Part shown: in pieces, positions 1 through 64,000 of the stretch
How positions within the stretch are numbered: the first letter of the stretch is position 1
Layout of the letters: every line of letters starts with the position of its first letter
DNA from: a virus
Reading direction: 5' to 3' (one strand)
Virus genome (UHGV): UHGV-1366919
DNA: 64,000 nucleotides
Made by a program: the position numbers and the translations under genes
Notes under the pieces: model-generated
Told to the model about the DNA's origin: nothing
What the model saw: the letters and a program-made list of their open reading frames with translations, nothing else
Database searches by the model: none

Positions 1-432
1 AGTACAAAAAGTCTTTCTGTTCATGTCGTTAATCGCTTAACTGACGGAGGAGGGAAAGGTGTTTCTGCTTCCGTTAAAGCTATAAACATGTATAAAAGTG
101 ATTGTGCTATTGAGCTTCATGCAAATGCCTATAATGGTACTGCTTCTGGCTCTGAAGTTCTTTATTGGCATACTTCAACTAAAGGCAAGAAACTTGCGAC
201 CGACCTTCAAGAAGCTATTATTAAAGTTTTAAATCTTCCAAATAGAGGTATTAAGCCATTATCCGGTGAAGATCGAGGTGGGGGAATTCTTAAAGGAACA
301 GTTGCGCCGACAGTAATAACTGAACCGTTTTTCATCGATAATCCTAAGGACCTTAAATTAGCTGAAGATAAAATTGAACAGTTAGGAGTAGCTATGGCTA
401 ATGCTATTATCAAATATCTTTATACAAATTAG
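1..432 (+). CDS. N-acetylmuramoyl-L-alanine amidase (Amidase_3 family), probable endolysin. 5'-partial: the frame is open to the window start.
   Basis: Frame 1 is open from nt 1 and the ATG at 88 is internal. Amidase_3 motifs are present: ELHANA..G (the SIHADA-like zinc-ligand block) and the C-terminal TEPFFIDNP...LGVAMANAI block. Confidence 0.8.
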   Translation, partial: STKSLSVHVVNRLTDGGGKGVSASVKAINMYKSDCAIELHANAYNGTASGSEVLYWHTSTKGKKLATDLQEAIIKVLNLPNRGIKPLSGEDRGGGILKGTVAPTVITEPFFIDNPKDLKLAEDKIEQLGVAMANAIIKYLYTN

Positions 433-456
433 GATGATTTCTATCATCCTTAAATA
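433..456 (+). terminator. Short hairpin (aggatgat-ttct-atcatcct) after the amidase gene. Weak terminator candidate.
   Basis: An 8-bp perfect stem is seen in the sequence. No strong T-run follows it. Confidence 0.3.
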
Positions 457-464
457 TACTCTAT

Positions 465-1994
465 ATGAACCTTTCTTTATTGACAGTATTATGTCATGGC
501 AAAAATAATAGCCAACTTAAAGAATTATTAAAAAATAATAAAATATTAAATTTTATTAATACTTTTATTAAAGATAAACCTTATTATGAAACACCCTTTA
601 GATTTTTAAAATTGTTGAGTAAAAATGCAACATTACCTGCCTGTATTATATGTGGAAATATTATTTCTTATAGTATTTGGAATAGACGTAATAATGCTAA
701 ATTTTGTTCTAAAACTTGCAAATATTCTAAAGAAGGTAAAGAAAATACTAGAAAAAATATTGAAAAAACATTAATTGAAAAATATAAGGTTAAAAATATT
801 TTACAACATAAAAAGTTTAAAGAAAAACAAGAATTAACTTGTTTAGCAAAATACGGAACTAAATTTTATTCAAAAACTTCAGAATGTAAAGAAAAAGTTA
901 AGAAGACGTCATTAGAAAAATTTGGTACAAATAATGTGATGTTCAATAAAAAGGTTTTAAAAAATATAAAAAATAATAATTTATTAAAATTTGGGGTTGA
1001 ATGGCCTTTATCAGATAAAACTATTCATAAAAAAACTATGAATAGTCTTGTTAAAAAACATTTAGAAAAGCTTAAAAAGTTTAATTTAACTTTGTTAGAT
1101 GAATATCAATCCACAAAAGAATACTATAATTTTAAATGTGCTACATGTGGTAATACATTTAAAGATCATTTAAAAAATGGTAGAATTCCTATATGCAAAC
1201 ATTGCTTTCCTTCTAATACTTCTATTGGGGAAAAAGAATTATCAAACTTTATTAAACAATTTTCTTCTAATATTAGCTTAAATGATAGAACATTAATAAA
1301 TCCTTTAGAATTAGATATTGTTATTCCAGAAAAACATTTAGCAATAGAATTTAATGGGCTATATTGGCATTCTGAAGAACATGGTAAAAATGAAAATTAT
1401 CATATTAATAAATCATTATTATGTAAATCTAAAAACTTTAATTTAATTCATATATTTGAAGATGAATGGCTTTTTCAAAAAAATATAATAAAAGGTATTA
1501 TAAAAGATTATTTTAATAGCAAAAAAATAAAAACAAATTTTATTACATTTAAAAAAATCGATAATAAATTAGCTAAAAAATTTAATGAAAAATATAATAT
1601 TCTTGGACATATTACTACAAAAAATAATTTTGGACTTTTTTATAAAAATAGATTAATACATGTATTATCTGTTGGAAAACCAAGATTTAATAAAATTTAC
1701 AAATATGAAATTTATCGATTATCCTCAACATTTAATTTTAAAATTGAAAATTATTTTAAAGTTTTAATTGATAATTTACCTTTATCAATTAAAGAATCAT
1801 TAATATTTTATGAAAATAAACGTTTTCCTATTATTAATAAAACATTATTAGATAATTTGATATTTTTATCAAATTCTAAGCCAAGCTATTTTTTTGTCAA
1901 AAATAAAAATAGATATTCAAAATATAATAAAATAAATAGATTTGATTATAAAATTTGGGATTGCGGATCAACACTTTATCAGGTTAAATATTAA
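465..1994 (+). CDS. Homing-endonuclease-like protein, paralog 1. It has a PD-(D/E)xK / Vsr-like nuclease core plus CxxC zinc-ribbon modules and a C-terminal extension.
   Basis: The ELDIVIPEKHLAIEFNGLYWH motif is shared with the ORFs at 11518..12618 and 16362..17711. Two CxxC...CxxC modules are present. Repeated T.LEKYG-like basic motifs are also present. Confidence 0.6.
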   Translation: MNLSLLTVLCHGKNNSQLKELLKNNKILNFINTFIKDKPYYETPFRFLKLLSKNATLPACIICGNIISYSIWNRRNNAKFCSKTCKYSKEGKENTRKNIEKTLIEKYKVKNILQHKKFKEKQELTCLAKYGTKFYSKTSECKEKVKKTSLEKFGTNNVMFNKKVLKNIKNNNLLKFGVEWPLSDKTIHKKTMNSLVKKHLEKLKKFNLTLLDEYQSTKEYYNFKCATCGNTFKDHLKNGRIPICKHCFPSNTSIGEKELSNFIKQFSSNISLNDRTLINPLELDIVIPEKHLAIEFNGLYWHSEEHGKNENYHINKSLLCKSKNFNLIHIFEDEWLFQKNIIKGIIKDYFNSKKIKTNFITFKKIDNKLAKKFNEKYNILGHITTKNNFGLFYKNRLIHVLSVGKPRFNKIYKYEIYRLSSTFNFKIENYFKVLIDNLPLSIKESLIFYENKRFPIINKTLLDNLIFLSNSKPSYFFVKNKNRYSKYNKINRFDYKIWDCGSTLYQVKY

Positions 1995-2153
1995 ACATAA
2001 ACATGTTTAAAAATATTCTTCGATTTATCGTCTTTATCGCTTATAAATGGATTGAAGGAACTAAACGAAAGTAAAGCACCTTTTTAAATCCAGTTAATCT
2101 TTAAACTAAAATCAATGGAGGTCAATAAAGGCTTTCACTGATTTTTATTTTTT

Positions 2154-2657
2154 ATGAAATTAAAACTTTCCAGTGTTGATAGAATTGCTGCAAGTATTAT
2201 AAAACAAGAAGATATTGACGGATATAATCTTGTAAAGTATATTATGTATTTTACCTACTGTTTTCTTTTAAGTTTTTATGATATTGACTGTATTCCGGTG
2301 AAGTTTAAAACATCCAAAGGATCAATTATAATTGATAGAAAACGTCCTATTGATTTAAGTGTTGAACCAATTCAGCAAGGTTGTCTTATATCTTATGTAA
2401 TTAAATGTGTTTGTAAAAACTTAAAAGGGCTAAAAGCAGATGAAATTAATAAAATGATTACTGTAATTGGAAGCCCGTATCATACAGTGATCTCTCAAGG
2501 TAAGACAAAAATTAAAAAGAAAATCATTAAAGAATATTTTAATAATTTCTATAATATACTTCCAAAATACGAAGTTATGGAAGATAGAATTACAACAACA
2601 TTTAATATTCTTAGACTTTTAGCTGGTATTAAATCAAAGCCTTTTCATCATAGCTAA
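2154..2657 (+). CDS. hypothetical protein
   Basis: 167-aa ORF with no recognisable motif. Confidence 0.45.
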   Translation: MKLKLSSVDRIAASIIKQEDIDGYNLVKYIMYFTYCFLLSFYDIDCIPVKFKTSKGSIIIDRKRPIDLSVEPIQQGCLISYVIKCVCKNLKGLKADEINKMITVIGSPYHTVISQGKTKIKKKIIKEYFNNFYNILPKYEVMEDRITTTFNILRLLAGIKSKPFHHS

Positions 2658-3263
2658 ATTTAATTTGGAATAATCTTCCATCCAAGGAATAATCTTTACG
2701 TCTAATCCAAGCTTATTTTTCATTACCTTAATATCTCCAGATAATTCATAAGCTAAATCTTCACTAAAGTAAATTGTTTTAATAAGATTAGAAAGATTAT
2801 ATTTTGGAGGAAGTTTAATAGATTTACTTTTAGAATAAAGTCGATCCTCCATTTCATTACCTTTATGAGCACGGCCATAAGGCTGGTAATCAATAGCTGT
2901 AATCTGAGTATTTCTTAAATTAGACAATGCCTCTTTATCAAATTCAACAATAACAGAAGTATCTGGATCAAAATGATTTTGAATTAATCCAGGCCGTAAA
3001 GATCTTGCAAAACTTCTGGAATAAGGATATTCTTTATTTTTTTTATAAACTAGAGAATTCTGAAGCTTTTTAATATTTTCCTGAGAATCATCCATAACAT
3101 TATCGTCAATATCTATATTCTCAAATTTATTATCTGTTAATTCCCATTCTTTATCTCGTAATAAATGAACTAGTTCTTCAATATCCATAACTCGATAAAT
3201 TGAGCCTGGACTTTTAGATTCGATTAAAAATTTAGAAAATTTTAAATGTTGGGATAGCTTCAT
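2634..3263 (-). CDS. hypothetical protein
   Basis: 209-aa ORF. Its start is tightly coupled (ATGA overlap) with the upstream minus-strand gene. Confidence 0.55.
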   Translation of the reverse strand: MKLSQHLKFSKFLIESKSPGSIYRVMDIEELVHLLRDKEWELTDNKFENIDIDDNVMDDSQENIKKLQNSLVYKKNKEYPYSRSFARSLRPGLIQNHFDPDTSVIVEFDKEALSNLRNTQITAIDYQPYGRAHKGNEMEDRLYSKSKSIKLPPKYNLSNLIKTIYFSEDLAYELSGDIKVMKNKLGLDVKIIPWMEDYSKLNLAMMKRL

Positions 3264-3865
3264 ATAATCAATTTATCGTCAGGAATTTTTGTATACATTT
3301 GGGCAAAGGCAAAAGCACAAGAACATTCAATAGGTCCTGTTTGAGAATAGTCATAAGAAAATCCATTTAAGGAAGTTGGAAAGGCTTCCGAAAAGATGAA
3401 TTGAATCTTTGGCTTATTATATTCATCTAAGCCAATTGCACTAACATTTGTCCAATATGACTCTAATCTAAAATAATCTTGTTTAGAAATTAAATTATTT
3501 GGGTCAGGAATTGCGAGTTTCTCATCATGAATAAGATTTAACCAATTATAAAGAGTAATATAGTTAGTATAATCTCCATTAATCTCAAATGAAAAAGTTA
3601 ATAAAGGAAATGGTTCTTTAGAATGAGAGGAAACATAAACATTTCCAGAAGCATATCGTTGTGAAATTGCTTTAATGGTAATATCAGGAATTTTAATTTT
3701 ACTAAGAGCAAACTGAACTGAATTTTTATTAACAGATTCTTTGGAAATATTAAGAGTTGTCTTATTCAGACGCATTAAAGGCTGTGGCATATTAAAAAGA
3801 AATATCCACTTATCGGCCCTTGTCTTATTAAGGGGACTTTGAATAATCGGTTGTTCAGTATTCAT
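3260..3865 (-). CDS. hypothetical protein
   Basis: 201-aa ORF, translationally coupled with its neighbours. Confidence 0.55.
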   Translation of the reverse strand: MNTEQPIIQSPLNKTRADKWIFLFNMPQPLMRLNKTTLNISKESVNKNSVQFALSKIKIPDITIKAISQRYASGNVYVSSHSKEPFPLLTFSFEINGDYTNYITLYNWLNLIHDEKLAIPDPNNLISKQDYFRLESYWTNVSAIGLDEYNKPKIQFIFSEAFPTSLNGFSYDYSQTGPIECSCAFAFAQMYTKIPDDKLII

Positions 3866-4869
3866 TAAACAATGTCTACTCTGGATAAAAGATTTAAATT
3901 AGATACCATGAATGATGCTGGATATTTTTCAAACCGGCAAAATGCAGTTTTATTAGCGCTTATTTTGGTAATAACATTTTCCGCTTTAGGAAATGTAATG
4001 CTTATTTCAGTATTTCCAGAATTTTTAATAGCAACCGTATAAGAAAATATATTAATATCTGGCATATTAGTAAAATTCCAATCTACAGTTTTATCAGCAT
4101 TAGTTTGAATAATATAACAAGGATCAATGCCGTCTGAAGCATAATCAAAATTCATATTATCGGTATAATTAATGATTTTATTATGACTTATTTCAGAAGC
4201 ACTAATAGCATCATCAACATATTTTTTAGTTGCTGCATGATTATCATTAGTAGGTGTTACAATTGTAACAGGTTTACCTTCAATTGATGGACCGCTATCT
4301 CTTACATAGAAACCATTTTCTACACTATCAACATTTGCATACATTGCTACTACATCAGCCTTACAAACCCAGGTATAATAATTTCCTTCATTTGAACCAT
4401 ACTGTACAGAACGATATGTTGGATAGATTTCCTCTTTCCAGGTCCTATCATTATTAAAAATTATGCCTCCTTGCCAAGAGGCAGATAATCCGCCTCCACT
4501 GGCAATATTTGCAATTACTTGCTGATAAGTTACTGTATGAGGATTAGACTTATTATCAATATGTGCAGTTAAATCTGTAGATTTGGCAAATGTATCTGAA
4601 ATAAGATCATCAGGAACTATACCGGAAGTAGGAATTAATAATACTTCATTAGGAGAAGTACCAGCATTATAATTTACTGCAGTTCCAAAATCTTTTTTAA
4701 AATAATTAGAAACTGTTCCTAAAGTAACTTTATTAGCTTCTTCCTCATAAACAGAATTAACTGAATCAAATTGTAAAACATAAAATAGACTAGTGTCTGC
4801 TAAAGGATCAGTAAGCGCCGGTAACTGATCTAATGTTACTAAATTAAATTCTGAAGGTGACGAAGCCAT
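3865..4869 (-). CDS. tail-fibre-like protein
   Basis: Contains DNHAATKKYVDDAI, a motif widespread in phage tail fibre and receptor-binding proteins (..AATKxYVD..). It is Gly/Ser/Thr/Asn-rich. Confidence 0.5.
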   Translation of the reverse strand: MASSPSEFNLVTLDQLPALTDPLADTSLFYVLQFDSVNSVYEEEANKVTLGTVSNYFKKDFGTAVNYNAGTSPNEVLLIPTSGIVPDDLISDTFAKSTDLTAHIDNKSNPHTVTYQQVIANIASGGGLSASWQGGIIFNNDRTWKEEIYPTYRSVQYGSNEGNYYTWVCKADVVAMYANVDSVENGFYVRDSGPSIEGKPVTIVTPTNDNHAATKKYVDDAISASEISHNKIINYTDNMNFDYASDGIDPCYIIQTNADKTVDWNFTNMPDINIFSYTVAIKNSGNTEISITFPKAENVITKISANKTAFCRFEKYPASFMVSNLNLLSRVDIV

Positions 4870-4886
4870 TGTTAAAATATTTAAAG

Positions 4887-6824
4887 TTAGAACCAGTTAG
4901 GTAAATCTCTGACACCAAATTGGTCAAAGCTATTCGGAAGGGTAATCTGGTTTCGATATTCATCTAAACTAAGGGTTTCTCCAAAATCTAAAAGATTCAT
5001 TTGCTTTTTTTGTTTAAAATCATTACTTGATGTAATGGTATTAATTTGACCTCTGCTAAATCCAGCCATCACTCCGATAAATGGAGATTCCATATCCAAC
5101 TCTTTATAAAGAGTATTAGCCCAATCAGTCCTGGGATCCATTTCCCATCGTTTTTTAATAACAAGAGGAATATTATTGACGTCTTTTTTATCAACAATAA
5201 GATAATTGTTAATTACTTTCTTATAAAGAGCAAAAAGACTCCAACATAAAGCCAAAACATGGTCATCATGGAATCCTGGTTGAGCACACCATCGAATATT
5301 ATTACTTTGATTACGAATGCAAGTAAATGTTCTTAATTCTTCAATAGTTTTTTTATCATAAATTTTGACAACTCGACGGTCATGAATATAATATTTCATA
5401 TTATGAACGCCTTCGCTTTTTGTCACTCTATTAGTAATAATACCCGGGAGAACTTTTCGCCCTGGGGTTTGCGGCCCGTATCCTGAACCGAAATTAATAA
5501 ATCTCGGATAATTATTTTCATAGAACAGCTTTTCACAAACATGGGCCCCAGGGCCGTTTCGTTCAACTGACATAATAGGAGAATACCACTGTTTTGCAAT
5601 TTCCAAGACTTTAGCCGCAAAAGTAGTAATATCCATTGTATTAGTTGAATATCTGGCGACCTGCTCAATATTCAGGGGGTCAGTAATATCAAAAATTTGA
5701 ATAACTGAATAGTCTTGTCCTACGCCTTCAGAAGTATCAACTCCCATGGTATAGATTTTTTCGGAATCAGGTTTTTTCCAAATATAATAATTTCCATCTT
5801 CTAATATGTTTAATGGTTCAATTAATTCTTTTGTGAACTTATCAAACATGTTAGGATCAAATGGAGAGCCCGAATTATTAAGAAACCTACATTCATATTC
5901 TTGAGTAAATGTATCATAGCTCATTGTGCTCAATTCAGCATCTTTCCAAGCTTCTGTTCTGCCAGGGAAATCAAACCAAAAAGCTTTCTCTAACGCAAAA
6001 TCGTTTCTTCCTTCTTCCGCCTTAGATACCAATTCATGAAATTTATTACCTACGCCCTTAGGAGTAGATGCCACAATAAGCTTTGCATTTTTATTATTAT
6101 TAAAACGAGAAGCAAGAGTAGGAGTAACAGCAGCCCAGAAAGCTTCAGCATCTTTAGGAGGAATAATAGCAAACTCGTCAAGAAGAAGAACATCAATAGC
6201 TAAACCACGAATAGCATCAGGTGAAGTAGCTGATGTTAAGATACGAGAACCATTCGCTAATGTAAAGAATGTTTTATTAAATTCAAGAACACCGCCCTTA
6301 ATCCAGTTTTCCATCATTTGGAAAGCCAGACGAACACGCATAAAAATTTCGGTTGCTGTTGACTGTTTGTTAGCGACAATACATACAGTTTGGTCAGGAT
6401 GAAATACTGCAACCCATGTAGCAACGATAGTCATTAAGGTCGTATTATGGGAAAGAATACCGTTGGCATAATATAAATGATTTGAATCTTTAGCTAATTC
6501 AAAATCATACATATTTTCCCATTCAGATGTTGCAATTACATCAACAACTTTATCTCCTCCATAATTAGTTGCAATATCTTCGCCAAGTGAATCTTTAGCA
6601 AAGACTTGCTCATCTTTCATAGTAATTAAAATATGATTATCGGCACATTCGAGAATATTACCTGTCTTGAATTTAATAATATATTTTTGATAAGGGACAG
6701 TTTTATTAATAGTTTTAATATCTGTCCATCCCTGATTTGAAGAAATTTGCCAATTTGAAGCATCAAGAACTTCTTCAAATTTTCTAAAAATTGTTTTAGA
6801 TAAATCTTTAAATTTTTTAAGCAT
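4887..6824 (-). CDS. terL: terminase large subunit, downstream part. It holds the intein C-terminal half, the post-P-loop ATPase core and the RNase-H-like nuclease domain.
   Basis: The intein C-terminal blocks are present (GNILECADNHILIT; MYDFELAKDSNHLYYANGILSHN followed by TT). Next come the TerL ATPase core (VCIVANKQSTATEIF...GSRILTSATSPDAIRG) and Walker B (LLLDEFA). The nuclease aspartates are also present (MGVDTSEGVGQDYSV; FHDDHVLALCW). Confidence 0.85.
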   Translation of the reverse strand: MLKKFKDLSKTIFRKFEEVLDASNWQISSNQGWTDIKTINKTVPYQKYIIKFKTGNILECADNHILITMKDEQVFAKDSLGEDIATNYGGDKVVDVIATSEWENMYDFELAKDSNHLYYANGILSHNTTLMTIVATWVAVFHPDQTVCIVANKQSTATEIFMRVRLAFQMMENWIKGGVLEFNKTFFTLANGSRILTSATSPDAIRGLAIDVLLLDEFAIIPPKDAEAFWAAVTPTLASRFNNNKNAKLIVASTPKGVGNKFHELVSKAEEGRNDFALEKAFWFDFPGRTEAWKDAELSTMSYDTFTQEYECRFLNNSGSPFDPNMFDKFTKELIEPLNILEDGNYYIWKKPDSEKIYTMGVDTSEGVGQDYSVIQIFDITDPLNIEQVARYSTNTMDITTFAAKVLEIAKQWYSPIMSVERNGPGAHVCEKLFYENNYPRFINFGSGYGPQTPGRKVLPGIITNRVTKSEGVHNMKYYIHDRRVVKIYDKKTIEELRTFTCIRNQSNNIRWCAQPGFHDDHVLALCWSLFALYKKVINNYLIVDKKDVNNIPLVIKKRWEMDPRTDWANTLYKELDMESPFIGVMAGFSRGQINTITSSNDFKQKKQMNLLDFGETLSLDEYRNQITLPNSFDQFGVRDLPNWF

Positions 6825-6963
6825 TTTTAAAGGTAATTTTGTTAATAAACTTTTTAAGCTTATTTTGAATTTTAATTAATTTAAAAAAGATTCCAACGTT
6901 AATCTTAAAGGATAAATTTAAAGGCTTATAGCGCACGCAAATTGGCACACTTGGAGAAAGACA
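6444..6963 (-). other. mini-intein inserted in the TerL P-loop. It is about 173 aa and has no homing-endonuclease domain. A +1/-2 frame break lies inside it (around 6817..6875).
   Basis: The upstream extein ends LLISSRQWGK, followed by Cys+1 (CLSPSVPICV..). The intein ends ..GILSHN, followed by TTLMT. Splicing would restore the Walker A sequence SRQWGKTT. The Cys codon to the last Asn codon spans 520 nt, which is not a multiple of 3. Confidence 0.75.
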
Positions 6964-7272
6964 TTTGCCCCACTGACGAGAGCTTATAAGCAGTGTCTTC
7001 TTATTGCGCTGAATTGTTTTTAAGATTTTTTTCTGTTTTTCAAAAAGGGTAATATGTTCTTTTTGACCGCTTAACGCAGAAATAATATAAAAGTGATTTT
7101 CAGCAAAATAGATAATATCTTTCTTACACCGGGCAATCTCTTTAATCATCGCCGGAGTATAGGTATAAGTTGTAGTATTCTTAGGTAAATTAGGATTATT
7201 AAGATAATATTCCTCATTTGCTACTACTTCTTCACCCCTGAAATCAATGATCTTTGTAGCTTTTTTAGGCAT
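6817..7272 (-). CDS. terL: terminase large subunit, N-terminal part up to Walker A, plus the intein N-terminus
   Basis: Canonical TerL N-terminus: FAENHFYI..G..I.L...Q..IL. Then Walker A (SSRQWGK), then Cys+1 of the intein. The ORF ends 8 nt into the next ORF, in a different frame. Confidence 0.8.
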   Translation of the reverse strand: MPKKATKIIDFRGEEVVANEEYYLNNPNLPKNTTTYTYTPAMIKEIARCKKDIIYFAENHFYIISALSGQKEHITLFEKQKKILKTIQRNKKTLLISSRQWGKCLSPSVPICVRYKPLNLSFKINVGIFFKLIKIQNKLKKFINKITFKNA

Positions 7273-7275
7273 AAC

Positions 7276-7875
7276 TTACAGAATTTTATTGATGAAAGAA
7301 TCAGGATGAATCAAAGTATTAGTAACACTCATAATCAATAATTCTTTAAAAGTACTATTGATAATAGTATAAAGATATTCATCCATAGAATGAGCATTAT
7401 CAACAATAATCAAATCATAGGTTTGTCCTCTTAGAGCAAATTCTGCAGAGTTCATTGATTTAAACCTAATAAGAGAATTATTACCGAAATAAAATTCAGA
7501 TTTATTGTAATCACGAACACAACCTATAATTTCATTGTTAAGTTCATTTAATGTATCAAGAGCAATACCCAATTCATTAATCATTAAATCAGCCATTTTC
7601 CTATTCTCGGTAATGAATAAAATTCTGGAATTTGGATTATAATAAGCCTGGGCAAGAGCAAGGGCGATACAAGTTACTGATTTATTAGACTTTCGATTAT
7701 CAGAAGATAATAATAATTTTAAACGTTTTTTATTAGACCGCTTAAGAACTTCCATAGTGAATAAAGAAGATTCAAATGGAATTGCCCGTTCTTTAGAATT
7801 AATCACAAAAATTTCATTTTCATTTAAGGCATCTTCTAAAGCTTTGATGATATTTTCATTATTAAACATATACAA
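7276..7875 (-). CDS. TerL-ATPase-domain-like paralog with degenerate Walker motifs. Candidate pseudo-ATPase or decayed duplicate.
   Basis: Aligns with the TerL ATPase domain. LLLSSDNRKSNKS matches LLISSRQWGKTT. YNPNSRILFITEN matches FHPDQTVCIVANK. NNSLIRFKSMNSAEFALRGQTYDLIIVDNA matches NGSRILTSATSPDAIRGLAIDVLLLDEFA. The P-loop glycine is lost and Walker B DE has become DN. The start is TTG at 7875 or ATG at 7869. It is separated from terL by an in-frame stop. Confidence 0.6.
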   Translation of the reverse strand: MYMFNNENIIKALEDALNENEIFVINSKERAIPFESSLFTMEVLKRSNKKRLKLLLSSDNRKSNKSVTCIALALAQAYYNPNSRILFITENRKMADLMINELGIALDTLNELNNEIIGCVRDYNKSEFYFGNNSLIRFKSMNSAEFALRGQTYDLIIVDNAHSMDEYLYTIINSTFKELLIMSVTNTLIHPDSFINKIL

Positions 7876-7923
7876 TTAATTAAAGCCCTGGAACTGATTT
7901 AATTCCTTTAAATATTAAACATA

Positions 7924-9486
7924 ATGATGAAAAGCTCTAATATTGGAGATATAGCTGAAGAAATTTTCGCTGAAAGTTATGGTACAGTTGGTAATTTAGT
8001 ACCCGAAGAACCAATTACTAAGAAAATTCCTTGTCCTGAAAAGACTAAAAATAAAGTAAAAATTCCGCCTCGTTTCAAAGGTTCTCCTTTCGATTCTTCT
8101 GTTGAAAAGGATTACTATAAAAATGAAACAAATTGTTTTGATGAAGACGAAGAAGACTTTGAAACAGACGATCAGGAAATTCAAGATATTATTCTTCAGC
8201 AATATGAAGGTATTGGTCCTAGGACTAATGGAATGGCATTATCTGATATTCTCGGTTATTTCTCCGTTTCTGATGGAGTTTATCCTAAGAATGAAGTCAT
8301 GCGGGTTCTGCAAGATATGATTAATAAAAATATTCTTGAAATTGATCCTATCACCAAAAAGATCTTTAAATCTTTAGAAGAAGATGAAGAGGATGAATTT
8401 ATTACTCCTGAAGAAATTACTGATGAAGAAAAAGGAAATGATTTAATTGATTCTGTTATCGATTATTTTGAACAATCTACTTCCGGTTCTATAGGAGGTA
8501 TTAATCTTTCTCAAATCTTAAAGGACGTAACTTCTAATACCGGCGCTTCCCGAGCTGAAGTAGTTCAGGCTATCAAAGACCTGCTTCAAAGTAATATTCT
8601 TAAAAAGGGTGTTACTGAAGGTACCATCATTTTAAATTCTACTTCCAAAACAGATGAAGTAGAAGAAGATGCAGAAGGACCTATTCCAGTTATTAATCAA
8701 GAAACCCCCGAAACGCTTCGAGCTAAAGGCTGGACAGAAACAGCACCTGGTATTTTTGTTGGCCCTGACGGCGTTCAAAAATATGCTTTAACTGGAGAAT
8801 CATATAATACTAAGCTAAATAAACATATGAGTAATTTTAACGATGATAATTTCAGCAAGTTATGCGAAGAATTTGAAAAAGAATTCGATAATGTGGATGT
8901 GAGTCTTGACGATTCTACTGAAGGCCTTGATGAATTTGCTGATGAAACTGAAGTATCTGATGAAGAAGGCGAAACTGTGACCATGGAAATTCCTCGTCAC
9001 CTGGTTGATGCTATTACAGAACTTGCAGCTATTTTTAGTGGTTCTGAAGATGAACCTGTCGATGATCTCGCTACCGATGAAGAAGCTACGATCGACCTTA
9101 TGGACGGAGACGGCGATGAAGCCGAAGTTTCTGTTGAAGAAACTGATGAAGATGAAGAAGGTTGCGAAGATGATGAAGAATTCAACTTTGACGAAGACGA
9201 AGAAACCATTGCTGATACGGCTGGTTCTATCTTTGATGCTTCTTTTGGACCTAATGAAGGCGGAGCTTCTGTAACCAAGGCTTCTACTACTCTTCCGGAA
9301 AAACGCCGTAAGCCGATTGAAGGAGCTTATAAGCCCAATGCCGGCGGACAAGCTTATGATGCTTCTACCCGCAATGGCGGTGCTTCTGTGACTAAGGCTA
9401 CTCCTGCTTTTGATAAGTCTGGAAAGCCAGTTGCTTCTAAGGTAAGTCAGAAAGCCAAATCTAAGAATTCTATTTTTGATTTGTAA
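7924..9486 (+). CDS. hyper-acidic 520-aa protein with two winged-helix-like repeats and a basic C-terminal GGASVTKA repeat region
   Basis: There are long D/E runs (EEDEEDFETDDQE; EETDEDEEGCEDDEEFNFDEDEE). A roughly 50-aa module is repeated (G.ALSDIL...EV..VLQDMI.KNIL / G.NLSQIL...EV.QAIKDLLQSNIL). The C-terminus carries GGASVTKAST.. twice. Confidence 0.7.
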   Translation: MMKSSNIGDIAEEIFAESYGTVGNLVPEEPITKKIPCPEKTKNKVKIPPRFKGSPFDSSVEKDYYKNETNCFDEDEEDFETDDQEIQDIILQQYEGIGPRTNGMALSDILGYFSVSDGVYPKNEVMRVLQDMINKNILEIDPITKKIFKSLEEDEEDEFITPEEITDEEKGNDLIDSVIDYFEQSTSGSIGGINLSQILKDVTSNTGASRAEVVQAIKDLLQSNILKKGVTEGTIILNSTSKTDEVEEDAEGPIPVINQETPETLRAKGWTETAPGIFVGPDGVQKYALTGESYNTKLNKHMSNFNDDNFSKLCEEFEKEFDNVDVSLDDSTEGLDEFADETEVSDEEGETVTMEIPRHLVDAITELAAIFSGSEDEPVDDLATDEEATIDLMDGDGDEAEVSVEETDEDEEGCEDDEEFNFDEDEETIADTAGSIFDASFGPNEGGASVTKASTTLPEKRRKPIEGAYKPNAGGQAYDASTRNGGASVTKATPAFDKSGKPVASKVSQKAKSKNSIFDL

Positions 9487-9506
9487 TTTAAAAATAAAAT
9501 TAAAAA

Positions 9507-9540
9507 GGGAGTAAGGATGTTTATCCTTACTCCCTTTTTA
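9507..9540. terminator. Hairpin terminator between convergent genes (gggagtaagga-tgttt-atccttactccc followed by ttttt)
   Basis: A perfect 11-bp stem and a flanking A/T run are seen in the sequence. Confidence 0.55.
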
Positions 9541-9597
9541 ATAATTTGATTGCATAAACATGCACTTTTTATATGTTTATGCAATCAAATTATTTTA

Positions 9598-10206
9598 TTA
9601 ATTAATCCATCTAATTATTGGTTCATTTTTTATCTCCTTTTGCCACACATACATACAATAAGCAGCCGCACCACTATTTTTAAAATTATCGGTTCCTTTA
9701 CCGCAACCTTGCCTGTTTACATATACATATACATATTTTGGTGGATATTTTTTAAAAAAATTATAACGTTTGGCTGATTCAAGAAAGGTGAGTTTCATAA
9801 ACATAATGACCAAACCATTATTTTTAACAGTTTTTATTGCTTTTTCTGTAATTTCAACTGCATATCTGTAAGGAGGATTTGTAAAAATACAATCAAATTG
9901 ATTATCCCATTTATTAGTTTTTAAAAAATCAATACCAGTTTCTTCCCCATATCCTCTGTCAATTAAATCAGAAGAATAAACTGAATATCCATTTTCTTTT
10001 AATATTTTGGATATCGAACCTATACCACAGCATGGTTCTAAAATATTATTAGGAATTATTAAATTAGTATTTTTAGCTGCTTTTAAAAATAATTTTATTG
10101 ATTCAGGATGAGTACAATAAAAATCATATTCTTCTACTTCAATCTCCTTTTTTCGATGATTTACTGAATAAAATCCTGAATTTCCGCCTGTCCAATCTTT
10201 AATCAT
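9598..10206 (-). CDS. SAM-dependent DNA methyltransferase (N6-adenine or N4-cytosine type), small phage-type orphan MTase
   Basis: Motif I is EPCCGIGSISKIL, and motif IV (FTNPPY) lies about 45 aa downstream. This I-then-IV order with a short C-terminal region is gamma-like. Confidence 0.75.
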   Translation of the reverse strand: MIKDWTGGNSGFYSVNHRKKEIEVEEYDFYCTHPESIKLFLKAAKNTNLIIPNNILEPCCGIGSISKILKENGYSVYSSDLIDRGYGEETGIDFLKTNKWDNQFDCIFTNPPYRYAVEITEKAIKTVKNNGLVIMFMKLTFLESAKRYNFFKKYPPKYVYVYVNRQGCGKGTDNFKNSGAAAYCMYVWQKEIKNEPIIRWIN

Positions 10207-10228
10207 AAATGTATTTTAAATAATTTTT

Positions 10229-10711
10229 ATGAAATTATATGAAGTAAAAAAATTATCTTTAAAAGTATTAAAAGAATATGCTTCTAATGATGCTATTTTT
10301 ACTTCTATTTCTGGTAAAAAAGGAATAAAAGGTTCTGGGAAAAAAGCCGATAATATTGCTTTAGGAACTACTCGGGCATATCAAGATAATACATATCTTA
10401 CAAAATATGAAAAACAATTGCCCCATTTATCTAAACTTACCCAACAATTAAAAATTGGAGAAAATTCTGGAGCGCTGGAAGTGATAGGGCCGGCATTGGA
10501 AGAACTTCTTGTTCTGATTAAAGCTACAAAGCCGCTAACTTCTTATAAAGGCTTAGGATGGAAATTACCTCTTGGCGACAATATCTATTTGACTCAATCT
10601 GGTAAACAATACTTTATAAAGTATAATGGGCCTAAAGAAAAAGATCCTAATAAAAATGATTTAACCTCTACTGAACATCATGACAAAGCCATACTGTCCT
10701 CTCCTGCCTAA
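10229..10711 (+). CDS. hypothetical protein
   Basis: 160-aa ORF. Confidence 0.5.
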   Translation: MKLYEVKKLSLKVLKEYASNDAIFTSISGKKGIKGSGKKADNIALGTTRAYQDNTYLTKYEKQLPHLSKLTQQLKIGENSGALEVIGPALEELLVLIKATKPLTSYKGLGWKLPLGDNIYLTQSGKQYFIKYNGPKEKDPNKNDLTSTEHHDKAILSSPA

Positions 10712-11501
10712 AGATTTACCGGAAGGTTCTTTGGATGAATCATTACCTTGGATGGATGTATCTGATGCTTGTAATGATTATAATAATTTAGAAAATTTAG
10801 GCGGCCAGCAAGTAGTTGTTGATTCTGCCTGGAAGGATCTTATTAATTCTGCGGGAATGCCGATTTATTATTTTGTTTATAAATTTAATATAAAGCGTTC
10901 TGATAAAATTTGGGGTGAAGATATTCTTGCAGAATATGAAGAACCGTTTCAAATTAAAGCATATGTAGAAGTAAAAGATGTTCCTAAAATTTTAGGACCA
11001 ATGGGCGGCTTCTTCGCTGATGATACGATTACGGCTTATATTCATATTAAAACCTTTAATCGAAAGACTAAAGGAATGAAAGTTTTTGAAGATTTAAAAC
11101 TTAGATATGAGCCTAAACCCTCTGATTTGATTCAAATTATTGAATTCGGATGTGACAGGCCTGGAGGAAGAGGGGCTAAACTATTTGAGGTTACAAATAA
11201 AGAAGACGAGTTAATCTCTCAAAATTTGAATATGGGATTTGCCCATTATGTCTGGAAAATAACTGCGAAAAGATTTCAGTATAGTTATCAGGATGGCGCA
11301 ATTACTCCTTTCGGAGAAGAAAAGAATTGTCAAGTTTACGATAATCGCGTAGCGGGAATAATTGATACTCCAGAAGAAGTCAGAGATATGAATGCTCCTT
11401 CTGATAAGTCTTATGAATGGAATATTGATAAAAAATCCAAAGAAGAAATCTTTAATCAGAATGTAAATGACCAAACGGACATTTATGGTGGATATTATTA
11501 A
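10680..11501 (+). CDS. hypothetical protein
   Basis: 273-aa ORF. It overlaps the previous gene by 32 nt in a different frame. Confidence 0.55.
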   Translation: MTKPYCPLLPKDLPEGSLDESLPWMDVSDACNDYNNLENLGGQQVVVDSAWKDLINSAGMPIYYFVYKFNIKRSDKIWGEDILAEYEEPFQIKAYVEVKDVPKILGPMGGFFADDTITAYIHIKTFNRKTKGMKVFEDLKLRYEPKPSDLIQIIEFGCDRPGGRGAKLFEVTNKEDELISQNLNMGFAHYVWKITAKRFQYSYQDGAITPFGEEKNCQVYDNRVAGIIDTPEEVRDMNAPSDKSYEWNIDKKSKEEIFNQNVNDQTDIYGGYY

Positions 11502-11505
11502 AATT

Positions 11506-11542
11506 AAAAAAGCTGAATCAAATTAATGATTCAGCTTTTTTA
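11506..11542. terminator. Bidirectional palindromic terminator, family member (aaaaaagctgaatca-aattaa-tgattcagctttttt)
   Basis: Perfect palindrome with A-run and T-run flanks. It sits between convergent genes. Confidence 0.6.
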
Positions 11543-12618
11543 ATCTCTTCTTGAATTAAAAGTTTTATTTGATCTTTATTTTTCTTCCATTTACTTTCCC
11601 AAATTTCTATCAATGTAATTCCCCTTTCAATACATTGATTTCTTTTATTTTCATGATAACCCAGATTTCGATCTTCGTGTAATTTATGCCAGTAATCTCC
11701 ATTATATTCAAAGGCTAATTTTAATTCGGGGAGATAAATATCAAGCTCTAATTGATTATCAAGTTGATTTCTAGAATTTTTTATAATTTTTCTTGAATAT
11801 ATCGAATTAATATATTCAAAAAGTTCTTTTTCACCTTTAGATCTTTTCGAAGCTTTTACACATTTAATACAGCCACTTCCATTTAAATGAATATATGCTC
11901 TTTGTCGAAAGACACCATGCCTTGGACAAATAATATTCACATAATCACGAGCACTTTTATAGATAACTAAGGAATAATTATATTTGTCTCCATGAACTTC
12001 TTGAGCTCTTTTAATAAATTCTTCAGTTGTTAAAAATTGCTTTTCTCTTTTACATTCTGGACATTCATTGCCTTGTAAATGTGACCCTGCATGTTGTCGA
12101 AATAATCCATGCTTAGGACATATTATTGTTATATGATTTTTTACGCCATTATAAATCACTTTAGAATAATCATAATAATTTCCATGCACTTTTTTAGCTT
12201 TTTCAATAAATTCTTCTCTTGATAAAAGATCTTTTATTTTAGCACAATAAGGACACCCACTTCCATTTAAATGGCTGCCAGCCATTTGTTCAAATTTATG
12301 CCCGCATTTATTACAAATAATCCAAATTTTTGATTTACAATTTACGTATATCGATATTGAATAATTATACTTATCACCATGAACTTTTCTTGCTTTTTCT
12401 ATAAATTTTTCTGTTGTTAACTGTGCCGTGGGAATACATTTAGGACATCCACATCCTCTTAAATGTTCTGATGCTTTTTGCCAAAAATATCCATGCTCAG
12501 GACAACCAATTTCTATTTTTGCAAGACTACTTTTATATTCAACTCTTGAATAATCATATTTGTCACCATGTATTTCTTTAGCCCTTTGTATAAATTCTTC
12601 AGTTGTTAGCTTTTTCAT
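11518..12618 (-). CDS. Homing-endonuclease-like protein, paralog 2. Four tandem Zn-ribbon modules plus a C-terminal PD-(D/E)xK/Vsr-like nuclease.
   Basis: The module (F)I.KA..VHGDKY(D/N)YS...Y......I(I)C..HG.F.Q....HL.G.GCP.C occurs four times. The C-terminus carries ELDIYLPELKLAFEYNGDYWH. Confidence 0.65.
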   Translation of the reverse strand: MKKLTTEEFIQRAKEIHGDKYDYSRVEYKSSLAKIEIGCPEHGYFWQKASEHLRGCGCPKCIPTAQLTTEKFIEKARKVHGDKYNYSISIYVNCKSKIWIICNKCGHKFEQMAGSHLNGSGCPYCAKIKDLLSREEFIEKAKKVHGNYYDYSKVIYNGVKNHITIICPKHGLFRQHAGSHLQGNECPECKREKQFLTTEEFIKRAQEVHGDKYNYSLVIYKSARDYVNIICPRHGVFRQRAYIHLNGSGCIKCVKASKRSKGEKELFEYINSIYSRKIIKNSRNQLDNQLELDIYLPELKLAFEYNGDYWHKLHEDRNLGYHENKRNQCIERGITLIEIWESKWKKNKDQIKLLIQEEIKKAESLI

Positions 12619-12725
12619 AACTAAACTTTAATTTTATATAATAATTCTCAATTTTATTTGGTACTAAATTAATAGTAAGTGTATTAATGATTTTTATACA
12701 ATCTATACGCTAATAAATAATTACT

Positions 12726-13220
12726 ATGAAAAAGTTTAAAGTAAAAGAACTTAGATTTTCTAATTTACTCGTTGAAGATATAAATGTTCCCAAAAATCTT
12801 ATTGTTCGAATTAAGAATATTCCTAGATCTAAAAAGGCTTTACTTGAAGAAGTTGCTAAGAAAATTAGCGAAAAATATGGAAAAGATGTTAAACACTTTA
12901 TTCTTGAAGATTTAGAAATAGAAGGGCCAAAGAATTTTGCTAAAAATCCTACTATTACAAAGCGTCTTCAAAAACGTCGAAAAGTTTTGAAAAACTATAT
13001 TGATGAAATAGGTGAAGAAGATAGTCAATTAAGTTATGAAGTTACAAAAGCTATTATAAATGTTTTTGGTGAAAAATTTTTAGACAAATATAGTGTTAAT
13101 ATTCGCGATCAAATTGAAAAATTTAGTAAAAAATTGCGGGTCTTAAAACACTTGCTGATAGGCCAAAAGATGATCCTTATAAAAAGCGGTTGGATAACTG
13201 GAGGATTGGTTAACCTTTAA
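12726..13220 (+). CDS. hypothetical lysine-rich protein
   Basis: 164-aa ORF. Confidence 0.5.
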   Translation: MKKFKVKELRFSNLLVEDINVPKNLIVRIKNIPRSKKALLEEVAKKISEKYGKDVKHFILEDLEIEGPKNFAKNPTITKRLQKRRKVLKNYIDEIGEEDSQLSYEVTKAIINVFGEKFLDKYSVNIRDQIEKFSKKLRVLKHLLIGQKMILIKSGWITGGLVNL

Positions 13221-13222
13221 AA

Positions 13223-13258
13223 GAAAAAGCTAAGTCATTGATCTGACTTAGCTTTTTC
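13223..13258. terminator. Bidirectional palindromic terminator, family member (aaaaagctaagtca-ttgat-ctgacttagcttttt)
   Basis: Palindrome with A/T flanks between the convergent genes at 12726..13220 (+) and 13359..16205 (-). Confidence 0.6.
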
Positions 13259-13358
13259 TTTAAATTCTTCTAATGTTAATTTTCTCATATAAATTTTAAG
13301 GGTTTCCATAGAAAATATGGAAACCCTTAAAATTATTCGGTGTTAATTTAGTGCAGTA

Positions 13359-16205
13359 TTAAGCGCTAAATTCTGTTGAAATCACGCCAGATCTAGAAGC
13401 GGTCAAGTCAATGAGAATGCGTTCTGCACTACGCGTTGGAGCTGCATATGTTGAGATACGCATTACACCGGCATCGATCTCAGTTTCCGTATTATTCCTT
13501 TCATCGCAAACAAGAACATAAGAATAGATTGCTCGTTGTTCTTGTAGTGCATCAAATGCTGGAGTTAACACATTTGTTACATTCAAACGGGTGTACAAAG
13601 TATTACCTTCAAACAGCCATTGCTTGGCAGTATCACGCAACAGTTTAAGAATGTAAAGCATTGTTCTTCGGGCAGAAATTTGATCTAACGCTGAGTCGCG
13701 CTTTATCATAGTTCTAATTCCGTACAACATTGTTCCGGAAGAAGGAGATACGATAATCGGATTAAGAGAAATACGATATAAATCATCTCGTTGCTTTTGC
13801 TGAGTGGAGAAGGAAATATCAAGCACAGAACTTAGTACACCATTATTCATTCCAGCGGCGGCTTGCCATGGACCATATAAGGCATCCGTAGCAGCAATCT
13901 TTTGAGCGACAAATCCAGAAGCAGGAGCCCAGAATTGAGTACTGTTTACAGGATCTTGTACCTTTAAGAAATACGGATAAACAGCCATATAAGAGGAAGC
14001 TAATCCATCATATAAATGCCTGTTAGGCCAGTAGATTGAAGTCGAGAAAGAATGCTTAACATTATCCAGAGCAGTATAAGCTGCATTGACTAAGGGCATT
14101 CCAAATTGTTTTTCAATCTTATTATCCTTGCCTTCAACGGAAATTTGACGAATTGTATCACCAATGAAGAATACATCGCCTCGTCCGCCTTCTTGCTGAG
14201 CAGAAGCTAATTTTAAGAAAGCCGATTGAATAGCTCGATGATTAGCGATTACTTGTTCAGCTGTGGAAGATAATGTAGACTTACCAGTACGCATATCCGT
14301 TACACCTTGAATAACTTTGGTATCATCGAATAATGCAGCTTCTGGATCATAGCCATTCGGATATTGCTCCTTAACTTTATCTTGTTCAGTTGTTTGGCCA
14401 TCCCCACGCTCGGTATCAGCCCTAATTGCAGCCTGGAGCTTTTCTTCATAGCTTTGATAAGCCACATCCATAGCTCCGACATAGATAGTTCCCATACCGC
14501 CTTCCAACAGAAGGTCAACGTCATAGAGTTCTTCATTTTCGACTAATTCAAGGGCAGCCTCGATTTTCTTGGGAAGATTACCAATGATTTTAGAAGCATT
14601 ATTGGAACGGGCATATAAACCTAACGGATACATGGAATCACCCATTTCAAAGGTCGGATAATCAGTTGGAATACTTTGAAGAACAGCCTTTGAAATACCG
14701 GCCGGAGAAGCCATGATGTCTTCGATGGAACCCGCCATTTCATCATCAGTCAATGCAATGTCAAGCAATTGCTGGGCATAAATACGAACCTTAATCTTCG
14801 GAGAACCGTCAACATATAGTCCGCGAGAATTTAACGCTCCTGAGAAGTTCGGATTAACAAACATGCGAACTAAAGTATCATTAGCCGTTGTATTCTCAAT
14901 AAAGAAGTTAACTGCAGATGTAGTATACTTGGAAGTAGTCTGTCGTCCATATTCTAAGGAAGCATTATATCCTTGAGTAATCAGGGCAGAAAGTTTAAGA
15001 GCATCTCCAGAATTAGTAGCCTGGCGAACCTTAAAGACGCCTACATTTAATGTATCATTCCATTGAGCTCCGGAAATATCAAAATCAGTGATGGATTCTT
15101 CCATAACCTGAGAGATACATCCTTTCAACGGAGAAGAAAGCTTAAAGTCAAGGCGTTCATTAGGAACAGTCGTATACTGAAGACCCGTAAGACCTTCTTC
15201 AATAGAAGCAGGAAGCTGAGTTACAGTCTTAAGCTTGCGCACGGCCGCATAAGAAGTACCAGGATCAGAGAAAGCATTATCGGATAACGCAAGATAAAAA
15301 CCTTCAAAAAGATCATTTGTTACCGTCTTGCCAAAGTTAAGAGCTAAGAAAGCAAACTGCCCCAAATCGGCAAGCTGAGTAGAAATAGTTTGAGGAATTG
15401 CATCGGACCAGTTAAATTCTCCAGAACCATCCAAAGCTTGTCCATTTAAAAATCGATAATACTGTTCAATAGAAATATTAAACTGAACAGGTTCACCGAT
15501 TAAAAATGTAGCGGAATCTTCATATTCACCTTTGATACCGGCGGAACCATCTGAATAATTCGTAATAGGCTTAAAGGAATTATTAGCAGATTGAACATAA
15601 TAAGTTGCAAAGACAGCATTCTGAGTTGGAACATCTGTTACCTCAGTATATTCAGATCCATTCTTAGTATAGATCGTAACCTTATTGGTGAAATTAGTTA
15701 ACGGAGTTCCGGCCTGGTCCGTATAATATTGAACCTGCACTTTAGCAGCAATATCAGGAGAAACAGGAGTATAAGAAGTAGAACGGGTTACCTTGGTATA
15801 AAGCTGAACAGATGTATCAATACGTTGTTCAGGGGTAGCTTCATTATAAACTTCTTCAGAATCAATAGCATATCCAAGAGCCGGATAAGCAAGAATAGAA
15901 ACGGAAGCAGATTTAGTATCTCCTAAGTCTACACCATAAGGAAGTCGGGAAACACTTACATAAGCAGCAGAATTTAATGCTGCGTCTACTGTTGCATAAG
16001 AATAGCGCTCAGAACTTGTAACAGGTTCTCCGAATATTTCAACATATTCACTGATTGTCGAAACAGAAGTAACTTCAGAAGTAGGTCCTTGTTGGCTGAA
16101 AATTGGTATAAAGACCGACGTTCCGGCAGACTGCGCCGCTCGTGTCGATTGGTCGCGTTCCAAAATTTCGACGCCCGGGCTGATAATTGTGGGTGTAATT
16201 GCCAT
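13359..16205 (-). CDS. tail sheath protein (contractile tail), 948 aa
   Basis: The N-terminus MAITPTIISPGVEILERDQS resembles sheath N-termini such as T4 gp18 (MTLLSPGIELKETTVQ). The C-terminal region matches the conserved gp18 C-terminal domain pattern: LNPIIVSPSSGTMLYGIRT...DQISARRTMLYILK...YSYVLVCDERNNTETEIDAGVMRISTYAAPTRSAERILIDL. Confidence 0.85.
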   Translation of the reverse strand: MAITPTIISPGVEILERDQSTRAAQSAGTSVFIPIFSQQGPTSEVTSVSTISEYVEIFGEPVTSSERYSYATVDAALNSAAYVSVSRLPYGVDLGDTKSASVSILAYPALGYAIDSEEVYNEATPEQRIDTSVQLYTKVTRSTSYTPVSPDIAAKVQVQYYTDQAGTPLTNFTNKVTIYTKNGSEYTEVTDVPTQNAVFATYYVQSANNSFKPITNYSDGSAGIKGEYEDSATFLIGEPVQFNISIEQYYRFLNGQALDGSGEFNWSDAIPQTISTQLADLGQFAFLALNFGKTVTNDLFEGFYLALSDNAFSDPGTSYAAVRKLKTVTQLPASIEEGLTGLQYTTVPNERLDFKLSSPLKGCISQVMEESITDFDISGAQWNDTLNVGVFKVRQATNSGDALKLSALITQGYNASLEYGRQTTSKYTTSAVNFFIENTTANDTLVRMFVNPNFSGALNSRGLYVDGSPKIKVRIYAQQLLDIALTDDEMAGSIEDIMASPAGISKAVLQSIPTDYPTFEMGDSMYPLGLYARSNNASKIIGNLPKKIEAALELVENEELYDVDLLLEGGMGTIYVGAMDVAYQSYEEKLQAAIRADTERGDGQTTEQDKVKEQYPNGYDPEAALFDDTKVIQGVTDMRTGKSTLSSTAEQVIANHRAIQSAFLKLASAQQEGGRGDVFFIGDTIRQISVEGKDNKIEKQFGMPLVNAAYTALDNVKHSFSTSIYWPNRHLYDGLASSYMAVYPYFLKVQDPVNSTQFWAPASGFVAQKIAATDALYGPWQAAAGMNNGVLSSVLDISFSTQQKQRDDLYRISLNPIIVSPSSGTMLYGIRTMIKRDSALDQISARRTMLYILKLLRDTAKQWLFEGNTLYTRLNVTNVLTPAFDALQEQRAIYSYVLVCDERNNTETEIDAGVMRISTYAAPTRSAERILIDLTASRSGVISTEFSA

Positions 16206-16320
16206 AATATATTTTTAAGTTAAATTATTAAATCTTAGAAAGTTTAACAAAAGATATTTACATTTATAACGGCTAGTTCAGGTTCTATTTTACTTCTTGG
16301 ATAAATAAACACTCTTCAAT

Positions 16321-17714
16321 TTAGCACCAAAATAAAATCAGGATAAAATAATATCCAATTTATGGCAATTAAACGACTTACGACAGAAATTTTTATAGAA
16401 AGGGCCAAAGCAAAACACGGTATAGACAGGTATGATTACTCGGCAACCAATTATACCCATTGTAATAATAAAATTATAATCAAGTGTTTAATACATAATT
16501 TAATATTTGAAACCTACCCCCATAATCATTTAAGAGGGAATGGAGGTTGCCCTCTATGTGCTAAAGAAGGACGATCTTTATCATGGCAATCTTTTTTAGA
16601 AAAAAGCATCGAAGCTCACGGGCAAAATCGATATGATTATTCATATGCTAAAAAAGAGTATAAAGGAACCAAATCAAAAATTACAATAATATGTAAAAAA
16701 TGTGGACATAGATTTGTTCAATTACCTTCTAATCATATAAAAGGCCATGGTTGTATAAATTGTGTAAATTTAGCTAAATCATTTGATAAAAATTTCTTTA
16801 TTAAAGAGGCAGAAAAGAAACATGGTATTGGGAGATATGATTACTCAAAAATAAAATATAAAAATTCATATACTCCCATTTATATTATTTGTAATAAATG
16901 TAATAAAAAATTTTATCAGCAGCCACGAATACATTTAAAAGGAATTGGATGTTCTCATTGTTATTATAAAAGTAAAACATTAACTAAGGAAGAATTTATT
17001 AAAAGAGCTGAAGAAATACATGAAAAAGGAAAATATGATTATTCTAATGTAGAATATATACAGTCTAACATTAAGATTAAAATTAAATGTAATAAATGTA
17101 ATAATATTTTTTGGCAATATCCCCATGAACATTTAAAAGCCAAAGGATGCCGAATTTGTGCAATTAAAGATATTACTGATACAAAAGAAACATTTATTAA
17201 AAAGGCAAAGAAAGTTCATAAGGATTTTTATGATTATTCAAGTATAAAATATATAAATTCTCAAACTTTAATTTATATTAATTGTCCAAAACATGGTTTT
17301 TTCGCACAACGGCCAAATGCTCATCTAAGAGGTCATGGATGTCCGAATTGTGCACTCGCTGCACAAAGATCTCGAGGAGAAATAGAACTTGGAGAATTTA
17401 TTAAATCAATTTATTCCAATAAAATTTTAAAAAATTCTAAAACACAACTTGGAAATAAAATGGAATTGGATATATATCTTCCTGAATTAAAACTCGCCAT
17501 TGAGTATAATGGCGATTATTGGCATAATTTGAAAGAGGCCAAACATCCTGGCTGCCATGAAGATAAAAGAAACCGATGTAAAGAAAGAGGAATTAAACTT
17601 ATTGAAGTTTTAGATACGGAATGGCAAAAGAATAAAGATCAAATTAAAGAATCTCTTAAAAAACAAATTGGAGAACTTATCAAAATTAGCACCAAAATAA
17701 AATCAGGATAAAAT
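16321..17714 (+). mobile_element. Homing-endonuclease gene cassette bounded by 29-30 bp direct repeats (ttagcaccaaaataaaatcaggataaaat)
   Basis: The repeat at 16321..16350 and the one at 17686..17714 are identical over 29 nt. The second copy encodes the last residues (ISTKIKSG*) of the enclosed ORF. Confidence 0.55.
16362..17711 (+). CDS. Homing-endonuclease-like protein, paralog 3. Six tandem Zn-ribbon modules plus a C-terminal PD-(D/E)xK/Vsr-like nuclease.
   Basis: Repeated ..HG..RYDYS...Y......I.C..H..F......HL.G.GC..C modules. The C-terminus carries MELDIYLPELKLAIEYNGDYWH. Confidence 0.65.
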   Translation: MAIKRLTTEIFIERAKAKHGIDRYDYSATNYTHCNNKIIIKCLIHNLIFETYPHNHLRGNGGCPLCAKEGRSLSWQSFLEKSIEAHGQNRYDYSYAKKEYKGTKSKITIICKKCGHRFVQLPSNHIKGHGCINCVNLAKSFDKNFFIKEAEKKHGIGRYDYSKIKYKNSYTPIYIICNKCNKKFYQQPRIHLKGIGCSHCYYKSKTLTKEEFIKRAEEIHEKGKYDYSNVEYIQSNIKIKIKCNKCNNIFWQYPHEHLKAKGCRICAIKDITDTKETFIKKAKKVHKDFYDYSSIKYINSQTLIYINCPKHGFFAQRPNAHLRGHGCPNCALAAQRSRGEIELGEFIKSIYSNKILKNSKTQLGNKMELDIYLPELKLAIEYNGDYWHNLKEAKHPGCHEDKRNRCKERGIKLIEVLDTEWQKNKDQIKESLKKQIGELIKISTKIKSG

Positions 17715-17779
17715 GAATATATTTTAAAAAGTTAAAAACATACTTAACTAAGTGCGCAATATATATATATATTAATACT

Positions 17780-19243
17780 ATGAGTAATATTACTGAAGAA
17801 CAAAAAGCTGAATTCCTGAAATATTATCCCGACCATGAAGATAAGCTAGAAGAAATTATCGAATACAATTGTTTATCTTCCTGCGAAGATGATCGTATAT
17901 TTTGTTTTTATGATGTTAAATTTGATCCGAATAAGTCAACACTAGAAAAGGTTGATTATTTGAATCCAATGGGAATATATAGCAATTTAGTCTGTTATAT
18001 TGAACGAGGAGATATGAGGAGATCTGATAACTCTATCATCTCTTCTATTGAAGAATTAGTAAAAACTATTAAAGAATTTCCTTATGTTATTTTTGATGCA
18101 AATACTGCAGTTATTAAAATTCAAGGAGTTATAGAAAATAGTGAAGATCCTGACCTTAGCGGAATTAAAATTAACATTTATAAATTTGATAAAAAGAAAA
18201 ATAAATTTATTAATGAACAAGCTGGATTTCATTCTTACCATCATGAATTAAATGATTTTATTGAATTCATTTATCAATTTGTAAATGATGCAATAAAAGA
18301 ATATGTTAGAGTTAGAGGTAAAGACGGTAATAATTATTTCATGCTTCATCCTAATGTCTATAAGAATAATGAAGAAAAACCTGAAAGCAATAATTCAAAA
18401 TCTCTTAAATCTATTATAGACGAATGGAAACAGAAGGTTGATAAAGATCTCGTTATGATTGGAGGCGATCTAAGATTTAAGGATGAAATTAAAAATAAAA
18501 TTGAGGAAGATAAATTATACCTTGAACGTCTTATTGCAGAAGCTGACCAGCAAAGGGAAGTAATAGAGGAAAATCCTGACAATGATATTGAAGAAAAAAT
18601 AAATCAAGCTATTATTAATGCTCGTAAGGAGCCTCCTGTTGATCTACCGGAAGAACTTCAAGAAGAGCTTATTGAAAGCATGAAAGATTATAACGATTAT
18701 TTTCATAATCCAAATAATAAGCTTCGAGGAGAATATTTTGATGATTTAATCGAACAGCTTAATAATTCTAAAAAGAACTGCTGTTTAATGAAACTTAATA
18801 AAGATACTGCTACTTGGCTTACCGTTACTGATTTCTTTGAAGAACAAGAAGATACGCTTTTAAGCAAGCTTCTTGAATTTGATCCGGTCATTGAAAAACA
18901 TGATGAAAATTATACGTTAATCAAATTTAAACGAGAAGTATTTGACCAGAATAAAGAAAAGATTGAGAAGATTCAACATCAGTATTTTGCCAGGGCTAAT
19001 TCTTTTACTGATTTTGATTTTGACCTTGATTTTAAAATAGTTAGTTTAACCAAAGATGAACATAACTTTATCGTTAGTAATTTAAAGAAACATGCAATTA
19101 TTTCCTCAAATGCAGAACCTGAATTTAAAGGATTTTTCAGGAATATTGTTCAGTATGCTCCTGAATTAGAAAATGAAGATATTGAATATATCTTTGAGAT
19201 AACTGATAAATGTTTGCCAACATCTGTTAAAAATAGACTTTAA
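17780..19243 (+). CDS. hypothetical acidic protein, 487 aa
   Basis: Long ORF, D/E-rich, with no recognisable catalytic motif. Confidence 0.6.
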   Translation: MSNITEEQKAEFLKYYPDHEDKLEEIIEYNCLSSCEDDRIFCFYDVKFDPNKSTLEKVDYLNPMGIYSNLVCYIERGDMRRSDNSIISSIEELVKTIKEFPYVIFDANTAVIKIQGVIENSEDPDLSGIKINIYKFDKKKNKFINEQAGFHSYHHELNDFIEFIYQFVNDAIKEYVRVRGKDGNNYFMLHPNVYKNNEEKPESNNSKSLKSIIDEWKQKVDKDLVMIGGDLRFKDEIKNKIEEDKLYLERLIAEADQQREVIEENPDNDIEEKINQAIINARKEPPVDLPEELQEELIESMKDYNDYFHNPNNKLRGEYFDDLIEQLNNSKKNCCLMKLNKDTATWLTVTDFFEEQEDTLLSKLLEFDPVIEKHDENYTLIKFKREVFDQNKEKIEKIQHQYFARANSFTDFDFDLDFKIVSLTKDEHNFIVSNLKKHAIISSNAEPEFKGFFRNIVQYAPELENEDIEYIFEITDKCLPTSVKNRL

Positions 19244-19369
19244 AAATATGATTAGTAAGAAATTACCACCTCTTTGGAAGCAACAACTCGTCTGGTGCTT
19301 ATGTAAACTATTGAATATAAATTTTCGAATTTATCCAAATCGGCCCAAAGATGAAAAAGTTGATTAATA

Positions 19370-19405
19370 AAAAAGCTGAGTCATTAATTTGACTCAGCTT
19401 TTTCT
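19370..19405. terminator. Bidirectional palindromic terminator, family member (aaaaagctgagtca-ttaatt-tgactcagcttttt)
   Basis: Perfect palindrome between the convergent genes at 17780..19243 (+) and 19431..19997 (-). Confidence 0.6.
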
Positions 19406-19430
19406 TTTGTTAGTTATGTAATAAAAACTA

Positions 19431-19997
19431 TTATTGAGCTACAGCAACATTAGATATTCCGTCACTTGTATCATAGTACACATAGGCAAAAGTAACGTCG
19501 CAAGTTACTAGCGCACCGCTCCCATCCTCATAGTTAAATGTGATTGGATTAACATTTCTTATGGAAGCATGACGCAAATTATATGTTACTAAAGGATTAA
19601 GTTTTGAGTCAATTGTACTTATCGACACGTATTGATCTGCGCTTGGAAATCTATAATCACCGGTAGATGTTGTATCATTGAAAGTGATTCGAGAAGCCCG
19701 TTCTAATTTCTGGCGCGCTGTTCCTTCGGCATCCATAAAAAATTTAATCGTATATTCAGAGCTGCCGGTATATTTTACCGAGCCTGGATAATGTACTTCA
19801 AGCCCCATGTATTGTTGCGTTTGATTTACAATTTGACGGGCTGGAAGTTGAGTCGCAGTACAATAAATTATTTCATCACTAGTCAAAGCCAAAGCATCAG
19901 TATTAACGGCTACAAGACGAAAATTAAAGTCTCGTAAGAACTGGCGTTTTTGAGCTTGGGAAATGAAATCACGAATTCCTGGGATATTTCCGTTCAT
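19431..19997 (-). CDS. tail tube protein (gp19-like)
   Basis: Pattern similarity to T4 gp19: the N-terminal FLRDFNFRLVAV resembles FARPNLFQVEI, the central Y.CTATQLPA...EYTIKFFMDAEGTARQKLE resembles the gp19 core, and the C-terminal VTFAYVYYD resembles gp19 LALDYWE. Confidence 0.7.
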   Translation of the reverse strand: MNGNIPGIRDFISQAQKRQFLRDFNFRLVAVNTDALALTSDEIIYCTATQLPARQIVNQTQQYMGLEVHYPGSVKYTGSSEYTIKFFMDAEGTARQKLERASRITFNDTTSTGDYRFPSADQYVSISTIDSKLNPLVTYNLRHASIRNVNPITFNYEDGSGALVTCDVTFAYVYYDTSDGISNVAVAQ

Positions 19998-20033
19998 ATA
20001 TCTCTATTTAGATCAACTAAATATTAAAACATA

Positions 20034-21008
20034 ATGGCTAAGAAGATAGGTCCAATTCCAAGTTTTCTCAATAAGATCTCTAATAATTGGGGTCTATCTT
20101 TTATTTTTACTAAAATATGGGGAATTACTTTTCATCCGTCCAGAGGATTAAATTCTTTGGCTAGTTCCATTCAAAATGTTCTTACCAAATATGATGATAT
20201 AAATGATTTTCTTTCTTTTATCAATTCAGATGGAAACATTTATCGAAATATTTTAGGCAATAATGAGGCAATTTCAAATAGAATCGCTGAAATTGAAAGT
20301 TTTATTTTAGCTAATAAAATTTCTATTCCGAATGAAAATGTCAGTATTTCATTCCCAGCTTCTGTTCAAATTCCTAATGCCGGAGGGTTAATTCAGGGAA
20401 GAGTAGGAGAAGGACGTCGTTCTAATTTTAACGATTTGTCTATTACATTCCTTGATACTAACCGAGAATTAGTTGAATATATTATTAAACCATGGATTAT
20501 TGCCGTTGCACATCAAGGCTTAATTGAAGATCCGCAACTGGATAATTTAAAAGCAGATATTAAATGCTATTTCTTTGCAAAATCTTCTCCTAATTTTCAA
20601 GTAAAAAGAAATGGCGAACGATTAGTGCAAACTTCATTTTATCCTCAATATACCAATTCACAAAATTTGACTACTCAACCATATGTCTGGGGATCTAAGT
20701 CGACGGAATATATGGTTTCGAAAGCCAATGAAGAACAGCCGTATCTTAGGAAAATTATTACTTTTAGAGGTTGTGTTCCGCTTTCAATTCCTGATAAATC
20801 TTACAACTATGCAGGAGATATGGGAGCTGATGAAATGATGACTCCGATTAAATTTTCCTATGAATGGTATGAAGTTCAGGAAATGGCCGGAAAACCGTTT
20901 TCTTTAGGAGATGCTCTTGTTACTGAGGGGAAAACGACAACTTTGCCAACTATATATGATAATAGTATCGACCCCGAAACAAGTCTAAGAGGCGGAAATA
21001 TAGTTTAA
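20034..21008 (+). CDS. hypothetical tail-module protein
   Basis: 324-aa ORF, first gene of the long plus-strand tail block. Confidence 0.55.
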   Translation: MAKKIGPIPSFLNKISNNWGLSFIFTKIWGITFHPSRGLNSLASSIQNVLTKYDDINDFLSFINSDGNIYRNILGNNEAISNRIAEIESFILANKISIPNENVSISFPASVQIPNAGGLIQGRVGEGRRSNFNDLSITFLDTNRELVEYIIKPWIIAVAHQGLIEDPQLDNLKADIKCYFFAKSSPNFQVKRNGERLVQTSFYPQYTNSQNLTTQPYVWGSKSTEYMVSKANEEQPYLRKIITFRGCVPLSIPDKSYNYAGDMGADEMMTPIKFSYEWYEVQEMAGKPFSLGDALVTEGKTTTLPTIYDNSIDPETSLRGGNIV

Positions 21009-21012
21009 CAGC

Positions 21013-21849
21013 ATGTTTAAATTTAAATGTAAGTTACCTTCCAAAAAGGTTGTTTATTGTGAAGAGATTACTAATGAAACTTATATTTCTCTTCACAAAT
21101 ATGTAATGAATAATGACCTTCTTGGATTTTATAAAGAATTAGATGGGCATATTGCAAAAACTGTACCTGAAATCTATTCCTTAAATTTATTAGATAAAGT
21201 TTACATTTATTTGAGTATTCGAGCTTATTCTATTTCTGATGCTATTGAATTAAAAACAGATAATTTCTTCAATAAAGACTTATACAGTTTATTTGATACT
21301 TTAGATAATCTTCGAGAAACCTTTTTTGAACCTATTGAAACAATTATTGAAACCAAATCAGGGAATGCAAAATTTAAAATTAATTGTCCATTTCTATTTG
21401 AAGAAATAGATGATGAATTACTTCCTGATATTTTATCGGGAGTTAAAAATATTAATTTAAATTCACAAGAATTTTGTTTAGAAACTTCTAAAGATTTATT
21501 AGCTCTAAACTATCTTATTACTCCTGAAAATTATAATAAATTAAATGATTTAATTCTTCAGAAATACAATATTAATATTATTTTTGCTAAGGGTAAAATA
21601 GAACTTCCTTTACTAAGCCATCTGACATATAGATTTATTGCTGAAAGCCTTTTCTTTAATGATTTAGACGGACTTTATACTCTTTCTTACTCTCTTTTAA
21701 GGCATCTTAATTTATCTCTCTCGGATTTTAATAAAATGTCTCCCATTGAATCAACTATTTTTATGTCTAAGCTCATCAAAGAGAAAGAAGAAGAGAGAGA
21801 AGCTGAAGAAAAAAATAACTCAAATAATAAGAATGAGTTTATCTTTTAG
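21013..21849 (+). CDS. hypothetical protein, possible tail assembly chaperone (acidic C-terminus)
   Basis: Lies upstream of the tape-measure gene. The C-terminus is acidic (EKEEEREAEEKNN). Confidence 0.45.
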   Translation: MFKFKCKLPSKKVVYCEEITNETYISLHKYVMNNDLLGFYKELDGHIAKTVPEIYSLNLLDKVYIYLSIRAYSISDAIELKTDNFFNKDLYSLFDTLDNLRETFFEPIETIIETKSGNAKFKINCPFLFEEIDDELLPDILSGVKNINLNSQEFCLETSKDLLALNYLITPENYNKLNDLILQKYNINIIFAKGKIELPLLSHLTYRFIAESLFFNDLDGLYTLSYSLLRHLNLSLSDFNKMSPIESTIFMSKLIKEKEEEREAEEKNNSNNKNEFIF

Positions 21850-21866
21850 CTGATTAATTAAATCAT

Positions 21867-22664
21867 ATGGCACAACATTTATCCACTTTATTCAGTTCTC
21901 TTGAAAATATTAAAAAGACTACTGAATTAGATGAAAAGTATAAAATTTCTGAACTTACTCTTGCTCAACAACGGGAATTAATTGTTTCCGTTTTTGACCC
22001 CTTTGAAACTCCGGCGAAACTTGGAATTGCCTTTAATAATATTATTAATTCCTGTGTTGAAACAACTGACGGAACTAATAAAGATATTACTATTGTTGAA
22101 AAACCGATGCTTCTTCGTGCACTTCGGGATTTAACAATCGGAGATAAGTTTACCAAAAAGGTTATCGATGATGAAGGAAATGAAAAAACTGAAAATTATC
22201 AGTTCAATACTCTTAATCCTAAAGCTTTTCATAAAATTAAAAAAGAAAAAGAGATTCGTTTAGATGGAGTTATCAAAATTACTCTTTGTGCTCCGACTCT
22301 TTCCCGCGATACTGAAGTTAATAAAACTATTATTCAGAAAATCAACAATTATCGAAGAAATATTGAAAGCAGACGTCATCAGCCTGACCCGGGAGAGATT
22401 GCGGCTCAATATCTTATTTGTGAATTAACAAAGTATATTAAGTCTATTCAAATCAATGAAGAAATTTTTAACTTTACTGATTTAATTGTTGATGAACAAA
22501 TTAAAGTAATCAATAGCCTTCCTCAGGAACATATTAATAAAATTACTGATTTTATTGAAGAAGTTAAAAAGGGTGAAGAATTAGCTTTTACTGCTACTAA
22601 TTTAGAGACCGGAAAACAAGAGAAAATCAGTATTGAACATAATATTTTCTCGAAGGAGCTCTAA
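21867..22664 (+). CDS. hypothetical protein (tail module)
   Basis: 265-aa ORF immediately upstream of the tape-measure gene. Confidence 0.5.
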   Translation: MAQHLSTLFSSLENIKKTTELDEKYKISELTLAQQRELIVSVFDPFETPAKLGIAFNNIINSCVETTDGTNKDITIVEKPMLLRALRDLTIGDKFTKKVIDDEGNEKTENYQFNTLNPKAFHKIKKEKEIRLDGVIKITLCAPTLSRDTEVNKTIIQKINNYRRNIESRRHQPDPGEIAAQYLICELTKYIKSIQINEEIFNFTDLIVDEQIKVINSLPQEHINKITDFIEEVKKGEELAFTATNLETGKQEKISIEHNIFSKEL

Positions 22665-22683
22665 GGTTTTCACCTTTAAATAA

Positions 22684-24912
22684 TTGCTAATACAGGCAAT
22701 TATCATGGCAGAAGCTCTTGAAATAAAACTTCCACAGTCTTTCTTTGATGCTCTTGAAGAAATTAAAGAAAGTTCTGAAGAAAGAAATGACAATAGAAGT
22801 GATTCAGACTTTTATGCCAAAAATATTTTAAATGGTGGAAATATTCAAAAAGTTGCTCCAACTTTTACAAGTCAATTAGCTAAAGGTTATGAAGATATTG
22901 GTGCCGCTATTTTTAAAGGCGGTACTAAAATCTTTTTTGAATATTGGGATAAGATTAAAAAACAAGAGGAATATAAAAAAGTAGATAAATCTCCTGCAAA
23001 ACAAATCAATCCCATCATCAATGTTAATCTTCCAAAGGAAAAAGTTCCTAAATTACCTCCGACTGGGTCATTGTCTGATCTTGCTCTTTTAGCCCTTTTA
23101 TTATTGGGATTAGCTGGAAGAACTGGTCCTCTTGGACAAATTGTTGAGTCTATTGCTTATCTCCCTGAAGCTTTAAGGGGATTAGTAGGAGCTAAATGGG
23201 TTAAAAGTATTATTGAAAAAATTAAAGAGCCTCTTAAAGCTTTTAAAAATGGCTTAAAAGCTATTCCTAAATTTTTTGAAAGTTTTGGTAAGTTAGGAAA
23301 CTTTATTGGTAAAACTATTAGTAGGCTGGGTAAAATCACTGGAAATATTTTTTCATTATTGGGAAAAACCGGAATAGGTATTATTACTAAAACAGTTGGG
23401 CCCTTCTTAAAAAAGCTTCCTTTAATCGGAACAGTAATGTCATTATATCAGGCTTATCTTCGATATAATGAAGGAAACTATAGCCAGGCAATTATGGAAT
23501 TATTTGCCGGGATTTTACCATTCTTCGGACCGGTTGGTGCCGGGGTAGCAATAGGTATTAATGTACTTCAAATGCTTTGGGATGGTAATGTTGGGGGAAG
23601 CGGAGTTGCAAAAGCCGCATTAAAGGGTGGAGCAACACTTGCTCGGAATTTTATATCGATGTTTCCGAAAACCCTTGTCAAGCTATTAAAGCCAGTAAGT
23701 ACCGCACTTAGAAGAATTCCAATTTTTGGTGGCTTAATAGGTCTTGGATTTGCTATTAATGATTTTAAAAATGGCAATAATTTATCCGGAGCATTAAATT
23801 TAGTCTCAGGTATTGCAACATTTCTTGACTTATTAATTCCTGGTTTGGGAACAGGTATTGCTATTGGAATAGATGCAATAAATTATTGGGTTAATAATAC
23901 TGAAAGTGGTAAAAATTTTACCAATAATACTTCTGATTGGTTGGGAAAAGCCTGGACTTGGATGAAAGATCTTTCCAAATATATCTGGGATGGTATTTTA
24001 GCTGGCTATAAATGGCTCGAAGATATTTTAGGAAAAGCCTGGCAAGGTATTAAATCTTTCTTTAATGATATTATTAATTGGTATAAAGACGCATTTAAAA
24101 TTATCGGTAAGAAATTAGATGATACCTGGAATTTTATTTTAGGTTCCGTTAAAAAATCTATTTCTAATACTATTGATACTGTTAAAAGCGGATTTGATAG
24201 AATAACTGAAACTTTTAATACTGTTAAAGGTTTTGTTAATGATAAAATTATTAAGCCGTTTAAATCTTTAGTAAATCATGTTCTTATTCCTGTTCTTAAA
24301 CTTAAGGATAAGATTATGGGAACTAGTACAGCTGAAGAATATCAAAAAAGCTTAAATCAATTTTCTGCTGAAATTAAGTCTGTCTCTGATTTAGATACTC
24401 AACAATTAAGAGCTTTGCAAATTGCTCGAGCCGAAGCTTTTAAAAAGTTTGGTACCGATTCGTTAAACGATTCTTCCAAGAAATATAAAGAAGCAATGGA
24501 GTATATTAAAGCCAGACAGGCTGAGCTTAATAATACTTCTGCTGATAGTCTTAGTAAGATTCAATCTGATTTAGAAAAAAGTTCTACCACTACTGTTATT
24601 GATAAACGCTTGGAAAAAGCTAATGTTAATACAAAGATTGAATTAGAAAATACCAAAACAACTTTAGATGCTCAAAAGATTTCTCTTCAAGAAGCTTTAA
24701 AGAAAAACAACCTGCAAACTAATAACATTGCTACTGACCAAGCTACATATATGAATAAACTTCTTTCGGGAATTGACCGTTTAATTGATACGGTCAAGGA
24801 TAAACCTGTTGCTTTTGCTAATCTTAATATGCCTCAGGTAAATGTTAATAATATAGGTAATGGAGGTTCTTATCAAGGAGCTTCCGATCCTAGATATGGA
24901 TATAGGTATTAA
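22684..24912 (+). CDS. tail tape-measure protein
   Basis: Gly/Ala/Leu-rich hydrophobic segments (GIGIITKTVGPFL; GPVGAGVAIGINVLQ; GLGTGIAIGIDAI) are followed by a long coiled-coil-like, Lys/Glu-rich C-terminal half. It sits between the tube/chaperone genes and the baseplate genes. Confidence 0.7.
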   Translation: MLIQAIIMAEALEIKLPQSFFDALEEIKESSEERNDNRSDSDFYAKNILNGGNIQKVAPTFTSQLAKGYEDIGAAIFKGGTKIFFEYWDKIKKQEEYKKVDKSPAKQINPIINVNLPKEKVPKLPPTGSLSDLALLALLLLGLAGRTGPLGQIVESIAYLPEALRGLVGAKWVKSIIEKIKEPLKAFKNGLKAIPKFFESFGKLGNFIGKTISRLGKITGNIFSLLGKTGIGIITKTVGPFLKKLPLIGTVMSLYQAYLRYNEGNYSQAIMELFAGILPFFGPVGAGVAIGINVLQMLWDGNVGGSGVAKAALKGGATLARNFISMFPKTLVKLLKPVSTALRRIPIFGGLIGLGFAINDFKNGNNLSGALNLVSGIATFLDLLIPGLGTGIAIGIDAINYWVNNTESGKNFTNNTSDWLGKAWTWMKDLSKYIWDGILAGYKWLEDILGKAWQGIKSFFNDIINWYKDAFKIIGKKLDDTWNFILGSVKKSISNTIDTVKSGFDRITETFNTVKGFVNDKIIKPFKSLVNHVLIPVLKLKDKIMGTSTAEEYQKSLNQFSAEIKSVSDLDTQQLRALQIARAEAFKKFGTDSLNDSSKKYKEAMEYIKARQAELNNTSADSLSKIQSDLEKSSTTTVIDKRLEKANVNTKIELENTKTTLDAQKISLQEALKKNNLQTNNIATDQATYMNKLLSGIDRLIDTVKDKPVAFANLNMPQVNVNNIGNGGSYQGASDPRYGYRY

Positions 24913-24914
24913 TT

Positions 24915-26147
24915 ATGGCCCTTACACCTCAAGAAGAAGCTGGAATTCGTGAAAGAGCTGCCATTGCAGTAGCCGAGGCAGAAGCAGCAAAAGAAAAAGC
25001 AGCTAAGTCAAAAACTCAGGCTGCTGCAAATACTATCCCAAAAACATCTAATGGGGTACAAGAAAAAAATTCAGCTCGGTATTCTCAAATGGAGAATACT
25101 TATAATGAACTTCTTTCAAATGTTACTTCTGATGTTAAAAATGATATTAAGAATGGAGATATTGTTAATATTTTAAAGGATTATGACTGGATTGTCAATA
25201 AGGCAAAAACAGAAGATCTTTTACCGTGTGCCTATGTTAGAGAATTTCGCCAAAATGTCTCTACATTTGCAATGTCCATGAAATGGCTGCTAAACAATGT
25301 TTCAACAGGATTTATTGATACTTTTGCTAAAGTTGTCGGGCAATTTAGCGAAGCTGGAGGAGAAGCTTTAAAAAAAATAGGAAATAGTTTAGGAGATGCT
25401 GTATCAAATGCAACTTCCAGTACAAATATCTATAATACTATTGTTACAGGAAATAATCATCTGAGTCCATATGAAAATATGTATTCGTATGATACTACTA
25501 ATTGTTTAAAATATGTATTTCCATATTTTGATAATGATTATATCAGTCTTTCTAATTCATTTTCTGATTCTCCTCAAACTAGATCATGGTTTCAGACATC
25601 TTTAGCAAATAACCTTGATGTTATTGCTGGTATTTCTGGTAATCTGCAAGGAGCTTCTAATGTCGGTGATATGATCGGTAATATGCTCAATAAAGATAAT
25701 AGCTTTACTTGGTCAAATGACGGAATTTATCTTGAAAAACCAAAATATTTCCAATATGAAAGCTCTCAGGATGCAGTAGCTATTAATTTTATTCTTTATA
25801 ATACGGTTAATCATGGAGGTTTAGAAGATACTGCTTGGAAGAAAAATTATCGATTTATCAAGAATATTGCTCTTAAAAATCTTCCATACAGGTTAGATGC
25901 TTTCAAATATAAAACTCCAGCTCTCTATGAAGTGTCAGTTCCGGGAACAAAATATTTCCCAGTCTCTTTTGTCTCTAAATTAGAAGTTAAAAATTTAGGT
26001 ACAAGAAGATTTCTCCAATATAAAAGTAATCAAAAAGTATTAGTTCCGGACGCCTGGCAAATAACTATTGTTTTTCAATCATTATTGTATAAATCAGCTA
26101 ACCTTTATGCAACAGCATTAGAAAAAGGTCCAACTATCATAAAGTAA
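24915..26147 (+). CDS. hypothetical tail/baseplate protein
   Basis: 410-aa ORF coupled to the tape-measure gene. Confidence 0.55.
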   Translation: MALTPQEEAGIRERAAIAVAEAEAAKEKAAKSKTQAAANTIPKTSNGVQEKNSARYSQMENTYNELLSNVTSDVKNDIKNGDIVNILKDYDWIVNKAKTEDLLPCAYVREFRQNVSTFAMSMKWLLNNVSTGFIDTFAKVVGQFSEAGGEALKKIGNSLGDAVSNATSSTNIYNTIVTGNNHLSPYENMYSYDTTNCLKYVFPYFDNDYISLSNSFSDSPQTRSWFQTSLANNLDVIAGISGNLQGASNVGDMIGNMLNKDNSFTWSNDGIYLEKPKYFQYESSQDAVAINFILYNTVNHGGLEDTAWKKNYRFIKNIALKNLPYRLDAFKYKTPALYEVSVPGTKYFPVSFVSKLEVKNLGTRRFLQYKSNQKVLVPDAWQITIVFQSLLYKSANLYATALEKGPTIIK

Positions 26148-26150
26148 ACC

Positions 26151-26462
26151 ATGTTATATTCTTCAATTTTTAATACATATTATACTCAGGATAATGTACC
26201 TTTTTATAATATTCTGAAGAAAATTCAGTTGCCTGAAGACAAGACAAGTGAATTATATACGACATATATTGTTCCTTACAGCATGCCCTGGACAACATTA
26301 AGTTATCTAATTTATGGCGATTTAACTTATTATTGGTTAATTTTATTGGCAAATACTAATAAAAAATTAAATCCAATGTATGCCAGTGTAAGCGATAAGA
26401 TTTTTATTGTTAAACCCGAATATCTGTCAATGGTTGTTGAAGCTATTGAAAATGAAATATGA
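26151..26462 (+). CDS. small protein with a LysM-like / tail-protein-X-like segment
   Basis: YIVPYSMPWTTLSYLIYGDLTYYWLILLANTN loosely fits the LysM pattern Y.V..GDTL..IA..YG....L...N. The match is weak. Confidence 0.35.
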   Translation: MLYSSIFNTYYTQDNVPFYNILKKIQLPEDKTSELYTTYIVPYSMPWTTLSYLIYGDLTYYWLILLANTNKKLNPMYASVSDKIFIVKPEYLSMVVEAIENEI

Positions 26463-28057
26463 GAATTATTAAGTCAAATCCTAATATCATAGAAAATATT
26501 GAAATTCAGACCATTAACGGGGCTGATTACAGGATTGGTTTATTCTTTGAGTCGAAAGATGATAAAAATGCTTTCATGGTAATTCCATGGGGGATTATTA
26601 ATAGTTTTACCTATGCAGATGATATTCGTAATGTTGGATTAACTGGGGAAATTATTCTTGATAATATTTCTAATGTTTTTGATCCAATTCTTAATAATAC
26701 TGATAAATTTTATTTGGGATTTTATTCTTATAATACCTATACAAATTATGAAGAAAATGTTTATTTTAGCATTTTCTCTTCATCAATGATTGGCAATAAA
26801 ACATCTTCTACTTCTTCTATCTATTCTTTAAAAATTGAAGAAGCTTTTATGGTAGAAGGAGCTAATAGAAATCTTAGTACTTTAAGTTTGGCTAATGGAG
26901 GGTCAAATCTTACGACAACTCCCGCTCCTATTAGAACTACTGATAATCTTCAAATTACTACGCCGGTTCCTAAAGCTGAAATAACATCTACCACTCTTGA
27001 AGATTTAATTGAATTTGCTTATGACTTTTTGTTATTAGATTTAAAAATTGCAGAAAGCGGAGAATCTACAAATAGTTTATATACGGTTGCATCTAAATCA
27101 ACTCCCAGAATTATTGATGTAGATAAACATTCATTTGAATATTTTAAATCTAATTGTCCTTCTGGACAAATTGGAGAAGCGATTTATAAAAATATTGATG
27201 ATACTACATCTGTTACAATACTGCTTAATACTATTAACAAGAACGTTTACTTTCCAAAAGCTATTGAGCATGATGGAGGAAAAACTACCAAAGTAGACCT
27301 GTTAATTGGAGATGTCGGCACAGCTCGTTCTGAAAATTTATCTTTTATTAAAACAAATAATAAAAACATTTATAAAAATGATGTTTTGTTTGGAGAACGA
27401 AAAATAACTATTCGTAATATTAAAGATACTTTTACCGCCTGTTTTCAGGATAATCAAATTTATGAAGCAATAATTAACCAGACAGATAGGACCGTTCCAA
27501 ATGATATTGCAAAACCTGCTTTCTATAGTCCGTCATTTATCTATAATGTTCAGACATTTCCGGTCACTACCATTTTGATTAATAATGAATGGTGTGATTG
27601 TGTAGTGGCTCCAATTAACCAACCTGATACGTTTTCAACTACCCTTTATAAGTTTAATGATCTGGTTGAAACATTTGAGAAGGAATATCTCCATCAAAAA
27701 ACAAAATCTAATATTTCTATTTCAACTGCCGAAAGTCGGGGAATTACTAGAAAAGTACCTCCCTTTAATGATAATAATGTAAATTTTGCAGTATCAGCAA
27801 GACTCATTAGAACAATGTTTACAATGAATAAGTCTATTCAATTATCATTACCGGGCAATTCATATCGAAAGGCAAATGAAATCATTTATGTCGATAAAAA
27901 TTTAGTTTCAGCAAATAATGATAAAAATGGTACACAAACAATTTTTTCTAATTTAATTGAGAGTAACTATTATTTTGTTACTCGAGTTGTTCATACCTTT
28001 AAAGGCCAACAATATAGTAATGAACTATTTCTAAGCTCTTTCTGTAATCCTCTATAA
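26459..28057 (+). CDS. hypothetical baseplate protein
   Basis: 532-aa ORF with an ATGA overlap with the upstream gene. Confidence 0.5.
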   Translation: MRIIKSNPNIIENIEIQTINGADYRIGLFFESKDDKNAFMVIPWGIINSFTYADDIRNVGLTGEIILDNISNVFDPILNNTDKFYLGFYSYNTYTNYEENVYFSIFSSSMIGNKTSSTSSIYSLKIEEAFMVEGANRNLSTLSLANGGSNLTTTPAPIRTTDNLQITTPVPKAEITSTTLEDLIEFAYDFLLLDLKIAESGESTNSLYTVASKSTPRIIDVDKHSFEYFKSNCPSGQIGEAIYKNIDDTTSVTILLNTINKNVYFPKAIEHDGGKTTKVDLLIGDVGTARSENLSFIKTNNKNIYKNDVLFGERKITIRNIKDTFTACFQDNQIYEAIINQTDRTVPNDIAKPAFYSPSFIYNVQTFPVTTILINNEWCDCVVAPINQPDTFSTTLYKFNDLVETFEKEYLHQKTKSNISISTAESRGITRKVPPFNDNNVNFAVSARLIRTMFTMNKSIQLSLPGNSYRKANEIIYVDKNLVSANNDKNGTQTIFSNLIESNYYFVTRVVHTFKGQQYSNELFLSSFCNPL

Positions 28058-28063
28058 AGCAAC

Positions 28064-29734
28064 ATGTTCATTTATAAGCTAAATTCAATCGAAAAATTAT
28101 TAACCGTAGCTAAAAATCGGGAATATGTACAAAATAATCCTGAACTTTGTAAGCTGCTTGAAAATCCTTTAATTAAGGATGATACTGAATTAGCTATTCA
28201 TTATAATGAATATAAGTTGAATTATCCTAATTCAGCTAAAAAGTTTGTAGATTATTTTTATATGCACGGGCCTGAACTTGATGTTGGGTCCTTGGATGAA
28301 TGGCGTACCATTATTCAAAATGATCCTGAACTTTTAGAGGAAGCAAATAAGAATGATTGTCGAATTGACGAGATTTGGGCTGAAAAACAAGCAGATAAAG
28401 AAAAGAATTATTCTTGGTCAACATTAGCAGATTTATATGACTGCTTATCTAAGCCATGTCAATATACTAATATGATTTCTCCTTCTATTGGTACAATTGG
28501 AGATAATCAGCCAAAATATAATCTTAAAAATACAAGTGGTTCTGATGAAGCAACTACTTTATTAGGTATTCCGGCATATATGATTAATAAAATGCCCCGG
28601 TATTTGCTTCAAGGTATTACCCAGTTAACTGACATGATTTCTTTGCAGTCTTCTGATATTTTTAATAAGATATTAGGCAGTAAAAAAGCTGTTAAAGAGG
28701 ACCCATATATTCTTAAAGATGTTGAAACTATTGGAGGAGACGTACTTGGTACTATTGCTTCAAGGATGGGTGATTGCTTCCGTCTTTATGAATATAAAAG
28801 ACGTTATAACCCATATGATTATGAACAAAATATGACCAGATCTGACCGATTTGGTACAGTAGTTTATGATGAGAATGGTAATCCCCATGTAAAAACACCA
28901 AATGGCAATAGTATGGAAAGTAAAACTGCCATTTTCTCGGATAATAGTCGTCTTAATCCAAATGTGAGCATAAACGATATTCGATTAAAAAATATTGGAG
29001 AAGTATCTCAGGATAATACTCTTCCAATAAAAATTACTGCTTATAATCCTATCTTTCTTCCGGACGGGCGTTATTATATTGATGCTAATACTTCTAATTA
29101 TGATAATGTTGGAATAGTCAGTGGAACTAATGAATCTGGAGTACGTCTTTTGCCGAATAGTGCATCTGGTATTGAACAATTGTCTAAAGAAAATAAAATA
29201 CTTCACGTCGGGTGTGCAACGCGTCCTAGAGATGTGATAAAATATTATCAGGCTTTTCTTATTAAAAATTATCCAAATCTTTCTCTTCCAAAGAACTTCT
29301 CAACATTAGTATCAAGAGCAATCAAATATTCTGATTTAAATGTTGTTCTTTTCTTCCCTAATGGACAACGTGTACTTCCAGTTTTTGATACTGGTGGTGG
29401 CCAACCTGAATCTCCTTGGATTGATATAACTGCCCAATATTTCTTTACTAAAGAAGGATGGGGGTTAGCTACACTCTATGATTCTTCCGGTAAAGCTATA
29501 ACAAGCGATGCCAATAATCCGATGCCAGAATTATTGGCATCTTCTGAACTTTCTAAAGCTAAGATTCAGCCTTATAAAATTAAGGCAATGAAGATTAACG
29601 GTGCTCCTAATAATAATGGGATAATTAACGGAAAATATTTCTTTTCTGAAAGTTTCTGTCAAACTAATGGATTAGATCCTCAAGTATATGCTCAAGTTGA
29701 TCAGGGAGCTCGCTTGGCTGGACTTCAAACTTAA
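28064..29734 (+). CDS. hypothetical baseplate/tail protein
   Basis: 556-aa ORF. Confidence 0.55.
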   Translation: MFIYKLNSIEKLLTVAKNREYVQNNPELCKLLENPLIKDDTELAIHYNEYKLNYPNSAKKFVDYFYMHGPELDVGSLDEWRTIIQNDPELLEEANKNDCRIDEIWAEKQADKEKNYSWSTLADLYDCLSKPCQYTNMISPSIGTIGDNQPKYNLKNTSGSDEATTLLGIPAYMINKMPRYLLQGITQLTDMISLQSSDIFNKILGSKKAVKEDPYILKDVETIGGDVLGTIASRMGDCFRLYEYKRRYNPYDYEQNMTRSDRFGTVVYDENGNPHVKTPNGNSMESKTAIFSDNSRLNPNVSINDIRLKNIGEVSQDNTLPIKITAYNPIFLPDGRYYIDANTSNYDNVGIVSGTNESGVRLLPNSASGIEQLSKENKILHVGCATRPRDVIKYYQAFLIKNYPNLSLPKNFSTLVSRAIKYSDLNVVLFFPNGQRVLPVFDTGGGQPESPWIDITAQYFFTKEGWGLATLYDSSGKAITSDANNPMPELLASSELSKAKIQPYKIKAMKINGAPNNNGIINGKYFFSESFCQTNGLDPQVYAQVDQGARLAGLQT

Positions 29735-29770
29735 TATAGTCATCTATTATCAAATTAAAAAGAGGAAAAT

Positions 29771-30268
29771 TTATTCATCTTCCTCTTTTTCTTCATTTTC
29801 AGGAGTTACTGTCCTTATTTCAGGAATAATATCATCGTCCAATAACTTCATAACTTCTTCTCGTGTCATTGGGGGACGAGTCATAGACATATTAATCTGT
29901 TGAAGCTTAGCCGCCTGTTTAAATTCTTCAAGTTCTTTTGCTTGTTTTAATTTTTCATTATTAAGAAAGATCTTTGTTAAATTTTCTACTGCTTTAGTCT
30001 TAGAACCAATCATTTCTGCAACAGATGTAATTAATTCTGCATCAGGAGTAGATCTAATTTGCTGCAGTAAAACATTAATAATATCTTGAGTAGTAGATAC
30101 AGTTTCTACACCACTTTTAATAATGTAATCTTCCAATTGTTCCCTATCTAAATGTTCAATTTCTTGATTTTCAATTTTAGCTGGAACTAAACTAGGTTGA
30201 GCTGATTCTTTGGATAATTCATCCAGAATCATTTGTAAAGAATCATCAGCATAATCTTGATTTAACAT
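29771..30268 (-). CDS. hypothetical acidic protein
   Basis: 165-aa ORF with an acidic C-terminus (ENEEKEEDE). Confidence 0.5.
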   Translation of the reverse strand: MLNQDYADDSLQMILDELSKESAQPSLVPAKIENQEIEHLDREQLEDYIIKSGVETVSTTQDIINVLLQQIRSTPDAELITSVAEMIGSKTKAVENLTKIFLNNEKLKQAKELEEFKQAAKLQQINMSMTRPPMTREEVMKLLDDDIIPEIRTVTPENEEKEEDE

Positions 30269-30343
30269 TATTGATAGTTAATAGTGCACCTTTTAAAATT
30301 AAGAAATTAATTACAAATCTATTAAAAGAATATATTATAAATT

Positions 30344-31303
30344 ATGGAGGATATAGATTATACTGATGATATTTTTGACAATCTTTGGATTAAAAAATAT
30401 GCGCCAAAAAGTATTAGTGAAATGGTTCTTTCTGAAGAAAATAGAACCAAGGTAGAGGGATATATTAGAGATAATGATATTCCTTCATTATTATTTTGCG
30501 GTAAACCTGGTCAAGGTAAGACTACTTTAGCCACTCTTCTTTGTAAAGAAATTGATGCAACTACATTAATGATTAATGCCAGTTTTGATAATGGTATTGA
30601 TGTAATTCGCGGACGAATTAATAATTTTGTCCAAACAATGTCACCAACTGGCTCATTAAAGGTTGTTATTCTCGATGAAGCTGATCGTTTGTCTCCTTCT
30701 TCCCAAGATGCCCTTAGGGGAATGATTGAAGATAATGCGGAACATACTCGTTTTATTTTAACCGCAAACGAACAGGCGAGAATTTCTGATGCTTTGCAAT
30801 CTCGTTGTATTTCTTTGAATATTACTCCTCCGAAAGCAGGATTTGCACAATATGTGATGGGAATCCTTAAAAAAGAACGAGTAGTCGTCCCTAAAGAACA
30901 TTTTTCTGGATTAAAAACTGTTTTAGAGCAGTATTATCCAGATCTTCGTAAAACAATTGGTATTATTCAATCTAATATTACCAATAATACTCTTATCATT
31001 GAAAACAAACTTATCAATAATGAATTCATTAAAAGCATTTATGAAAAGTTTGATGAAATGAATCCTATCGATCTTCGTGAAGTATGGATAAAATCTGAAA
31101 ATGAATTTCAAGGAGATTATGTTTATCTTCTTAAAAGCTTCCATGAATTTATCTATAAAAAAGATGATATTAGTCCGAATGAACGAGCTAATATCATCTT
31201 AGAGATTGCGAACGGTCTGCGAGATAGTGTATTTGTAATAGATCAGGAAATTAACTTTTATGCGACCATTCTCAGAATTTTAAAGCAACTTGGAAAGTTT
31301 TAA
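30344..31303 (+). CDS. sliding-clamp loader subunit (RFC small-subunit / T4 gp44-like AAA+ ATPase)
   Basis: Walker A is GKPGQGKTT, Walker B is VVILDEADRL, and the SRC motif is LQSRC. Confidence 0.85.
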   Translation: MEDIDYTDDIFDNLWIKKYAPKSISEMVLSEENRTKVEGYIRDNDIPSLLFCGKPGQGKTTLATLLCKEIDATTLMINASFDNGIDVIRGRINNFVQTMSPTGSLKVVILDEADRLSPSSQDALRGMIEDNAEHTRFILTANEQARISDALQSRCISLNITPPKAGFAQYVMGILKKERVVVPKEHFSGLKTVLEQYYPDLRKTIGIIQSNITNNTLIIENKLINNEFIKSIYEKFDEMNPIDLREVWIKSENEFQGDYVYLLKSFHEFIYKKDDISPNERANIILEIANGLRDSVFVIDQEINFYATILRILKQLGKF

Positions 31304-31923
31304 GCTTTAGCTTTTGTATCTACTTTGCCTCTAAGCTCCATCTTAGATTTGATAGCCTTTTTAGGATCAATCTCAGTTGGAGCTTTTTCATTTCCTAATT
31401 TATTATCTTTGACAGGCATTTTATGAACAGGCTGTTTGGTAGGAACTGCTTTTACATCTTCGCCTTCTTCATCTTCGGTATCTACCACTTCATGAACGTC
31501 AGGTTCATTAGAATAGGTAAATTTACGATTTGCTGGAATAGTATCGGGAAGATTAATACCGTCATTATTAATTCGTTCAATTTCCTTAATCATTGGGCCC
31601 GGGAGAGTAAGAACAGTCAAATAACGGCCTCCCCCTCCGTCTAAGCCAATATCGAAAGACATTGGAATAGCTTCTGGAGATCCTTGTACAAATGGAGTCT
31701 GATTAATGGAAACAATTTTAACAATAGCATCTCCATTTCTTTGTTGATTAATAATATCCTGAAGAATTTCCTTTTCAGTTACAGGAAGATTCTTAAAAAT
31801 TTCACTTTTTTCAATCGAATCTAAGAATCTGATTTGATCGCCAACTAAGAAGCTACCTAAGCGGTAACGAGTCATTAACGATTCAAATAGAACATCTAGT
31901 TTAGAGTCTTTAAGCATAAGCAT
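31300..31923 (-). CDS. hypothetical protein
   Basis: 207-aa ORF with a GGGG stretch and an acidic run. Confidence 0.5.
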   Translation of the reverse strand: MLMLKDSKLDVLFESLMTRYRLGSFLVGDQIRFLDSIEKSEIFKNLPVTEKEILQDIINQQRNGDAIVKIVSINQTPFVQGSPEAIPMSFDIGLDGGGGRYLTVLTLPGPMIKEIERINNDGINLPDTIPANRKFTYSNEPDVHEVVDTEDEEGEDVKAVPTKQPVHKMPVKDNKLGNEKAPTEIDPKKAIKSKMELRGKVDTKAKA

Positions 31924-31950
31924 ATTTAATGTCCATTAAATAAATGAGAC

Positions 31951-32481
31951 GTGGCCAATATTAAGTTATCAAACTTAGCCAAGACTTTTGAAGATAAAAC
32001 GGCAAAAAATCCTTCAGACCTTTCTAACTTTGAAAAGTCTGTTAATACATTATACAAGGATATAAAGTTTGACCTTACTGATATTAATAACTCCGGCATT
32101 TTTACCGATAATTCTATCAATAGCAATCTTTCAGCTAAAGATATTGAAGTATGTATCAATGAAAATGCAATTTATAATTCTTTAAAAAACTGGTTCAGGA
32201 CAAGTGAATGTTCTCGTCTTTTAAATCCTGATTTAAAATTTGATTTACGTTCCTATTTGTTTGAAGGAATTAATGAATATACTGCATACTTTCTCGGCCT
32301 TGAATTAATGCAAAAATTGCCTTATTTTGAGCCGAGAATTAATGTTGAAGACTGCCAAATTCAATTAGACTATCTAAATGATGCTTATATTATTAATATG
32401 ACCTTAACTATTCCATCTTTAAATAACAAAACTATTAACTTAAAAGAAATTTTAAATTCTTCTGGATATACTACTCTTTAG
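31951..32481 (+). CDS. baseplate wedge protein, gp25/GPW-like
   Basis: The N-terminus MANIKLSNL resembles T4 gp25 MANINKLYSDI. The conserved block ...EPRINVEDCQIQLD...INMTLTI resembles gp25 YEPRIDKLAVNV...LIVEIRFSV. The start is GTG. Confidence 0.7.
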   Translation: MANIKLSNLAKTFEDKTAKNPSDLSNFEKSVNTLYKDIKFDLTDINNSGIFTDNSINSNLSAKDIEVCINENAIYNSLKNWFRTSECSRLLNPDLKFDLRSYLFEGINEYTAYFLGLELMQKLPYFEPRINVEDCQIQLDYLNDAYIINMTLTIPSLNNKTINLKEILNSSGYTTL

Positions 32482-32485
32482 TTCC

Positions 32486-34285
32486 ATGGCTATTACTTCT
32501 AATACAACCCCTAGTGACCAAAATTTCGCTTTATTTGAAGGTAGTTCAATTAAACAATTTATAATTGAACAACTCAATAAAGGAGGAATTTTTATTGACC
32601 AGCAATATCTTGGATCTAATTTAAATGCCTTTATTGATATTATTGCAGTTATGCTTCAACAGCTGCAATTCCATTTTAATACCTCTGCCACTGAAAATAC
32701 TTTTGCTACGGCGAGCTTATATGAAAATATGAATAAGCTTGTAAGTTTGTTTAATTATAAGCCTAATGGTAAACAGACTTCTATTCTTCCTATTTCCATT
32801 TTAGCTTCTTTAAGCTCTAATAATAAAATTGGAACTTTTCTTATTCCCCGATATTCATTTATCAATTATAATAAATCTTTTATTTTAAGGAATGATTTAG
32901 TTTTTTCTTCTTTATTAAACGAAGAAACAGAAATTAATGATATTCTTTATCAAGGTTCATTAACAGAATCTGATATTTTCTTAACCTCCGGAGAAGAATT
33001 TCAAGTCATTACCTTAATAGACAATAATATCAAAACTGATAACGGTCGATTTATTACTGATAATTTCTTTGATGTTTATGTTAAGGAGCCTAATGGCAAA
33101 TGGGTTCAATATGAAGAAGTAAAATCTTTATTCGAATCTAAGGGTAATGATAAAGTTTTTGAGCGGAGACTTAATGAAAATTATAATTATGAATTTAAAT
33201 TTGGTAATAATATCAATGGCTATAAACCTGTAGAAAATTCTGAAATTATTATTTTTTATGTAATTTCAGATGGTTCTTCTGCTGAAGTTGGTGACGGGCT
33301 TATTAATAATACTGAATTATTTTTGTATAACTCTACAAAATTTCAGGAAATTATTATGGACACAACAACTGGTATTTTTGATATATTACCAGCCTATATC
33401 ACTCCAAATGATTTAAAGTATATTAAAGTTTCTAATACTGGTTATTCAACTCCGGTTTCTGCAGTTGAATCTGTTGACATTATTAGAAATAATGTCCCTA
33501 AAATCTTTGCTTCTCAGAATCGTTTATTAAACGAACAAGACTATATCACTTATATCAACAAAATGTTTAATAATTTTATTAAAGATTGTTATGTCTTTTC
33601 TAATTCTGAGTATACTGGTTCCTATTTGAAATATTTTTATAATATTGGTTTGGATGCACCAAATGATGATCCTCGTGTTGCCCTTAACCAAGTAACCTTT
33701 CAATCTTCCTGTGGATTTAACAACGTTTACGTGGCTCTCCTCCCTCTTATTAATACTATTATTAATGATAAAATACCGAATTATGTGAATACTAATCTTA
33801 AACAATATATTGTTGAAGGATTAAATTCTTATAAAGATATTGCACATAATATTGCACCGATTGACCCAATTTATAAAGCCGTTTCTTTTGGGATTATCCG
33901 GGCAGATAATAATAGTTTACCAGAACATTTTAAAGATGTCCAATTAGTATTAGTAAGAGACAAATATAGTAACTTTAATAGTGATTATATTACTTCTCAA
34001 GCAACTAGTGTCTTTAATAACTTTTTCAATAATGTTAAGCTGGGAGCAACTATCGATATTTCATTGCTTTCTGCCCAACTTGCCCAAATCCCAGGCGTAA
34101 TTGATATTAAAATGCAGGATGGGACTAATGAAACCGATAAATTAACATTTATTGTCTGGAATCCTCTTTATGAAGAAAATGATTTTACAATAACCCAGCA
34201 AAATATTCTTCTTTCTCCATTTATGTTCCCTTATTTTTATGATTTAAGGAACATTAACTCTAAAATGATTGTCATAAATGAGTAA
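32486..34285 (+). CDS. baseplate wedge protein (gp6 / Baseplate_J-like) candidate
   Basis: 599-aa protein immediately downstream of the gp25-like gene. This position is conserved in myoviruses. No catalytic motif is present. Confidence 0.5.
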   Translation: MAITSNTTPSDQNFALFEGSSIKQFIIEQLNKGGIFIDQQYLGSNLNAFIDIIAVMLQQLQFHFNTSATENTFATASLYENMNKLVSLFNYKPNGKQTSILPISILASLSSNNKIGTFLIPRYSFINYNKSFILRNDLVFSSLLNEETEINDILYQGSLTESDIFLTSGEEFQVITLIDNNIKTDNGRFITDNFFDVYVKEPNGKWVQYEEVKSLFESKGNDKVFERRLNENYNYEFKFGNNINGYKPVENSEIIIFYVISDGSSAEVGDGLINNTELFLYNSTKFQEIIMDTTTGIFDILPAYITPNDLKYIKVSNTGYSTPVSAVESVDIIRNNVPKIFASQNRLLNEQDYITYINKMFNNFIKDCYVFSNSEYTGSYLKYFYNIGLDAPNDDPRVALNQVTFQSSCGFNNVYVALLPLINTIINDKIPNYVNTNLKQYIVEGLNSYKDIAHNIAPIDPIYKAVSFGIIRADNNSLPEHFKDVQLVLVRDKYSNFNSDYITSQATSVFNNFFNNVKLGATIDISLLSAQLAQIPGVIDIKMQDGTNETDKLTFIVWNPLYEENDFTITQQNILLSPFMFPYFYDLRNINSKMIVINE

Positions 34286-36656
34286 TACTTTTAAAGGTAG
34301 GATTACAATTACTAACGATTTAACAAATCAAGAATATAACCCTGTTTCTGATGTAATTTTTACAGTTTCAGGGTCTACAGTTACTTTATCTTTTAATGAT
34401 AATCAAATTGTAGAGACTTCTGACTTAGATGAATCTGGTAATCCTATCTCTTACCAGATTTTTAAAAAATTTGACCGAGAAATTTTATGGGATTTTGGAG
34501 ATGGGACTAAAATTAAAGGATTAACAGCTACCCATACCTATAAAAATCCTGGCTCCTATAGTGTAACTTGTACATGTTTTGATGCTGATGAAAATCCTTA
34601 CAAAAACAGTTATCCCAAAGCTGAGCAAACAATCAAAGTCGTGGATATTCTCCCGACTATTATCTCTTATACTTCTGCATACCTTAAAAAAGTTGAAGCT
34701 GGACTTTTAAAAAATGTATATGCCGGACAACAAATAGAAATTGCTGAAGTTATTGCCACTTTAGACAAAAGTATTACAAATAAAGTACCAATTAAATGTC
34801 ATGCTGTTAAAGCTGGAGCAACCAATATTTTTGATCTTCCGCCTAATAATCCTTATCAGCATTTACTCCCTTATAATACTTTCTTAGATGAAGATAATGA
34901 ACCGACATTATCTATTATCCCAGAATATAAAGATGTCTATGTAGTTTTTGATTATTCAAATGATTCTGGATTGATTCTTAATTTGTATATTATTAATCCA
35001 GAAATGACTGCTTTAACTGAAGTTGAACCTTTAATAGTAGATTCATCCATCAAATATATCTGTAATACTTTAATGGTTCCTTCATTAGATTCTATTTCTA
35101 CTTTAAATTATTACCATATTGGTCAAAGCGGAAAAGCTTCTATTAAATTTCAAGATGATTTACCTTCTTCCCAGGATGAATTAACTTTTGTGCTTGATAC
35201 TGATTATTTTCCTGATGATAATGTCCTTTTAGGAAAAAATACTATCAATCTTGTTTCGATTGGAACCAGTTTGGAAATTAAACAAAATAATCCTGATAAA
35301 CTCAATATATTCATTTCTACAAACGGCTTAACAACTGCGGATAATTCAGATGAGCATCCTATTATAGATATTTCTTTAGAAAATAATACATTTAGTTTTT
35401 GTAGGGCAAAATATCTAGGTATAGATTCACCATTTGTAATACGTTTAATAGCAGATAATTATGGATATTACTTTATTAAAGATATTGCCATTAAAGAAAT
35501 AATTGGTAATTGTGAAAATGCCTCTGTTGAGTTTTATACCGGATTAGAATCTGTATTGGGTACTCCCTATATGTCTATGGGTTCTTGCTTCGGCACTCTA
35601 AGGCCATTGGTGGAAACGGATGAACTTACTTCCACATTTAATTTATCTGTATCATGGGAAGGAACATCTCTTCAAAAATCAGATTTAAGCGTAGATAATT
35701 TAACTTTTATTGATCTCAAAAGCTTTTCTAATAAGGATTCAAAATATTATTTGGATCCTAAGCAGGATTATACTGAATATTCAGCCAAAGAAATCTGGAA
35801 TATCTATAAAACTCATCCTGTTTTTGAAAATCTTCCATTTTTAGACCAATATATGCTTGGTATTTTTGAATCAGATAACTTTTTGGAAAAAGTTATTAAT
35901 AAAGGTAATAATTTTGTCAATGATTTTGGGAATATTAATACCTGTTCTATTATTAGCCTTATTTCTATCTGCGAAAGTCTAAATCTTACTTTAGACTTGT
36001 ATAATAATGAAAATTTCTCTCAGCCTGAAAGTATTAATCAGCTTTTAAAAATTCTTTCCATTAACCATTCCAGATTAATTGGTACCAAGTTTAAAGTTAA
36101 AGATGAATTTGAGACACTTGATAAGCTTCCGGGTAAAAATCGAGGTCCTCAATATGATTTAACTGAAAAAATCTATATTAAAACTGTAAATGGCAAGCGA
36201 ATTTGGCCAATAATTGTTTGTTATGATAGATTTGCTAAGCAATATTTTCTTCTTAATACTGCTCTTTTAGAAAAAGTGAGAAAATCTCCTATTAAAACCG
36301 ATGAACAAGGAGAGTATTTTCAATTAATTGAGTATTTTAAGACCTGGGGATGGAATTTGTTATTAGGAGATTTCGAAAAAGAGCTTTTTAATATCATTTC
36401 TCCCAATAAAAACCTTTATCAAATGCTTAATCTTTTGGCTTCTGAACCAATTGAAGATAAAGCTCGAGAACAATTAAACAAATTTTATTACTTCTATCAG
36501 TATATTGATACTAATGAGACAGATATTCACAGTTCTTATCTGAAACCAGAGACTATTTCTGATAATATTAAAGATTATAATACCTGGTATAAAGCTGATG
36601 GTTCTATTGACCGATTACTTTATAAAACCTTGATTGAGAATCTTGGACTCAATTAG
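34278..36656 (+). CDS. baseplate/tail protein with an N-proximal PKD domain
   Basis: WDFGDGTKIKGLTATHTYKNPGSYSVTCTCFDADENP matches the PKD domain signature WDFGDG....H.Y...G.Y.V.L.V. Confidence 0.6.
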   Translation: MSNTFKGRITITNDLTNQEYNPVSDVIFTVSGSTVTLSFNDNQIVETSDLDESGNPISYQIFKKFDREILWDFGDGTKIKGLTATHTYKNPGSYSVTCTCFDADENPYKNSYPKAEQTIKVVDILPTIISYTSAYLKKVEAGLLKNVYAGQQIEIAEVIATLDKSITNKVPIKCHAVKAGATNIFDLPPNNPYQHLLPYNTFLDEDNEPTLSIIPEYKDVYVVFDYSNDSGLILNLYIINPEMTALTEVEPLIVDSSIKYICNTLMVPSLDSISTLNYYHIGQSGKASIKFQDDLPSSQDELTFVLDTDYFPDDNVLLGKNTINLVSIGTSLEIKQNNPDKLNIFISTNGLTTADNSDEHPIIDISLENNTFSFCRAKYLGIDSPFVIRLIADNYGYYFIKDIAIKEIIGNCENASVEFYTGLESVLGTPYMSMGSCFGTLRPLVETDELTSTFNLSVSWEGTSLQKSDLSVDNLTFIDLKSFSNKDSKYYLDPKQDYTEYSAKEIWNIYKTHPVFENLPFLDQYMLGIFESDNFLEKVINKGNNFVNDFGNINTCSIISLISICESLNLTLDLYNNENFSQPESINQLLKILSINHSRLIGTKFKVKDEFETLDKLPGKNRGPQYDLTEKIYIKTVNGKRIWPIIVCYDRFAKQYFLLNTALLEKVRKSPIKTDEQGEYFQLIEYFKTWGWNLLLGDFEKELFNIISPNKNLYQMLNLLASEPIEDKAREQLNKFYYFYQYIDTNETDIHSSYLKPETISDNIKDYNTWYKADGSIDRLLYKTLIENLGLN

Positions 36657-39501
36657 TCCTTTAAATATCTCCAAGGTAATGATAAACTTTGAAATTAATT
36701 CAATTATTAATTCTAATAGTGTTCCGTCTGAAGTTAAGGACACTATTAAACCTTATACATTTATTGAATTTATTTCAAAAACTTCTTTTGAAAATGATAA
36801 AGAAGTCTTTTTGACTTATTATAAAGAATATCTTACTGAATGGGCCAAAGTTAAAAATGATGACCATCAAATTATTGAGACTAAAGAATTAATTCAGTCT
36901 CAGATTATTGATTTACTTAAAATTATTACTGTTTCTTATGCTACCTTTGAAGAACAGGTCTTTTTATCTAATCTAAATTGGAATTTTAATTCATTAGAAG
37001 ATCCTAATGAGAAATTAAAGGCTAAAAATGCGATTTACTCAGCATTACCTATCTTTGTTTCCAGAATTAAAGATATTGCCGCTTTTTATAGAAATAAACG
37101 TACCGAAGCAACTTTTGTAATTGAGCGAAATAAGATTAAAGGTACTCAACTTTCTGTAGAAAAGATTATTTTTGATAAAATTTTAAGTTTTCTTTTTAAT
37201 GAAAATCCTGAACAAGTAAATTATGTTCAAAATTATTTGAATGTCTCTATCGATAACTTTGTAGACATTTATTCTGATTATTTTGATATTGACCGGGCTT
37301 CATCACTTTCTTGTGACTATAACGATATTGATTCTTCTCTTTATTTTGAGTTAGAAAATATATTAAGAGACATGATCTTTGACGGAAATGTCTATCTTCG
37401 GGAAATTCCGTTAATAGCCCAGCTTAGTCTTGACTTATCTCAGGATTGTGTCGGAGATAAACTTACTTTAAAGAATGAATTGCTGGAAAGCAGTAAAGTT
37501 TCTTTAATATCCGATGATGAAAAAATTAATATTAGAAAGAAACTTTATAAAAAGTACATTGGCGTTGATTTTTATTACTTGATTAAAGATTCTGAAGGTA
37601 ATATTACTACTGATGTATTCATTAAAGCTGATAATCCTTCAAATAATCTTCTAAACCAGCAAACTGTTGATACTCCATTTACTGAATCCAAACAATTAGA
37701 ACTTCTCAAGAATATTGGTTTATTTTTTAAACCAGATAAAACAAGTTTACTTAGAGTTAATACAACTAACTTTGATTATTCTATTGATGAAAGTAAAGTG
37801 GAACCCAACAAGGTTTATATTTTTCCTGATCCAAAAATTTATGGTAATGTAGCATTTAATCGACAAAAGGATTATCCTTATATTATTGAATATTCTTTAA
37901 CTGAATATTCTAAAAACTTTAACTTTGGCTGGGCCGTTAATGATCCATTAGTTGTTAGTGATGCTCAGGCAATGTTTGCCTACTATTCTAAAGAACAAGA
38001 TGTTGACAAGCTCAATAAAAATAATATTGTTTCTTTAAATTTCTATGAACTTTTTGATAAAGGATTTATAAGTTCCTTTAAATCCGACTTATATGGTAAT
38101 AAATTTGCTATTTTTAAAGAAAAAAATGGTAAATTTGCCCGAGATTGGAATTTTACTCCATTTGTTCCTCAGCCCGAAGTAGAAGAAAAGTTTTTATTAG
38201 TCGATGGAGGTGTTTTAGGAGTTGATGATGTGGGAGTTTCTACTGAAGTTTCGGCAGATAAAATTACATGGACTCCTGAAAATCATTATTATTCTTACTT
38301 TATCGAGGGAGGTATAAGCACCCTTCTTCCAGCTTATTTCCGTGCTTATATTCCTAATGGTGCAACAATTGGGAATGGTGATTTGACTCTTGCTATTGAG
38401 GATATTTTAAATGAACCGTTTAGTGCTGTAATAGATGGCAAGTTTATTACAACTGACTATAACGAAATTATCGATAACAATCAGTTTACTTTGCCTAAAA
38501 TTTATTATCAGAATGAAGAATACAAGACAGAACCTCTTCCTGATCATCTAAAACCTGATTATGAAAAAAATAAGGAAAAGACTTATTTTGAAATTCTTGA
38601 AGAAAAAGGTACAATCTTAATTTCTATTACTGGATTAGGACAAATTACTGACATATATTCAGCATTTCCCTGGTGGCAAACTTCTGCCGATAATGAAATT
38701 TATAATTTTTTTATTGAAAATGCTATTGATATTGATGTTATTGAGAATATATTCATCATTAAAGCTAAAAATCCAGCGACAGGAGCGATTCATTTATTAT
38801 TTGAAGGCATTAAATTTAATCCTCTGACTAATAAATTTGAACAGCTCTTTACTAATAAACAAGCTATTTTCTTTAATAATGAAAATTCTTTGATTAAAGC
38901 TTCTTATTTTGATGCCTTTAATTACAAGAGTTTTGAACTTATTAATCCTGCTTTCTTTTCTAGAAATGCAAATATTTGTGATAAAGGTTCCGATATTTTC
39001 TATATTGAGAAACTTCATAAATGTTATTTTGCAGTAATGAATGTCTCCATTAGTGAAAAATATGTCAATGGAACAAAAATTGAATTTCCTGTTTATTATC
39101 CGGACATTTATGAAATTGATTTAATTAATTTTACCGTTAAAAAATATTATTTTCATACTGAAGAGCAAAAAGCTGAATCTTTCCAAATTCCTTCTTCTCT
39201 CTTTAAAAATGGATCAGTAATGATTCAAAAGGCTGGAAATCCATGCTTAACTTATTCATTCGATACAAATACATTTATGCTTTCTTATGTCTTGTATGAT
39301 GTGAATATGTGCCCTTATGTCTATAAACATTTCTTCCAATTAAGTGTATCTGGAGTTGAATTATTTGGAGAAATAGATCCAGATTCTTTAGACTCAACCG
39401 TTTATAGTCCGGCATTTACCGGACAGGAATCTGTCATTACGCCAGGAGATAAAACAACGACTCTTTATCTGAATTTTAATACCAACTTTATTGTATCTTA
39501 A
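36634..39501 (+). CDS. large tail/baseplate structural protein (955 aa)
   Basis: Long ORF in the structural block. Confidence 0.55.
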   Translation: MRILDSISPLNISKVMINFEINSIINSNSVPSEVKDTIKPYTFIEFISKTSFENDKEVFLTYYKEYLTEWAKVKNDDHQIIETKELIQSQIIDLLKIITVSYATFEEQVFLSNLNWNFNSLEDPNEKLKAKNAIYSALPIFVSRIKDIAAFYRNKRTEATFVIERNKIKGTQLSVEKIIFDKILSFLFNENPEQVNYVQNYLNVSIDNFVDIYSDYFDIDRASSLSCDYNDIDSSLYFELENILRDMIFDGNVYLREIPLIAQLSLDLSQDCVGDKLTLKNELLESSKVSLISDDEKINIRKKLYKKYIGVDFYYLIKDSEGNITTDVFIKADNPSNNLLNQQTVDTPFTESKQLELLKNIGLFFKPDKTSLLRVNTTNFDYSIDESKVEPNKVYIFPDPKIYGNVAFNRQKDYPYIIEYSLTEYSKNFNFGWAVNDPLVVSDAQAMFAYYSKEQDVDKLNKNNIVSLNFYELFDKGFISSFKSDLYGNKFAIFKEKNGKFARDWNFTPFVPQPEVEEKFLLVDGGVLGVDDVGVSTEVSADKITWTPENHYYSYFIEGGISTLLPAYFRAYIPNGATIGNGDLTLAIEDILNEPFSAVIDGKFITTDYNEIIDNNQFTLPKIYYQNEEYKTEPLPDHLKPDYEKNKEKTYFEILEEKGTILISITGLGQITDIYSAFPWWQTSADNEIYNFFIENAIDIDVIENIFIIKAKNPATGAIHLLFEGIKFNPLTNKFEQLFTNKQAIFFNNENSLIKASYFDAFNYKSFELINPAFFSRNANICDKGSDIFYIEKLHKCYFAVMNVSISEKYVNGTKIEFPVYYPDIYEIDLINFTVKKYYFHTEEQKAESFQIPSSLFKNGSVMIQKAGNPCLTYSFDTNTFMLSYVLYDVNMCPYVYKHFFQLSVSGVELFGEIDPDSLDSTVYSPAFTGQESVITPGDKTTTLYLNFNTNFIVS

Positions 39502-40091
39502 TGGATCCAAATGCTAAAGAAATTAGACCAGCAATCGAACTAGACAATCTTTTAGTCTGGGATGAGGCATCTTTGCCTGAATATCCTTCCGGAGAAAATA
39601 TTTTAGTAGAAAATAATTCAGAAGTATTTCTTAATTTTTATTATACAAATTTTCATGCAATGCCTCCACTTTTTAGCCAGGGAGGAACAGTTACTAATAA
39701 AATTACTAAAATTATTGTTGATTGGGGCGATGGCCAATCAAATGAATATAATTACCAGATCGACACCTCGAATATTAATTGGCTTAGAGATATTAGTACC
39801 TGGTTAGCTGAGATCGGTCCGCATCGATATAGCTTTCCTACGGGAGAAGAAGGAGAGAAATCAATAATTATTAAATTTTATGATTCTGCCAACTATTTTT
39901 ATGGGCTTAAAATTAATTTAGATATTCTTTCTAAATCATTTTATAATTTAAAGTTTGAATTAGATGTACAGAAAGCAGTCTTTAATTCAGAACAATCTTC
40001 TGTGATTTTTAAAATTAATAAATCACAAGCTCCTGGTGAAATTCCTAATGATTTAGATGCTCAAATTCCCATAGTCTCGATTCTTAATTGA
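39501..40091 (+). CDS. small structural protein with a PKD-like domain
   Basis: VDWGDGQSNEY...HRYSFPTGEEGEKSIIIKFYD fits the PKD-like pattern. Confidence 0.5.
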   Translation: MDPNAKEIRPAIELDNLLVWDEASLPEYPSGENILVENNSEVFLNFYYTNFHAMPPLFSQGGTVTNKITKIIVDWGDGQSNEYNYQIDTSNINWLRDISTWLAEIGPHRYSFPTGEEGEKSIIIKFYDSANYFYGLKINLDILSKSFYNLKFELDVQKAVFNSEQSSVIFKINKSQAPGEIPNDLDAQIPIVSILN

Positions 40092-40107
40092 GCTTTAAAT
40101 ATCCTCA

Positions 40108-43100
40108 ATGAGTATCAGGCCTTTAAAGTCAAAGCCATTTAGTGAAATTAAAAATTTAGAATTATCTTATTTGGATAATTCTTTAGAGTTTCTTAATACC
40201 TCTTACTCAACTTCTGAATCTTTTAATTTTAATCTTTATAATGCCCTTAAAAATATAAATGATCTTACGGTCAATAATTATTCTTATTTTTTCCTGGGTA
40301 AAAAAGATTTATACACTAACTGGTTAAAGGCTAATATTAAAGAAAATGAAACAAATGGTTATATTACTCCTATTACTTTCATTTTAGAAGGTAAACCTGC
40401 TTTTCTATACTTTAATCAACAAAATATTAGTCTTACACCGGACCACAAATTAACCTGGGATACTGATTTTACTCTTTATTCAGTTGAAACAGTTTTAGCC
40501 CAGGGAATTGATTCGGCTATTCAACAAAATTATCTGTTTATTATTGAATATATTGAGGGGACTAATAAATGTTATATTAAACATATTAACGGTAAAACTG
40601 ACTATTATCTCATTAACAGAAAATGGGACTATAGGCTAAACCAGTATACTGGGGGGCCTTGTGATGATCTTTGGTTCTCTTCTCAAAAAGATTTAGCCGA
40701 AGTATTCGGTCAGTTTAACTTTATTAAAACTGGAGATACTTTTCTTTTTTATCTTGCTTGTACTGATGATTATAAAGTACAAAGGCAAGACGGCACATAT
40801 ATGTGGGTTTCTGCCAAATATAATTTGGAATATGAAGCTTCGGAAAATAATTATAAGTTGAAAGTTCCTCAAACTTCTCCAGAAAACCTTCTTTATTATA
40901 TTGATCCACAATATGTTGGTCAAATTGTCCAACTTGACAGCTATAATGGAAGATTAAGAAGTCTTGGTCCTGATTCTATGAGCGATACTAAGCTTACTTT
41001 GGTATCTAATCCAGACCTTGCTCCATTGGTTAATTATAATGGAAAAAACTACAATGTAATTTCAACAATTACTGATAAATTTACTGATTTAACAGATTAT
41101 ATCAATACTTCCTGGATTTCTTATAAAGATAGGAACTTTGCTAATGTAAATGTAGAAAAATCTGCATATAATTTAGAGAGCCAATGCCTTTTTCATCTTC
41201 AATATAACAATATTGATGATAAATTCTCTACAACTCTTAATATTATTCCCTTAAAAAATCATCTTTCTCCTAAAAACTTCACAATAAGAGGAGATTATCT
41301 TAATACGGGAACAAATAATGATCCTAATGTAGATTTTCGCGAATATACATCATTAGAAACAGGTACAAATCAAGAATTTGGTAATTCTACTGTTACTTTA
41401 AATTATATTTTCTATGATATTGAATATATTATCAATCCCGGGGAAGATTTAGCCTTTTCTATTGGTACAAATGAAGATAATGATAGAGGAGTTGCTTTAT
41501 ACCCCTTCCAAAAACTTAATATCAATGATACCAAATTTGTTAAAAACGGATCTTTTGGCTCTACCAACCCATTTTTATCCGATAAAGTTAAAAAGTTACA
41601 AACCAATTCTGTTTTTTCAAATAATGGAAGGTATCTTCATACATGGCTATACCAGTCTAAATCAAATCCATACGGTATTTGGCTAGACCGTTATTATTAT
41701 CCTAATATTATTTCCAAGCAAGATGCTTTAAAGGGCAAAGTTAATTTTGATCCTGCCTCTTTTAATGACATTATTGACAAAGATTATGTTCAATCTGATG
41801 AGTTATTCTATTCATATATTCAGGATGCGCCTTACTTTGACAAGCAAAGTGACCTGATGTTTGAACAAAATGGACAATATGTCTATTCCAGGGTGGGAAA
41901 AGATCAAGTTAATGCGATTATTTCTAATATTTCTGATGCTAAAGAATATGAATTATCTTCTTATTCTGGTAATGAAGAAGTAGTTACAATTAATAATCTC
42001 AATATCAAAAATTCTGGTACTTTGGACCTGAATTTTGATATGTATCTTGATTCAGATAAAGTTTATGGGCTTGATTTATTTGCAAATTCTTCTACTAATG
42101 GATTAAGCATCAGCAATCTTAATGATGTTACCCCATTTCTTTATACTTTTGACAATTACTATAATTCTGATAATAATTTGTCAAATGCTATTGTAACATT
42201 ACATAATACTAATTTTGATATTATTAAGCAACTTGATATTCAACATTTATACAAAAATAATGAGGAAATTTTAGGTTTAGCCCTTAATATTCCCTATGAA
42301 GATTTTGCTATTATTGGTTCAGAATATGTCTATATTGTTTCTTATGACTTGATTCTCAAAGAACGAATTAAGCTTGTTAACGAGAATGAAGTTCTTAAAA
42401 AAGTTAATATTATTAATAATAAACTTTTTTATCTTATTGACAAGCAATATAAATTTAATCTTCCTGATAATCAAACAGATATTTTTAGGCATTTTTATGT
42501 TCTTGATCTTGATAGAACAACAGATGAAGTATCTGAATTAATGGCATATATTCCCGGAACTTCAAGATTAGTTTATAAAGTTACCGATTTAACTCAAAAT
42601 AAACTTTATCCGGTATATTATTCTTCATCAGCCGGTGAAAATGATAATAATATTGTTTTCGACCATATTGATTTAAACGGAAAACAGGTATATCGTACAC
42701 AAAATTCCGACATCGCTCCTTTACCAGAAGGATTATTAGAAAGTACATATGTTTATCTGTTAGATGATACAGGATTTAGTAAAGAGCAAAATTATTATTG
42801 TCCGGATTTAAGAGTAGCTGAATCTTTATTGACAGTTACTTCTCAGGGTATTAATTCAATCTTTATTGATAAAGATGATACGGCATACGCTTTCCCGTAT
42901 ATTCAAGTTACTAAGCAAAATATAGAAGATGGCTTGTTTGGTATTCGAGAACGTGTGCCAGATGCTCTTTATCAGATTGAAAATATTGATTTAAATGATT
43001 ATAAGCAAAGGGTTATTGATTTACCGGATGCTAATATCATCTTTACTTCTTACAATAGGATATTTGATATTTCAGTCAATGATTTAAATCAATTTGCCTG

Positions 43101-44070
43101 TTTAAAATACCAAAGCAACAAAACCAGTGATTCTAAAAAGTTGGAATTACAACTTTTTGACCGGGCAAAATGTCCGCAAAGATCTATAATTGTGGGCGAT
43201 TTGTACGATAATGCTTTTGGATTAGATGCTCTCAAAATTTATAATAAAGGAAACCTTGAAAATGATTTTGTTCTTTTTACTTCAAAATATGATAAAGAAC
43301 TTGAGGTTACTAATTATTATGTATTAATAGTTGACCAAAATTATCAGTCGTCTGAGCATCAGTTAACTTTCGAAGTAAGCCCTGATTTAACTTCTTGTAC
43401 AAATTATTCTCAAATTATTACTACTCGGGATATTAATGTTCTTAATTTTTCATTAAACCTTCCCAAGAGTTCTTTAATAAATGATAAATTTGTTTATAGC
43501 TTTGCTTTAGATGAAATTATTGCAGGATGGTATAATTTCCGAGTTATTATTGATCTTAATAATGGAGTATTTGAAGTTTATGAAAATGAACAACTTCTCC
43601 CCGTTAAAAGAAAAATTACTATCAATCCTAATGTTTATAATTTAAAGAATGTTTTTAATTATCCATTTATTTTAGGAACGGCATCTTATAAAAATGCAAT
43701 AACTTTAAATGACTTTTTAGGATTTAAAGATGAAAAGCCTTTTAATGCGGTTAATTTTAGAATTAAAAACTTTTTACTTTATTCTAAATTATTATCTGAA
43801 GATGAAAGACAAGCCCTTCTTTTATCTTTTTCTGATTTAGAGCCTCTAACTATTACTTTACCAGGCGGACAACGTAATAATTTTGAAGAAATTATTCGTT
43901 ATTTCAAATATAATCCGCCTGCTAATATGTCCAATACCATAAGAATTAATATTAAAAATTCCGGTATTACTAAATTAAGCGACCAGCAAAATCTTTCTTT
44001 GGATATTCTTAGAAAGATCAATGAAGAACTTGCAGTTCCATTAAACATTAAAGAAATTAAATTTATCTAA
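40108..44070 (+). CDS. giant tail/baseplate structural protein (1320 aa)
   Basis: Long ORF rich in Asn/Tyr/Ser and beta-strand-like sequence. Confidence 0.6.
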   Translation: MSIRPLKSKPFSEIKNLELSYLDNSLEFLNTSYSTSESFNFNLYNALKNINDLTVNNYSYFFLGKKDLYTNWLKANIKENETNGYITPITFILEGKPAFLYFNQQNISLTPDHKLTWDTDFTLYSVETVLAQGIDSAIQQNYLFIIEYIEGTNKCYIKHINGKTDYYLINRKWDYRLNQYTGGPCDDLWFSSQKDLAEVFGQFNFIKTGDTFLFYLACTDDYKVQRQDGTYMWVSAKYNLEYEASENNYKLKVPQTSPENLLYYIDPQYVGQIVQLDSYNGRLRSLGPDSMSDTKLTLVSNPDLAPLVNYNGKNYNVISTITDKFTDLTDYINTSWISYKDRNFANVNVEKSAYNLESQCLFHLQYNNIDDKFSTTLNIIPLKNHLSPKNFTIRGDYLNTGTNNDPNVDFREYTSLETGTNQEFGNSTVTLNYIFYDIEYIINPGEDLAFSIGTNEDNDRGVALYPFQKLNINDTKFVKNGSFGSTNPFLSDKVKKLQTNSVFSNNGRYLHTWLYQSKSNPYGIWLDRYYYPNIISKQDALKGKVNFDPASFNDIIDKDYVQSDELFYSYIQDAPYFDKQSDLMFEQNGQYVYSRVGKDQVNAIISNISDAKEYELSSYSGNEEVVTINNLNIKNSGTLDLNFDMYLDSDKVYGLDLFANSSTNGLSISNLNDVTPFLYTFDNYYNSDNNLSNAIVTLHNTNFDIIKQLDIQHLYKNNEEILGLALNIPYEDFAIIGSEYVYIVSYDLILKERIKLVNENEVLKKVNIINNKLFYLIDKQYKFNLPDNQTDIFRHFYVLDLDRTTDEVSELMAYIPGTSRLVYKVTDLTQNKLYPVYYSSSAGENDNNIVFDHIDLNGKQVYRTQNSDIAPLPEGLLESTYVYLLDDTGFSKEQNYYCPDLRVAESLLTVTSQGINSIFIDKDDTAYAFPYIQVTKQNIEDGLFGIRERVPDALYQIENIDLNDYKQRVIDLPDANIIFTSYNRIFDISVNDLNQFACLKYQSNKTSDSKKLELQLFDRAKCPQRSIIVGDLYDNAFGLDALKIYNKGNLENDFVLFTSKYDKELEVTNYYVLIVDQNYQSSEHQLTFEVSPDLTSCTNYSQIITTRDINVLNFSLNLPKSSLINDKFVYSFALDEIIAGWYNFRVIIDLNNGVFEVYENEQLLPVKRKITINPNVYNLKNVFNYPFILGTASYKNAITLNDFLGFKDEKPFNAVNFRIKNFLLYSKLLSEDERQALLLSFSDLEPLTITLPGGQRNNFEEIIRYFKYNPPANMSNTIRINIKNSGITKLSDQQNLSLDILRKINEELAVPLNIKEIKFI

Positions 44071-46484
44071 TGACTAAAAAATATTATTCTACTAATGAAT
44101 ATTTTCTAATTGATCCGATTACAAAAGAACAAATACCTTATGAAGGCTATGTTCTTGTAGAAAATAATATTCCTTATACATTCGATGATAAAAAAGAATT
44201 AGTCATAGGTAATAATTATACAACAAAGATTAATTTATCTAATGATTTCTTTGATAGATTGTTAGATGTTGATCTTAAATTGCCTTATAATTTAGCTGAT
44301 TGTACTTTTGCAGCTAACGATTTCCTTAAAGCATCTGTTATTAATAAAATTATTAATAATTTAGAAGCAAATAACACCTATATCTTTAAAAATTGTCTTA
44401 TTGCTCAAAATGACTTGCCTTTAAGCGAAAAAATCCCAGTTTTATCTCCCCATAGACCATTTGCTTCTGAAGATAAAACTGAATTTGGCCCGGTAGACGG
44501 ATGGTTTTATTCCAACATATCTTATAGTACTCCCCAAAATATTTGGAATAAATTAGATTGGCCTGATACTGTTGAGGGTTATAATTGGGGAACTGAAGAT
44601 ATTATTAATAGTATTGTTGTTCCAACTAATAAATTTACTGATAAGAAAGATGCCGACGGAAACCCAATGAAACTATATGCTGTTTTTATTGGAAGATCTA
44701 CTTCTATTCAGCTGATGAACCTTTACTTATTTCCTTATGATGAATTACAGCAAAGTTCAGATCCTTTATTAAATGAAGGAGACCATGCTGAAGAATTAAA
44801 TCAACGAATGTTTGAAGAAATCTCTTCAATTAATAATCAAAATATTAGTGGTTCTAATGTCAATAATTTGAATATCTTTACATTTTCTAAAATTGATCCA
44901 AATAACATTGACTCAGCTTCATTTAAAAATATTTCTGGAATAGCTTTAGATGGAAATTACTTGTATGTAATTGATAATCAGTTAAATGGTCTTTTTAAAT
45001 ATGATATTTCCAAATGTTTATCTGATCGAGGAGCTGCAACAAATAGAATAATGCTTGTTGACCAAATTCAAGGCTTTGGAGATTTAAATCAGCCTTATCG
45101 ATTTAATAATCCACAATCTATTGCGGCATTTGATAATACAATCACTGTCTTCGATAAAGGAAATAATGTAATCAAAGTTCTCGATAACTTCTTCAACCAT
45201 AAATTTACCATTCGTTCAGGCGGATTTATTCGTCAAAATACAAGAACAGTGTCAATTTGCCCTTATGAATTTATTCTTAATGAAGAAACTATAGAAAAAG
45301 GTTCAATTTGGGTAATTACTGAAGCTGCAGATAAAATTATTATTAATATTTTCTCTAATAAAGGAGAATACTTGGGTGATTATCAAGTTCTTTATCTTGA
45401 ACTACTTAAAACTTACTGGTATAATCCTGAAGATGGACAACCTTCTTCAGATGAGCCAATCTATAATCAAGAAATCGTTAAAAAAATTGATTTCTCATAT
45501 AATAATTCAAATTATTTCTATATTGTTACTAATAAACGAATTGTTAAATTTCAGCTGTCTAAATTAACTTATCCGATTGGAATTATTTCTTATTATTACC
45601 GTTCAATTACTCTTGACGATTTAGTTTGGGAAAATGTTTACATGCCCTGGGAAAATGTTCAAGACTTAGGGAATAATTTAATTCCTTGGGATTATGATCG
45701 TTCTACAGAATTATCCGCTTATCCTCAAAATGTTTGTTTTTCCATAACAGGAACTCCTGAATTAAATGAAGATGTTATTTTTAATATCATTGATAATAGA
45801 AGTTATTATGGACAAGGAAAGTTGCAAAGAGTAGATAATTACACAGACAATAAACTTCTTTATTATGATAAGAATAGAGACTATACCTACCTTAAAATAA
45901 ATCTGGATGGCAGGGTTAACCCACCAGTTTTAGTGAATACAGGTGATATTGTAGATGAATACCGTCCTTCTGCTCAAAATACCCCGGAAAAAGTTGAAGG
46001 TAAAACATTTGTTATTAAAGAAGAGGAAGTTATTTCTAAGCTCCATAAGAATGTTATCCTTTTCTTTAAAGAACCGAATATTTTAAAGTCTTCTTTATTA
46101 AAATCTGATATTAATGTTTATTCTGAAGAAGAATTAAGCTTTAAAGATAATCAAGAATACTATAATGTCCTTACATTTAATAAAATTCTTTATAAACTTT
46201 TCTTTAACTTATCAGAAATTAAGAAATATATCTTCGGAACATTTGTTGGAGGTTATAGTATTGACGGGTTGATGACTTATGACCATGTTAAGCCTGATTC
46301 ATCTTTTCAGGAATTAGGTTCTGATAAAGAAAATTTCTTCATGGGAGAGAATGAGTTAACATCAATTATCCTTAATAGATGCTTTACCTCAATCTATAAT
46401 ACTCAAGTAAATATCATCAAGAAAATGCAGACTAGTTTTATTAGTACGCTTAACTATAACATTAATTCTTACCGAATCATCTAA
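44070..46484 (+). CDS. tail protein with NHL-repeat-like beta-propeller segments
   Basis: IALDGNYLYVIDNQLNGLFKYD and IAAFDNTITVFDKGNNVIKVLD resemble NHL repeats. Confidence 0.5.
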   Translation: MTKKYYSTNEYFLIDPITKEQIPYEGYVLVENNIPYTFDDKKELVIGNNYTTKINLSNDFFDRLLDVDLKLPYNLADCTFAANDFLKASVINKIINNLEANNTYIFKNCLIAQNDLPLSEKIPVLSPHRPFASEDKTEFGPVDGWFYSNISYSTPQNIWNKLDWPDTVEGYNWGTEDIINSIVVPTNKFTDKKDADGNPMKLYAVFIGRSTSIQLMNLYLFPYDELQQSSDPLLNEGDHAEELNQRMFEEISSINNQNISGSNVNNLNIFTFSKIDPNNIDSASFKNISGIALDGNYLYVIDNQLNGLFKYDISKCLSDRGAATNRIMLVDQIQGFGDLNQPYRFNNPQSIAAFDNTITVFDKGNNVIKVLDNFFNHKFTIRSGGFIRQNTRTVSICPYEFILNEETIEKGSIWVITEAADKIIINIFSNKGEYLGDYQVLYLELLKTYWYNPEDGQPSSDEPIYNQEIVKKIDFSYNNSNYFYIVTNKRIVKFQLSKLTYPIGIISYYYRSITLDDLVWENVYMPWENVQDLGNNLIPWDYDRSTELSAYPQNVCFSITGTPELNEDVIFNIIDNRSYYGQGKLQRVDNYTDNKLLYYDKNRDYTYLKINLDGRVNPPVLVNTGDIVDEYRPSAQNTPEKVEGKTFVIKEEEVISKLHKNVILFFKEPNILKSSLLKSDINVYSEEELSFKDNQEYYNVLTFNKILYKLFFNLSEIKKYIFGTFVGGYSIDGLMTYDHVKPDSSFQELGSDKENFFMGENELTSIILNRCFTSIYNTQVNIIKKMQTSFISTLNYNINSYRII

Positions 46485-48124
46485 TGGCTCAACAATTTTC
46501 ATCTCTTATTAAATTTCGTCGTGGTTTAAAAGAACAGCGATTAAAAACTTCTTTCCAAGAAGGCGAACCTGTTTATGAAACAGATACAAAACGTTTATTC
46601 ATTGGAGTAGGAGATAATAATGAAGCTTCTGTTGGTCCTGAAACAGTCGGTGGTATTATTACATCTAATTTAACTTTTATTGGGCCTGCTTCCAGTGATC
46701 CTTCTCCTGATACTGAGCCGCGGTCTTATTCCGGAGACTTAATGTATGCCAATAATAAGCTTTGGAGAATGGGAGACTCTAATTGGGAAGATATTTCTCC
46801 TAAAGTAGATGGGATTACTTTAGCATATAATGCAAATAATGAACTTCAGGTTCTTTCCGGAGCATTTTCTGTTACTGCCGGGAATGGTATCTCTATTACC
46901 TCGGGAAATACTGTCAATATTAAGAATTCTCCTCAAAATATTCTTCAAATTGTTAATGGTGAATTAACAATTCCTCAAGGAAGTATAACTGCTGATTATT
47001 TTTCTACTGAAACTTTTAGTTCTGACTATTTCACAATTATTGGATCTCTTATCCAAATTAATTTAGATCCTAATTATTTTTCTACGACTGGAAATATTAA
47101 AATTACTAAAGTTCCAGCTGGTGAAAAGAATGATACATTAACAACTGTTGATAATAAACAAGTCGGTACTGTAAATGCTGTCATTACCAATCGTTTAGGA
47201 GAAAGTTCCGGCGGTATTACTCTTGATTCTAATTTAAATCTTCAAATTGATCCTCAAGTAACAGTCATTAATGATGAAACTAATCAAATCACAGGGTTAA
47301 AACCTGGTATTGGTGATGTTTTAGCAGTGAATGATTCCACCTCTAAAGCCTATAATGGATCTATCTCTGATTATTTTGATGAAGATATTAAATGGACTGG
47401 TCATGAAAGAACTGAAATAAGTCTTTTTGAAGAAGACCGGTTAAATGCACCCAATCCGATGACCGTTTTTTCTGGCGGCATGATTTTAATGGATATGGGA
47501 ACTACAAAAACCGGAAAAGGATATAAGCGGTATGCCGTCCCGGTTTTTGAATTACCGGAACCACCTGAAATTTATCATATTGAATTGGGAAGTGGCAATA
47601 CTCCAGGAAGTATTATCGGTGATAACCTTGGAGGAATTCGAGTATGGACCATAGAATCAAATACCAAGCCCGTAGAAAATATAGTAGCAGGCAGTAGTAT
47701 TGATTTACTGCATGGGACAAATAGGTTAGAATTAACTTCACCTATTTCTATTCCTCCAGATGGACAAGTTATTGCTAAAAATTATATTGGTACACTTAAT
47801 TTAGCGGATTATACCGCCAATAATCCAATTATTCGCCAGGTAACTTATGAAGGCTCAGGAACTCCTGTCACCAGTATTTCAATTGATATATTCAATGTTA
47901 ATTCTACTAAAGCCAATTTTACAAAGGTAGAATATGCTTTAGTTTCAGCTCCTGAAACAAATATTAATATTCCAACATTTGATGTACAAGAGAATTCAGA
48001 ATATCCTGGAATTAATAGTTTTGTTAATGTATCAACTTGGCCTTCCGGAGCTCCTAACTGGGAAGATATTTCTTCTGTTACTGTAACTTACAGTGGAACA
48101 GTTATCAAATATACTATTCGCTAA
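46484..48124 (+). CDS. tail fibre protein
   Basis: The N-terminus KFRRGLKEQRLKTSFQEGEPVYETDTKRLFIGVGD matches the widespread tail-fibre N-terminal motif (RRG...GE..YETDT.....G.G). Confidence 0.6.
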   Translation: MAQQFSSLIKFRRGLKEQRLKTSFQEGEPVYETDTKRLFIGVGDNNEASVGPETVGGIITSNLTFIGPASSDPSPDTEPRSYSGDLMYANNKLWRMGDSNWEDISPKVDGITLAYNANNELQVLSGAFSVTAGNGISITSGNTVNIKNSPQNILQIVNGELTIPQGSITADYFSTETFSSDYFTIIGSLIQINLDPNYFSTTGNIKITKVPAGEKNDTLTTVDNKQVGTVNAVITNRLGESSGGITLDSNLNLQIDPQVTVINDETNQITGLKPGIGDVLAVNDSTSKAYNGSISDYFDEDIKWTGHERTEISLFEEDRLNAPNPMTVFSGGMILMDMGTTKTGKGYKRYAVPVFELPEPPEIYHIELGSGNTPGSIIGDNLGGIRVWTIESNTKPVENIVAGSSIDLLHGTNRLELTSPISIPPDGQVIAKNYIGTLNLADYTANNPIIRQVTYEGSGTPVTSISIDIFNVNSTKANFTKVEYALVSAPETNINIPTFDVQENSEYPGINSFVNVSTWPSGAPNWEDISSVTVTYSGTVIKYTIR

Positions 48125-48984
48125 TGTATAATCCCCTAAAATTACAATCCCCGGTAATTTTACCTCCGGAATCGATAAGTCAAAATTGGATTTCTAAAGA
48201 AAATTTTGACTTAAAGGAAAACCTTACATTTTCATTTAAACTTAAATCTAGTAATACTTCAGATAAAGAATTGGGATTTTCTATTTTTCTTGTTAATTCT
48301 TCTAATACCGAATCTTTTGGAGCCAGCACAATTAGGTCTGGCTTGACCGATTATTCTACAAAAGGAGAAATTGGAGAAGGATTTAATAAAAATAATGAAA
48401 AATTATCCTTAAGATATAATAATATTCAATATGATTTTCTTTTGGACCATGTTTATCCTTATTCAATAAATGGTTTGGCTTCTAATCAAAAACCATTTAA
48501 TACAGAAGGATTTCAAAATAATAATATTTTTAGTATTTTATTTGATTCCACCAAAAAATTTTATAAAAACCAGCTTGATTTTTATAAAAATGTTTATTTT
48601 GATGAGGTACAGGTTAAAGATATTGTTACGGATCAAATTGTAGATCCTTCTACTTATAATTGTCCTATCTTTATTCAAGCTCTGCAAGATTTATATATAG
48701 CCGAGTTTAAAACAGATCAAAATTTTGATATACTAAATTTAAATTCTGTAACAATTCGATTTTCTTTTGAAAATTATGGTAAATTGTTCAGAATGGATGT
48801 TCTTGAAGCTAATGGTATAGAATATAAAAATGTATGTTTAAAATATTTTGACCTTAATATGAGGCAATATCGTAATCTTAAGCTCGGATATGGAATTGCA
48901 AGTCCAATAATGACTTATAATACTGAAAATATTGCTGATTTTACTATTGATACTTTCCATATCCAAGGTAAATTGAGAGAGTAA
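48124..48984 (+). CDS. hypothetical tail-fibre-associated protein
   Basis: 286-aa ORF, last gene of the plus-strand block. Confidence 0.5.
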   Translation: MYNPLKLQSPVILPPESISQNWISKENFDLKENLTFSFKLKSSNTSDKELGFSIFLVNSSNTESFGASTIRSGLTDYSTKGEIGEGFNKNNEKLSLRYNNIQYDFLLDHVYPYSINGLASNQKPFNTEGFQNNNIFSILFDSTKKFYKNQLDFYKNVYFDEVQVKDIVTDQIVDPSTYNCPIFIQALQDLYIAEFKTDQNFDILNLNSVTIRFSFENYGKLFRMDVLEANGIEYKNVCLKYFDLNMRQYRNLKLGYGIASPIMTYNTENIADFTIDTFHIQGKLRE

Positions 48985-48985
48985 A

Positions 48986-49026
48986 GGTACATATACTATT
49001 CCTGCTCATACTCCTCTTGATATAGA
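48986..49026. repeat. 41-bp perfect inverted repeat copy A. It is a pseudo-fragment of the 49338..51521 fibre gene (it would encode GTYTIPAHTPLDIE, then DH-stop).
   Basis: Identical to the reverse complement of 49645..49685. Degenerate similarity continues for about 27 more nt. Confidence 0.8.
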
Positions 49027-49304
49027 GGACCATTAGACTAATCCATACAATAGTAAACTTATAATTGATAGAATGTCGGGGACTTTTTTCTGTTTCATCT
49101 ATCAAGCTAATCCTAAAGCAATCGGATGTTTTCAACTTGTTAATACTTTTAACGAAACAGGCCATAAAAGATATAACGAAGCATTACAGTATGCAACCTA
49201 TAAATTAAACTTTAGTGGCTAAATAAATCAAAGTAATATGACTCCATGAGAAACTAGATCTTATTGCATATCTCTTTCTTATTTGATTAAAATAACTTTA
49301 AATT

Positions 49305-49340
49305 TAAAAAAGCGGTGAGAACGTTCTCACCGCTTTTTTA
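49305..49340. terminator. Hairpin terminator (gcggtgagaacg-ttctcaccgc) flanked by A- and T-runs
   Basis: It lies between the convergent plus-strand block and the minus-strand fibre gene. Confidence 0.6.
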
Positions 49341-51521
49341 TTTAATTTTAATAAGATAGGTTAAAGATATGTTATAAGGTCTAGTTTCTTTGGGGGCAAT
49401 AGGTCCTATTAGGTTACTTAGGTTTAATTCATATTGAACATTAGCAAAAGCCCAATGGTTATCTCTATGTTGTGATAAAAAGTTCGCTTCACTTAGATAA
49501 GTTTGAGAAAAAGCACCAGTTCCACCGACATATAATGGATAACGCTGTCCCCAATTTTGAGAACGAACACAAGTTTTAAAAGTACTTTTGGTTCCTCCTT
49601 CTCCTGAAAGGGAACTTAAGACATATGGATTAGTTTGAGGATCTTCTATATCAAGAGGAGTATGAGCAGGAATAGTATATGTACCTTCACTTGTAATAGT
49701 AGAAGATGTAGTGGAAGCACCTCGAATAAATCTATTTCTTAAGTCTGGCAAATTAAATTGTCCGCCTCCCCCAATTACTGTTAAATGTGAAGTAACTGGA
49801 TGAGCCGTAGTATTAAAAGTAATTATAGCTAATCCTTGGCTTAATCGTAAAAATGGAATTCGCCATGGATTAGAATCAAACTCTAACCACCACTTAGACG
49901 GTACATGGATGTTATAATATCCATCATTTTGAATAGTATAAGTATTTTGCTCATTAATGGTAGCTAACAGTGTACTATTTGTATAGATAGTAACAGGCAA
50001 TGGTGTTCTTATGCCGTTCAATACAATACCAAGGCCTTGAGCAGTAATTACTGTTCCCTTCTTCAAATATAAAGACGGTTCATAATCATAAGCAGATTCG
50101 CCGCTTCTATTAATATTAAAGGGGGCAATATTTGTTGTTAATATTCCTTCAAGAACCAATGGTATATCGTTATAAGGCAAACTAGTTCCATCCAATACAA
50201 GGTAAAAATGCCTTTTAACACCTTCATTATCTGGATTCCAAGATTGCCAAACATCTAAATTAATTGATGTAATAGTATTAAAATTAAAAGTATATTGACC
50301 GCTTACAAATTGAGCTGTGTTAGTAACTTCTTCCGGACAATATAAAATATAATTAGCATAGCCTTCAGAAAGTTCTACATATGTCCTAGCATTAGAACTA
50401 TATTTGGCATCTATAGTACATTCCATTTCAGGAACTGTTACATTTATTTTTGGTAATTGCTGAAATGTATTATTACCAGTAGCGGGAATCCATAAACAAT
50501 AAATTCCATCCTCGGGAATAATATAAGATCTGTTATCAACAGTAGAAATTAAAGGGCTACCGTCAACTCCAAAAGTTGATAAATTTAATTTTTCTTTATT
50601 ATAGATATAAGCTTCGGATGCCCCGGCATTTCCAGCTAAAGTATATCGGGCTCCCTGAATTTGAACAACTGTGTTAGCGGGCAAATAGGCATATTCTGCG
50701 TGGGCAGCCTGATTTGGACTTTGCTCATAATTAATAGTTCTACCAGTTTGCCGCCAACTAATTTTTACAGATGGATTTTCAAATGTATCAGTAGTATTAA
50801 ATTCAATATTACTAAATTGGAGTTCATTTTTAACTAGTTCAAAATCTAAATCTCCTTGAGCCTGTAAAGAATTTATTTCTAATTTGGTCAAAGTAGTAAT
50901 ATTATTTTCATGAAATAAAGATGCTGCAATAATAGGAAGGCTTAGCCTTAATCTTTTATAAGATAATCTACTTGTACCGACTACCATTCGGTACAAATCA
51001 GGGAAATTATCAAAATTATATTCTTGCCCAGTTAATGAATGCCGATTTTGGCCATCGGCAAAATCATAATAATCCCTGAATCGCTGAGGAAGCAAATTAA
51101 GATCTTTTTGGGCAATTGCAACCGGAATAACAGTGCCCACTGGAACAGTTTGCTCCATAATTTGATTATCGGTAACAAACTGTTTAATAATTTCAATTAA
51201 ATCCTGATGCTCATAATTTCCGGCATTATCACCGATGAGAATATTATTTTTAGCCGGAGCAACAGTAGGAACATTAGTTTGAGTACCAAATGTAATCTTA
51301 TCTCTTAATTGAGTTTGGCTGACAATTTCTTTTTGAACTTCAATATGTTCAGTACCAATAGACAATGCAGAATTATTACCCATTGAATCAGCAACAGGAA
51401 CGGGTGTTAATCCAATACCAGTATCTGAACCGTCATCGGCCGGAGAAACACGTAAAATTCCTCGGAAAGATTTTGAAATTGGCTTTTTTGCTACGTCTCT
51501 ATTGTTTTGTTCTGTTGCCAT
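49338..51521 (-). CDS. tail fibre protein with a Collar domain (T4 gp12-like receptor-binding region)
   Basis: NLPDLRNRFIRGAS matches the Collar-domain LPDLRGRF motif. Confidence 0.8.
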   Translation of the reverse strand: MATEQNNRDVAKKPISKSFRGILRVSPADDGSDTGIGLTPVPVADSMGNNSALSIGTEHIEVQKEIVSQTQLRDKITFGTQTNVPTVAPAKNNILIGDNAGNYEHQDLIEIIKQFVTDNQIMEQTVPVGTVIPVAIAQKDLNLLPQRFRDYYDFADGQNRHSLTGQEYNFDNFPDLYRMVVGTSRLSYKRLRLSLPIIAASLFHENNITTLTKLEINSLQAQGDLDFELVKNELQFSNIEFNTTDTFENPSVKISWRQTGRTINYEQSPNQAAHAEYAYLPANTVVQIQGARYTLAGNAGASEAYIYNKEKLNLSTFGVDGSPLISTVDNRSYIIPEDGIYCLWIPATGNNTFQQLPKINVTVPEMECTIDAKYSSNARTYVELSEGYANYILYCPEEVTNTAQFVSGQYTFNFNTITSINLDVWQSWNPDNEGVKRHFYLVLDGTSLPYNDIPLVLEGILTTNIAPFNINRSGESAYDYEPSLYLKKGTVITAQGLGIVLNGIRTPLPVTIYTNSTLLATINEQNTYTIQNDGYYNIHVPSKWWLEFDSNPWRIPFLRLSQGLAIITFNTTAHPVTSHLTVIGGGGQFNLPDLRNRFIRGASTTSSTITSEGTYTIPAHTPLDIEDPQTNPYVLSSLSGEGGTKSTFKTCVRSQNWGQRYPLYVGGTGAFSQTYLSEANFLSQHRDNHWAFANVQYELNLSNLIGPIAPKETRPYNISLTYLIKIK
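49645..49685. repeat. 41-bp perfect inverted repeat copy B, inside the fibre gene (encodes SEGTYTIPAHTPLDIED)
   Basis: Reverse complement of 48986..49026. Confidence 0.8.
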
Positions 51522-51623
51522 GTTATAAAGCTTTCTTGTTTGAATATTTATTGAGATCCTCTACTGATTTAAATTTAAAATTAAATTCTAAATTAATCTT
51601 TAAAAATTAATATTAGAATAAAA

Positions 51624-51658
51624 GAAAAGACTCTGGAAATTTATCCAGAGTCTTTTAA
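51624..51658 (-). terminator. Hairpin terminator (aagactctgga-aattt-atccagagtctt) after the gene at 51667..52014
   Basis: Perfect stem, with a T-run on the minus strand. Confidence 0.5.
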
Positions 51659-51666
51659 AAATCATT

Positions 51667-52014
51667 TTAGAAATTATTTTCAAGAATTAAATCTTGTAAT
51701 CCTGCAAAATATCTCTCATCAATATATTTTTTAATAGCTTTATGCGGTTTAGCTTTCTTAACGATATTATCAACTGTAAATTCCATATCTCGTTCATAAT
51801 ATTCGTCGCAAATTAAATTAATCGCTTCAATTAATAAAGCCCATCTTGTCAATAAAGGAAGAGTCATCTGAGTTCCGTCGTTAAATGTTACAACTTGTTT
51901 CTCTCTGGCCTCTAATTCTGCACCGGTCAATTTCTTATTTTTCATCTGAGTTAAACTTTTTAGTTGTTTTATATTTCTCAGATAATAAATCATACATATT
52001 ATGTTCATCAACAA
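51667..52014 (-). CDS. hypothetical protein
   Basis: The full ORF overlaps the upstream gene by 80 nt. The true start is probably the internal ATG near 51945. Confidence 0.45.
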   Translation of the reverse strand: MLMNIICMIYYLRNIKQLKSLTQMKNKKLTGAELEAREKQVVTFNDGTQMTLPLLTRWALLIEAINLICDEYYERDMEFTVDNIVKKAKPHKAIKKYIDERYFAGLQDLILENNF

Positions 52015-52372
52015 TTTTTCCCTTTAATACTGGGAACATGTTGATATTAACGCGATATTCATTTTTACATTCAGGGCAAACAAATGTATTTTCTTCCTTG
52101 GATAAATCAATAGGAACCGCGATTGTATTATGATTACAAGGACAATCAAAAACTACAGTATTCAGAGCTTGAATTTCTTCAACTCGCTGAGCTAGCTCTT
52201 CATCAAGTTCTTTATATTTCTGTACAAACTCATTAATAGACTCCTCTTCTTCCTGCTCGAATTCTTCTCGTTCTTTATTGAGAAGGTTTACTTTCCGCTT
52301 GATAAAGAAATAATAAACGGCAATATCCGCAATGAAAAGAAAAACGATTAATGATATGAATAATTCAGTCAT
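51935..52372 (-). CDS. membrane-anchored coiled-coil protein with a C-terminal Zn-ribbon
   Basis: N-terminal TM helix (ISLIVFLFIADIAVYYFFI), an acidic coiled-coil segment, then CPCNH...CPEC. Confidence 0.5.
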   Translation of the reverse strand: MTELFISLIVFLFIADIAVYYFFIKRKVNLLNKEREEFEQEEEESINEFVQKYKELDEELAQRVEEIQALNTVVFDCPCNHNTIAVPIDLSKEENTFVCPECKNEYRVNINMFPVLKGKIVDEHNMYDLLSEKYKTTKKFNSDEK

Positions 52373-52386
52373 AATTTATTATCTGA

Positions 52387-52755
52387 TTATTTTCCTAACT
52401 CATCAATCATCGGAATAATTTTTCCAACAATTACCGAGTTAAGTTTATCCACTATTTTTATCATTTTCCTTAATTCGTCCAGGTGCATTTTATCCAGCCC
52501 AGGTAAAGCTAAAGTTTCATTTAACTTATTGCGAATATTGGACATATTAGTAAACAAACCAATAAAATCTCCAGATAAACTATCTAAATTGCCGATTAAT
52601 TGCTTATGCTGATTGTTTAAAGCTTCCAATTCTCCCCTGATTCCTAAAAATTCTTGCATTCTTCTAGGGGAATTATCAAATTCAAACCCAGGATTAACAG
52701 ATAATTTAAAAGGGGAAGGAGCTTTTCCTACGGAATATTGATTTCCCTGTGACAT
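52387..52755 (-). CDS. hypothetical protein
   Basis: 122-aa ORF. Confidence 0.5.
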   Translation of the reverse strand: MSQGNQYSVGKAPSPFKLSVNPGFEFDNSPRRMQEFLGIRGELEALNNQHKQLIGNLDSLSGDFIGLFTNMSNIRNKLNETLALPGLDKMHLDELRKMIKIVDKLNSVIVGKIIPMIDELGK

Positions 52756-52794
52756 GCTGTGGAATATTTAAAGTACACTTAAATAAAGTTACGC

Positions 52795-53262
52795 ATGAAA
52801 AATCTTTATAAAGATACGTTTAGGACTTTATTGGAAGCTGAATTGAATATTGACTTAGCTAAGGATATAGAAAATAATCTTGATAAAACTCCGGGTGAAG
52901 ATAGTGTAGAAAATTCTGAAACCGATGCTTTAGCTTCTACTCTTGATTCTGATGTAACCCCTGCTGATTATCTTTCTGATCCTGCTACGGACAAGGCTCT
53001 TCAACAGCAGATTGAACAGCGAAATAAGGAAATTGCTTCTGTGATTGAAGGATGGGCTCGTAAAATTGATGATTTTGTCGAATTCCTTAATGGAGCTGGA
53101 CCTGATTCTCTCCAAACGATTCTGTCTAAAGCACAACCTGGTACCCTTTTTGCTAAAGTTCAGAGCAATGTCACGCGCAAACTGGCGAACAATGCGGCCG
53201 AATTAGCTGCGACAGCTGAAACACTTCGTTCTTTTGTTGGTCAGAAAGCTATTACCCGTTAA
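52795..53262 (+). CDS. hypothetical acidic protein
   Basis: 155-aa ORF. Confidence 0.5.
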   Translation: MKNLYKDTFRTLLEAELNIDLAKDIENNLDKTPGEDSVENSETDALASTLDSDVTPADYLSDPATDKALQQQIEQRNKEIASVIEGWARKIDDFVEFLNGAGPDSLQTILSKAQPGTLFAKVQSNVTRKLANNAAELAATAETLRSFVGQKAITR

Positions 53263-53268
53263 TTTATT

Positions 53269-53661
53269 ATGAAATTGCTTAATGAAGATTATTTGGACAA
53301 TGTTCCAGATATGTCTGGTCCTTCTCCTTTCAAATCTGATGGAACAAGAAAAGATGACTGGTTCTTGATTCGTATTCCCGCAGAAAAAGTAGGCCAAAAA
53401 GATCGCTGGTTGAGAAAGACTATTGATTTCTGGGAAACACCAAGGCAACATTATAAATCTTCCTATAATTACTATGCAATTCAGCTGGAAGATGGAGAAG
53501 TAACTTATGTCAAGGCTCCGGCTGCAATGGATAAGCATAAATTATTGGAAAAGATTGAAATGTTTCTCAAGGATGAATTCGGATATGATGGAATGTGGGA
53601 AATTAAAGGCTTTATTAATAAGAAAGTAGCACAAGATAAATCAGAATGGAGGCCAGCCTAA
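53269..53661 (+). CDS. hypothetical protein
   Basis: 130-aa ORF. Confidence 0.5.
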   Translation: MKLLNEDYLDNVPDMSGPSPFKSDGTRKDDWFLIRIPAEKVGQKDRWLRKTIDFWETPRQHYKSSYNYYAIQLEDGEVTYVKAPAAMDKHKLLEKIEMFLKDEFGYDGMWEIKGFINKKVAQDKSEWRPA

Positions 53662-53882
53662 TGCAAACACCGATTAAAGTTTCAAATATTAAATCAAGTG
53701 ATCTTTTGACTGAATCTTTATATGATATTAAAGATCAAGAATTTACTTTAGTAGAAAATAAAGATAATCCAATGTCTTTAGCCGTTAAAAAAGATTTAAT
53801 CAAAATTGTTTTGGAAGATATTCTAAAAATGCCGATTAAATCTTTCAGTGTAAAGAAAATGAAAAAAGCTGAGTCAAACTAA
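53646..53882 (+). CDS. hypothetical small protein
   Basis: 78-aa ORF ending inside the terminator palindrome. Confidence 0.35.
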   Translation: MEASLMQTPIKVSNIKSSDLLTESLYDIKDQEFTLVENKDNPMSLAVKKDLIKIVLEDILKMPIKSFSVKKMKKAESN

Positions 53883-53897
53883 TGACTCAGCTTTTTA
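53864..53897. terminator. Bidirectional palindromic terminator, family member (aaaaagctgagtca-aactaa-tgactcagcttttt)
   Basis: Palindrome between the convergent genes at 53646..53882 (+) and 54166..55245 (-). Confidence 0.6.
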
Positions 53898-54165
53898 ATT
53901 TCAAATTTTAACTAGGTTTGACTTTAAATTATATCTATGGTGAAACTACAAAAGCCAAGATAATAAAGTTAAAGTCAAACTTAGCCGATAATTCATCCTC
54001 AGAAAAAGATCTTAAGAAGGAATTAAAGAAACGAAAGTTAATTTAGTTCTATAAAGGATAACGGAAATCCAAATTAATAATTTAAATTACTTTCACTTTT
54101 TATTTACCAAATTTCCTGAAAATGAAGAGGTGATCTATTGTATGATTAACCAAGTATATAGTTTA

Positions 54166-55245
54166 TCATTTTATCTGAGCCAGTTTTATTAAACCAGAGA
54201 TACCAGATACAGTATTTTCCAATATAAAAGATTCTGAAATTTCATTTAACTTTTTTGCAATAGCAATATCATTAAAATCTTTATATTTTTCTCCATACTC
54301 TTTTGGCCAAAGGAAAACTTGTTCATTTTCTTCTAATAAAATTCGACTTTTTTCTCGAGCTGCCTCATCTTGATATTGAGAATCAAGTACCCAAATTCGA
54401 TTTAATAATAAAATCTTATCTAATTGCTCTTCTTGAATACCTGAAAAAAGTGTGCGAGAAGTAGTAATACCTCCTATGGCTAAACCATTCTTAACAAAAC
54501 AAGAATCAAATGGCCCCTCAAAAATATAATAATTTTCTTTATTATAATCAAGGTTTCCCAGATTAAAAACAGATTTAACTCCATTTAATTTGGACAAATA
54601 TCTTATATTAGAAGCCCCTGTTACATCTCGAGACTGATAATACACTATCTTTTGCTTTTCATCATAATATGGAATAATCAATCTCCCGTAATGAATCTTA
54701 TCCTTTAATGAAGTAAACCAAGATTTTGGCCGATTAATTGCTTTATAAAGATTCCGATTAATCAAATAATGTAAACAAGTCTTAACAACTAAATTATTTC
54801 GATAATAACCTATTTGTTGAGGATCACAAAGATCAATAGGATCTTTGGGCAATGAATCATCCTCCGGAACTATTTCTTCAATAATATCTTTAACTTTATT
54901 TTCAAAATATCCGCCGCCTAAATCAAGATAATCGTAATCATTACTTCTTATTTCATCAAAAATCTCATAAGAAGTCATTCCTGATACTTCTTTAATCCAT
55001 TTTAATGGGCGAGATGACCAGCCGCATCGATGACAATAAATTAAATTCTTATCTGGAAGATAAAAACAACGTTTTATTTTACCTATTCCAGTATCGCCTT
55101 CTCTACAAATTGGGCAGGAACAAGAATAATTATTATTCCCTTGATTATATTGGGCAAAATATCCTAAATCAAAAAACTTCTTAATAACATACTCTTGCGG
55201 GAGTTCATTATTCTGTTTCGAAGTCGAAGAGGGAGGAAATAACAT
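54166..55245 (-). CDS. DNA primase (zinc finger + TOPRIM, gp61/DnaG-like)
   Basis: Zn-finger CSCPIC...CHRCG. TOPRIM motifs: IFEGPFDS and VLDSQYQDEAA. Confidence 0.75.
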   Translation of the reverse strand: MLFPPSSTSKQNNELPQEYVIKKFFDLGYFAQYNQGNNNYSCSCPICREGDTGIGKIKRCFYLPDKNLIYCHRCGWSSRPLKWIKEVSGMTSYEIFDEIRSNDYDYLDLGGGYFENKVKDIIEEIVPEDDSLPKDPIDLCDPQQIGYYRNNLVVKTCLHYLINRNLYKAINRPKSWFTSLKDKIHYGRLIIPYYDEKQKIVYYQSRDVTGASNIRYLSKLNGVKSVFNLGNLDYNKENYYIFEGPFDSCFVKNGLAIGGITTSRTLFSGIQEEQLDKILLLNRIWVLDSQYQDEAAREKSRILLEENEQVFLWPKEYGEKYKDFNDIAIAKKLNEISESFILENTVSGISGLIKLAQIK

Positions 55246-56149
55246 CTGTAATGTCTAATCGATTAGCTAAAGTAGAGTACCAATAGTCAATTTTTCTGTA
55301 AATATTCCAGAATTCAAGTTCTTTTATAAGAAGAGTAAAATTTTCCTTATTTGCCTCAGGTGTTTCACTAATACATTTTTCATAATGCTCTTCCTCTTCA
55401 GTAGAAATAAGATTATAATCAAATTTCATCATCTTTAAATTATGTTTAAAAATTTCTAATTCTTCTTCCTTTAATAGGGAAGAATCCTTAAGAGAATCTA
55501 TATCATAATCAATCTTAAGAAGAGAAATAATATCTTGAATCCTGGTTGACCTAATTCCCTTAACACCGCTGATATTATCTGCTCGGTCACCCCTAAGAGC
55601 CTTAAAAATTATGTATTCAAAACCATTATTAACATTATAATAATCTTTAAGATATAGTTCAGTTATAGACTGTTTCTTTTTAGGATTATAAATGATATTT
55701 CCTGGAAAATCTGAGCCAATTAACTGATAAAAATCAGTATCAGTTGAAACTACAATACTTTGGTTAGGATATTTTTTCATCGCTAACCAAAAAATAATAT
55801 CATCCGCTTCTAAATTAATAGGATTGATTTGAATAATGCCCAAAGAATTCAACAATTCCATAATTACTGGCATATATTCATATACTTCTTTATTCTTAAT
55901 TTCATCCCGCTGAGCTTTGTACTCAGAATCTAGCATTTTTCTAAAATTATAGCAGTCTTCTTTTCTATAATCCCATACACAAATAACTTTTTTAGGAGAA
56001 AATAATTCAACTAAAGATTTAAGAGAATTAAGAAATAGATAAATGTGAGAAGTTGGTGTAGGTTTTTCTAATACTTTTGAAACATGGAAAACTCTATGCA
56101 ACAAATTATTAGCATCAATTATTAAGTTCTTCTGTGTAGAATTTCTCAT
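55208..56149 (-). CDS. RNase H / FEN-family 5'-3' exonuclease (T4 rnh-like)
   Basis: Blocks resembling T4 RNase H: LIIDANNLLHR, VICVWDYRKEDCYNFRK, NLEADDIIFWLAMKK...SIVVSTDTDFYQLIG and KALRGDRADNISGVKGI. Confidence 0.7.
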   Translation of the reverse strand: MRNSTQKNLIIDANNLLHRVFHVSKVLEKPTPTSHIYLFLNSLKSLVELFSPKKVICVWDYRKEDCYNFRKMLDSEYKAQRDEIKNKEVYEYMPVIMELLNSLGIIQINPINLEADDIIFWLAMKKYPNQSIVVSTDTDFYQLIGSDFPGNIIYNPKKKQSITELYLKDYYNVNNGFEYIIFKALRGDRADNISGVKGIRSTRIQDIISLLKIDYDIDSLKDSSLLKEEELEIFKHNLKMMKFDYNLISTEEEEHYEKCISETPEANKENFTLLIKELEFWNIYRKIDYWYSTLANRLDITDVISSLFDFETE

Positions 56150-56192
56150 AAAATTTATTATACATTATCCTCAATAATCGACGGTGAAATTA

Positions 56193-56516
56193 TTATTTTC
56201 TATTAGCAAATAAATCGTTTATAAAGTTCTTTTTATTTTTTTCTGTTTCTAAAAATTGTAATTTAATAACCTCAAATACTTCGTCTGGCAATTTCTCGAC
56301 AAAAGTAATATAAGGCTCTACTACAAAATCTGTAGCTTTATCAAGAATAGTCTCTTCCTTTGCTTTTTCTAAATCTTTCTTATCCAAAATAAGAATTTTA
56401 AAAGAACCGGGAATTACAAGAAATTCATTGTATCTGCCATTTTTTCTGACAAATACAATGAATTTCCCAGTATATTTTCCTCGATTTATTGCGTAACAAT
56501 TACCTGGAAGTTCCAT
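56193..56516 (-). CDS. hypothetical protein
   Basis: 107-aa ORF. Confidence 0.4.
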   Translation of the reverse strand: MELPGNCYAINRGKYTGKFIVFVRKNGRYNEFLVIPGSFKILILDKKDLEKAKEETILDKATDFVVEPYITFVEKLPDEVFEVIKLQFLETEKNKKNFINDLFANRK

Positions 56517-56856
56517 AAAGCTTATCTAATTTTTCTTGAAAGAACGGATTGTCTTTATTATAAGAGGCAATTCCTTTTTCGATTAATTGATATAATATCA
56601 CTTCAACAGATTTAGTCTTTAAAAAGAAATTCTTTGGCCAATTTTGCCCTCCATCATTAAATTCAAAAGAAACATCTCCTACATCTGGGTAATTCTCATA
56701 ACAAGTAACAAAAATTGAGGCTCCAGCAGGATCAATCATTATTGTCCATCGTCTGGGATCACTATCACTGAACTTATTAAAAAGCCTAATAGCAATAAAG
56801 CCGCTTTGCCTTAATCTTTTTAAGAGATAACCAGGAGTATCAATTTTATTTGCCAT
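56500..56856 (-). CDS. hypothetical protein
   Basis: 118-aa ORF. Confidence 0.4.
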   Translation of the reverse strand: MANKIDTPGYLLKRLRQSGFIAIRLFNKFSDSDPRRWTIMIDPAGASIFVTCYENYPDVGDVSFEFNDGGQNWPKNFFLKTKSVEVILYQLIEKGIASYNKDNPFFQEKLDKLYGTSR

Positions 56857-57627
56857 TTAATTCTTTAAAGATTGAATAAGATAATTATGTTCCAGATTTT
56901 CAGACAATTGACGAATAAAAAGAATATTATAAGTTAATGACTTTCTCTTAACAACAGATACATCAAAAATTACTTCATCATTAAAATAATCAAGCAATGT
57001 CCATACATCAAATTTAATTGGAATTCTTCCAATAAGTTGCCCAGTATAATCTGTTCCTAAAGACACCCTGAAAGAATCTGTTGTATCAGATTGATAATCT
57101 GTTAATTCTCCATAAAGTACCCCGTCTTCAACATAGAAATAAACCTTTGTATTCCCGGAATTATCTCGAACAAAGGAAAATCCTTTTTCCAATTGAATAA
57201 GCTTATCCCTGTTAAGCTTAATAGAAAAAGAAATAGGAAATGCCCTAAATTTATCTGGTGTTACCTGAGGAGGAAGAGGAATAATACTCTTTTCAGCCAG
57301 ATAAAACTTTAATCTAATATAATCATTTTTATATTTGATTAAATTATCATTAATTTCAAGAATAATAGTTTCTTCGATTGCAAAATCGCAAATCTTAAGA
57401 AGCTTAGAAATATCATTAATAGGTAATTCTAGATCAACATTATTATCTCCTTCATCAGGTAAAATAAAGGAGGATAACATAATAATGTTACCCCCCTCGG
57501 AAGTTGTTAAAACCTCCATTTTTTTATCTTTAAGCTTGATAATAATGGACTCAGTAATCTTTGAAATACTTTTAAGAAATAATTTAAATTCTTTTGTCGG
57601 AATATGAAGCTTAATCTTGTTTGCCAT
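56857..57627 (-). CDS. possible sliding clamp (gp45-like). Tentative.
   Basis: Its size (256 aa), its position in the replication module and a loose pattern resemblance to T4 gp45 support the call. No decisive motif is present. Confidence 0.35.
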   Translation of the reverse strand: MANKIKLHIPTKEFKLFLKSISKITESIIIKLKDKKMEVLTTSEGGNIIMLSSFILPDEGDNNVDLELPINDISKLLKICDFAIEETIILEINDNLIKYKNDYIRLKFYLAEKSIIPLPPQVTPDKFRAFPISFSIKLNRDKLIQLEKGFSFVRDNSGNTKVYFYVEDGVLYGELTDYQSDTTDSFRVSLGTDYTGQLIGRIPIKFDVWTLLDYFNDEVIFDVSVVKRKSLTYNILFIRQLSENLEHNYLIQSLKN

Positions 57628-58300
57628 CTGTTTCTATTTCGTCTAAAGGGTCAAGCTCTTTAAGCTCCTCCCCCGTTTCAAATGTTTCTTCTAATGAACT
57701 ATCATAATTTGTCCGGGCTGTCCCTGAAGACAAAATATCAATAAGTTTTAATAAATTATTATTGATTTCTGTAAAATGATAGGTGAAAAAGAATTTTGCA
57801 TCCTCATCTAATGAAGTTAGATTGGAATTATTAATATACTCATTAGAATCCCAATTTTGGCCTTGATAAAATTCAGGCTGAGGCTGAGGTTGTTGTACTG
57901 GGGGCTGCCAATTGTTTTGAACCGGGGGCGGCTGAGAAACAGGCTGCTGTTGCCATTGATTCTGCTGAAATTGATGCTGTTGAGCTCTTTGAGGATTAAA
58001 TCCAGCCATTTGTTTAAATTGAGCCATTGCAGCATCTTTTTCAGCCTGAACCTGCTGTTCAGCTAATTGGCGGTTAATTTCAATTGCTTGTTGAGCTAAT
58101 TTCTGCCTTTCCTGAATCAAATATCTGTCCTCTTCAGTTAAACCTGCTCTTGGATCAAACTTAATTGCCCCAAGATTCTTAACAAGTCCTGCCGTAAATT
58201 GAGCAAGAAGAGGATTGGGTCGCCCGTCAGGAAGACGGGCGAATTGATTAACGACATAAGAAGGAACAGACTGACTTTGTTGTTGCTGATTATAATTCAT
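57611..58300 (-). CDS. Gln/Pro-rich low-complexity protein with an acidic C-terminus
   Basis: QQHQFQQNQWQQQPVSQPPPVQNNWQPPVQQPQPQPE. The C-terminus is D/E-rich. Confidence 0.5.
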   Translation of the reverse strand: MNYNQQQQSQSVPSYVVNQFARLPDGRPNPLLAQFTAGLVKNLGAIKFDPRAGLTEEDRYLIQERQKLAQQAIEINRQLAEQQVQAEKDAAMAQFKQMAGFNPQRAQQHQFQQNQWQQQPVSQPPPVQNNWQPPVQQPQPQPEFYQGQNWDSNEYINNSNLTSLDEDAKFFFTYHFTEINNNLLKLIDILSSGTARTNYDSSLEETFETGEELKELDPLDEIETDGKQD

Positions 58301-58302
58301 CT

Positions 58303-59253
58303 TTAGTTAAGATCAGCGGTTTGTCCATTCAAATAAGCTTCAAGCTCATTCAAGTCAACTTCAGTTGGTTCAGTTGGTTCAGTCGATTCAGAAGAACTAA
58401 TTGTCTCAGTCTTGACTGGTTCTTCTCGAGTAAAAGAAGGAATCGGATCCATGCCAACAACAGAAGTAGGAGCAGAAATAGGAGCTACTTTAGCCGTAGT
58501 ATCTGGATTAGCCCCCAAGAAAGTTGTCATAAACAACTTCTCAAGTTCAGAAACTTCCATATTTCGTTCAATAGCAGTCAAATCATGTGCTTGCTGAAGA
58601 ATCGTATCAATATCAGCCTCACTCAAACCAAGATCACGCTTACGACGAACAAAAGTGGAAGATTTATAAGAAGTAAAATCACCTTGAGGTTCAGCATTAA
58701 TATTAAGATTAATACCATCGGCAGAAAGGTCAAAAATTGCCTTCCTCATATCCTCAACATCAAATTCTTCAACAAATTTTTCCTTCTTCTTAGGATCATC
58801 AGAACAAGCTTCTTCAATAATGTTCTGAAGTTGACGTCCGGCTTGAAGAATCTTAACCTTACCATTATTTTCAGGATTTACTGGATCATTTACAACATAA
58901 ACATTATAATACCAGGATTCCTTATAGTTAAGGCGCTTATCAACATCCTTAAACAAGGCTTCATTACCAGAATTCTTTACCTTAAAATAATATTCAGTAA
59001 TAGGGCAAGCTTCGCCATAGGTGCGAGGAGAAAGAACATAAGTCCAGCGACCATCCTTAATAGACCTCCAAGAATACTGGAAAAAATGGAAAATAGACTT
59101 ATGATAGCCAGCACGTCCTTCCTTTACATAAGGAAGAAGACGAACAAGATATTCATTACCAGCTTTAAAAGAAAGCTTTTCAGTATAAAGGCCTTTTTTA
59201 GTATTAGAAGCAAAAAGTTCAGCCGAGGATTGGAAAAAATCATTTAGATTCAT
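58303..59253 (-). CDS. single-stranded DNA-binding protein (T4 gp32-like)
   Basis: GNEYLVRLLPY resembles gp32 GNGQAVIRFLP. The downstream H.F...G.W.Y...P...G.ACP pattern fits the Zn-binding region. The C-terminal tail is acidic. Confidence 0.6.
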   Translation of the reverse strand: MNLNDFFQSSAELFASNTKKGLYTEKLSFKAGNEYLVRLLPYVKEGRAGYHKSIFHFFQYSWRSIKDGRWTYVLSPRTYGEACPITEYYFKVKNSGNEALFKDVDKRLNYKESWYYNVYVVNDPVNPENNGKVKILQAGRQLQNIIEEACSDDPKKKEKFVEEFDVEDMRKAIFDLSADGINLNINAEPQGDFTSYKSSTFVRRKRDLGLSEADIDTILQQAHDLTAIERNMEVSELEKLFMTTFLGANPDTTAKVAPISAPTSVVGMDPIPSFTREEPVKTETISSSESTEPTEPTEVDLNELEAYLNGQTADLN

Positions 59254-59273
59254 AGATTTATTTTTTTTTTAAT

Positions 59274-59906
59274 TTAATTTTGTTTAATTTCGTTTAATTT
59301 ATTGCCAATATTTTTTAATCTTTTCGAATAATTGTATTGTCTTTGTGTTTCGAAGAACTTCTTTTTGAAATCCTCCAAGTATATATTTAATATCTCATCT
59401 TCATATAAGTCACTTAATTTCAAGTGAAAAGCATGTAAATGATATAATGAAATATATTGCTTCTTCAAATGAATCAGATATTGAAAAATACCTTTATCAT
59501 TTGTTATTTTCGGATAATCATGTAACTTAATTTTATTTTCTCGGACAAAATTAATAATAAACTTTAATCCTTCAATAAAATCATTTACCGATTCATCTGA
59601 ATCTATAAAAGTATTATACCGTTCTTTTATGAACTTTGAATAACTTTTAACCGCAATATAAGTATGAAAAAATCCTAAGTGAAGGTAGGTGTTCGTCAAA
59701 TTTGCAAAACCTGATTTAAAGAACAAATCCTCATTAATCTCTGGATTTCGTTGAAAGAAAAGATCTAACTTGACTAAATCAGTTTTTATATCATCAGAAA
59801 TATTAGAAAAGTCCTTCCGCTTATTATATGGTCTATTTTGACTTAGAGCTAAATGTTTAAGATATAAATTATAAATCTTTTGTTGATTTTCAGTTAATTC
59901 TTCCAT
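59274..59906 (-). CDS. hypothetical protein
   Basis: 210-aa ORF. Confidence 0.5.
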   Translation of the reverse strand: MEELTENQQKIYNLYLKHLALSQNRPYNKRKDFSNISDDIKTDLVKLDLFFQRNPEINEDLFFKSGFANLTNTYLHLGFFHTYIAVKSYSKFIKERYNTFIDSDESVNDFIEGLKFIINFVRENKIKLHDYPKITNDKGIFQYLIHLKKQYISLYHLHAFHLKLSDLYEDEILNIYLEDFKKKFFETQRQYNYSKRLKNIGNKLNEIKQN

Positions 59907-60168
59907 TCAAATATTGAAGTATCAATTTAGATTTTACTAAACTTGGATCAATTTCTAAAAGATATTTGCAAATCTCTATATCAGAGTCAAGTCCGGTAAT
60001 TTCCTTTGCTATATGATTAAATCGCTTGTCAGTTAAAACTAAAATAAAAACATTTTGAAAATTAATTTTCTTTCCGCTCATTAAAGTCAATAATGTAGCC
60101 AACTGATAAAGAGAATTAATTATTTCACTATCCTCTAAAGATAAAAGATCTGCATCATCTAAGCTCAT
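59890..60168 (-). CDS. hypothetical protein
   Basis: 92-aa ORF. Confidence 0.4.
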   Translation of the reverse strand: MSLDDADLLSLEDSEIINSLYQLATLLTLMSGKKINFQNVFILVLTDKRFNHIAKEITGLDSDIEICKYLLEIDPSLVKSKLILQYLNGRIN

Positions 60169-60173
60169 TTGTT

Positions 60174-61511
60174 TTAGTTATTATCTGAAACTAAAAATGC
60201 CGATAAAGAATCTTCTACAGTTTCTTCTAAAGTAGATTTATATGTTCCTTCTTGCTCCAAATCTTCAATTTTTAAAGTATCGTATGCTATTTTCATTACT
60301 ATACTAAAATCTACAGGACCATATCTATTCTTGGCAAAACCTAATCTGATAAAATTCATTACCGAATCTTCTTCATTCTTAAAAATTTCCCAAATAACAT
60401 CTGCAGTCGCAGAAACACCTGTTGATTCAGAAATAGAGTTCAATCCACTCATTTTTTTACCATCTGCGCTGCGATTTTGCTGGGTCAATGACACTACTGG
60501 CGCCGATAACCAATAACTTAACGCTCTTGTATGTTCAGCAATTCCTTTAAGTTTTTCATATAGATTATTGCCAGGTCCATCAAAAAGATTAATATAATCG
60601 ATACAAAGTGCATCAATTTTTATTCCTTTTTCTACTATATGCTTTTTAATCCATCCCTTTAATTCAGGAACAGTAATAGTTGACGGTGGAAATTCTTTAA
60701 TAATAATCTTTCCTGGCTTATTCTTCATCTTTTCCTTCACTTCATCTGTTCTCAAATGCAGCTCAGCAAATGGAATTGCTGTTTGTTGAGAACAAAAGCG
60801 AGAAGCGTAAGCTAATTCTGACATTTCAAGAGTAATGAGGAGAACTGTCTTTCCCTGATTGGCAATATTACATGCAATATTTCCTAAAAATAATGATTTA
60901 CCCTTATTCGGAGGAGCCATAAACAAATATAAAGCTTTTCCATCTTCATAAAAGCCTCCATCAATATACTTGTCCAAAGATTTAAATCCGGTAGAAATAG
61001 TTCTCTTCTTTTCCTTTAATGCAGTAAGGATATTACCAATATCTTCATATAAATCTAACCCTTTTTCATTATCAAGGGTAATATTGCAAACCTGTTCAAA
61101 CTTTTCAAGAACTTTAGAAGAATTAATTTCTCCTTTTTCCAATTCTCCGGCAACAGAGATCATAGTTTGAATAATTCCGCGTTCCTTAATGAATCTTTCT
61201 GCAGATTTCAGGAATAAATCTTTATCCATTCCTTCATAGTCAATATGTTCAATCTCATTAAAGACAGAATCTATTGCATGTTTATATTCTTTCTTGTTCA
61301 AGAAGAGAATAAGCTCATCTTTCGTCGGTAATTTTTCTCTTTTTTCAAAGAAAAACTTATAAAAATTAACAACTAAAGCATAATTCTCATTTTTAAAAAA
61401 TAATTTTGGATTTGTTAAGAACCTTCCCAAAGTTGATAAGACCATTACATCAGAAACAATACCCTTAACAAGAAAAGGTTCAAAATCGTCTAAATCAAAC
61501 TTTTCAAACAT
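60174..61511 (-). CDS. replicative DNA helicase (DnaB / gp41 family)
   Basis: Walker A is APPNKGKSLF. The DnaB signature LITLEMS is present, followed by Q.NR... Confidence 0.8.
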   Translation of the reverse strand: MFEKFDLDDFEPFLVKGIVSDVMVLSTLGRFLTNPKLFFKNENYALVVNFYKFFFEKREKLPTKDELILFLNKKEYKHAIDSVFNEIEHIDYEGMDKDLFLKSAERFIKERGIIQTMISVAGELEKGEINSSKVLEKFEQVCNITLDNEKGLDLYEDIGNILTALKEKKRTISTGFKSLDKYIDGGFYEDGKALYLFMAPPNKGKSLFLGNIACNIANQGKTVLLITLEMSELAYASRFCSQQTAIPFAELHLRTDEVKEKMKNKPGKIIIKEFPPSTITVPELKGWIKKHIVEKGIKIDALCIDYINLFDGPGNNLYEKLKGIAEHTRALSYWLSAPVVSLTQQNRSADGKKMSGLNSISESTGVSATADVIWEIFKNEEDSVMNFIRLGFAKNRYGPVDFSIVMKIAYDTLKIEDLEQEGTYKSTLEETVEDSLSAFLVSDNN

Positions 61512-61587
61512 TGTTATTCCATTTTATTTTAGTCCTGAAAAAAGATAAGTGCACCTATAGGTGCTCAATACTCAATAAATACCATAA

Positions 61588-64000
61588 ATGATTAAGATAG
61601 ATACTTATCGAGATTTAATGACCCGTCCAATTTTGGAGGCATTAATTGAAAAAAGAAAAACAAAAAGCGATGAAACTGAGCAGCGTCCAGTAGTTAATAC
61701 TCGAACTAAGCTGGAAAATCGCGGAAAAGGCGAAGAAAGCTCTTATGTATTTGATTTACCCGAAAAATCAACCTTTAGAAATACTGCCGGAAGAGGATTG
61801 CTTGAATTAGCTGCAGATGAGCAGGATGTTCAATATATGATTGCTCAAATTACTCTTTCTAACTTAGGCCTTATTCCTAAAGTTTATCGCTCCAGGAGAA
61901 TTAACGTTAATCCATCTAATGTTTCCAAGATTAATAAGATTAAAACTCTCCTTACTCAATTATTTTCTCATACCGTTTTAGATGATGATGCTCCTGCCGG
62001 GGTCCTTAAGACACTTTTGGCCAATCCTAAAATGGAAATTGACAATAAAGTTGGCTTTAATACTTTTGATTTGCTTAATCGAGTTAAAAGTTGGGACCAG
62101 GTTCTTGACAATTTAAAGAAAAATGTAGCCCGTAGCATTGCAGGTTTATCGGGAAGAGCAGAAAAAACCCATAAAATCTCTCAAGACTTCCATGATCGTA
62201 TTGGTAAAGCTGATTGGAGTGATACTGTAGATGCCCCCAAAACTGTTGCTGATGTAGCTAAAAATATTTTTGGTGAATCTGTTGATGAAATTCCTGAAAC
62301 ATTGACTCAAGAGGAAAAAGAAAAGATGTTTGTTAATGCTTACTCTATTCTTAAACCTCTTTATGAAGCTGCTTCCAAATCCGGATTAAGTCCTGCCGGC
62401 TATCTTAAATTCCAGCAAAACCTCGACCGAGTTGCCGGGGCACTTAAAACTAATGAAATCAGCAAATATATCAATGAAATTGAGGCAAAGCGTCAACCAA
62501 GAACAGTTGAGGACTATAAAGATGTCTTAATTGAAGCATTAGCACGAGCCGTTAAGGGCGATGATTCCAAAATGCAGGTTAGTAATCTTATTTCCAAGCA
62601 AGCTACTACCGCTTTACGCTGGTTAACCCGGCATTTAACCAAACTTGGCTATACTGGCGGTTTAAAGATTGCTAATGTTCTCGATTATATTAAAAACGGG
62701 GATGATGAATACGCCAATGATGCCCGTTATTATCTGGAAAACATCTATAATATTACTCCGGATCAATTAACTGTACAAAATTTCCCTTCTTTTAAAAAGT
62801 TTGTTAATACTTTATATCAAAACTTTGAAAAGGTAATGGGTTCTTATAAAGCTCTTAAAGATCGTCCGAAAGCATCTCAACGCCTTAATCTTAAAAATCC
62901 TGATAAGCCAATGGTTACTAACCGAAAAGGTGGTATTGGCCAATCTATTCCGGCTATTAAAAAATCTATCGAAGCTTCAGAAAAACTTCTGGCTAATTTT
63001 GATGAAAAAAATGAGCGGTTACAGAAGGCTATTGAATTCGATAAAGAATGGAAAGCTGGTAAAGCTAAGATGTATGTAGCCGTTACTGCCGGTACCCTTG
63101 GCTTGGGCGGTCGAACTGATACTTCTCCTGTAATTGAATTTGGCGAAGTAACTCGGCCAGAACTTAACAAGATGACCGCCGATAACCTTGCTAATGGTTA
63201 TATTGATCTTGTTACTCCAAAATATAAAGAAGCATATAAAAATCTTCTTGAATCTGATCCTGAATTACCTAAAAAGATTAGGAATCACATTATTAAGCAG
63301 AAGAATGTTGCTCCTAGCAAAGTTGCTAACCAACTTCGATTTGACCTTGGCAAAACTTTGAATAAAGACGGCTCTTCTAACCGTCAATGGTATATTGATC
63401 GAATCAATAAGTTTAAAGAACAACTTGCCGCTGTTTCTGGAGAAAAAGTTGAAAAAGAAACTGTCGAACGTAAGAAGCTTTCCGATTTCTCCGATGAAGG
63501 AGTTGAGGGTGATATTGATATGCCTTATACAATCTTTAAAGTTGATGAAACAGCTCCTCGCCTTATTAGCCCAATTATTGTTGCCCTCAAGAAAACACTT
63601 GAAAAATATAATGCAACAGTTGACTGGTCTACTAACTTTGAAGATGAAGAAGGATATATTACTATCTATTATCCGGAAAATGGCAAGTTCTTTAATGCTA
63701 AAGATCCTAAAAAGCTTGTCGAAGACCTTCGTAAATCTATTCAAACCATGGCAGCTCGCCTTGGATATGATTATGTAGATATTACAACTTATTCTTATGA
63801 ATTTGCTAAAGACCAATATGATTCTTCCGGATTTGTAATACCTCAAGATGATGAAGATTCCGAAGAAGATATTGAAATAAACAATGATAGTGAATCAGCT
63901 GAAATAGAATCTGAATTTGAAAGTGAAGATGAAGAAGAAACTGATGATCCTCTTGTATCGATGGCGCTTGATGCAATCGAACATAAAAAAGATGATTGCG
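61588..64000 (+). CDS. large hypothetical protein, 3'-partial (over 800 aa, runs off the window end). It is absent from the supplied ORF track because it has no stop codon.
   Basis: The ATG at 61588 opens frame 1, and the frame stays open through nt 64000 on manual translation. The C-terminal region is acidic. The antisense ORFs at 62877..63170 and 63265..63846 are low-complexity garbage. Confidence 0.6.
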   Translation, partial: MIKIDTYRDLMTRPILEALIEKRKTKSDETEQRPVVNTRTKLENRGKGEESSYVFDLPEKSTFRNTAGRGLLELAADEQDVQYMIAQITLSNLGLIPKVYRSRRINVNPSNVSKINKIKTLLTQLFSHTVLDDDAPAGVLKTLLANPKMEIDNKVGFNTFDLLNRVKSWDQVLDNLKKNVARSIAGLSGRAEKTHKISQDFHDRIGKADWSDTVDAPKTVADVAKNIFGESVDEIPETLTQEEKEKMFVNAYSILKPLYEAASKSGLSPAGYLKFQQNLDRVAGALKTNEISKYINEIEAKRQPRTVEDYKDVLIEALARAVKGDDSKMQVSNLISKQATTALRWLTRHLTKLGYTGGLKIANVLDYIKNGDDEYANDARYYLENIYNITPDQLTVQNFPSFKKFVNTLYQNFEKVMGSYKALKDRPKASQRLNLKNPDKPMVTNRKGGIGQSIPAIKKSIEASEKLLANFDEKNERLQKAIEFDKEWKAGKAKMYVAVTAGTLGLGGRTDTSPVIEFGEVTRPELNKMTADNLANGYIDLVTPKYKEAYKNLLESDPELPKKIRNHIIKQKNVAPSKVANQLRFDLGKTLNKDGSSNRQWYIDRINKFKEQLAAVSGEKVEKETVERKKLSDFSDEGVEGDIDMPYTIFKVDETAPRLISPIIVALKKTLEKYNATVDWSTNFEDEEGYITIYYPENGKFFNAKDPKKLVEDLRKSIQTMAARLGYDYVDITTYSYEFAKDQYDSSGFVIPQDDEDSEEDIEINNDSESAEIESEFESEDEEETDDPLVSMALDAIEHKKDDC

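Follow-up and report, generated by a model that had tools for sequence, protein, structure and literature searches.

Is the gene for the terminase large subunit (TerL) in this virus broken, or is it divided by nature? In the 64,000-nt stretch of genome UHGV-1366919 analysed here (the window), TerL is encoded by two ORFs that overlap in differing frames, with intein sequence on both sides of the junction. A preliminary description had recognised a mini-intein in the P-loop and taken the gene to be frame-broken inside it, through a homopolymer indel or through genuine inactivation of the intein or TerL. We consider it very probable that TerL is a fractured gene, made of two adjacent overlapping genes that carry the halves of a naturally split intein and whose products would be spliced in trans.

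Locus layout and host protein

The features of the locus are collected in Table 1. As the preliminary description had it, ORF1 reaches the extein end ...LLISSRQWGK and goes on with Cys, the first residue of IntN, which reads CLSPSVPICVRYKPLNLSFKINVGIFFKLIKIQNKLKKFINKITFKNA (Cys plus 47 residues) up to the stop codon. ORF2 begins with MLKKFKDLSK... and has 127 intein residues before TT. It includes GNILECADNHILIT and, further on, MYDFELAKDSNHLYYANGILSHN directly before TTLMT. From the Cys1 codon (TGT, 6961-6963) to the last intein Asn codon (AAT, 6444-6446) the span is 520 nt, no multiple of 3, as verified by codon positions, and the 8-nt overlap in differing frames was likewise verified. The A/T runs noted earlier are present on both sides of the junction, where the stop codon of ORF1 sits within the first ORF2 codons (ATG CTT AAA). 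As for translation, a Shine-Dalgarno motif is used by 0/49 ORFs in the window, so its absence before ORF2 is no argument against initiation there.

Table 1. Features of the divided TerL locus, in window coordinates.
Feature	Position	Strand	Details
TerL N-fragment gene (ORF1)	6817..7272	-	151 aa; N-extein + IntN; 8 stand-alone homologous clusters
TerL C-fragment gene (ORF2)	4887..6824	-	645 aa; IntC + C-extein; Terminase_6N/6C matches; 47 homologous clusters
N-extein	6964..7272	-	103 aa; basis: alignment with intein-free TerLs P0017-P0028
First half of Walker A, SRQWGK (N-extein end)	6964..6981	-	
IntN	6820..6963	-	48 aa; Cys1, block A strands, long alpha-helix, variable tail
ORF1 stop codon	6817..6819	-	TAA
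ORF1/ORF2 overlap, ATGCTTAA	6817..6824	-	8 nt, differing frames
IntC	6444..6824	-	127 aa; basis: alignment A2, profile matches, HINT fold
Block B ADNH within IntC	6621..6662	-	
Blocks F/G MYDFEL...NGILSHN within IntC	6444..6512	-	
C-extein	4890..6443	-	518 aa; basis: Pfam matches
C-extein parts			Thr+1 (TTLMT..., completes Walker A), Walker B VLLLDE, RNaseH-like nuclease domain
ORF2 stop codon	4887..4889	-	

In terms of Pfam families, ORF2 matches PF03237 (Terminase_6N) at 32.6 bits and PF17289 (Terminase_6C) at 24.9 bits, both over their cut-offs. The host protein is a T4-type (gp17-like) terminase large subunit, with both Walker A and Walker B present. The N-extein can be aligned to intein-free TerLs from residue 1 on, and the predicted spliced product of 621 aa runs gap-free at SRQWGK↓TTLMT (arrow, insertion point) against intein-free TerLs of 614-643 aa, being 57-66% identical to five measured ones (614-623 aa). 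Removal of the intein had been proposed to yield SRQWGKTT, and the intein-free homologues do read ...SRQWGK(S/T)TLMT... without a gap. More distantly, tblastn found an Ackermannviridae TerL ~33% identical to the window TerL; blastn of the locus DNA against cultured phages gave no match, with matches (~33%) at the protein level alone.

Intein motifs, profile matches and fold

A mini-intein (HINT domain) at the Walker A/P-loop site GK↓T of a T4-type TerL is supported by its residues, by profile searches and by a structural model. Cys1 follows GK in the window, in 7/7 homologous N-fragments of complete length, and equally in the contiguous alleles. In the IntC alignment (A2), H64, D107, H126 and N127 are invariant; H64 is the block B His, and the Thr position of the TxxH motif is occupied by an invariant Ala (ADNH). 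IntC contains ADNH, MYDFEL and SHN, so that blocks B, F and G all lie on it. Of the "C-terminal blocks" named in the preliminary description, MYDFEL...NHLYYANGILSHN does correspond to blocks F/G, while GNILECADNHILIT is block B, an N-terminal motif of the TxxH type.

Searched against the PDB, the IntC-family profile matches the solved inteins gp41-1 (E=5.9e-10), VidaL (3e-8) and CatC (1.5e-7), which bears out the expected Hint-domain similarity. An AF2 model of IntN and IntC together has a HINT fold (pLDDT 88.5, pTM 0.83). Within it IntN forms two strands (13-18 and 23-28) and a helix (29-50), with pLDDT >89, and the sole low-confidence stretch, at approximately residues 51-68, spans the natural break. 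Compared with the PDB by Foldseek, the best 50 matches are all inteins or BIL/HINT domains, headed by VidaL (E=5e-8, TM 0.85). The fold assignment sets aside a single-sequence AF2 model of the fused intein (pLDDT 47.7), whose predicted long helix was not used; one fused row from outside the window entered the alignment as separate fragments. By these profile and fold matches, the intein pattern lies far beyond chance.

In the AF2 model, the intein is broken just behind its first helix, N-terminal to block B. The split site is of the "atypical", N-proximal kind, not the canonical endonuclease-insertion site. Counted against the trans-splicing reading are the score of Pfam PF14890 (Intein_splicing) on the fragments, which at 19.5 bits is below the gathering score of 35.8, the Ala in place of Thr in block B, and the long and variable IntN.

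The divided gene among relatives

In a census of TerL homologues (n=120) we found 47 split C-fragments, 4 contiguous inteins and 53 intein-free sequences (...GK↓S/T...). The 47 split C-fragment clusters all begin at the equivalent conserved Met; 34 of them have T at +1 and the other 13 have S. IntC measures about 113-131 aa in complete members, with a median end at residue 126, and cluster P0009, that of the 645-aa C-fragment, comprises 555 member sequences. The N-fragment stands alone in 8/8 homologous clusters, at 53-99% identity; seven of these are 140-151 aa long and one is a truncated 98-aa call. Contiguous alleles of the P-loop intein family are found in P0046-48 and in the Ackermannviridae phage MK-13, and the intein-free P0027 and P0025 have N-termini near-identical to those of the split P0007 and P0008.

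Strain L014, an independent 202-kb assembly, has 99.02% identity over 6456 nt (63 mismatches, 0 gaps). Its junction is identical to that of the window. The SNPs are mostly synonymous when each ORF is read in its own frame, with 2 synonymous and 1 non-synonymous in ORF1, and 9 synonymous and 3 non-synonymous in ORF2. A different junction is seen in L009-L011, where the halves are in one frame and are parted by TAA TAA, a 12-nt spacer and ATG. Judged from these genomes, the two-gene arrangement is a conserved natural state, neither produced by faulty sequencing nor the mark of a gene that is dead.

Several relatives carry a Vsr-like homing-endonuclease gene between the halves, and the window has none there. 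In L002 and L003 this is a 371-aa gene (C2H2 zinc finger + DUF559) whose 3' end overlaps the IntC ATG. The nuclease domain of the L002-type endonuclease scores 25.4 bits for DUF559, above the cut-off of 20.6. A phmmer search with the L002 endonuclease against the PDB returned the C2H2 zinc finger alone, with no solved Vsr-like/I-Bth0305I relative. The endonuclease gene begins after IntN in L013; L006 has two tandem copies, one of them frameshifted, and L012, whose N-fragment is 85% identical, keeps a decayed remnant. In L012 a TGA occupies the Trp position of the nuclease motif. Pseudogene decay was preferred there to recoding of TGA, since the gene is also truncated and frame-shifted and since 5 long ORFs of the window terminate at TGA.

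A side observation concerns the tail of the window IntN (...KKFINKITFKNA before the stop), which resembles the end of the L002 endonuclease (...CIKFIKNVF). The IntC ATG is embedded in both as AAA AAT G. The tail might be a leftover of an endonuclease 3' end, but the match is too short and too A/T-rich to speak for or against this.

As for other explanations, the fragments might assemble non-covalently through their intein halves into a two-chain TerL without splicing, which we hold to be very unlikely. Split-intein halves bind tightly, and there are earlier cases of fractured phage enzymes that come together with no ligation step; the NrdA of phage Aeh1 is reportedly a split, two-chain enzyme of this sort. 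The break, however, is within the Walker A loop (GK↓T), where a domain of 175 residues would disrupt the ATP site. Furthermore, Cys1, the block B His, the block F Asp, the His-Asn pair and Thr/Ser+1 are invariant or nearly so across relatives roughly 33-99% identical, and this conservation is a signature of selection for splicing.

It is very unlikely that a programmed +1 ribosomal frameshift fuses ORF1 and ORF2 into a cis-splicing precursor. In the window, the frame of ORF2 stays open for 17 codons 5' of its ATG, as far as the next stop, and this A/T-slippery region could host such a shift; the device is, however, not conserved, given the same-frame halves and tandem stops of L009-L011 and the ~1.1-kb gene or genes between the halves in L002, L003, L006 and L013. 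The Met of IntC and the residues next to it are conserved in the 47 clusters, and the IntN tail is poorly conserved in the N-fragment homologues (39-48 aa, of variable sequence), as expected of a free C-terminus.

The reading as a sequencing or assembly indel in a homopolymer, with a contiguous mini-intein in a single TerL ORF as the true gene, is effectively refuted. It could draw on the A/T homopolymers beside the junction, on frames that share 8 nt alone, and on the existence of contiguous alleles in the same intein family. Against it stand the gap-free, identical junction in an independent assembly diverged by 1%, the stand-alone N-fragments and common start Met of the C-fragments, and relatives with tandem in-frame stops or an intervening gene, which an indel does not explain. 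The head of IntC, with its KKLSDTVVRKF-type motif, is conserved as protein from the Met onward. A 1-nt correction giving a single Hint domain of 173-174 aa had also been proposed; the domain comprises 175 aa shared between two polypeptides (48 + 127), and the correction is the wrong model since the ORFs are two halves of a naturally split intein. No such correction could join the halves of the relatives, because stops and a spacer, or an endonuclease gene, lie between them.

Finally, that TerL or its intein is genuinely inactivated, as a pseudogene of a defective phage, is hardly credible: two ORFs in differing frames superficially resemble a frameshift, but neither half is shortened, all catalytic and ATPase/nuclease motifs are preserved, most of the SNPs that separate the strains are synonymous in either frame, split clusters are the family majority (47 against 4 contiguous), and the contigs that carry the arrangement are ~200 kb long and have their structural modules intact.

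Proposed splicing and comparison with known systems

What the analysis shows is the layout of the two genes and its conservation, the HINT fold with its conserved catalytic residues, a host sequence that is restored exactly when the intein is taken out, and the presence of the endonuclease gene in related loci. From the sequences and the model we infer that trans-splicing takes place, and we also infer the order of evolutionary events at the locus. After translation, IntN would dock on a partly folded IntC to complete the HINT domain. Cys1 would then form a thioester at the GK↓C junction, attack by Thr+1 would give a branched intermediate, and cyclisation of the terminal Asn would release the intein. 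An O-to-N shift would leave the 621-aa TerL with its Walker A, SRQWGKTT, intact. As for its origin, a free-standing Vsr-like homing-endonuclease gene (HEG) probably inserted into a contiguous P-loop mini-intein. This gene would later have been lost in the window phage, with the split remaining as a stable state. This history of fracture by a HEG is read from the relatives, since the window has no endonuclease gene.

Such loci are readily mistaken for frameshifted or pseudogenised terminases; the genes are intact though in pieces, and the proper label is TerL N- and C-fragments with a split intein. At one site the series runs from intein-free through contiguous to split, and among the split loci from an intact endonuclease gene through a decaying one to none. 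This series supports the gene-fracturing model of 2009 and indicates that the split persists once the element behind it is gone. [quoted passage not shown]

It is possible, if somewhat short of an even chance, that the family at the TerL P-loop is one of atypically split inteins, uncharacterised by experiment, which is separate from AceL/GOS/Cat and not allelic with that group. Its traits are Cys1, Thr/Ser+1 and an IntN of 39-48 aa with an unusually long helix. If true, the split would be evolutionarily stable and possibly advantageous, not a transient scar; an advantage could be that the packaging ATPase is assembled in a coupled, stoichiometric or late-timed way. The P-loop family could then give a new orthogonal trans-splicing pair for protein engineering. 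None of these implications, whether for annotation, biology or technology, is conceptually new.

The closest published arrangement is from Lake Gatun, where Dassa et al. (2009, PMC2677866) described a fractured gp17-like terminase that is broken at an unusual position. Loci of this kind have Vsr-like free-standing endonuclease genes between the halves, whose 3' end overlaps the downstream start, and one locus was reported without the endonuclease gene. In both cases a T4-type TerL is in two pieces with an unusual N-proximal break, and the C part, of 122 residues there and 127 here, holds all splicing motifs but N1; this likeness is drawn from the published description, not from sequence. An endonuclease gene placed and overlapping in this way is also seen in L002 and L003; the window has none, its halves overlapping by 8 nt. 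The window locus is an arrangement of a kind already described in 2009.

Among atypically split inteins, AceL-TerL, GOS-TerL and Cat were reportedly described by Thiel (2014), Bachmann & Mootz (2015) and Stevens (2018). They share with the window intein a natural split within phage TerL, a short IntN, and blocks B, F and G all placed on a long IntC. Topologically, Cat is divided at an equivalent position, with CatC chain residue 12 aligned to window IntC residue 20, and homology is detectable in the profile search and by Foldseek (6dsl_B) at an identity of ~25%. Their IntN has 25-37 aa against 48 aa in the window, which also exceeds the 15-37 aa of characterised atypical split inteins generally.

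A contrasting picture is seen in the insertion site. AceL-TerL and GOS-TerL are atypically split TerL inteins with Cys+1 (PMC11766414), and the AceL/GOS/Cat group differs in this from the window intein, which has Cys1 and Thr+1 at GK↓T. Their site was deduced for AceL/GOS from Cys+1 and from CatC mapped onto multi-intein TerLs. The best match of CatC (54 bits) is an intein ending SHN↓CQFDEV, with the P-loop family at 14-26 bits; the equivalent of that site in the window is the uninterrupted QEYE↓CRFL. By this mapping the window intein appears at another TerL site and is not allelic with AceL/GOS/Cat.

The best matches in both sequence and structure are gp41-1 (PDB 6qaz) and VidaL (6vgv), whose host proteins differ from TerL. 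Both are split inteins from environmental sequence data. The IntN of VidaL has 16 aa; gp41-1, unlike the window intein, has a long IntN and a short IntC, its split being at the canonical site.

Lastly, in terms of insertion point, the mycobacteriophage intein TerL1-a is a "classic" insertion between the Lys and Thr of Walker A (Kelley et al. 2016, PMC5050341). It shares the P-loop position with the window intein, TerL1-a being contiguous and cis-splicing whereas the window intein is on two genes. The homologous intein of Shigella phage MK-13 occupies exactly the site of the window intein (ARQSGK↓C...SHN↓TT), as a single chain that splices in cis.

Split intein at the TerL P-loop

In the window, the gene for the terminase large subunit (TerL) is fractured and its intein is split atypically, with no endonuclease gene between the halves. 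The N-fragment gene (ORF1), with the N-extein and the N-terminal intein fragment (IntN), and the C-fragment gene (ORF2), with the C-terminal intein fragment (IntC) and the C-extein, lie in different frames and share an 8-nt overlap (ATGCTTAA); the stretch bounded by the Cys codon (6961-6963) and the Asn codon (6444-6446) measures 520 nt. ORF2 includes GNILECADNHILIT and MYDFELAKDSNHLYYANGILSHN, then TTLMT, and contains Terminase_6N and Terminase_6C, both exceeding Pfam thresholds. The preliminary description was accurate on ORF ends, span and overlap, except that it took GNILECADNHILIT for a C-terminal block; it is in fact the splicing motif block B, which is N-terminal.

The intein it placed at the P-loop is real, given the HINT fold, the catalytic residues and the host alignment, where the predicted 621-aa spliced TerL is 57-66% identical to intein-free TerLs and crosses SRQWGK|(S/T)TLMT without gaps. 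In a phmmer search of solved structures with the concatenated intein parts, the best matches were gp41-1, VidaL and CatC (the C-fragment of Cat, a consensus atypically split intein), all naturally split, with the CatC alignment beginning close to the ORF2 Met. These matches suggest that the intein is naturally split, with an N-proximal (“atypical”) split site. Hint-domain similarity was also found with a 16-sequence IntC profile (gp41-1 intein E=5.9e-10, VidaL 3e-8, CatC 1.5e-7). One weak point is that the Pfam Intein_splicing model scored the window's intein under its threshold.

AlphaFold2, run on IntN plus IntC with a 25-row alignment, gave a pLDDT of 88.5 and a pTM of 0.83. The sole low-confidence stretch, at about residues 51-68, lies across the natural break (model residue 54 is the last of IntN), and IntN is modelled as two strands and a long helix. 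The top 50 Foldseek matches in the PDB are exclusively inteins or HINT domains, led by VidaL (E=5e-8, TM 0.85), then gp41-1, PolB16, NrdJ-1, Cat and others. The conserved catalytic set comprises Cys1, block B His, block F Asp, the terminal His-Asn and Thr or Ser at +1; a second weak point is the block B Thr position, an invariant Ala in the IntC family.

Conservation of the split

The frame break had been put down to a homopolymer indel or to inactivation. It is neither, as the split is natural and conserved, both in relatives and in L014, an independent 202.5-kb assembly. This assembly matches the window at 99.02% identity over 6456 nt (63 mismatches, 0 gaps), with an identical ORF1/ORF2 junction and, in each ORF's own frame, SNPs that are mostly synonymous (2 of 3 in ORF1, 9 of 12 in ORF2). 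No single-base change, as in the proposed 1-nt correction, accounts for the relatives' layouts, the L014 junction and the L014 SNPs.

Searching with ORF1 gave eight clusters (53-99% identity), seven of them stand-alone proteins of 140-151 aa ending 39-48 residues past GK|C, and the eighth (P0004) a truncated 98-aa call. The layouts between the halves vary. Relatives L009-L011 have both halves in one frame, separated by TAA TAA and nine bases before the ATG. For L002/L003, a 371-aa gene separates the halves, its 3' end overlapping the IntC ATG; the product has a CTCF-like C2H2 zinc finger (E=2e-6) and a DUF559/Vsr-like nuclease domain (25.4 bits, cut-off 20.6). A gene of this type begins about 90 nt past the N-fragment in L013, is present in two tandem copies in L006, the second frameshifted, and has decayed in L012, whose N-fragment is 85% identical to the window's, to a remnant broken by in-frame stops.

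On L006 (ena:ERZ27247227:k141_557396, 1..4480), unrelated genes follow the tandem copies and the TerL C-fragment was not seen within 4 kb of the N-fragment; this points to widely separated halves in the L006 phage or to a chimeric contig. The L012 remnant (1170..1431) has a TGA in place of the Trp codon of the conserved (F/L)DGDYWH motif, more probably through decay into a pseudogene than through recoding of TGA.

The 120 best TerL homologues of ORF2 were sorted by the IntC profile. Split C-fragments make up 47 clusters, with an N-terminal IntC ending at median residue 126 and Thr (34) or Ser (13) at +1. A contiguous intein of the same P-loop family is present in 4 (P0046-48, P0083), 53 are intein-free, with a P-loop reading [S/G]RQx[G/S]K[S/T], and 16 are other or partial. 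Split C-fragments carry, within a few residues of Met, a conserved KKLSDTVVRKF-type motif, which indicates selection on the IntC coding sequence from Met onward. Intein-free P0027 and P0025 hardly differ at the N-terminus from split P0007 and P0008. Close relatives are here polymorphic for the presence or absence of the intein, the pattern expected with a mobile element.

Some C-fragments (P0086, of 859 aa; P0081, P0083, P0085) hold two or three inteins, with the split P-loop IntC at the N-terminus and, at two other positions, contiguous inteins (SHN|CNMLEE or SHN|THFMEE, and SHN|CQFDEV). Five clusters of 474-486 aa (P0059, P0065, P0069, P0082, P0113) are called without IntC from the Met of TLMTIYALW, directly past the P-loop splice site; they could be truncated calls or another kind of fracture at this site.

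Genes and motifs around the terminase

Features of the window at and around TerL
Feature	Coordinates	Strand	Description
ORF2, TerL C-fragment	4887..6824	-	645 aa; N-terminus MLKKFKDLSKTIFRKFEEVLDASNWQ
ORF1, TerL N-fragment	6817..7272	-	151 aa; ends LLISSRQWGK, then CLSPSVPICVRYKPLNLSFKINVGIFFKLIKIQNKLKKFINKITFKNA and stop
199-aa ORF	7276..7875	-	immediately upstream of ORF1, expected small terminase subunit position
520-aa ORF	7924..9486	+	very acidic, low-complexity, Asp/Glu-rich runs; divergent from terminase cluster
Zinc-finger ORF	465..1994	+	DUF4379 treble clef or DUF7487 (domain matches)
Zinc-finger ORF	11518..12618	-	as above
Zinc-finger ORF	16362..17711	+	as above
Tail-sheath gene	13359..16205		zinc-finger ORFs on both sides
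CTTTAAATAT	4877..4886	-	
CTTTAAATAT	7906..7915	+	
CTTTAAATAT	36659..36668	+	
CTTTAAATAT	40093..40102	+	
CTTTAAATAT	52764..52773	-	

The three zinc-finger ORFs, dispersed around the structural module, probably encode free-standing homing endonucleases. Their C-terminal regions have weak tblastn matches to the L002/L006 Vsr-like nuclease (E 3e-6 to 4e-4).

The 199-aa product contains LIIVDNAH, has a ResIII match (25.6 bits) and resembles a degenerate fragment of a P-loop/Walker B ATPase. ORFs of 197-202 aa occupy this position in L002, L012 and L014, the likeness being positional. The acidic 520-aa product had no match in the Pfam search, and ORFs of 519-520 aa take its place in L009 and L014.

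The motif CTTTAAATAT has 5 copies in the window against 1.55 expected (3 of 100 shuffles reach 5), and the four copies inspected (all but 52764..52773) each precede a start codon by about 7-12 nt. It may be a late-promoter-like element.

Putative trans-splicing and known systems

The ORF1 stop lies within the start of ORF2, an overlap typical of coupled translation. The window has 31% GC and none of its 49 long ORFs has a Shine-Dalgarno motif, so its lack before ORF2 is uninformative. We infer trans-splicing of the two halves: their products would associate through IntN and IntC into the HINT fold, and class 1 splicing would proceed by Cys1 thioester, Thr+1 transesterification, Asn cyclisation and acyl shift, giving the 621-aa TerL with Walker A SRQWGKTT. 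The split-intein reading is a useful correction to annotation, and this locus might supply an orthogonal split intein.

The kind is already known and not conceptually new. “Fractured genes” with split inteins and Vsr-like endonucleases were described by Dassa et al. 2009 (PMC2677866), in the same kind of arrangement and possibly of the same family. Endonuclease genes that are intact, duplicated or decaying, or absent in relatives fit their gene-fracturing scheme, and the window stands at its endonuclease-free extreme.

The characterised TerL split inteins are AceL-TerL (IntN 25/IntC 104, Cys1/Cys+1), GOS-TerL (37/115, Ser1/Cys+1) and consensus Cat (PMC11766414). They have the atypical split in common with the window's intein, but judged by sequence they are not allelic with it, since CatC best fits (54 bits) the P0086 intein ending SHN|CQFDEV, a site corresponding to the window's uninterrupted QEYE|CRFL, and reaches only 14-26 bits against the P-loop family. 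GK|T is the “classic” P-loop insertion point, with contiguous TerL inteins in mycobacteriophages (PMC5050341). A homologous mini-intein, in contiguous form, occupies this site in cultured Ackermannviridae such as Shigella phage MK-13 (ARQSGK|C...SHN|TT).

Follow-up and report, generated by a model that had tools for sequence, protein, structure and literature searches.

Direct repeats around a phage homing endonuclease gene point to a probable target duplication in the leader of its downstream neighbour

A pair of perfect 29-nt direct repeats flanks HEG3, the third homing endonuclease gene (HEG) in the window, by which we mean the whole 64-kb stretch of viral DNA that was analysed. With moderate confidence, we consider the pair to be the core of a target duplication of about 47 nt, formed as HEG3 entered the 5' leader of ORF487, the gene that now lies downstream. 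The repeat is real and non-random, and is part of a duplication longer than first noticed. The features needed to follow the argument are listed below, by window coordinates and strand.

12631-12682, minus strand: third, diverged copy of the repeat unit, upstream of HEG paralog 2 (11518-12618)
13359-16205, minus strand: tail sheath gene, the left neighbour, 948 aa, Pfam Phage_sheath_1C; transcribed away from the insertion site
16255-16260, minus strand: promoter-like hexamer TAAATA facing the sheath gene; conserved at the equivalent place in the related contig L030
16302-16307, plus strand: promoter-like hexamer TAAATA facing HEG3 and ORF487; lies directly against the left end of the unit; also conserved at the L030 empty site, at 7897
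16308-16354, plus strand: duplicated unit, copy 1, with its perfect core at 16321-16349; contiguous with the native left flank, which is also present in L030
16355-16361, plus strand: insert-borne CCAATTT, the 7 bases before the HEG3 start codon; without counterpart after copy 2 or in L030
16362-17711, plus strand: HEG3, allele A, 449 aa; five treble-clef zinc-ribbon modules and a predicted Vsr/EDxHD-like nuclease domain
16442-17624, plus strand: allele-specific interior of HEG3, about 65% identical in nucleotides to allele B of contigs L001, L002, L037 and L038
17672-17720, plus strand: duplicated unit, copy 2, with its perfect core at 17686-17714; encodes the last ~13 codons of HEG3 and the stop
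17721-17779, plus strand: remaining native leader of ORF487, which aligns to L030 through blocks such as TTAACTAAGTGCGCAAT
17780-19243, plus strand: ORF487, the right neighbour; no Pfam or PHROG family

The repeat and the gene that it brackets

The 29-mer (TTAGCACCAAAATAAAATCAGGATAAAAT) is found, on the plus strand, at 16321-16349 and 17686-17714. These are its only exact copies in the 64-kb window, and allowing up to three mismatches adds no other match. It is also the longest exact repeat in the window, the runner-up being 19 nt. Logically, DNA this rich in AT (the window has 31% GC) might repeat itself by accident. Yet none of 100 dinucleotide-preserving shuffles contained two matches, the copies bracket a mobile gene exactly and, as described below, they co-vary in contig L037. 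We consider the probability of a chance repeat to be negligible. Hence, the original prediction, of perfect direct repeats around HEG3 that would not be expected by chance, is upheld, with one correction. Copy 1 ends at 16349, and the end given earlier, 16350, was one base too far.

The end of copy 1 is separated from the ATG of the HEG3 open reading frame by 12 nt. Copy 2 was thought to span the last codons and the stop of the same gene, and does so precisely: it supplies the final 7 2/3 codons, (I)STKIKSG, followed by the TAA stop (17709-17711) and three further bases. Note that the similarity does not end with the perfect match. If a 1-nt indel (G17715) is allowed, the match runs on through AATAT. 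To the left, a degenerate extension enlarges the repeat unit to ~47-49 nt, over which copies 1 and 2 are identical at 42 of 49 positions. We conclude that the duplication spans ~47-49 nt and is best preserved in the 29-mer pair. No terminal inverted repeats are present at the ends of the HEG3 cassette, and no flanking repeats of note surround the other two HEG paralogs in the window (11518-12618, 46% identical to HEG3, and 465-1994).

The insert contains a single open reading frame, the endonuclease itself. No transposase, integrase or recombinase was found in it by ORF, Pfam or PHROG annotation. HEG3 matches Pfam DUF4379, phrog_559 (4e-79) and phrog_3339, the last described as 'homing endonuclease', and has 4-5 zinc-ribbon modules of the treble-clef, DUF4379/DUF723 kind. 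A profile built from six C-terminal domains matched one solved structure only, 3r3p_A, over 80 residues and with a weak score (E=0.0039). This structure is the catalytic domain of I-Bth0305I, crystallised with D196A and H213A mutations; the enzyme serves as the prototype for a family, the Vsr-like EDxHD homing endonucleases, to which phage Hef also belongs, and its cleavage leaves 2-nt overhangs (PMC3239194). In the window proteins, these two mutated positions correspond to D in ELDIY and H in YWH, and the E-x-N-G block is conserved. Hence, despite the weak score, the conserved acidic and histidine residues suggest that the HEG3 nuclease domain is a homolog of the I-Bth0305I/Vsr type. The two proteins differ in their surroundings. 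I-Bth0305I is intron-encoded and has NUMOD/HTH DNA-binding modules, whereas HEG3 is free-standing and has zinc-ribbon modules.

The C-terminus of HEG3 is unusual for its family. Eight other members share a tail, ...KNK(D/E)(Q/E)IK-L(L/S)IQEEIKKAE..., that ends the protein. HEG3 leaves this tail right after KNKDQIK and ends ...ESLKKQIGELIKISTKIKSG, and its homology to paralog 2 stops at amino acid 436. The HEG3 tail reads ...GELIKISTKIKSG before the stop. In contig L037, a 1-nt indel to the left of copy 2 shifts the reading frame, so that the protein ends ...INLAPK, while the DNA of the 29-mer is intact. The amino acids encoded by copy 2 are not conserved. Since the family tail has been replaced in HEG3, and the tail changes again in L037, the last ~13 codons and the stop are best read as duplicated non-coding DNA. 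Copy 2 thus appears to have been recruited as the coding tail and stop of HEG3, in place of the family tail.

An empty site in a related lineage

HEG3 sits between the tail sheath gene and ORF487. Sheath proteins of cultured phages are at most 31% identical to that of the window, and the best matches are from T4-like cyanophages and T4. For ORF487 there are homologs with 93% and 74% identity, and the latter is found at the empty site described below. Beyond ORF487 are a tail tube gene and then baseplate genes. No close DNA relative was found among GenBank phages. Proteins identical to HEG3 and ORF487 are encoded on many human-gut metagenome contigs of ~200-210 kb (1866 and 654 index blocks, respectively). 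Together, these observations indicate an abundant, uncultured gut myovirus.

In contig L030, the sheath gene and the ORF487 homolog (P0002, 74% identical) are adjacent, 198 bp apart, and there is no HEG. The L030 lineage is ~84% identical to the window in DNA, which is to say ~16% diverged. Contigs L031 and L032 have the same empty-site sequence, making three independent assemblies in all. Hence, the HEG is polymorphic for presence and absence at one site: occupied in the window-type contigs that span it, and empty in the L030 lineage. As judged from these sequences, a site of this type between two conserved genes, the sheath gene and ORF487, is what is seen with free-standing HEGs.

The intergenic DNA of L030 consists of the window's left flank, one diverged homolog of the repeat and the window's right flank (...TAAATAAACATTCTCAAAATTTGCACCTAATTTTTTCAAGGAAATTTATATATT GAATATATT...). 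Compared with L030, copy 1 is joined to native sequence on its left, and copy 2 to native sequence on its right. The single unit at the empty site is identical to copy 1 at 37 of 57 positions and to copy 2 at 37 of 58 (about 65%). Over the 29-mer core, identity to L030 is ~54%, gaps included; it is 56% over the rest of the leader and 87% on the promoter side. The core is not deeply constrained, and resembles the rest of the leader in this respect. Note that, because the single L030 copy is so strongly diverged, its homology is recognised largely by position and by the flanks. There is a further trace on the left side of copy 2, where the HEG3 coding sequence (GAACTTATCAAAATTA) resembles the left context of the empty site in L030 (AACATTCTCAAAATTT). 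In an anchored extension, the left side of copy 2 scored 9 against the L030 left flank (null mean 1.5, sd 1.7, P=0.003).

It had been predicted that a related genome would join the sheath upstream region directly to the ORF at 17780, through a single repeat copy. Such a junction is indeed present in L030, L031 and L032, albeit in a background ~16% diverged from the window and with a copy that has itself diverged. The single homologous unit in these three assemblies also bears out the suggestion that the repeats are the footprint of an insertion or duplication. Two observations had been named that would speak against this. One was the presence of both repeat copies in genomes that lack the HEG, and no such genome was found. 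The other was that the repeat is a common motif at many loci. This is not so; there are three copies per genome.

Whether L030 represents the state before insertion is a separate matter. More distant sheath homologs (63-67% identity) are in a different gene order. With only one empty lineage, and with the outgroup candidates rearranged, L030 could have lost the HEG secondarily, via these repeats.

The hexamer TAAATA helps to define what was duplicated. Within the window, intergenic regions upstream of genes show a 28-fold enrichment for it (11 of the 23 have the hexamer; P=6e-13), and it is strongly avoided elsewhere: the total is 31 copies where 216 would be expected, and 19 of these 31 fall within non-coding DNA, which makes up 7% of the window. 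Its usual starting point is 12-16 nt ahead of the start codon. TAAATA resembles the T4 late promoter, TATAAATA, and is a candidate late-promoter hexamer for this phage group. The rightward copy at 16302-16307 is the only plus-strand TAAATA within 16200-17800. Hence, there is none between HEG3 and ORF487, and none near copy 2. The duplicated unit starts at the base right after this hexamer. The arrangement suggests that HEG3 and ORF487 are probably co-transcribed, and that the unit corresponds to the first ~47 nt of the ORF487 leader. Further along the leader, an (AT)n run at ~17759-17772 varies between strains through indels.

Age, alleles and identity of the copies

Both 29-mers are perfect in all 26 of the other contigs that have both copies. 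Approximately 17 loci were fetched independently of the HEG, starting from ORF487, from the sheath gene or from a probe of intergenic DNA, and all were occupied. For the probe, taken from conserved sheath-side intergenic DNA, this applies to each recovered locus that extends as far as the site.

The gene between the repeats is present as two alleles. Allele B, carried by L001, L002, L037 and L038, encodes a protein of 377 or 373 aa that is one zinc-ribbon module shorter and 47% identical to that of allele A. The two alleles have both repeats in common, as well as 27 codons at the start and ~30 at the end; homology between the window and allele-B genomes stops at ~16441 and resumes at ~17625. 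Since alleles only 47% identical share both repeats, the duplication must be older than the allelic substitution of the interior. The insertion was originally described as recent. Conversely, our comparison indicates an old scar, carried by all of the window-type contigs that span the site and by both alleles.

How, then, have the copies stayed identical? Contigs L037 and L002 are 7% diverged over the cassette. There are no changes in either core, where ~4 would be expected in 58 nt (P~0.02). Just outside the core, both copies in L037 show derived states, 'tcaat' to the left and 'aacat' to the right. In the remaining strains, the states are tcaat/aatat for copy 1 and tcaaaat/gaatat for copy 2. 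The same derived states in both L037 copies indicate concerted evolution, most simply by gene conversion between the copies. We conclude that gene conversion explains the identity of the copies better than recency does.

In principle, the repeats are able to support excision of the cassette. Precise excision, as originally proposed, was not seen. A search of the IMG/VR and JGI metagenomes for an empty junction (left flank, 0-30 nt, right flank) gave no matches, and the ~17 HEG-independent loci were occupied. A deleted HEG is apparent elsewhere in the window. At 13235-13288, on the minus strand, the first 13 codons of an L039-like HEG run straight into the terminator arm in which a HEG tail is normally encoded, and this fusion joins at a shared ~10-nt sequence, AAAAAGCTRA. 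Hence, HEG loss through short repeats does occur in this lineage, and L030 could be secondarily empty. Whether L030 is primarily or secondarily empty, the repeat would still originate from a target duplication.

Origin of the duplication and its precedents

Fill-in of the enzyme's own staggered cut is, in our view, not the source of the duplication. The characterised family member I-Bth0305I leaves 2-nt overhangs (PMC3239194), and these do not explain ~47 nt. Target duplications of 46-47 bp are known where restriction-modification genes have inserted in bacteria (PMC2853133). Mobile elements of T4 have been proposed to reach ectopic sites through illegitimate repair of breaks at microhomologies (PMC2988022). 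We suggest that HEG3 entered by illegitimate, microhomology-type break repair, with its two junctions in the leader overlapping by ~47 nt. The gene would then have become the first cistron of a late-type ORF487 transcript. ORF487 would have kept a complete leader of its own immediately upstream (copy 2 plus 17721-17779), so that the cost of insertion would be low. Afterwards, gene conversion would have kept both copies identical, and the interior of the HEG would have been replaced at least once, by recombination within the conserved first 27 and last ~30 codons.

The main rival to target duplication is that the unit is a functional cis-element: a promoter, operator or endonuclease binding site, borne by the cassette, needed at HEG3, paralog 2 and ORF487, and kept identical by selection. 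The exact 29-mer occurs only twice, yet a diverged third copy lies upstream of paralog 2. Here, the sequence is ACACTTACTATTAATTTAGTACC-AAATAAAAT...ATAAAAT-N12-ATG, compared with ACACTCTTCAATTTAGCACCAAAATAAAAT...ATAAAAT-N12-ATG at copy 1, and the N12 spacing is equal. In L030, ORF274 and ORF162 are adjacent at the position of paralog 2. Hence, the stretch with the third copy arrived with the paralog-2 cassette, and the upstream similarity runs continuously into the homologous open reading frames. Taken alone, this similarity is modest, with a score of 35 against a null mean of 19 (sd 7) and a null maximum of 40. The border of paralog 2 may be a copy taken from the HEG3 locus, or else the unit may help to regulate these genes; the third copy fits later copying and a cassette-borne regulatory element equally well. 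The cis-element account also draws on the absence of any SNP in either copy in any strain, including the 7% diverged L037 (P~0.02), and on the sequence of the 29-mer, which reads TTAGCA-N17-TAAAAT and matches a sigma-70 type promoter at 9 of 12 positions. TAAAAT is mildly enriched, 3.5-fold, in intergenic DNA. We rejected the sigma-70 reading of the 29-mer, since matches this good are common in such an AT-rich region (21 found, 13.8 expected) and the strongly supported hexamer, TAAATA, is outside the repeat, just to the left of copy 1. Other evidence against a cis-element is the poor conservation of the core in L030, no better than that of the rest of the leader. Those HEG family members that adjoin the sheath terminator have no copy of the unit. 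Nor is the motif linked to HEGs in other phages: its matches in IMG/VR are unrelated coding sequences with no HEG nearby, and 47 genome matches are scattered across taxa, as by chance. No RNA structure signal was detected around either copy (z-scores of -0.03 and -0.5). Altogether, we think a cis-element possible, though unlikely.

Copy 2 might instead be the leader of a second HEG cassette, once in tandem after HEG3 and now deleted, with the L030 copy being a solo scar. HEGs of this lineage are often gained, replaced and deleted, several arrangements exist around the sheath gene, and the fusion at 13235-13288 is an example of 13 codons left behind by a deleted HEG. Unlike that fusion, copy 2 is not followed by any significant remnant of a HEG start, only by a short AAAAAG run picked out by eye. 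Furthermore, the sequence to the left of copy 2 is similar to the native left flank at the empty site, which would not be expected of HEG3's own coding tail, and copy 2 is continuous with the native right flank. Hence, we regard a tandem array as improbable. Direct repeats around a discrete insert, with one copy in the empty site, could also be the target-site duplication of a transposase or the att pair of a site-specific recombinase. However, the insert is one endonuclease gene, with no transposase or integrase. The cassette has neither terminal inverted repeats nor a recombinase paired with a short, fixed duplication. At ~47 nt, the unit is far longer than usual transposon duplications (PMC2853133), and its ends are frayed, with no fixed core. 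Such an origin is very improbable indeed.

A more speculative scheme, to which we give little credence, treats the unit and the first 27 and last ~30 codons as a 'docking frame', the unit being a recognition site or operator of the endonuclease and its copies being kept by gene conversion. If so, with one native flank per copy, an occupied genome would be protected from its own enzyme yet still be bound by it for autoregulation. Interiors 47% identical would be swapped in and out by recombination, and divergence of the unit in L030 would be escape from cleavage.

Returning to target duplication, the closest precedent for the HEG3 locus is the insertion with long target duplication described by Nobusato, Furuta and Kobayashi (PMC2853133). 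In both cases, a nuclease gene has been inserted without a transposase or integrase, and is flanked by direct repeats of tens of bp, published examples including 46-47 bp. In both, the two repeats align to one copy in a related genome without the insert, and there is allelic substitution at the same locus. The differences are also clear. Here, the insert is a single phage HEG rather than a bacterial restriction-modification pair. The perfect core is 29 nt in the window and 34 nt in L037, which is borderline against a published cut-off of ~30 bp for long target duplications, and outside the core the ~47-nt unit is frayed. The downstream repeat appears to serve as a coding tail and stop. Finally, our comparison genome is ~16% diverged, and its single copy is about 65% identical to either repeat. 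Hence, the HEG3 locus adds a further case to a known kind of event, for which a phage HEG is a new setting, and is not a new kind of system. The scar is informative but fairly ordinary. The arrival of free-standing HEGs at new sites is ascribed to rare illegitimate events, whose natural footprints are seldom seen. This locus keeps such a footprint, in an abundant, uncultured ~200-kb human-gut phage, and provides a concrete, testable case of how a selfish nuclease gene may enter a new site at low cost.

To our knowledge, from literature searches, a gene that spreads by classical homing is copied through homologous repair, and no duplication is left on either side of it. HEG3 differs from classical homing by free-standing T4 genes in having one, and both its cleavage activity and its target site are putative. 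In other respects, HEG3 resembles the free-standing HEGs of T4 (seg, mob and hef; PMC2988022). It is located between conserved genes, for tail sheath and ORF487, downstream of a late-type promoter that is putative in the case of HEG3. There is presence or absence at the same site, there are several paralogs per genome, and neighbouring alleles have been replaced and deleted.

Strain variation and allele replacement at the HEG3 locus

Among 21 related genomes, the density of SNPs is near zero across HEG3, the free-standing homing endonuclease gene (HEG) at 16362-17711, and about 200 bp of its left flank (about 16000-17700). Neighbouring genes have 5-29 variable sites per 100 nt in the same set. 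A sweep could account for such low diversity, and so could co-conversion by homing. Note that part of the signal is sampling bias, since about half of the loci were fetched using the exact HEG protein. In one strain, L017, the gene (4580-5930, equivalent to window positions 16362-17711) is broken into ORFs of 347 and 83 amino acids. This is a decaying copy. Despite the split, both flanking 29-mer repeats are still perfect.

Substitution between alleles A and B, the two versions of the HEG found at this site, has crossover points within 16362-16441 and 17625-17671. The left crossover directly follows the first conserved RYDYS motif and the right one falls at the conserved W(Q/K)KNKDQIK. These positions suggest that family members recombine at conserved module sequences. 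Separately, an (AT)n run at 17759-17772, just 5' of ORF487, differs in length by 2-10 nt among strains.

Terminator hairpins, HEG tails and a second hotspot

The window contains a family of near-identical bidirectional terminator hairpins (AAAAAGCTGARTCA-loop-TGAYTCAGCTTTTT), and a remnant of a deleted HEG.

11503-11541, bidirectional terminator hairpin
13225-13258, bidirectional terminator hairpin, same family
19372-19405, bidirectional terminator hairpin, same family
53862-53897, bidirectional terminator hairpin, same family
13235-13288, minus strand, HEG remnant

In hairpins of this kind, one arm encodes the conserved C-terminal tail (...EEIKKAES) of HEGs other than HEG3. Thus, other HEGs too end inside native non-coding elements. 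The remnant keeps the first 13 codons of a HEG (MRKLTLEEFKEKA...), which match the HEG adjoining the sheath terminator in L039. These codons are fused to the arm of the terminator in which the tail of a HEG is normally encoded. The fusion point is a shared sequence of about 10 nt, AAAAAGCTRA.

Comparison with L005, L010, L013, L025, L030 and L039 identified 10680-13358, on the opposite side of the sheath gene from HEG3, as a second HEG hotspot. At least four HEG alleles occur here (366-491 amino acids, 46-70% identical), their positions relative to ORF164 vary between genomes, and ORF164 is itself missing from some strains.

The TAAATA hexamer

A window-wide count of TAAATA gave 28-fold enrichment in the DNA upstream of genes and about 20-fold depletion within ORFs, with 31 copies observed against 216 expected. 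Examples are:

451, 7909, 12714, 16302, 20018, 31937, 52780, plus strand, TAAATA
16255, 20005, 52765, minus strand, TAAATA

The hexamer is probably the T4-late-like promoter core of this phage. Since it usually starts 12-16 nt before the ATG, most genes would have very short leaders.

Follow-up and report, generated by a model that had tools for sequence, protein, structure and literature searches.

Positions 48980-49691 of the 64,000-nucleotide stretch of phage DNA analysed here (hereafter, the window) probably represent an allele, locked and in decay, of an invertible switch for the tail-fibre tip, a reading to which we assign a probability of about 0.8. Comparison of sequences among its relatives indicates that the phage species as a whole has a working switch of the Mu G kind. 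In the layout of the species, the constant part of the fibre is followed by a 69-bp arm, a cassette of about 80 codons and a conserved closing strand of 16 residues, with a second cassette lying head-on behind a common palindromic terminator and ending at an inverted copy of the arm. Recombination of arm with arm would flip a segment of about 0.7 kb and splice the other cassette onto the fibre, and the phage population, to judge from the relatives, would alternate between two tips, A and B. The haplotype in the window expresses a divergent A tip (A') and carries a silent B' tip killed by a TGA, then a TAA, then a TAG, such that inversion now would truncate the fibre at ...LDIEDH. Given this truncated product, the switch would be dead and its arms drifting, with 41 perfect nucleotides left of 69; with stop codons in the spare tip, the phage would be locked on the other.

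Architecture of the fibre 3' end

The 41-mer GGTACATATACTATTCCTGCTCATACTCCTCTTGATATAGA occurs in two exact copies in the window, at 48986-49026 on the plus strand and 49645-49685 on the minus strand. With no mismatches, and with none of 100 dinucleotide-preserving shuffles recreating the match, the perfect 41-bp inverted repeat from which a preliminary description of this DNA had started is real. A repeat finder extends it to an outer repeat of 68 nt with 91% complementarity (48980-49047 and 49624-49691; arm spacing 576 nt); no other local inverted repeat in the 64 kb comes close to it in length. In relatives, the outer arm measures 69 nt and codes for SEGTYTIPAH.PL.IEDPQTNPY, and the arms of sister genomes stand about 666 nt apart. 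As had been described, one copy lies inside the fibre gene, where the right arm encodes S611-Y633 of the 727-aa protein and sits at the boundary between the constant and variable parts of the coding sequence. The start of the distal arm coincides with the stop codon of the 286-aa ORF (48124-48984), and a G-to-A change at 48983 keeps that stop (TGA to TAA) while replacing E with K in the frame of the cassette. The left copy, said to read ...LDIEDH and then stop, does give SKGTYTIPAHTPLDIEDH followed by TAG.

Both cassettes, expressed and silent, finish with the same conserved 16 residues and are arranged tail-to-tail around a perfect 18+18 palindromic terminator, which is flanked by a second, inner inverted repeat (Table 1). 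The terminator-like hairpin is common to the convergent plus-strand tail operon and the fibre gene, whose stop codon (49338-49340) falls within the palindrome.

Table 1. Features of the fibre 3' region, in window coordinates
Feature	Position	Strand	Remarks
286-aa gene	48124..48984	+	last gene of the plus-strand tail/baseplate operon; outside the invertible segment
Distal outer arm	48980..49047		perfect core 48986-49026; 6 mismatches against the fibre-side arm
Silent alternative C-terminal cassette, psiB'	48980..49297	+	pseudogenised; inverted relative to the fibre gene
In-frame stops of psiB'	49034-49036 (TAG); 49220-49222 (TAA); 49247-49249 (TGA)		from translation
Inner inverted repeat	49249-49302 / 49336-49389		54 nt, 76%
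Silent-side inner arm	49249..49302		closing strand of the silent cassette, ETRSYCISLSYLIKIT
Palindrome	49305..49340		perfect 18+18 nt with A and T runs on either side; bidirectional hairpin resembling an intrinsic terminator
Tail-fibre gene	49338..51521	-	727 aa; residues 1-610 are the constant part (ORF list, translation)
Closing strand of the expressed cassette	49341..49388	-	conserved residues 712-727, ETRPYNISLTYLIKIK; one inner-repeat arm
Expressed variable cassette A'	49389..49622	-	fibre residues 634-711
Fibre-side outer arm	49624..49691		encodes S611-Y633, ...SEGTYTIPAHTPLDIEDPQTNPY; perfect core 49645-49685

The silent cassette of the window

Similarity beyond the perfect core had been thought to fade after about 27 more nucleotides, and the alternative arm to be truncated. 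Neither statement holds at the protein level, where the match runs for about 106 codons to 49297. The cassette, psiB', is a pseudogene, yet of full length, the conserved C-terminal strand included. It aligns without gaps to residues 612-715 of the B-type fibre P0060 (72% identity, E=7e-53), has no start codon and bears in-frame TAG, TAA and TGA at codons that read Q, Q and R, respectively, in intact alleles. With these stops in its silent cassette the window does not hold a switch with both products intact, and inversion there would cut the fibre after residue 627 plus H. The stops form a series across strains: two ORFs (P0122 and P0123) have the TGA only, one locus (L014) has the TAA and the TGA, and the window has all three. 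The divergence of psiB' from B (dS about 0.5-0.7; dN/dS about 0.2-0.25) points to a functional allele, itself divergent, that was lost only recently. A search with a repaired B' gave seven short ORFs only, with no full-length fibre carrying an intact B'; the functional ancestor of psiB' was thus not found among the matches.

Some gut phages reassign TAG or TGA, and the silent cassette might by analogy still be usable through readthrough or recoding of its stops. This is the least probable of the explanations that we weighed, because TAG, TAA and TGA all fall within the one cassette and all three also end ordinary genes here: TAA terminates the 286-aa ORF and the fibre, and TGA terminates the 286-aa ORF in relatives. 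The stops, moreover, replace the Q, Q and R of intact alleles and accumulate stepwise among strains. Stop-codon recoding was rejected on the ground that all three codons serve as real terminators.

Both orientations among relatives

The evidence for two orientations comes entirely from relatives, compared across 22 loci of the same phage species (genome about 200 kb) in which both arms are present and the flanks are 93-100% identical. An alignment of fibre homologues resolves two C-terminal types that part exactly after ...PQTNPY; A' is a divergent allele of type A that also occurs in L014/P0096, and a one-codon indel (WGQRYP versus YGGGA) separates it from A. Between the arms, two complete C-terminal cassettes in opposite orientation were present at 22 of 22 loci, the second one in the window having its three stops. 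The fibre carries tip A or A' at 17 of these loci and tip B at the other five, while the remaining tip is silent and inverted in all 22 and intact in 20, the exceptions being the window and L014. Fibre protein clusters of the species (n=120) divide into 79 with tip A, 36 with tip B and five with tip A'. Across the 1857 nt of the constant fibre part, pairs in opposite orientation show only 4-7 differences. The comparison of fibre C-termini with relatives, which the preliminary description had recommended, thus finds two tips in both orientations on near-identical backbones, and the two intact inverted cassettes of the sister genomes support the arrangement of constant part, inverted repeat and variable part that it had likened to the Mu G and P1 C segments.

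Once flipped, B-attached segments are collinear with A-attached ones. The nearest A-attached neighbours of the five B-attached segments differ from them at 1, 1, 4, 5 and 10 of 429 columns, as against 11-42 differences between a B-attached segment and most other B-attached segments; with their closest kin in the opposite orientation, these segments point to at least four independent inversions. Three samples from one study were all B-attached, so that flipping would appear too slow to scramble every sample. Intact cassette alleles have pN/pS ratios of 0.06 (A) and 0.21 (B), and most sampled B copies are silent; by this measure, the intact A and B cassettes show purifying selection.

These observations bear on the choice, left undecided earlier, between a decayed switch and a scar of receptor-binding-domain exchange. 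A foreign 3' fragment of a fibre gene, left by a single exchange and having no programmed role, would account for a copy that, in the window, is a pseudogene without a start codon or a nearby invertase. We regard such a one-off scar as very improbable: the silent cassette is of full length, occupies the same place in 22 of 22 loci, is intact in 20 of them, appears to be under purifying selection and is found on the fibre in 36 of 120 protein clusters, and several independent flips are evident. The decayed switch, in contrast, gains from the two orientations among sister genomes and from the three stops of the window.

Slightly less probable again is the view that the orientations are assembly artefacts, the segment between 69-nt repeats having been placed at random. 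The maximum k used by SPAdes, usually 55, is below 69, so that its k-mers cannot span the arms, and contigs do end at the arms (two cases) and at the palindrome (nine cases). Against this, some B-attached contigs come from MEGAHIT with k=141 and k=99, values that exceed the arm length (L032 and L015); B-type fibres populate 36 protein clusters from many samples, one cluster being represented on 20 contigs; and the orientation agrees in the three samples of one study. Contig ends at the arms were also considered as a sign of mixed orientation, and this use of them was rejected, the SPAdes k being shorter than the 69-nt repeat.

Recombinase search and mechanism of inversion

Invertase genes normally abut the segment that they invert. 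The search for one covered 84 kb of the genome of about 200 kb. Pfam scans of the window ORFs of at least 90 aa detected no domain of a serine or tyrosine recombinase, bearing out the remark that no invertase is visible in the window, and precomputed Pfam annotation of the genes 10 kb beyond each window end, which extends the search elsewhere in the genome as had been advised, contained no resolvase or integrase. An adjoining serine invertase gene (PF00239 plus HTH) was likewise absent from the 84 kb scanned. The absence itself stands, but it may not signal decay as had been supposed, since no invertase was found in 84 kb for relatives with an intact switch either. The segment contains no chaperone pair of the U/U' type, its called ORFs being the cassettes themselves.

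The phage encodes RecA_N (UvsX-like), gp32-like and Rad50-like genes. Flipping might accordingly proceed, without a dedicated invertase, by homologous recombination on the 69-bp arms with the UvsX-like recombinase, gp32 and the Rad50-like nuclease. Crossovers map to both the outer and the inner repeat pairs. The outer arms are identical within nine genomes and different between genomes, and are mosaic in the remaining genomes. The orientation of the central piece between the inner arms also varies from genome to genome, L032, L014 and the window having it inverted, which implies crossovers at the inner repeat too. Counting against this mechanism, the perfect stretch common to the inner arms is only about 17-22 nt, short for RecA-type recombination, and some of the mosaic arm patterns could stem from recombination between co-infecting strains. 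On balance we infer, at roughly even odds, that inversion proceeds through the phage's own homologous recombination, and we favour this over a dedicated enzyme.

The competing possibility is that the same switch is run by a dedicated site-specific serine or tyrosine invertase, encoded by the host or by phage genes outside the 84 kb and acting at a core site in the 69-bp arms. To our knowledge, every well-studied phage fibre inversion switch uses a dedicated enzyme of the serine or tyrosine type, Mu Gin and P1 Cin among them (for a review, see the introduction of bioRxiv 10.64898/2026.02.14.705889); the inspected share of the genome is 84 of about 200 kb, and invariant stretches of the arm could serve as a binding site. 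We nevertheless place this possibility appreciably below even odds. No resolvase or integrase domain lies beside the segment or elsewhere in the 84 kb, and the arm, judged by eye, seems devoid of gix/hix-like half-sites (AAACC..GGTTT). By-eye comparison with the gix consensus gave only a matching TTCCTG start, about 12 of 26 positions, with no half-site cores apparent. The unrelated inner repeat has recombined as well, polymorphisms in the arms are mixed across several positions and do not divide about a single point, and the phage, as would fit a virulent lifestyle free of integrase-type genes, was found in no GTDB species genome.

Taken as a whole, the scenario of homologous recombination would describe a virulent phage of the T4 superfamily, widespread in human guts, with a reversible tip switch that needs no invertase, in which UvsX and gp32 recombine two nested coding repeats (69 bp and about 50 bp), selection maintains the silent cassette through periodic expression, and the window stems from a specialised lineage that is losing its spare stepwise. 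We put this complete scenario forward tentatively, at somewhat less than even odds.

The fibre, its neighbour and the phage

The fibre matches PHROG 523, 'tail collar fiber protein' (E=8e-7); PF14928 scores 18.4 bits (E=0.0027), under its cut-off of 23.8. A profile search of the PDB with the fibre returned T4 gp12 (1OCY, E=0.005), in an alignment that pairs NLPDLRNRFIRG with LPDMRGLFVRG and ETRPYNISLTYLIKIK with ETRPWNISLNYIIKVK. Both gp12-type motifs are present in the fibre: the collar motif LPD(L/M)RG.F.RG as NLPDLRNRFIRG (residues 590-601) and the terminal strand as ETRPYNISLTYLIKIK (residues 712-727). An AlphaFold2 model built from a 12-sequence alignment has a mean pLDDT of 40.4, with residues 563-727 below 50. 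The C-terminus of the fibre resembles the T4 gp12 short tail fibre by weak sequence similarity, and we infer that the variable cassette would be the receptor-binding head of a gp12-like fibre.

The 286-aa gene keeps its synteny in all relatives, and its product has no family or structure match; the neighbouring 546-aa protein has a weak Mtd_N match. The phage is apparently a virulent gut phage of the T4 superfamily with a genome of about 200 kb, and its proteins are indexed in hundreds of human-gut assemblies. Its terminase is only about 33% identical to Ackermannviridae and T4-type terminases, and searches of 50,697 GenBank phages by blastn (positions 46000-52000) and tblastn (fibre) produced no match, so that there is no cultured relative to lend annotation. 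An exact search of IMG/VR for the 41-mer was also negative. Scanning GTDB genomes for the fibre gave no match, and therefore neither a clue to the host nor a prophage copy.

Relationship to known systems

Fibre-tip inversion switches are textbook features of the temperate enterobacterial phages Mu and P1. As in the Mu G (Gin) and P1/P7 C (Cin) segments, a constant fibre part here joins either of two inverted C-termini via a coding inverted repeat, and inversion would give the fibre another tip and so, by prediction, the phage another host range. The differences are considerable. Mu and P1 flip 3-4 kb, including a fibre-assembly gene (U/U'), whereas about 0.7 kb is involved here, comprising two cassettes of about 100 codons and a terminator without a chaperone. 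Mu and P1 possess an adjoining serine invertase, 26-bp gix/cix sites and a Fis-dependent enhancer, in place of which we find 69-bp arms and no invertase in 84 kb. Finally, those phages are temperate and enterobacterial, while the present one is a T4-superfamily gut phage of about 200 kb whose spare cassette is dead in the window.

Closer in principle are gene-altering inversions, or intragenic invertons, in which coding inverted repeats likewise recombine alternative 3' parts and which have been detected, as here, through both orientations among close genomes (PMC9881135; bioRxiv 10.1101/2023.03.11.532203). Tail-fibre proteins are an enriched class among such inversions (Milman et al., PMC9881135; Chanin et al., bioRxiv 10.1101/2023.03.11.532203), the tail-fibre inversions confirmed by long reads appear there as prophages of bacterial chromosomes, with recombinases overrepresented near predicted inversions (PMC9881135); our case, in contrast to those of PMC9881135, concerns a free, apparently virulent phage without a recombinase nearby. 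In lytic cyanophages, a segment bounded by inverted repeats occurs in both orientations regardless of phylogeny, and inversion without a dedicated recombinase has been considered by the authors (bioRxiv 10.64898/2026.02.14.705889). That segment, unlike ours, is about 30 kb long with repeats of 400-700 nt and splices no alternative gene ends (bioRxiv 10.64898/2026.02.14.705889).

The fibre of the window shares with T4 gp12 (PDB 1OCY, 1PDI) the collar motif (N)LPDLR.RF.RG and the terminal strand ETRP(Y/W)NISL.Y(L/I)IK(I/V)K, and its variable cassette lies between the two, where gp12 has its receptor-binding head; Thomassen et al. are said to have set out this domain layout, with the head between those elements, in 2003. 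The match is at motif level only (E=0.005), and the zinc-binding HxH of gp12 is not evident in the fibre. The gut-phage fibre also exceeds gp12 by 200 aa and has another kind of shaft, and gp12 itself is not known to switch. Swapping of the T-even gp37/gp38 adhesins by recombination between conserved motifs was reportedly described by Tetart et al. in 1996-1998. There, as would be the case here, short conserved blocks around a variable receptor-binding part offer crossover points for the phage's own homologous recombination. The T-even donor, however, is a co-infecting genome and the exchange irreversible, whereas the donor here would be a silent inverted cassette in the same genome and the inversion reversible.

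Diversity-generating retroelements (DGRs) acting on Mtd-type tips also vary the receptor-binding tip of a phage. A DGR was considered and rejected, there being no adenine bias and no reverse transcriptase: Pfam scans found no reverse transcriptase domain in the window, and differences between arms are of mixed type (A/G, C/T, A/C, T/C), not adenine-specific. The inverted cassettes, moreover, differ in sequence and do not form a template/variable pair.

Conclusions

Our literature searches found no description of a fibre-tip inversion switch in T4-type virulent phages or in abundant uncultured gut phages. Tips A and B are both circulating, and the switch probably shapes which bacterial surface variants are open to phage attack; a choice of host range made in this manner is relevant to phage-host dynamics and to the engineering of host range. 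About 80 codons are exchanged within a gp12-like collar/head domain whose closing strand is conserved, and chimeric fibres could be joined at this natural splice point. If general recombination does drive the inversion, recombination-proficient phages could be given a programmed switch with nothing more than short coding inverted repeats. The strains with one, two and three stops, for their part, provide a natural loss-of-function series that shows how such switches die.

Paired fibre cassettes at the 3' end of the tail-fibre gene

The exact 41-bp inverted repeat reported in the preliminary description was borne out: its two copies in the window are reverse complements without a mismatch, a match was produced by none of 100 shuffles, and no further copies occur at three or fewer mismatches. 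Extended with a repeat finder, the pair spans 68 nt at 91% complementarity (at present six mismatches), with 576 nt separating the arms, and is the sole long local inverted repeat of the 64-kb window.

When the fibre was aligned with 11 homologues, the C-termini fell into two sharply distinct types, which split directly after the residues ...PQTNPY encoded by the arm: type A (VLSSLSGEG...; full lengths of 726-731 aa) and type B (NSKLIIDGMSGTFFCSIYQANP...; 712-719 aa), with the common ending ETRPYNI(S/A)L.YLIK.K. Plus-strand translation from the first base of the left arm gives SKGTYTIPAHTPLDIEDH*TNPYNSKLIIDRMSGTFFCFIYQANPKAIGCFQLVNTFNETGHKRYNEALQYATYKLNFSG*INQSNMTP*ETRSYCISLSYLIKIT, and this cassette is 72% identical, without gaps, to residues 612-715 of P0060, a B-type fibre (E=7e-53). 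It is a full type-B cassette broken by three stops. The alternative arm had been described as truncated, which does not hold, since a full-length cassette follows the left arm; the predicted reading ...LDIEDH then stop was correct, the stop being the TAG. The expressed and silent cassettes are convergent, the conserved last 16 codons of both form an inner inverted repeat, and the palindrome between them fits a candidate intrinsic terminator serving both directions.

Nine independent contigs of this phage (L002, L003, L018-L021, L028, L037, L038) stop within this palindromic terminator of 36-38 nt, midway along the invertible segment, or exactly at its end. Such a break is expected for Logan contigs (k=31) but not for MEGAHIT k119/k141 contigs, for which lower coverage across the hairpin or a heterogeneous central piece are possible causes.

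Features of the window and of related loci
Feature	Position	Strand	Remarks
Left arm	48980-49047		Starts at stop codon of 286-aa ORF 48124-48984 (+)
Right arm	49624-49691		Inside 727-aa fibre ORF 49338-51521 (-); codes for S611-Y633
Exact 41-mer	48986-49026 / 49645-49685		Reverse complements
In-frame stops of silent cassette	TAG 49034-49036, TAA 49220-49222, TGA 49247-49249	+	
Inner inverted repeat	49249-49302 / 49336-49389		Last 16 codons of cassettes
Palindrome	49305-49340		Perfect 18+18; between cassettes; A and T runs alongside
Central piece	49249-49389; L032 8150-8300		139-149 nt
Fibre constant-part allelic region	49700-50900		Residues ~200-610
Collar-like motifs	51100-51180, 49720-49760		Residues 116-185, 590-603
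546-aa protein	46484-48124	+	Adjoins 286-aa gene
DUF4379/DUF723 ORFs	11518-12618	-	
	16362-17711	+	
	L015 2551-3645		Extra 364-aa copy
Hairpin elements	19366-19403, 53863-53900		38 nt; opposite orientation
Small ORFs	9598-10206, 7276-7875	-	Flank terminase region
Glyco_transf_25 gene	L033/L034 7758-8435		~2 kb past window left end

The phage and its fibre gene

The window encodes a T4-type large terminase, tail sheath, T4 baseplate and gp25- and gp53-like proteins, a weakly matching T4 neck protein, and gp32, a clamp-loader-like ATPase, a DnaB-like helicase and a 5'-3' exonuclease; it therefore belongs to a T4-superfamily myovirus. Relatives are 195-205 kb contigs from human-gut metagenomes, and 811 blocks of the contig collection index one window protein. 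No GenBank phage has DNA-level similarity to the region or a similar fibre, the fibre was found in no GTDB species genome, and the best matches of the terminase share only about 33% identity with it.

The fibre matches the PHROG 'tail collar fiber protein' and, at the level of motifs, the T4 gp12 short tail fibre (NLPDLRNRFIRG with LPDMRGLFVRG; ETRPYNISLTYLIKIK with ETRPWNISLNYIIKVK; profile E-value 0.005). It seems to carry two collar-like motifs, N-terminal VTDNQIMEQTVPVGTVIP...FPDLYRMVVG and C-terminal NLPDLRNRFIRG, both of which resemble parts of the gp12 collar. Among loci L004-L032 of the same species, its constant part forms three allelic groups, 77-92% identical in nucleotides across groups and mostly 97-100% inside them, in genomes whose flanks are still 93-100% identical. 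Tip B occurs on groups 1 and 2 and on none of 25 group-3 clusters.

Several other features were recorded. The 546-aa protein, present as a 538-aa variant in L016, has a sub-threshold match to Mtd_N, the major tropism determinant N-terminal domain (24.8 bits versus a cut-off of 26.3); no DGR components were seen. Treble-clef zinc-finger domains (DUF4379/DUF723) occur in two ORFs, one with an additional weak REase_MTES_1575 match, that look like mobile nuclease genes; the extra copy in L015, between 359-aa and 79-aa genes, is absent from the same site in the window and other strains. Two terminator-like hairpin elements (AAAAAGCTGAGTCA...TGACTCAGCTTTTT), 34 kb apart, are 95% identical. An Eco57I-like/N6-methyltransferase-like small ORF and a short ResIII helicase-like ORF lie about the terminase region. 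One strain has an intact Glyco_transf_25 gene (225 aa); in a second strain, whose proteins are identical to those of the window, it is broken into 149 + 71 aa.

Both orientations occur among strains

We collected 38 loci, whose flanks are 93-100% identical, so that they represent strains of one species; 22, including the window, contain both arms. Comparison of fibre C-termini among relatives, suggested in the preliminary description, revealed two alternative tips in both orientations: A, or its divergent form A', is joined to the fibre with B inverted and silent in 17 of the 22, and B is joined with A silent in five (L007, L011, L015, L016, L032). In all but the window and L014, the silent cassette has kept an open reading frame with a stop codon of its own.

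Once reverse-complemented, B-attached segments are collinear with A-attached ones, and the nearest neighbour of each is an A-attached segment: over 429 variable columns, L007 and L004 differ at 1, L015 and L010 at 1, L016 and L024 at 4, and L011 and L005 at 10, while B-attached lineages differ from one another at 11-42 (L007 and L032, with 4 differences, being taken as a single lineage). Constant parts of opposite-orientation pairs are near-identical, with 4 (L005/L015), 4 (L016/L023) and 7 (L011/window) differences in 1857. This pattern calls for at least four independent inversions in place, not for the import of foreign segments. Assembly artefact is an unlikely source of the B-attached state, which MEGAHIT assembled with k=141 and k=99, both exceeding the 69-nt arm. 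Intact alleles have pN/pS of 0.06 for A (8 alleles) and 0.21 for B (13 alleles, sampled mostly while silent); such values are expected only with expression of the silent cassette at a frequency that exposes it to selection.

Decay of the switch in the window

The segment has the same haplotype in the window and L014, with 13 differences between the two against 80-100, in the 429 columns, from every other segment. It combines the expressed tip A' (WGQRYPLY...FLSQHRDNHWAFANV...) with psiB', a B'-derived pseudogene. The 120 listed fibre protein clusters comprise 79 of type A, 36 of type B and 5 of type A', the last spread across all three constant-part groups, so the haplotype moves by recombination. 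Against intact B alleles, psiB' has a high pS (0.37-0.46) and a pN/pS of about 0.3, and it therefore evolved through most of its history as a divergent allele that was functional.

Nonsense mutations are nested across strains. ORFs P0122 and P0123 read ...FSGQINQSNMTP, with TGA as the sole stop; the L014 cassette has TAA and TGA with ...DPQTNPY intact; that of the window has TAG, TAA and TGA, plus the missense changes E to K, G to R and S to F. A G-to-A change at 48983 leaves the 286-aa gene its stop (TGA to TAA) and alters the cassette frame. Inversion in the window genome would yield a fibre ending ...LDIEDH, lacking the head and closing strand, so the switch is locked on A'. The nested stops here, together with the intact, flipping cassettes of relatives, support the earlier suggestion of a decayed switch: the feature is the relic of a fibre-tip switch that is intact and repeatedly flipping in a prevalent gut phage species.

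Comparison with known systems

The likeness to the Mu G and P1 C switches, drawn at the outset, holds for function and layout as judged from sequence. The segment is, however, much smaller and lacks the chaperone genes of Din-type segments; unlike the Din invertase family, it has no adjacent invertase, and gix-like sites were not evident by eye. The arrangement is also reminiscent of the motif-mediated swapping of adhesins in T-even phages, here with the donor cassette in cis. More broadly, the feature fits among gene-altering programmed inversions and intragenic invertons, a class enriched for tail fibres (PMC9881135; bioRxiv 10.1101/2023.03.11.532203); the long-read-confirmed tail-fibre inversions are given as prophages (PMC9881135). 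In the literature we found nothing equivalent for fibre inversion in T4-like or gut phages; a 2026 methods paper merely suggests 'potential viral invertons', and for a 30-kb invertible region of cyanophages inversion without a dedicated recombinase has been considered (2026 preprint, bioRxiv 10.64898/2026.02.14.705889).

Mechanism of inversion

As first reported, no invertase is visible in the window: its ORFs of at least 90 aa contain no resolvase, large serine recombinase or tyrosine recombinase domains, nor do genes within 10 kb past either end encode recombinase domains. A RecA_N (UvsX-like) protein, a Rad50-like ATPase and a family-B DNA polymerase are encoded in those 10-kb stretches, and the gp32 gene lies inside the window. 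In nine genomes the two 69-nt arms match each other exactly, yet they differ between genomes at synonymous and non-synonymous sites, and thus evolve in concert; other genomes have several polymorphic arm positions shuffled. The 149-nt central piece (closing strands and terminator) of L032 is 99% identical to that of L004 in reverse complement, and it is reversed in the window and L014 too, which places crossovers at the inner repeat in addition to the outer one.

With respect to the variable cassettes, the central piece is found either way round. Its flip, which exchanges the last 16 residues and a 15-nt spacer between cassettes, amounts to a second, nested inversion nearly without coding effect.

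Arm identity, shuffled polymorphisms and the central-piece flip look like the work of general homologous recombination and gene conversion. Short homologies suffice for efficient recombination in T4-type phages. For these reasons we favour, at about even odds and from a recombinase scan that covers the window and 10 kb on each side of a ~200-kb genome, an invertase-independent inversion by general homologous recombination; weighing against recombination, the inner repeat offers a perfect match of only about 17-22 nt. A prevalent gut phage species may thus run a fibre-tip switch without an invertase.
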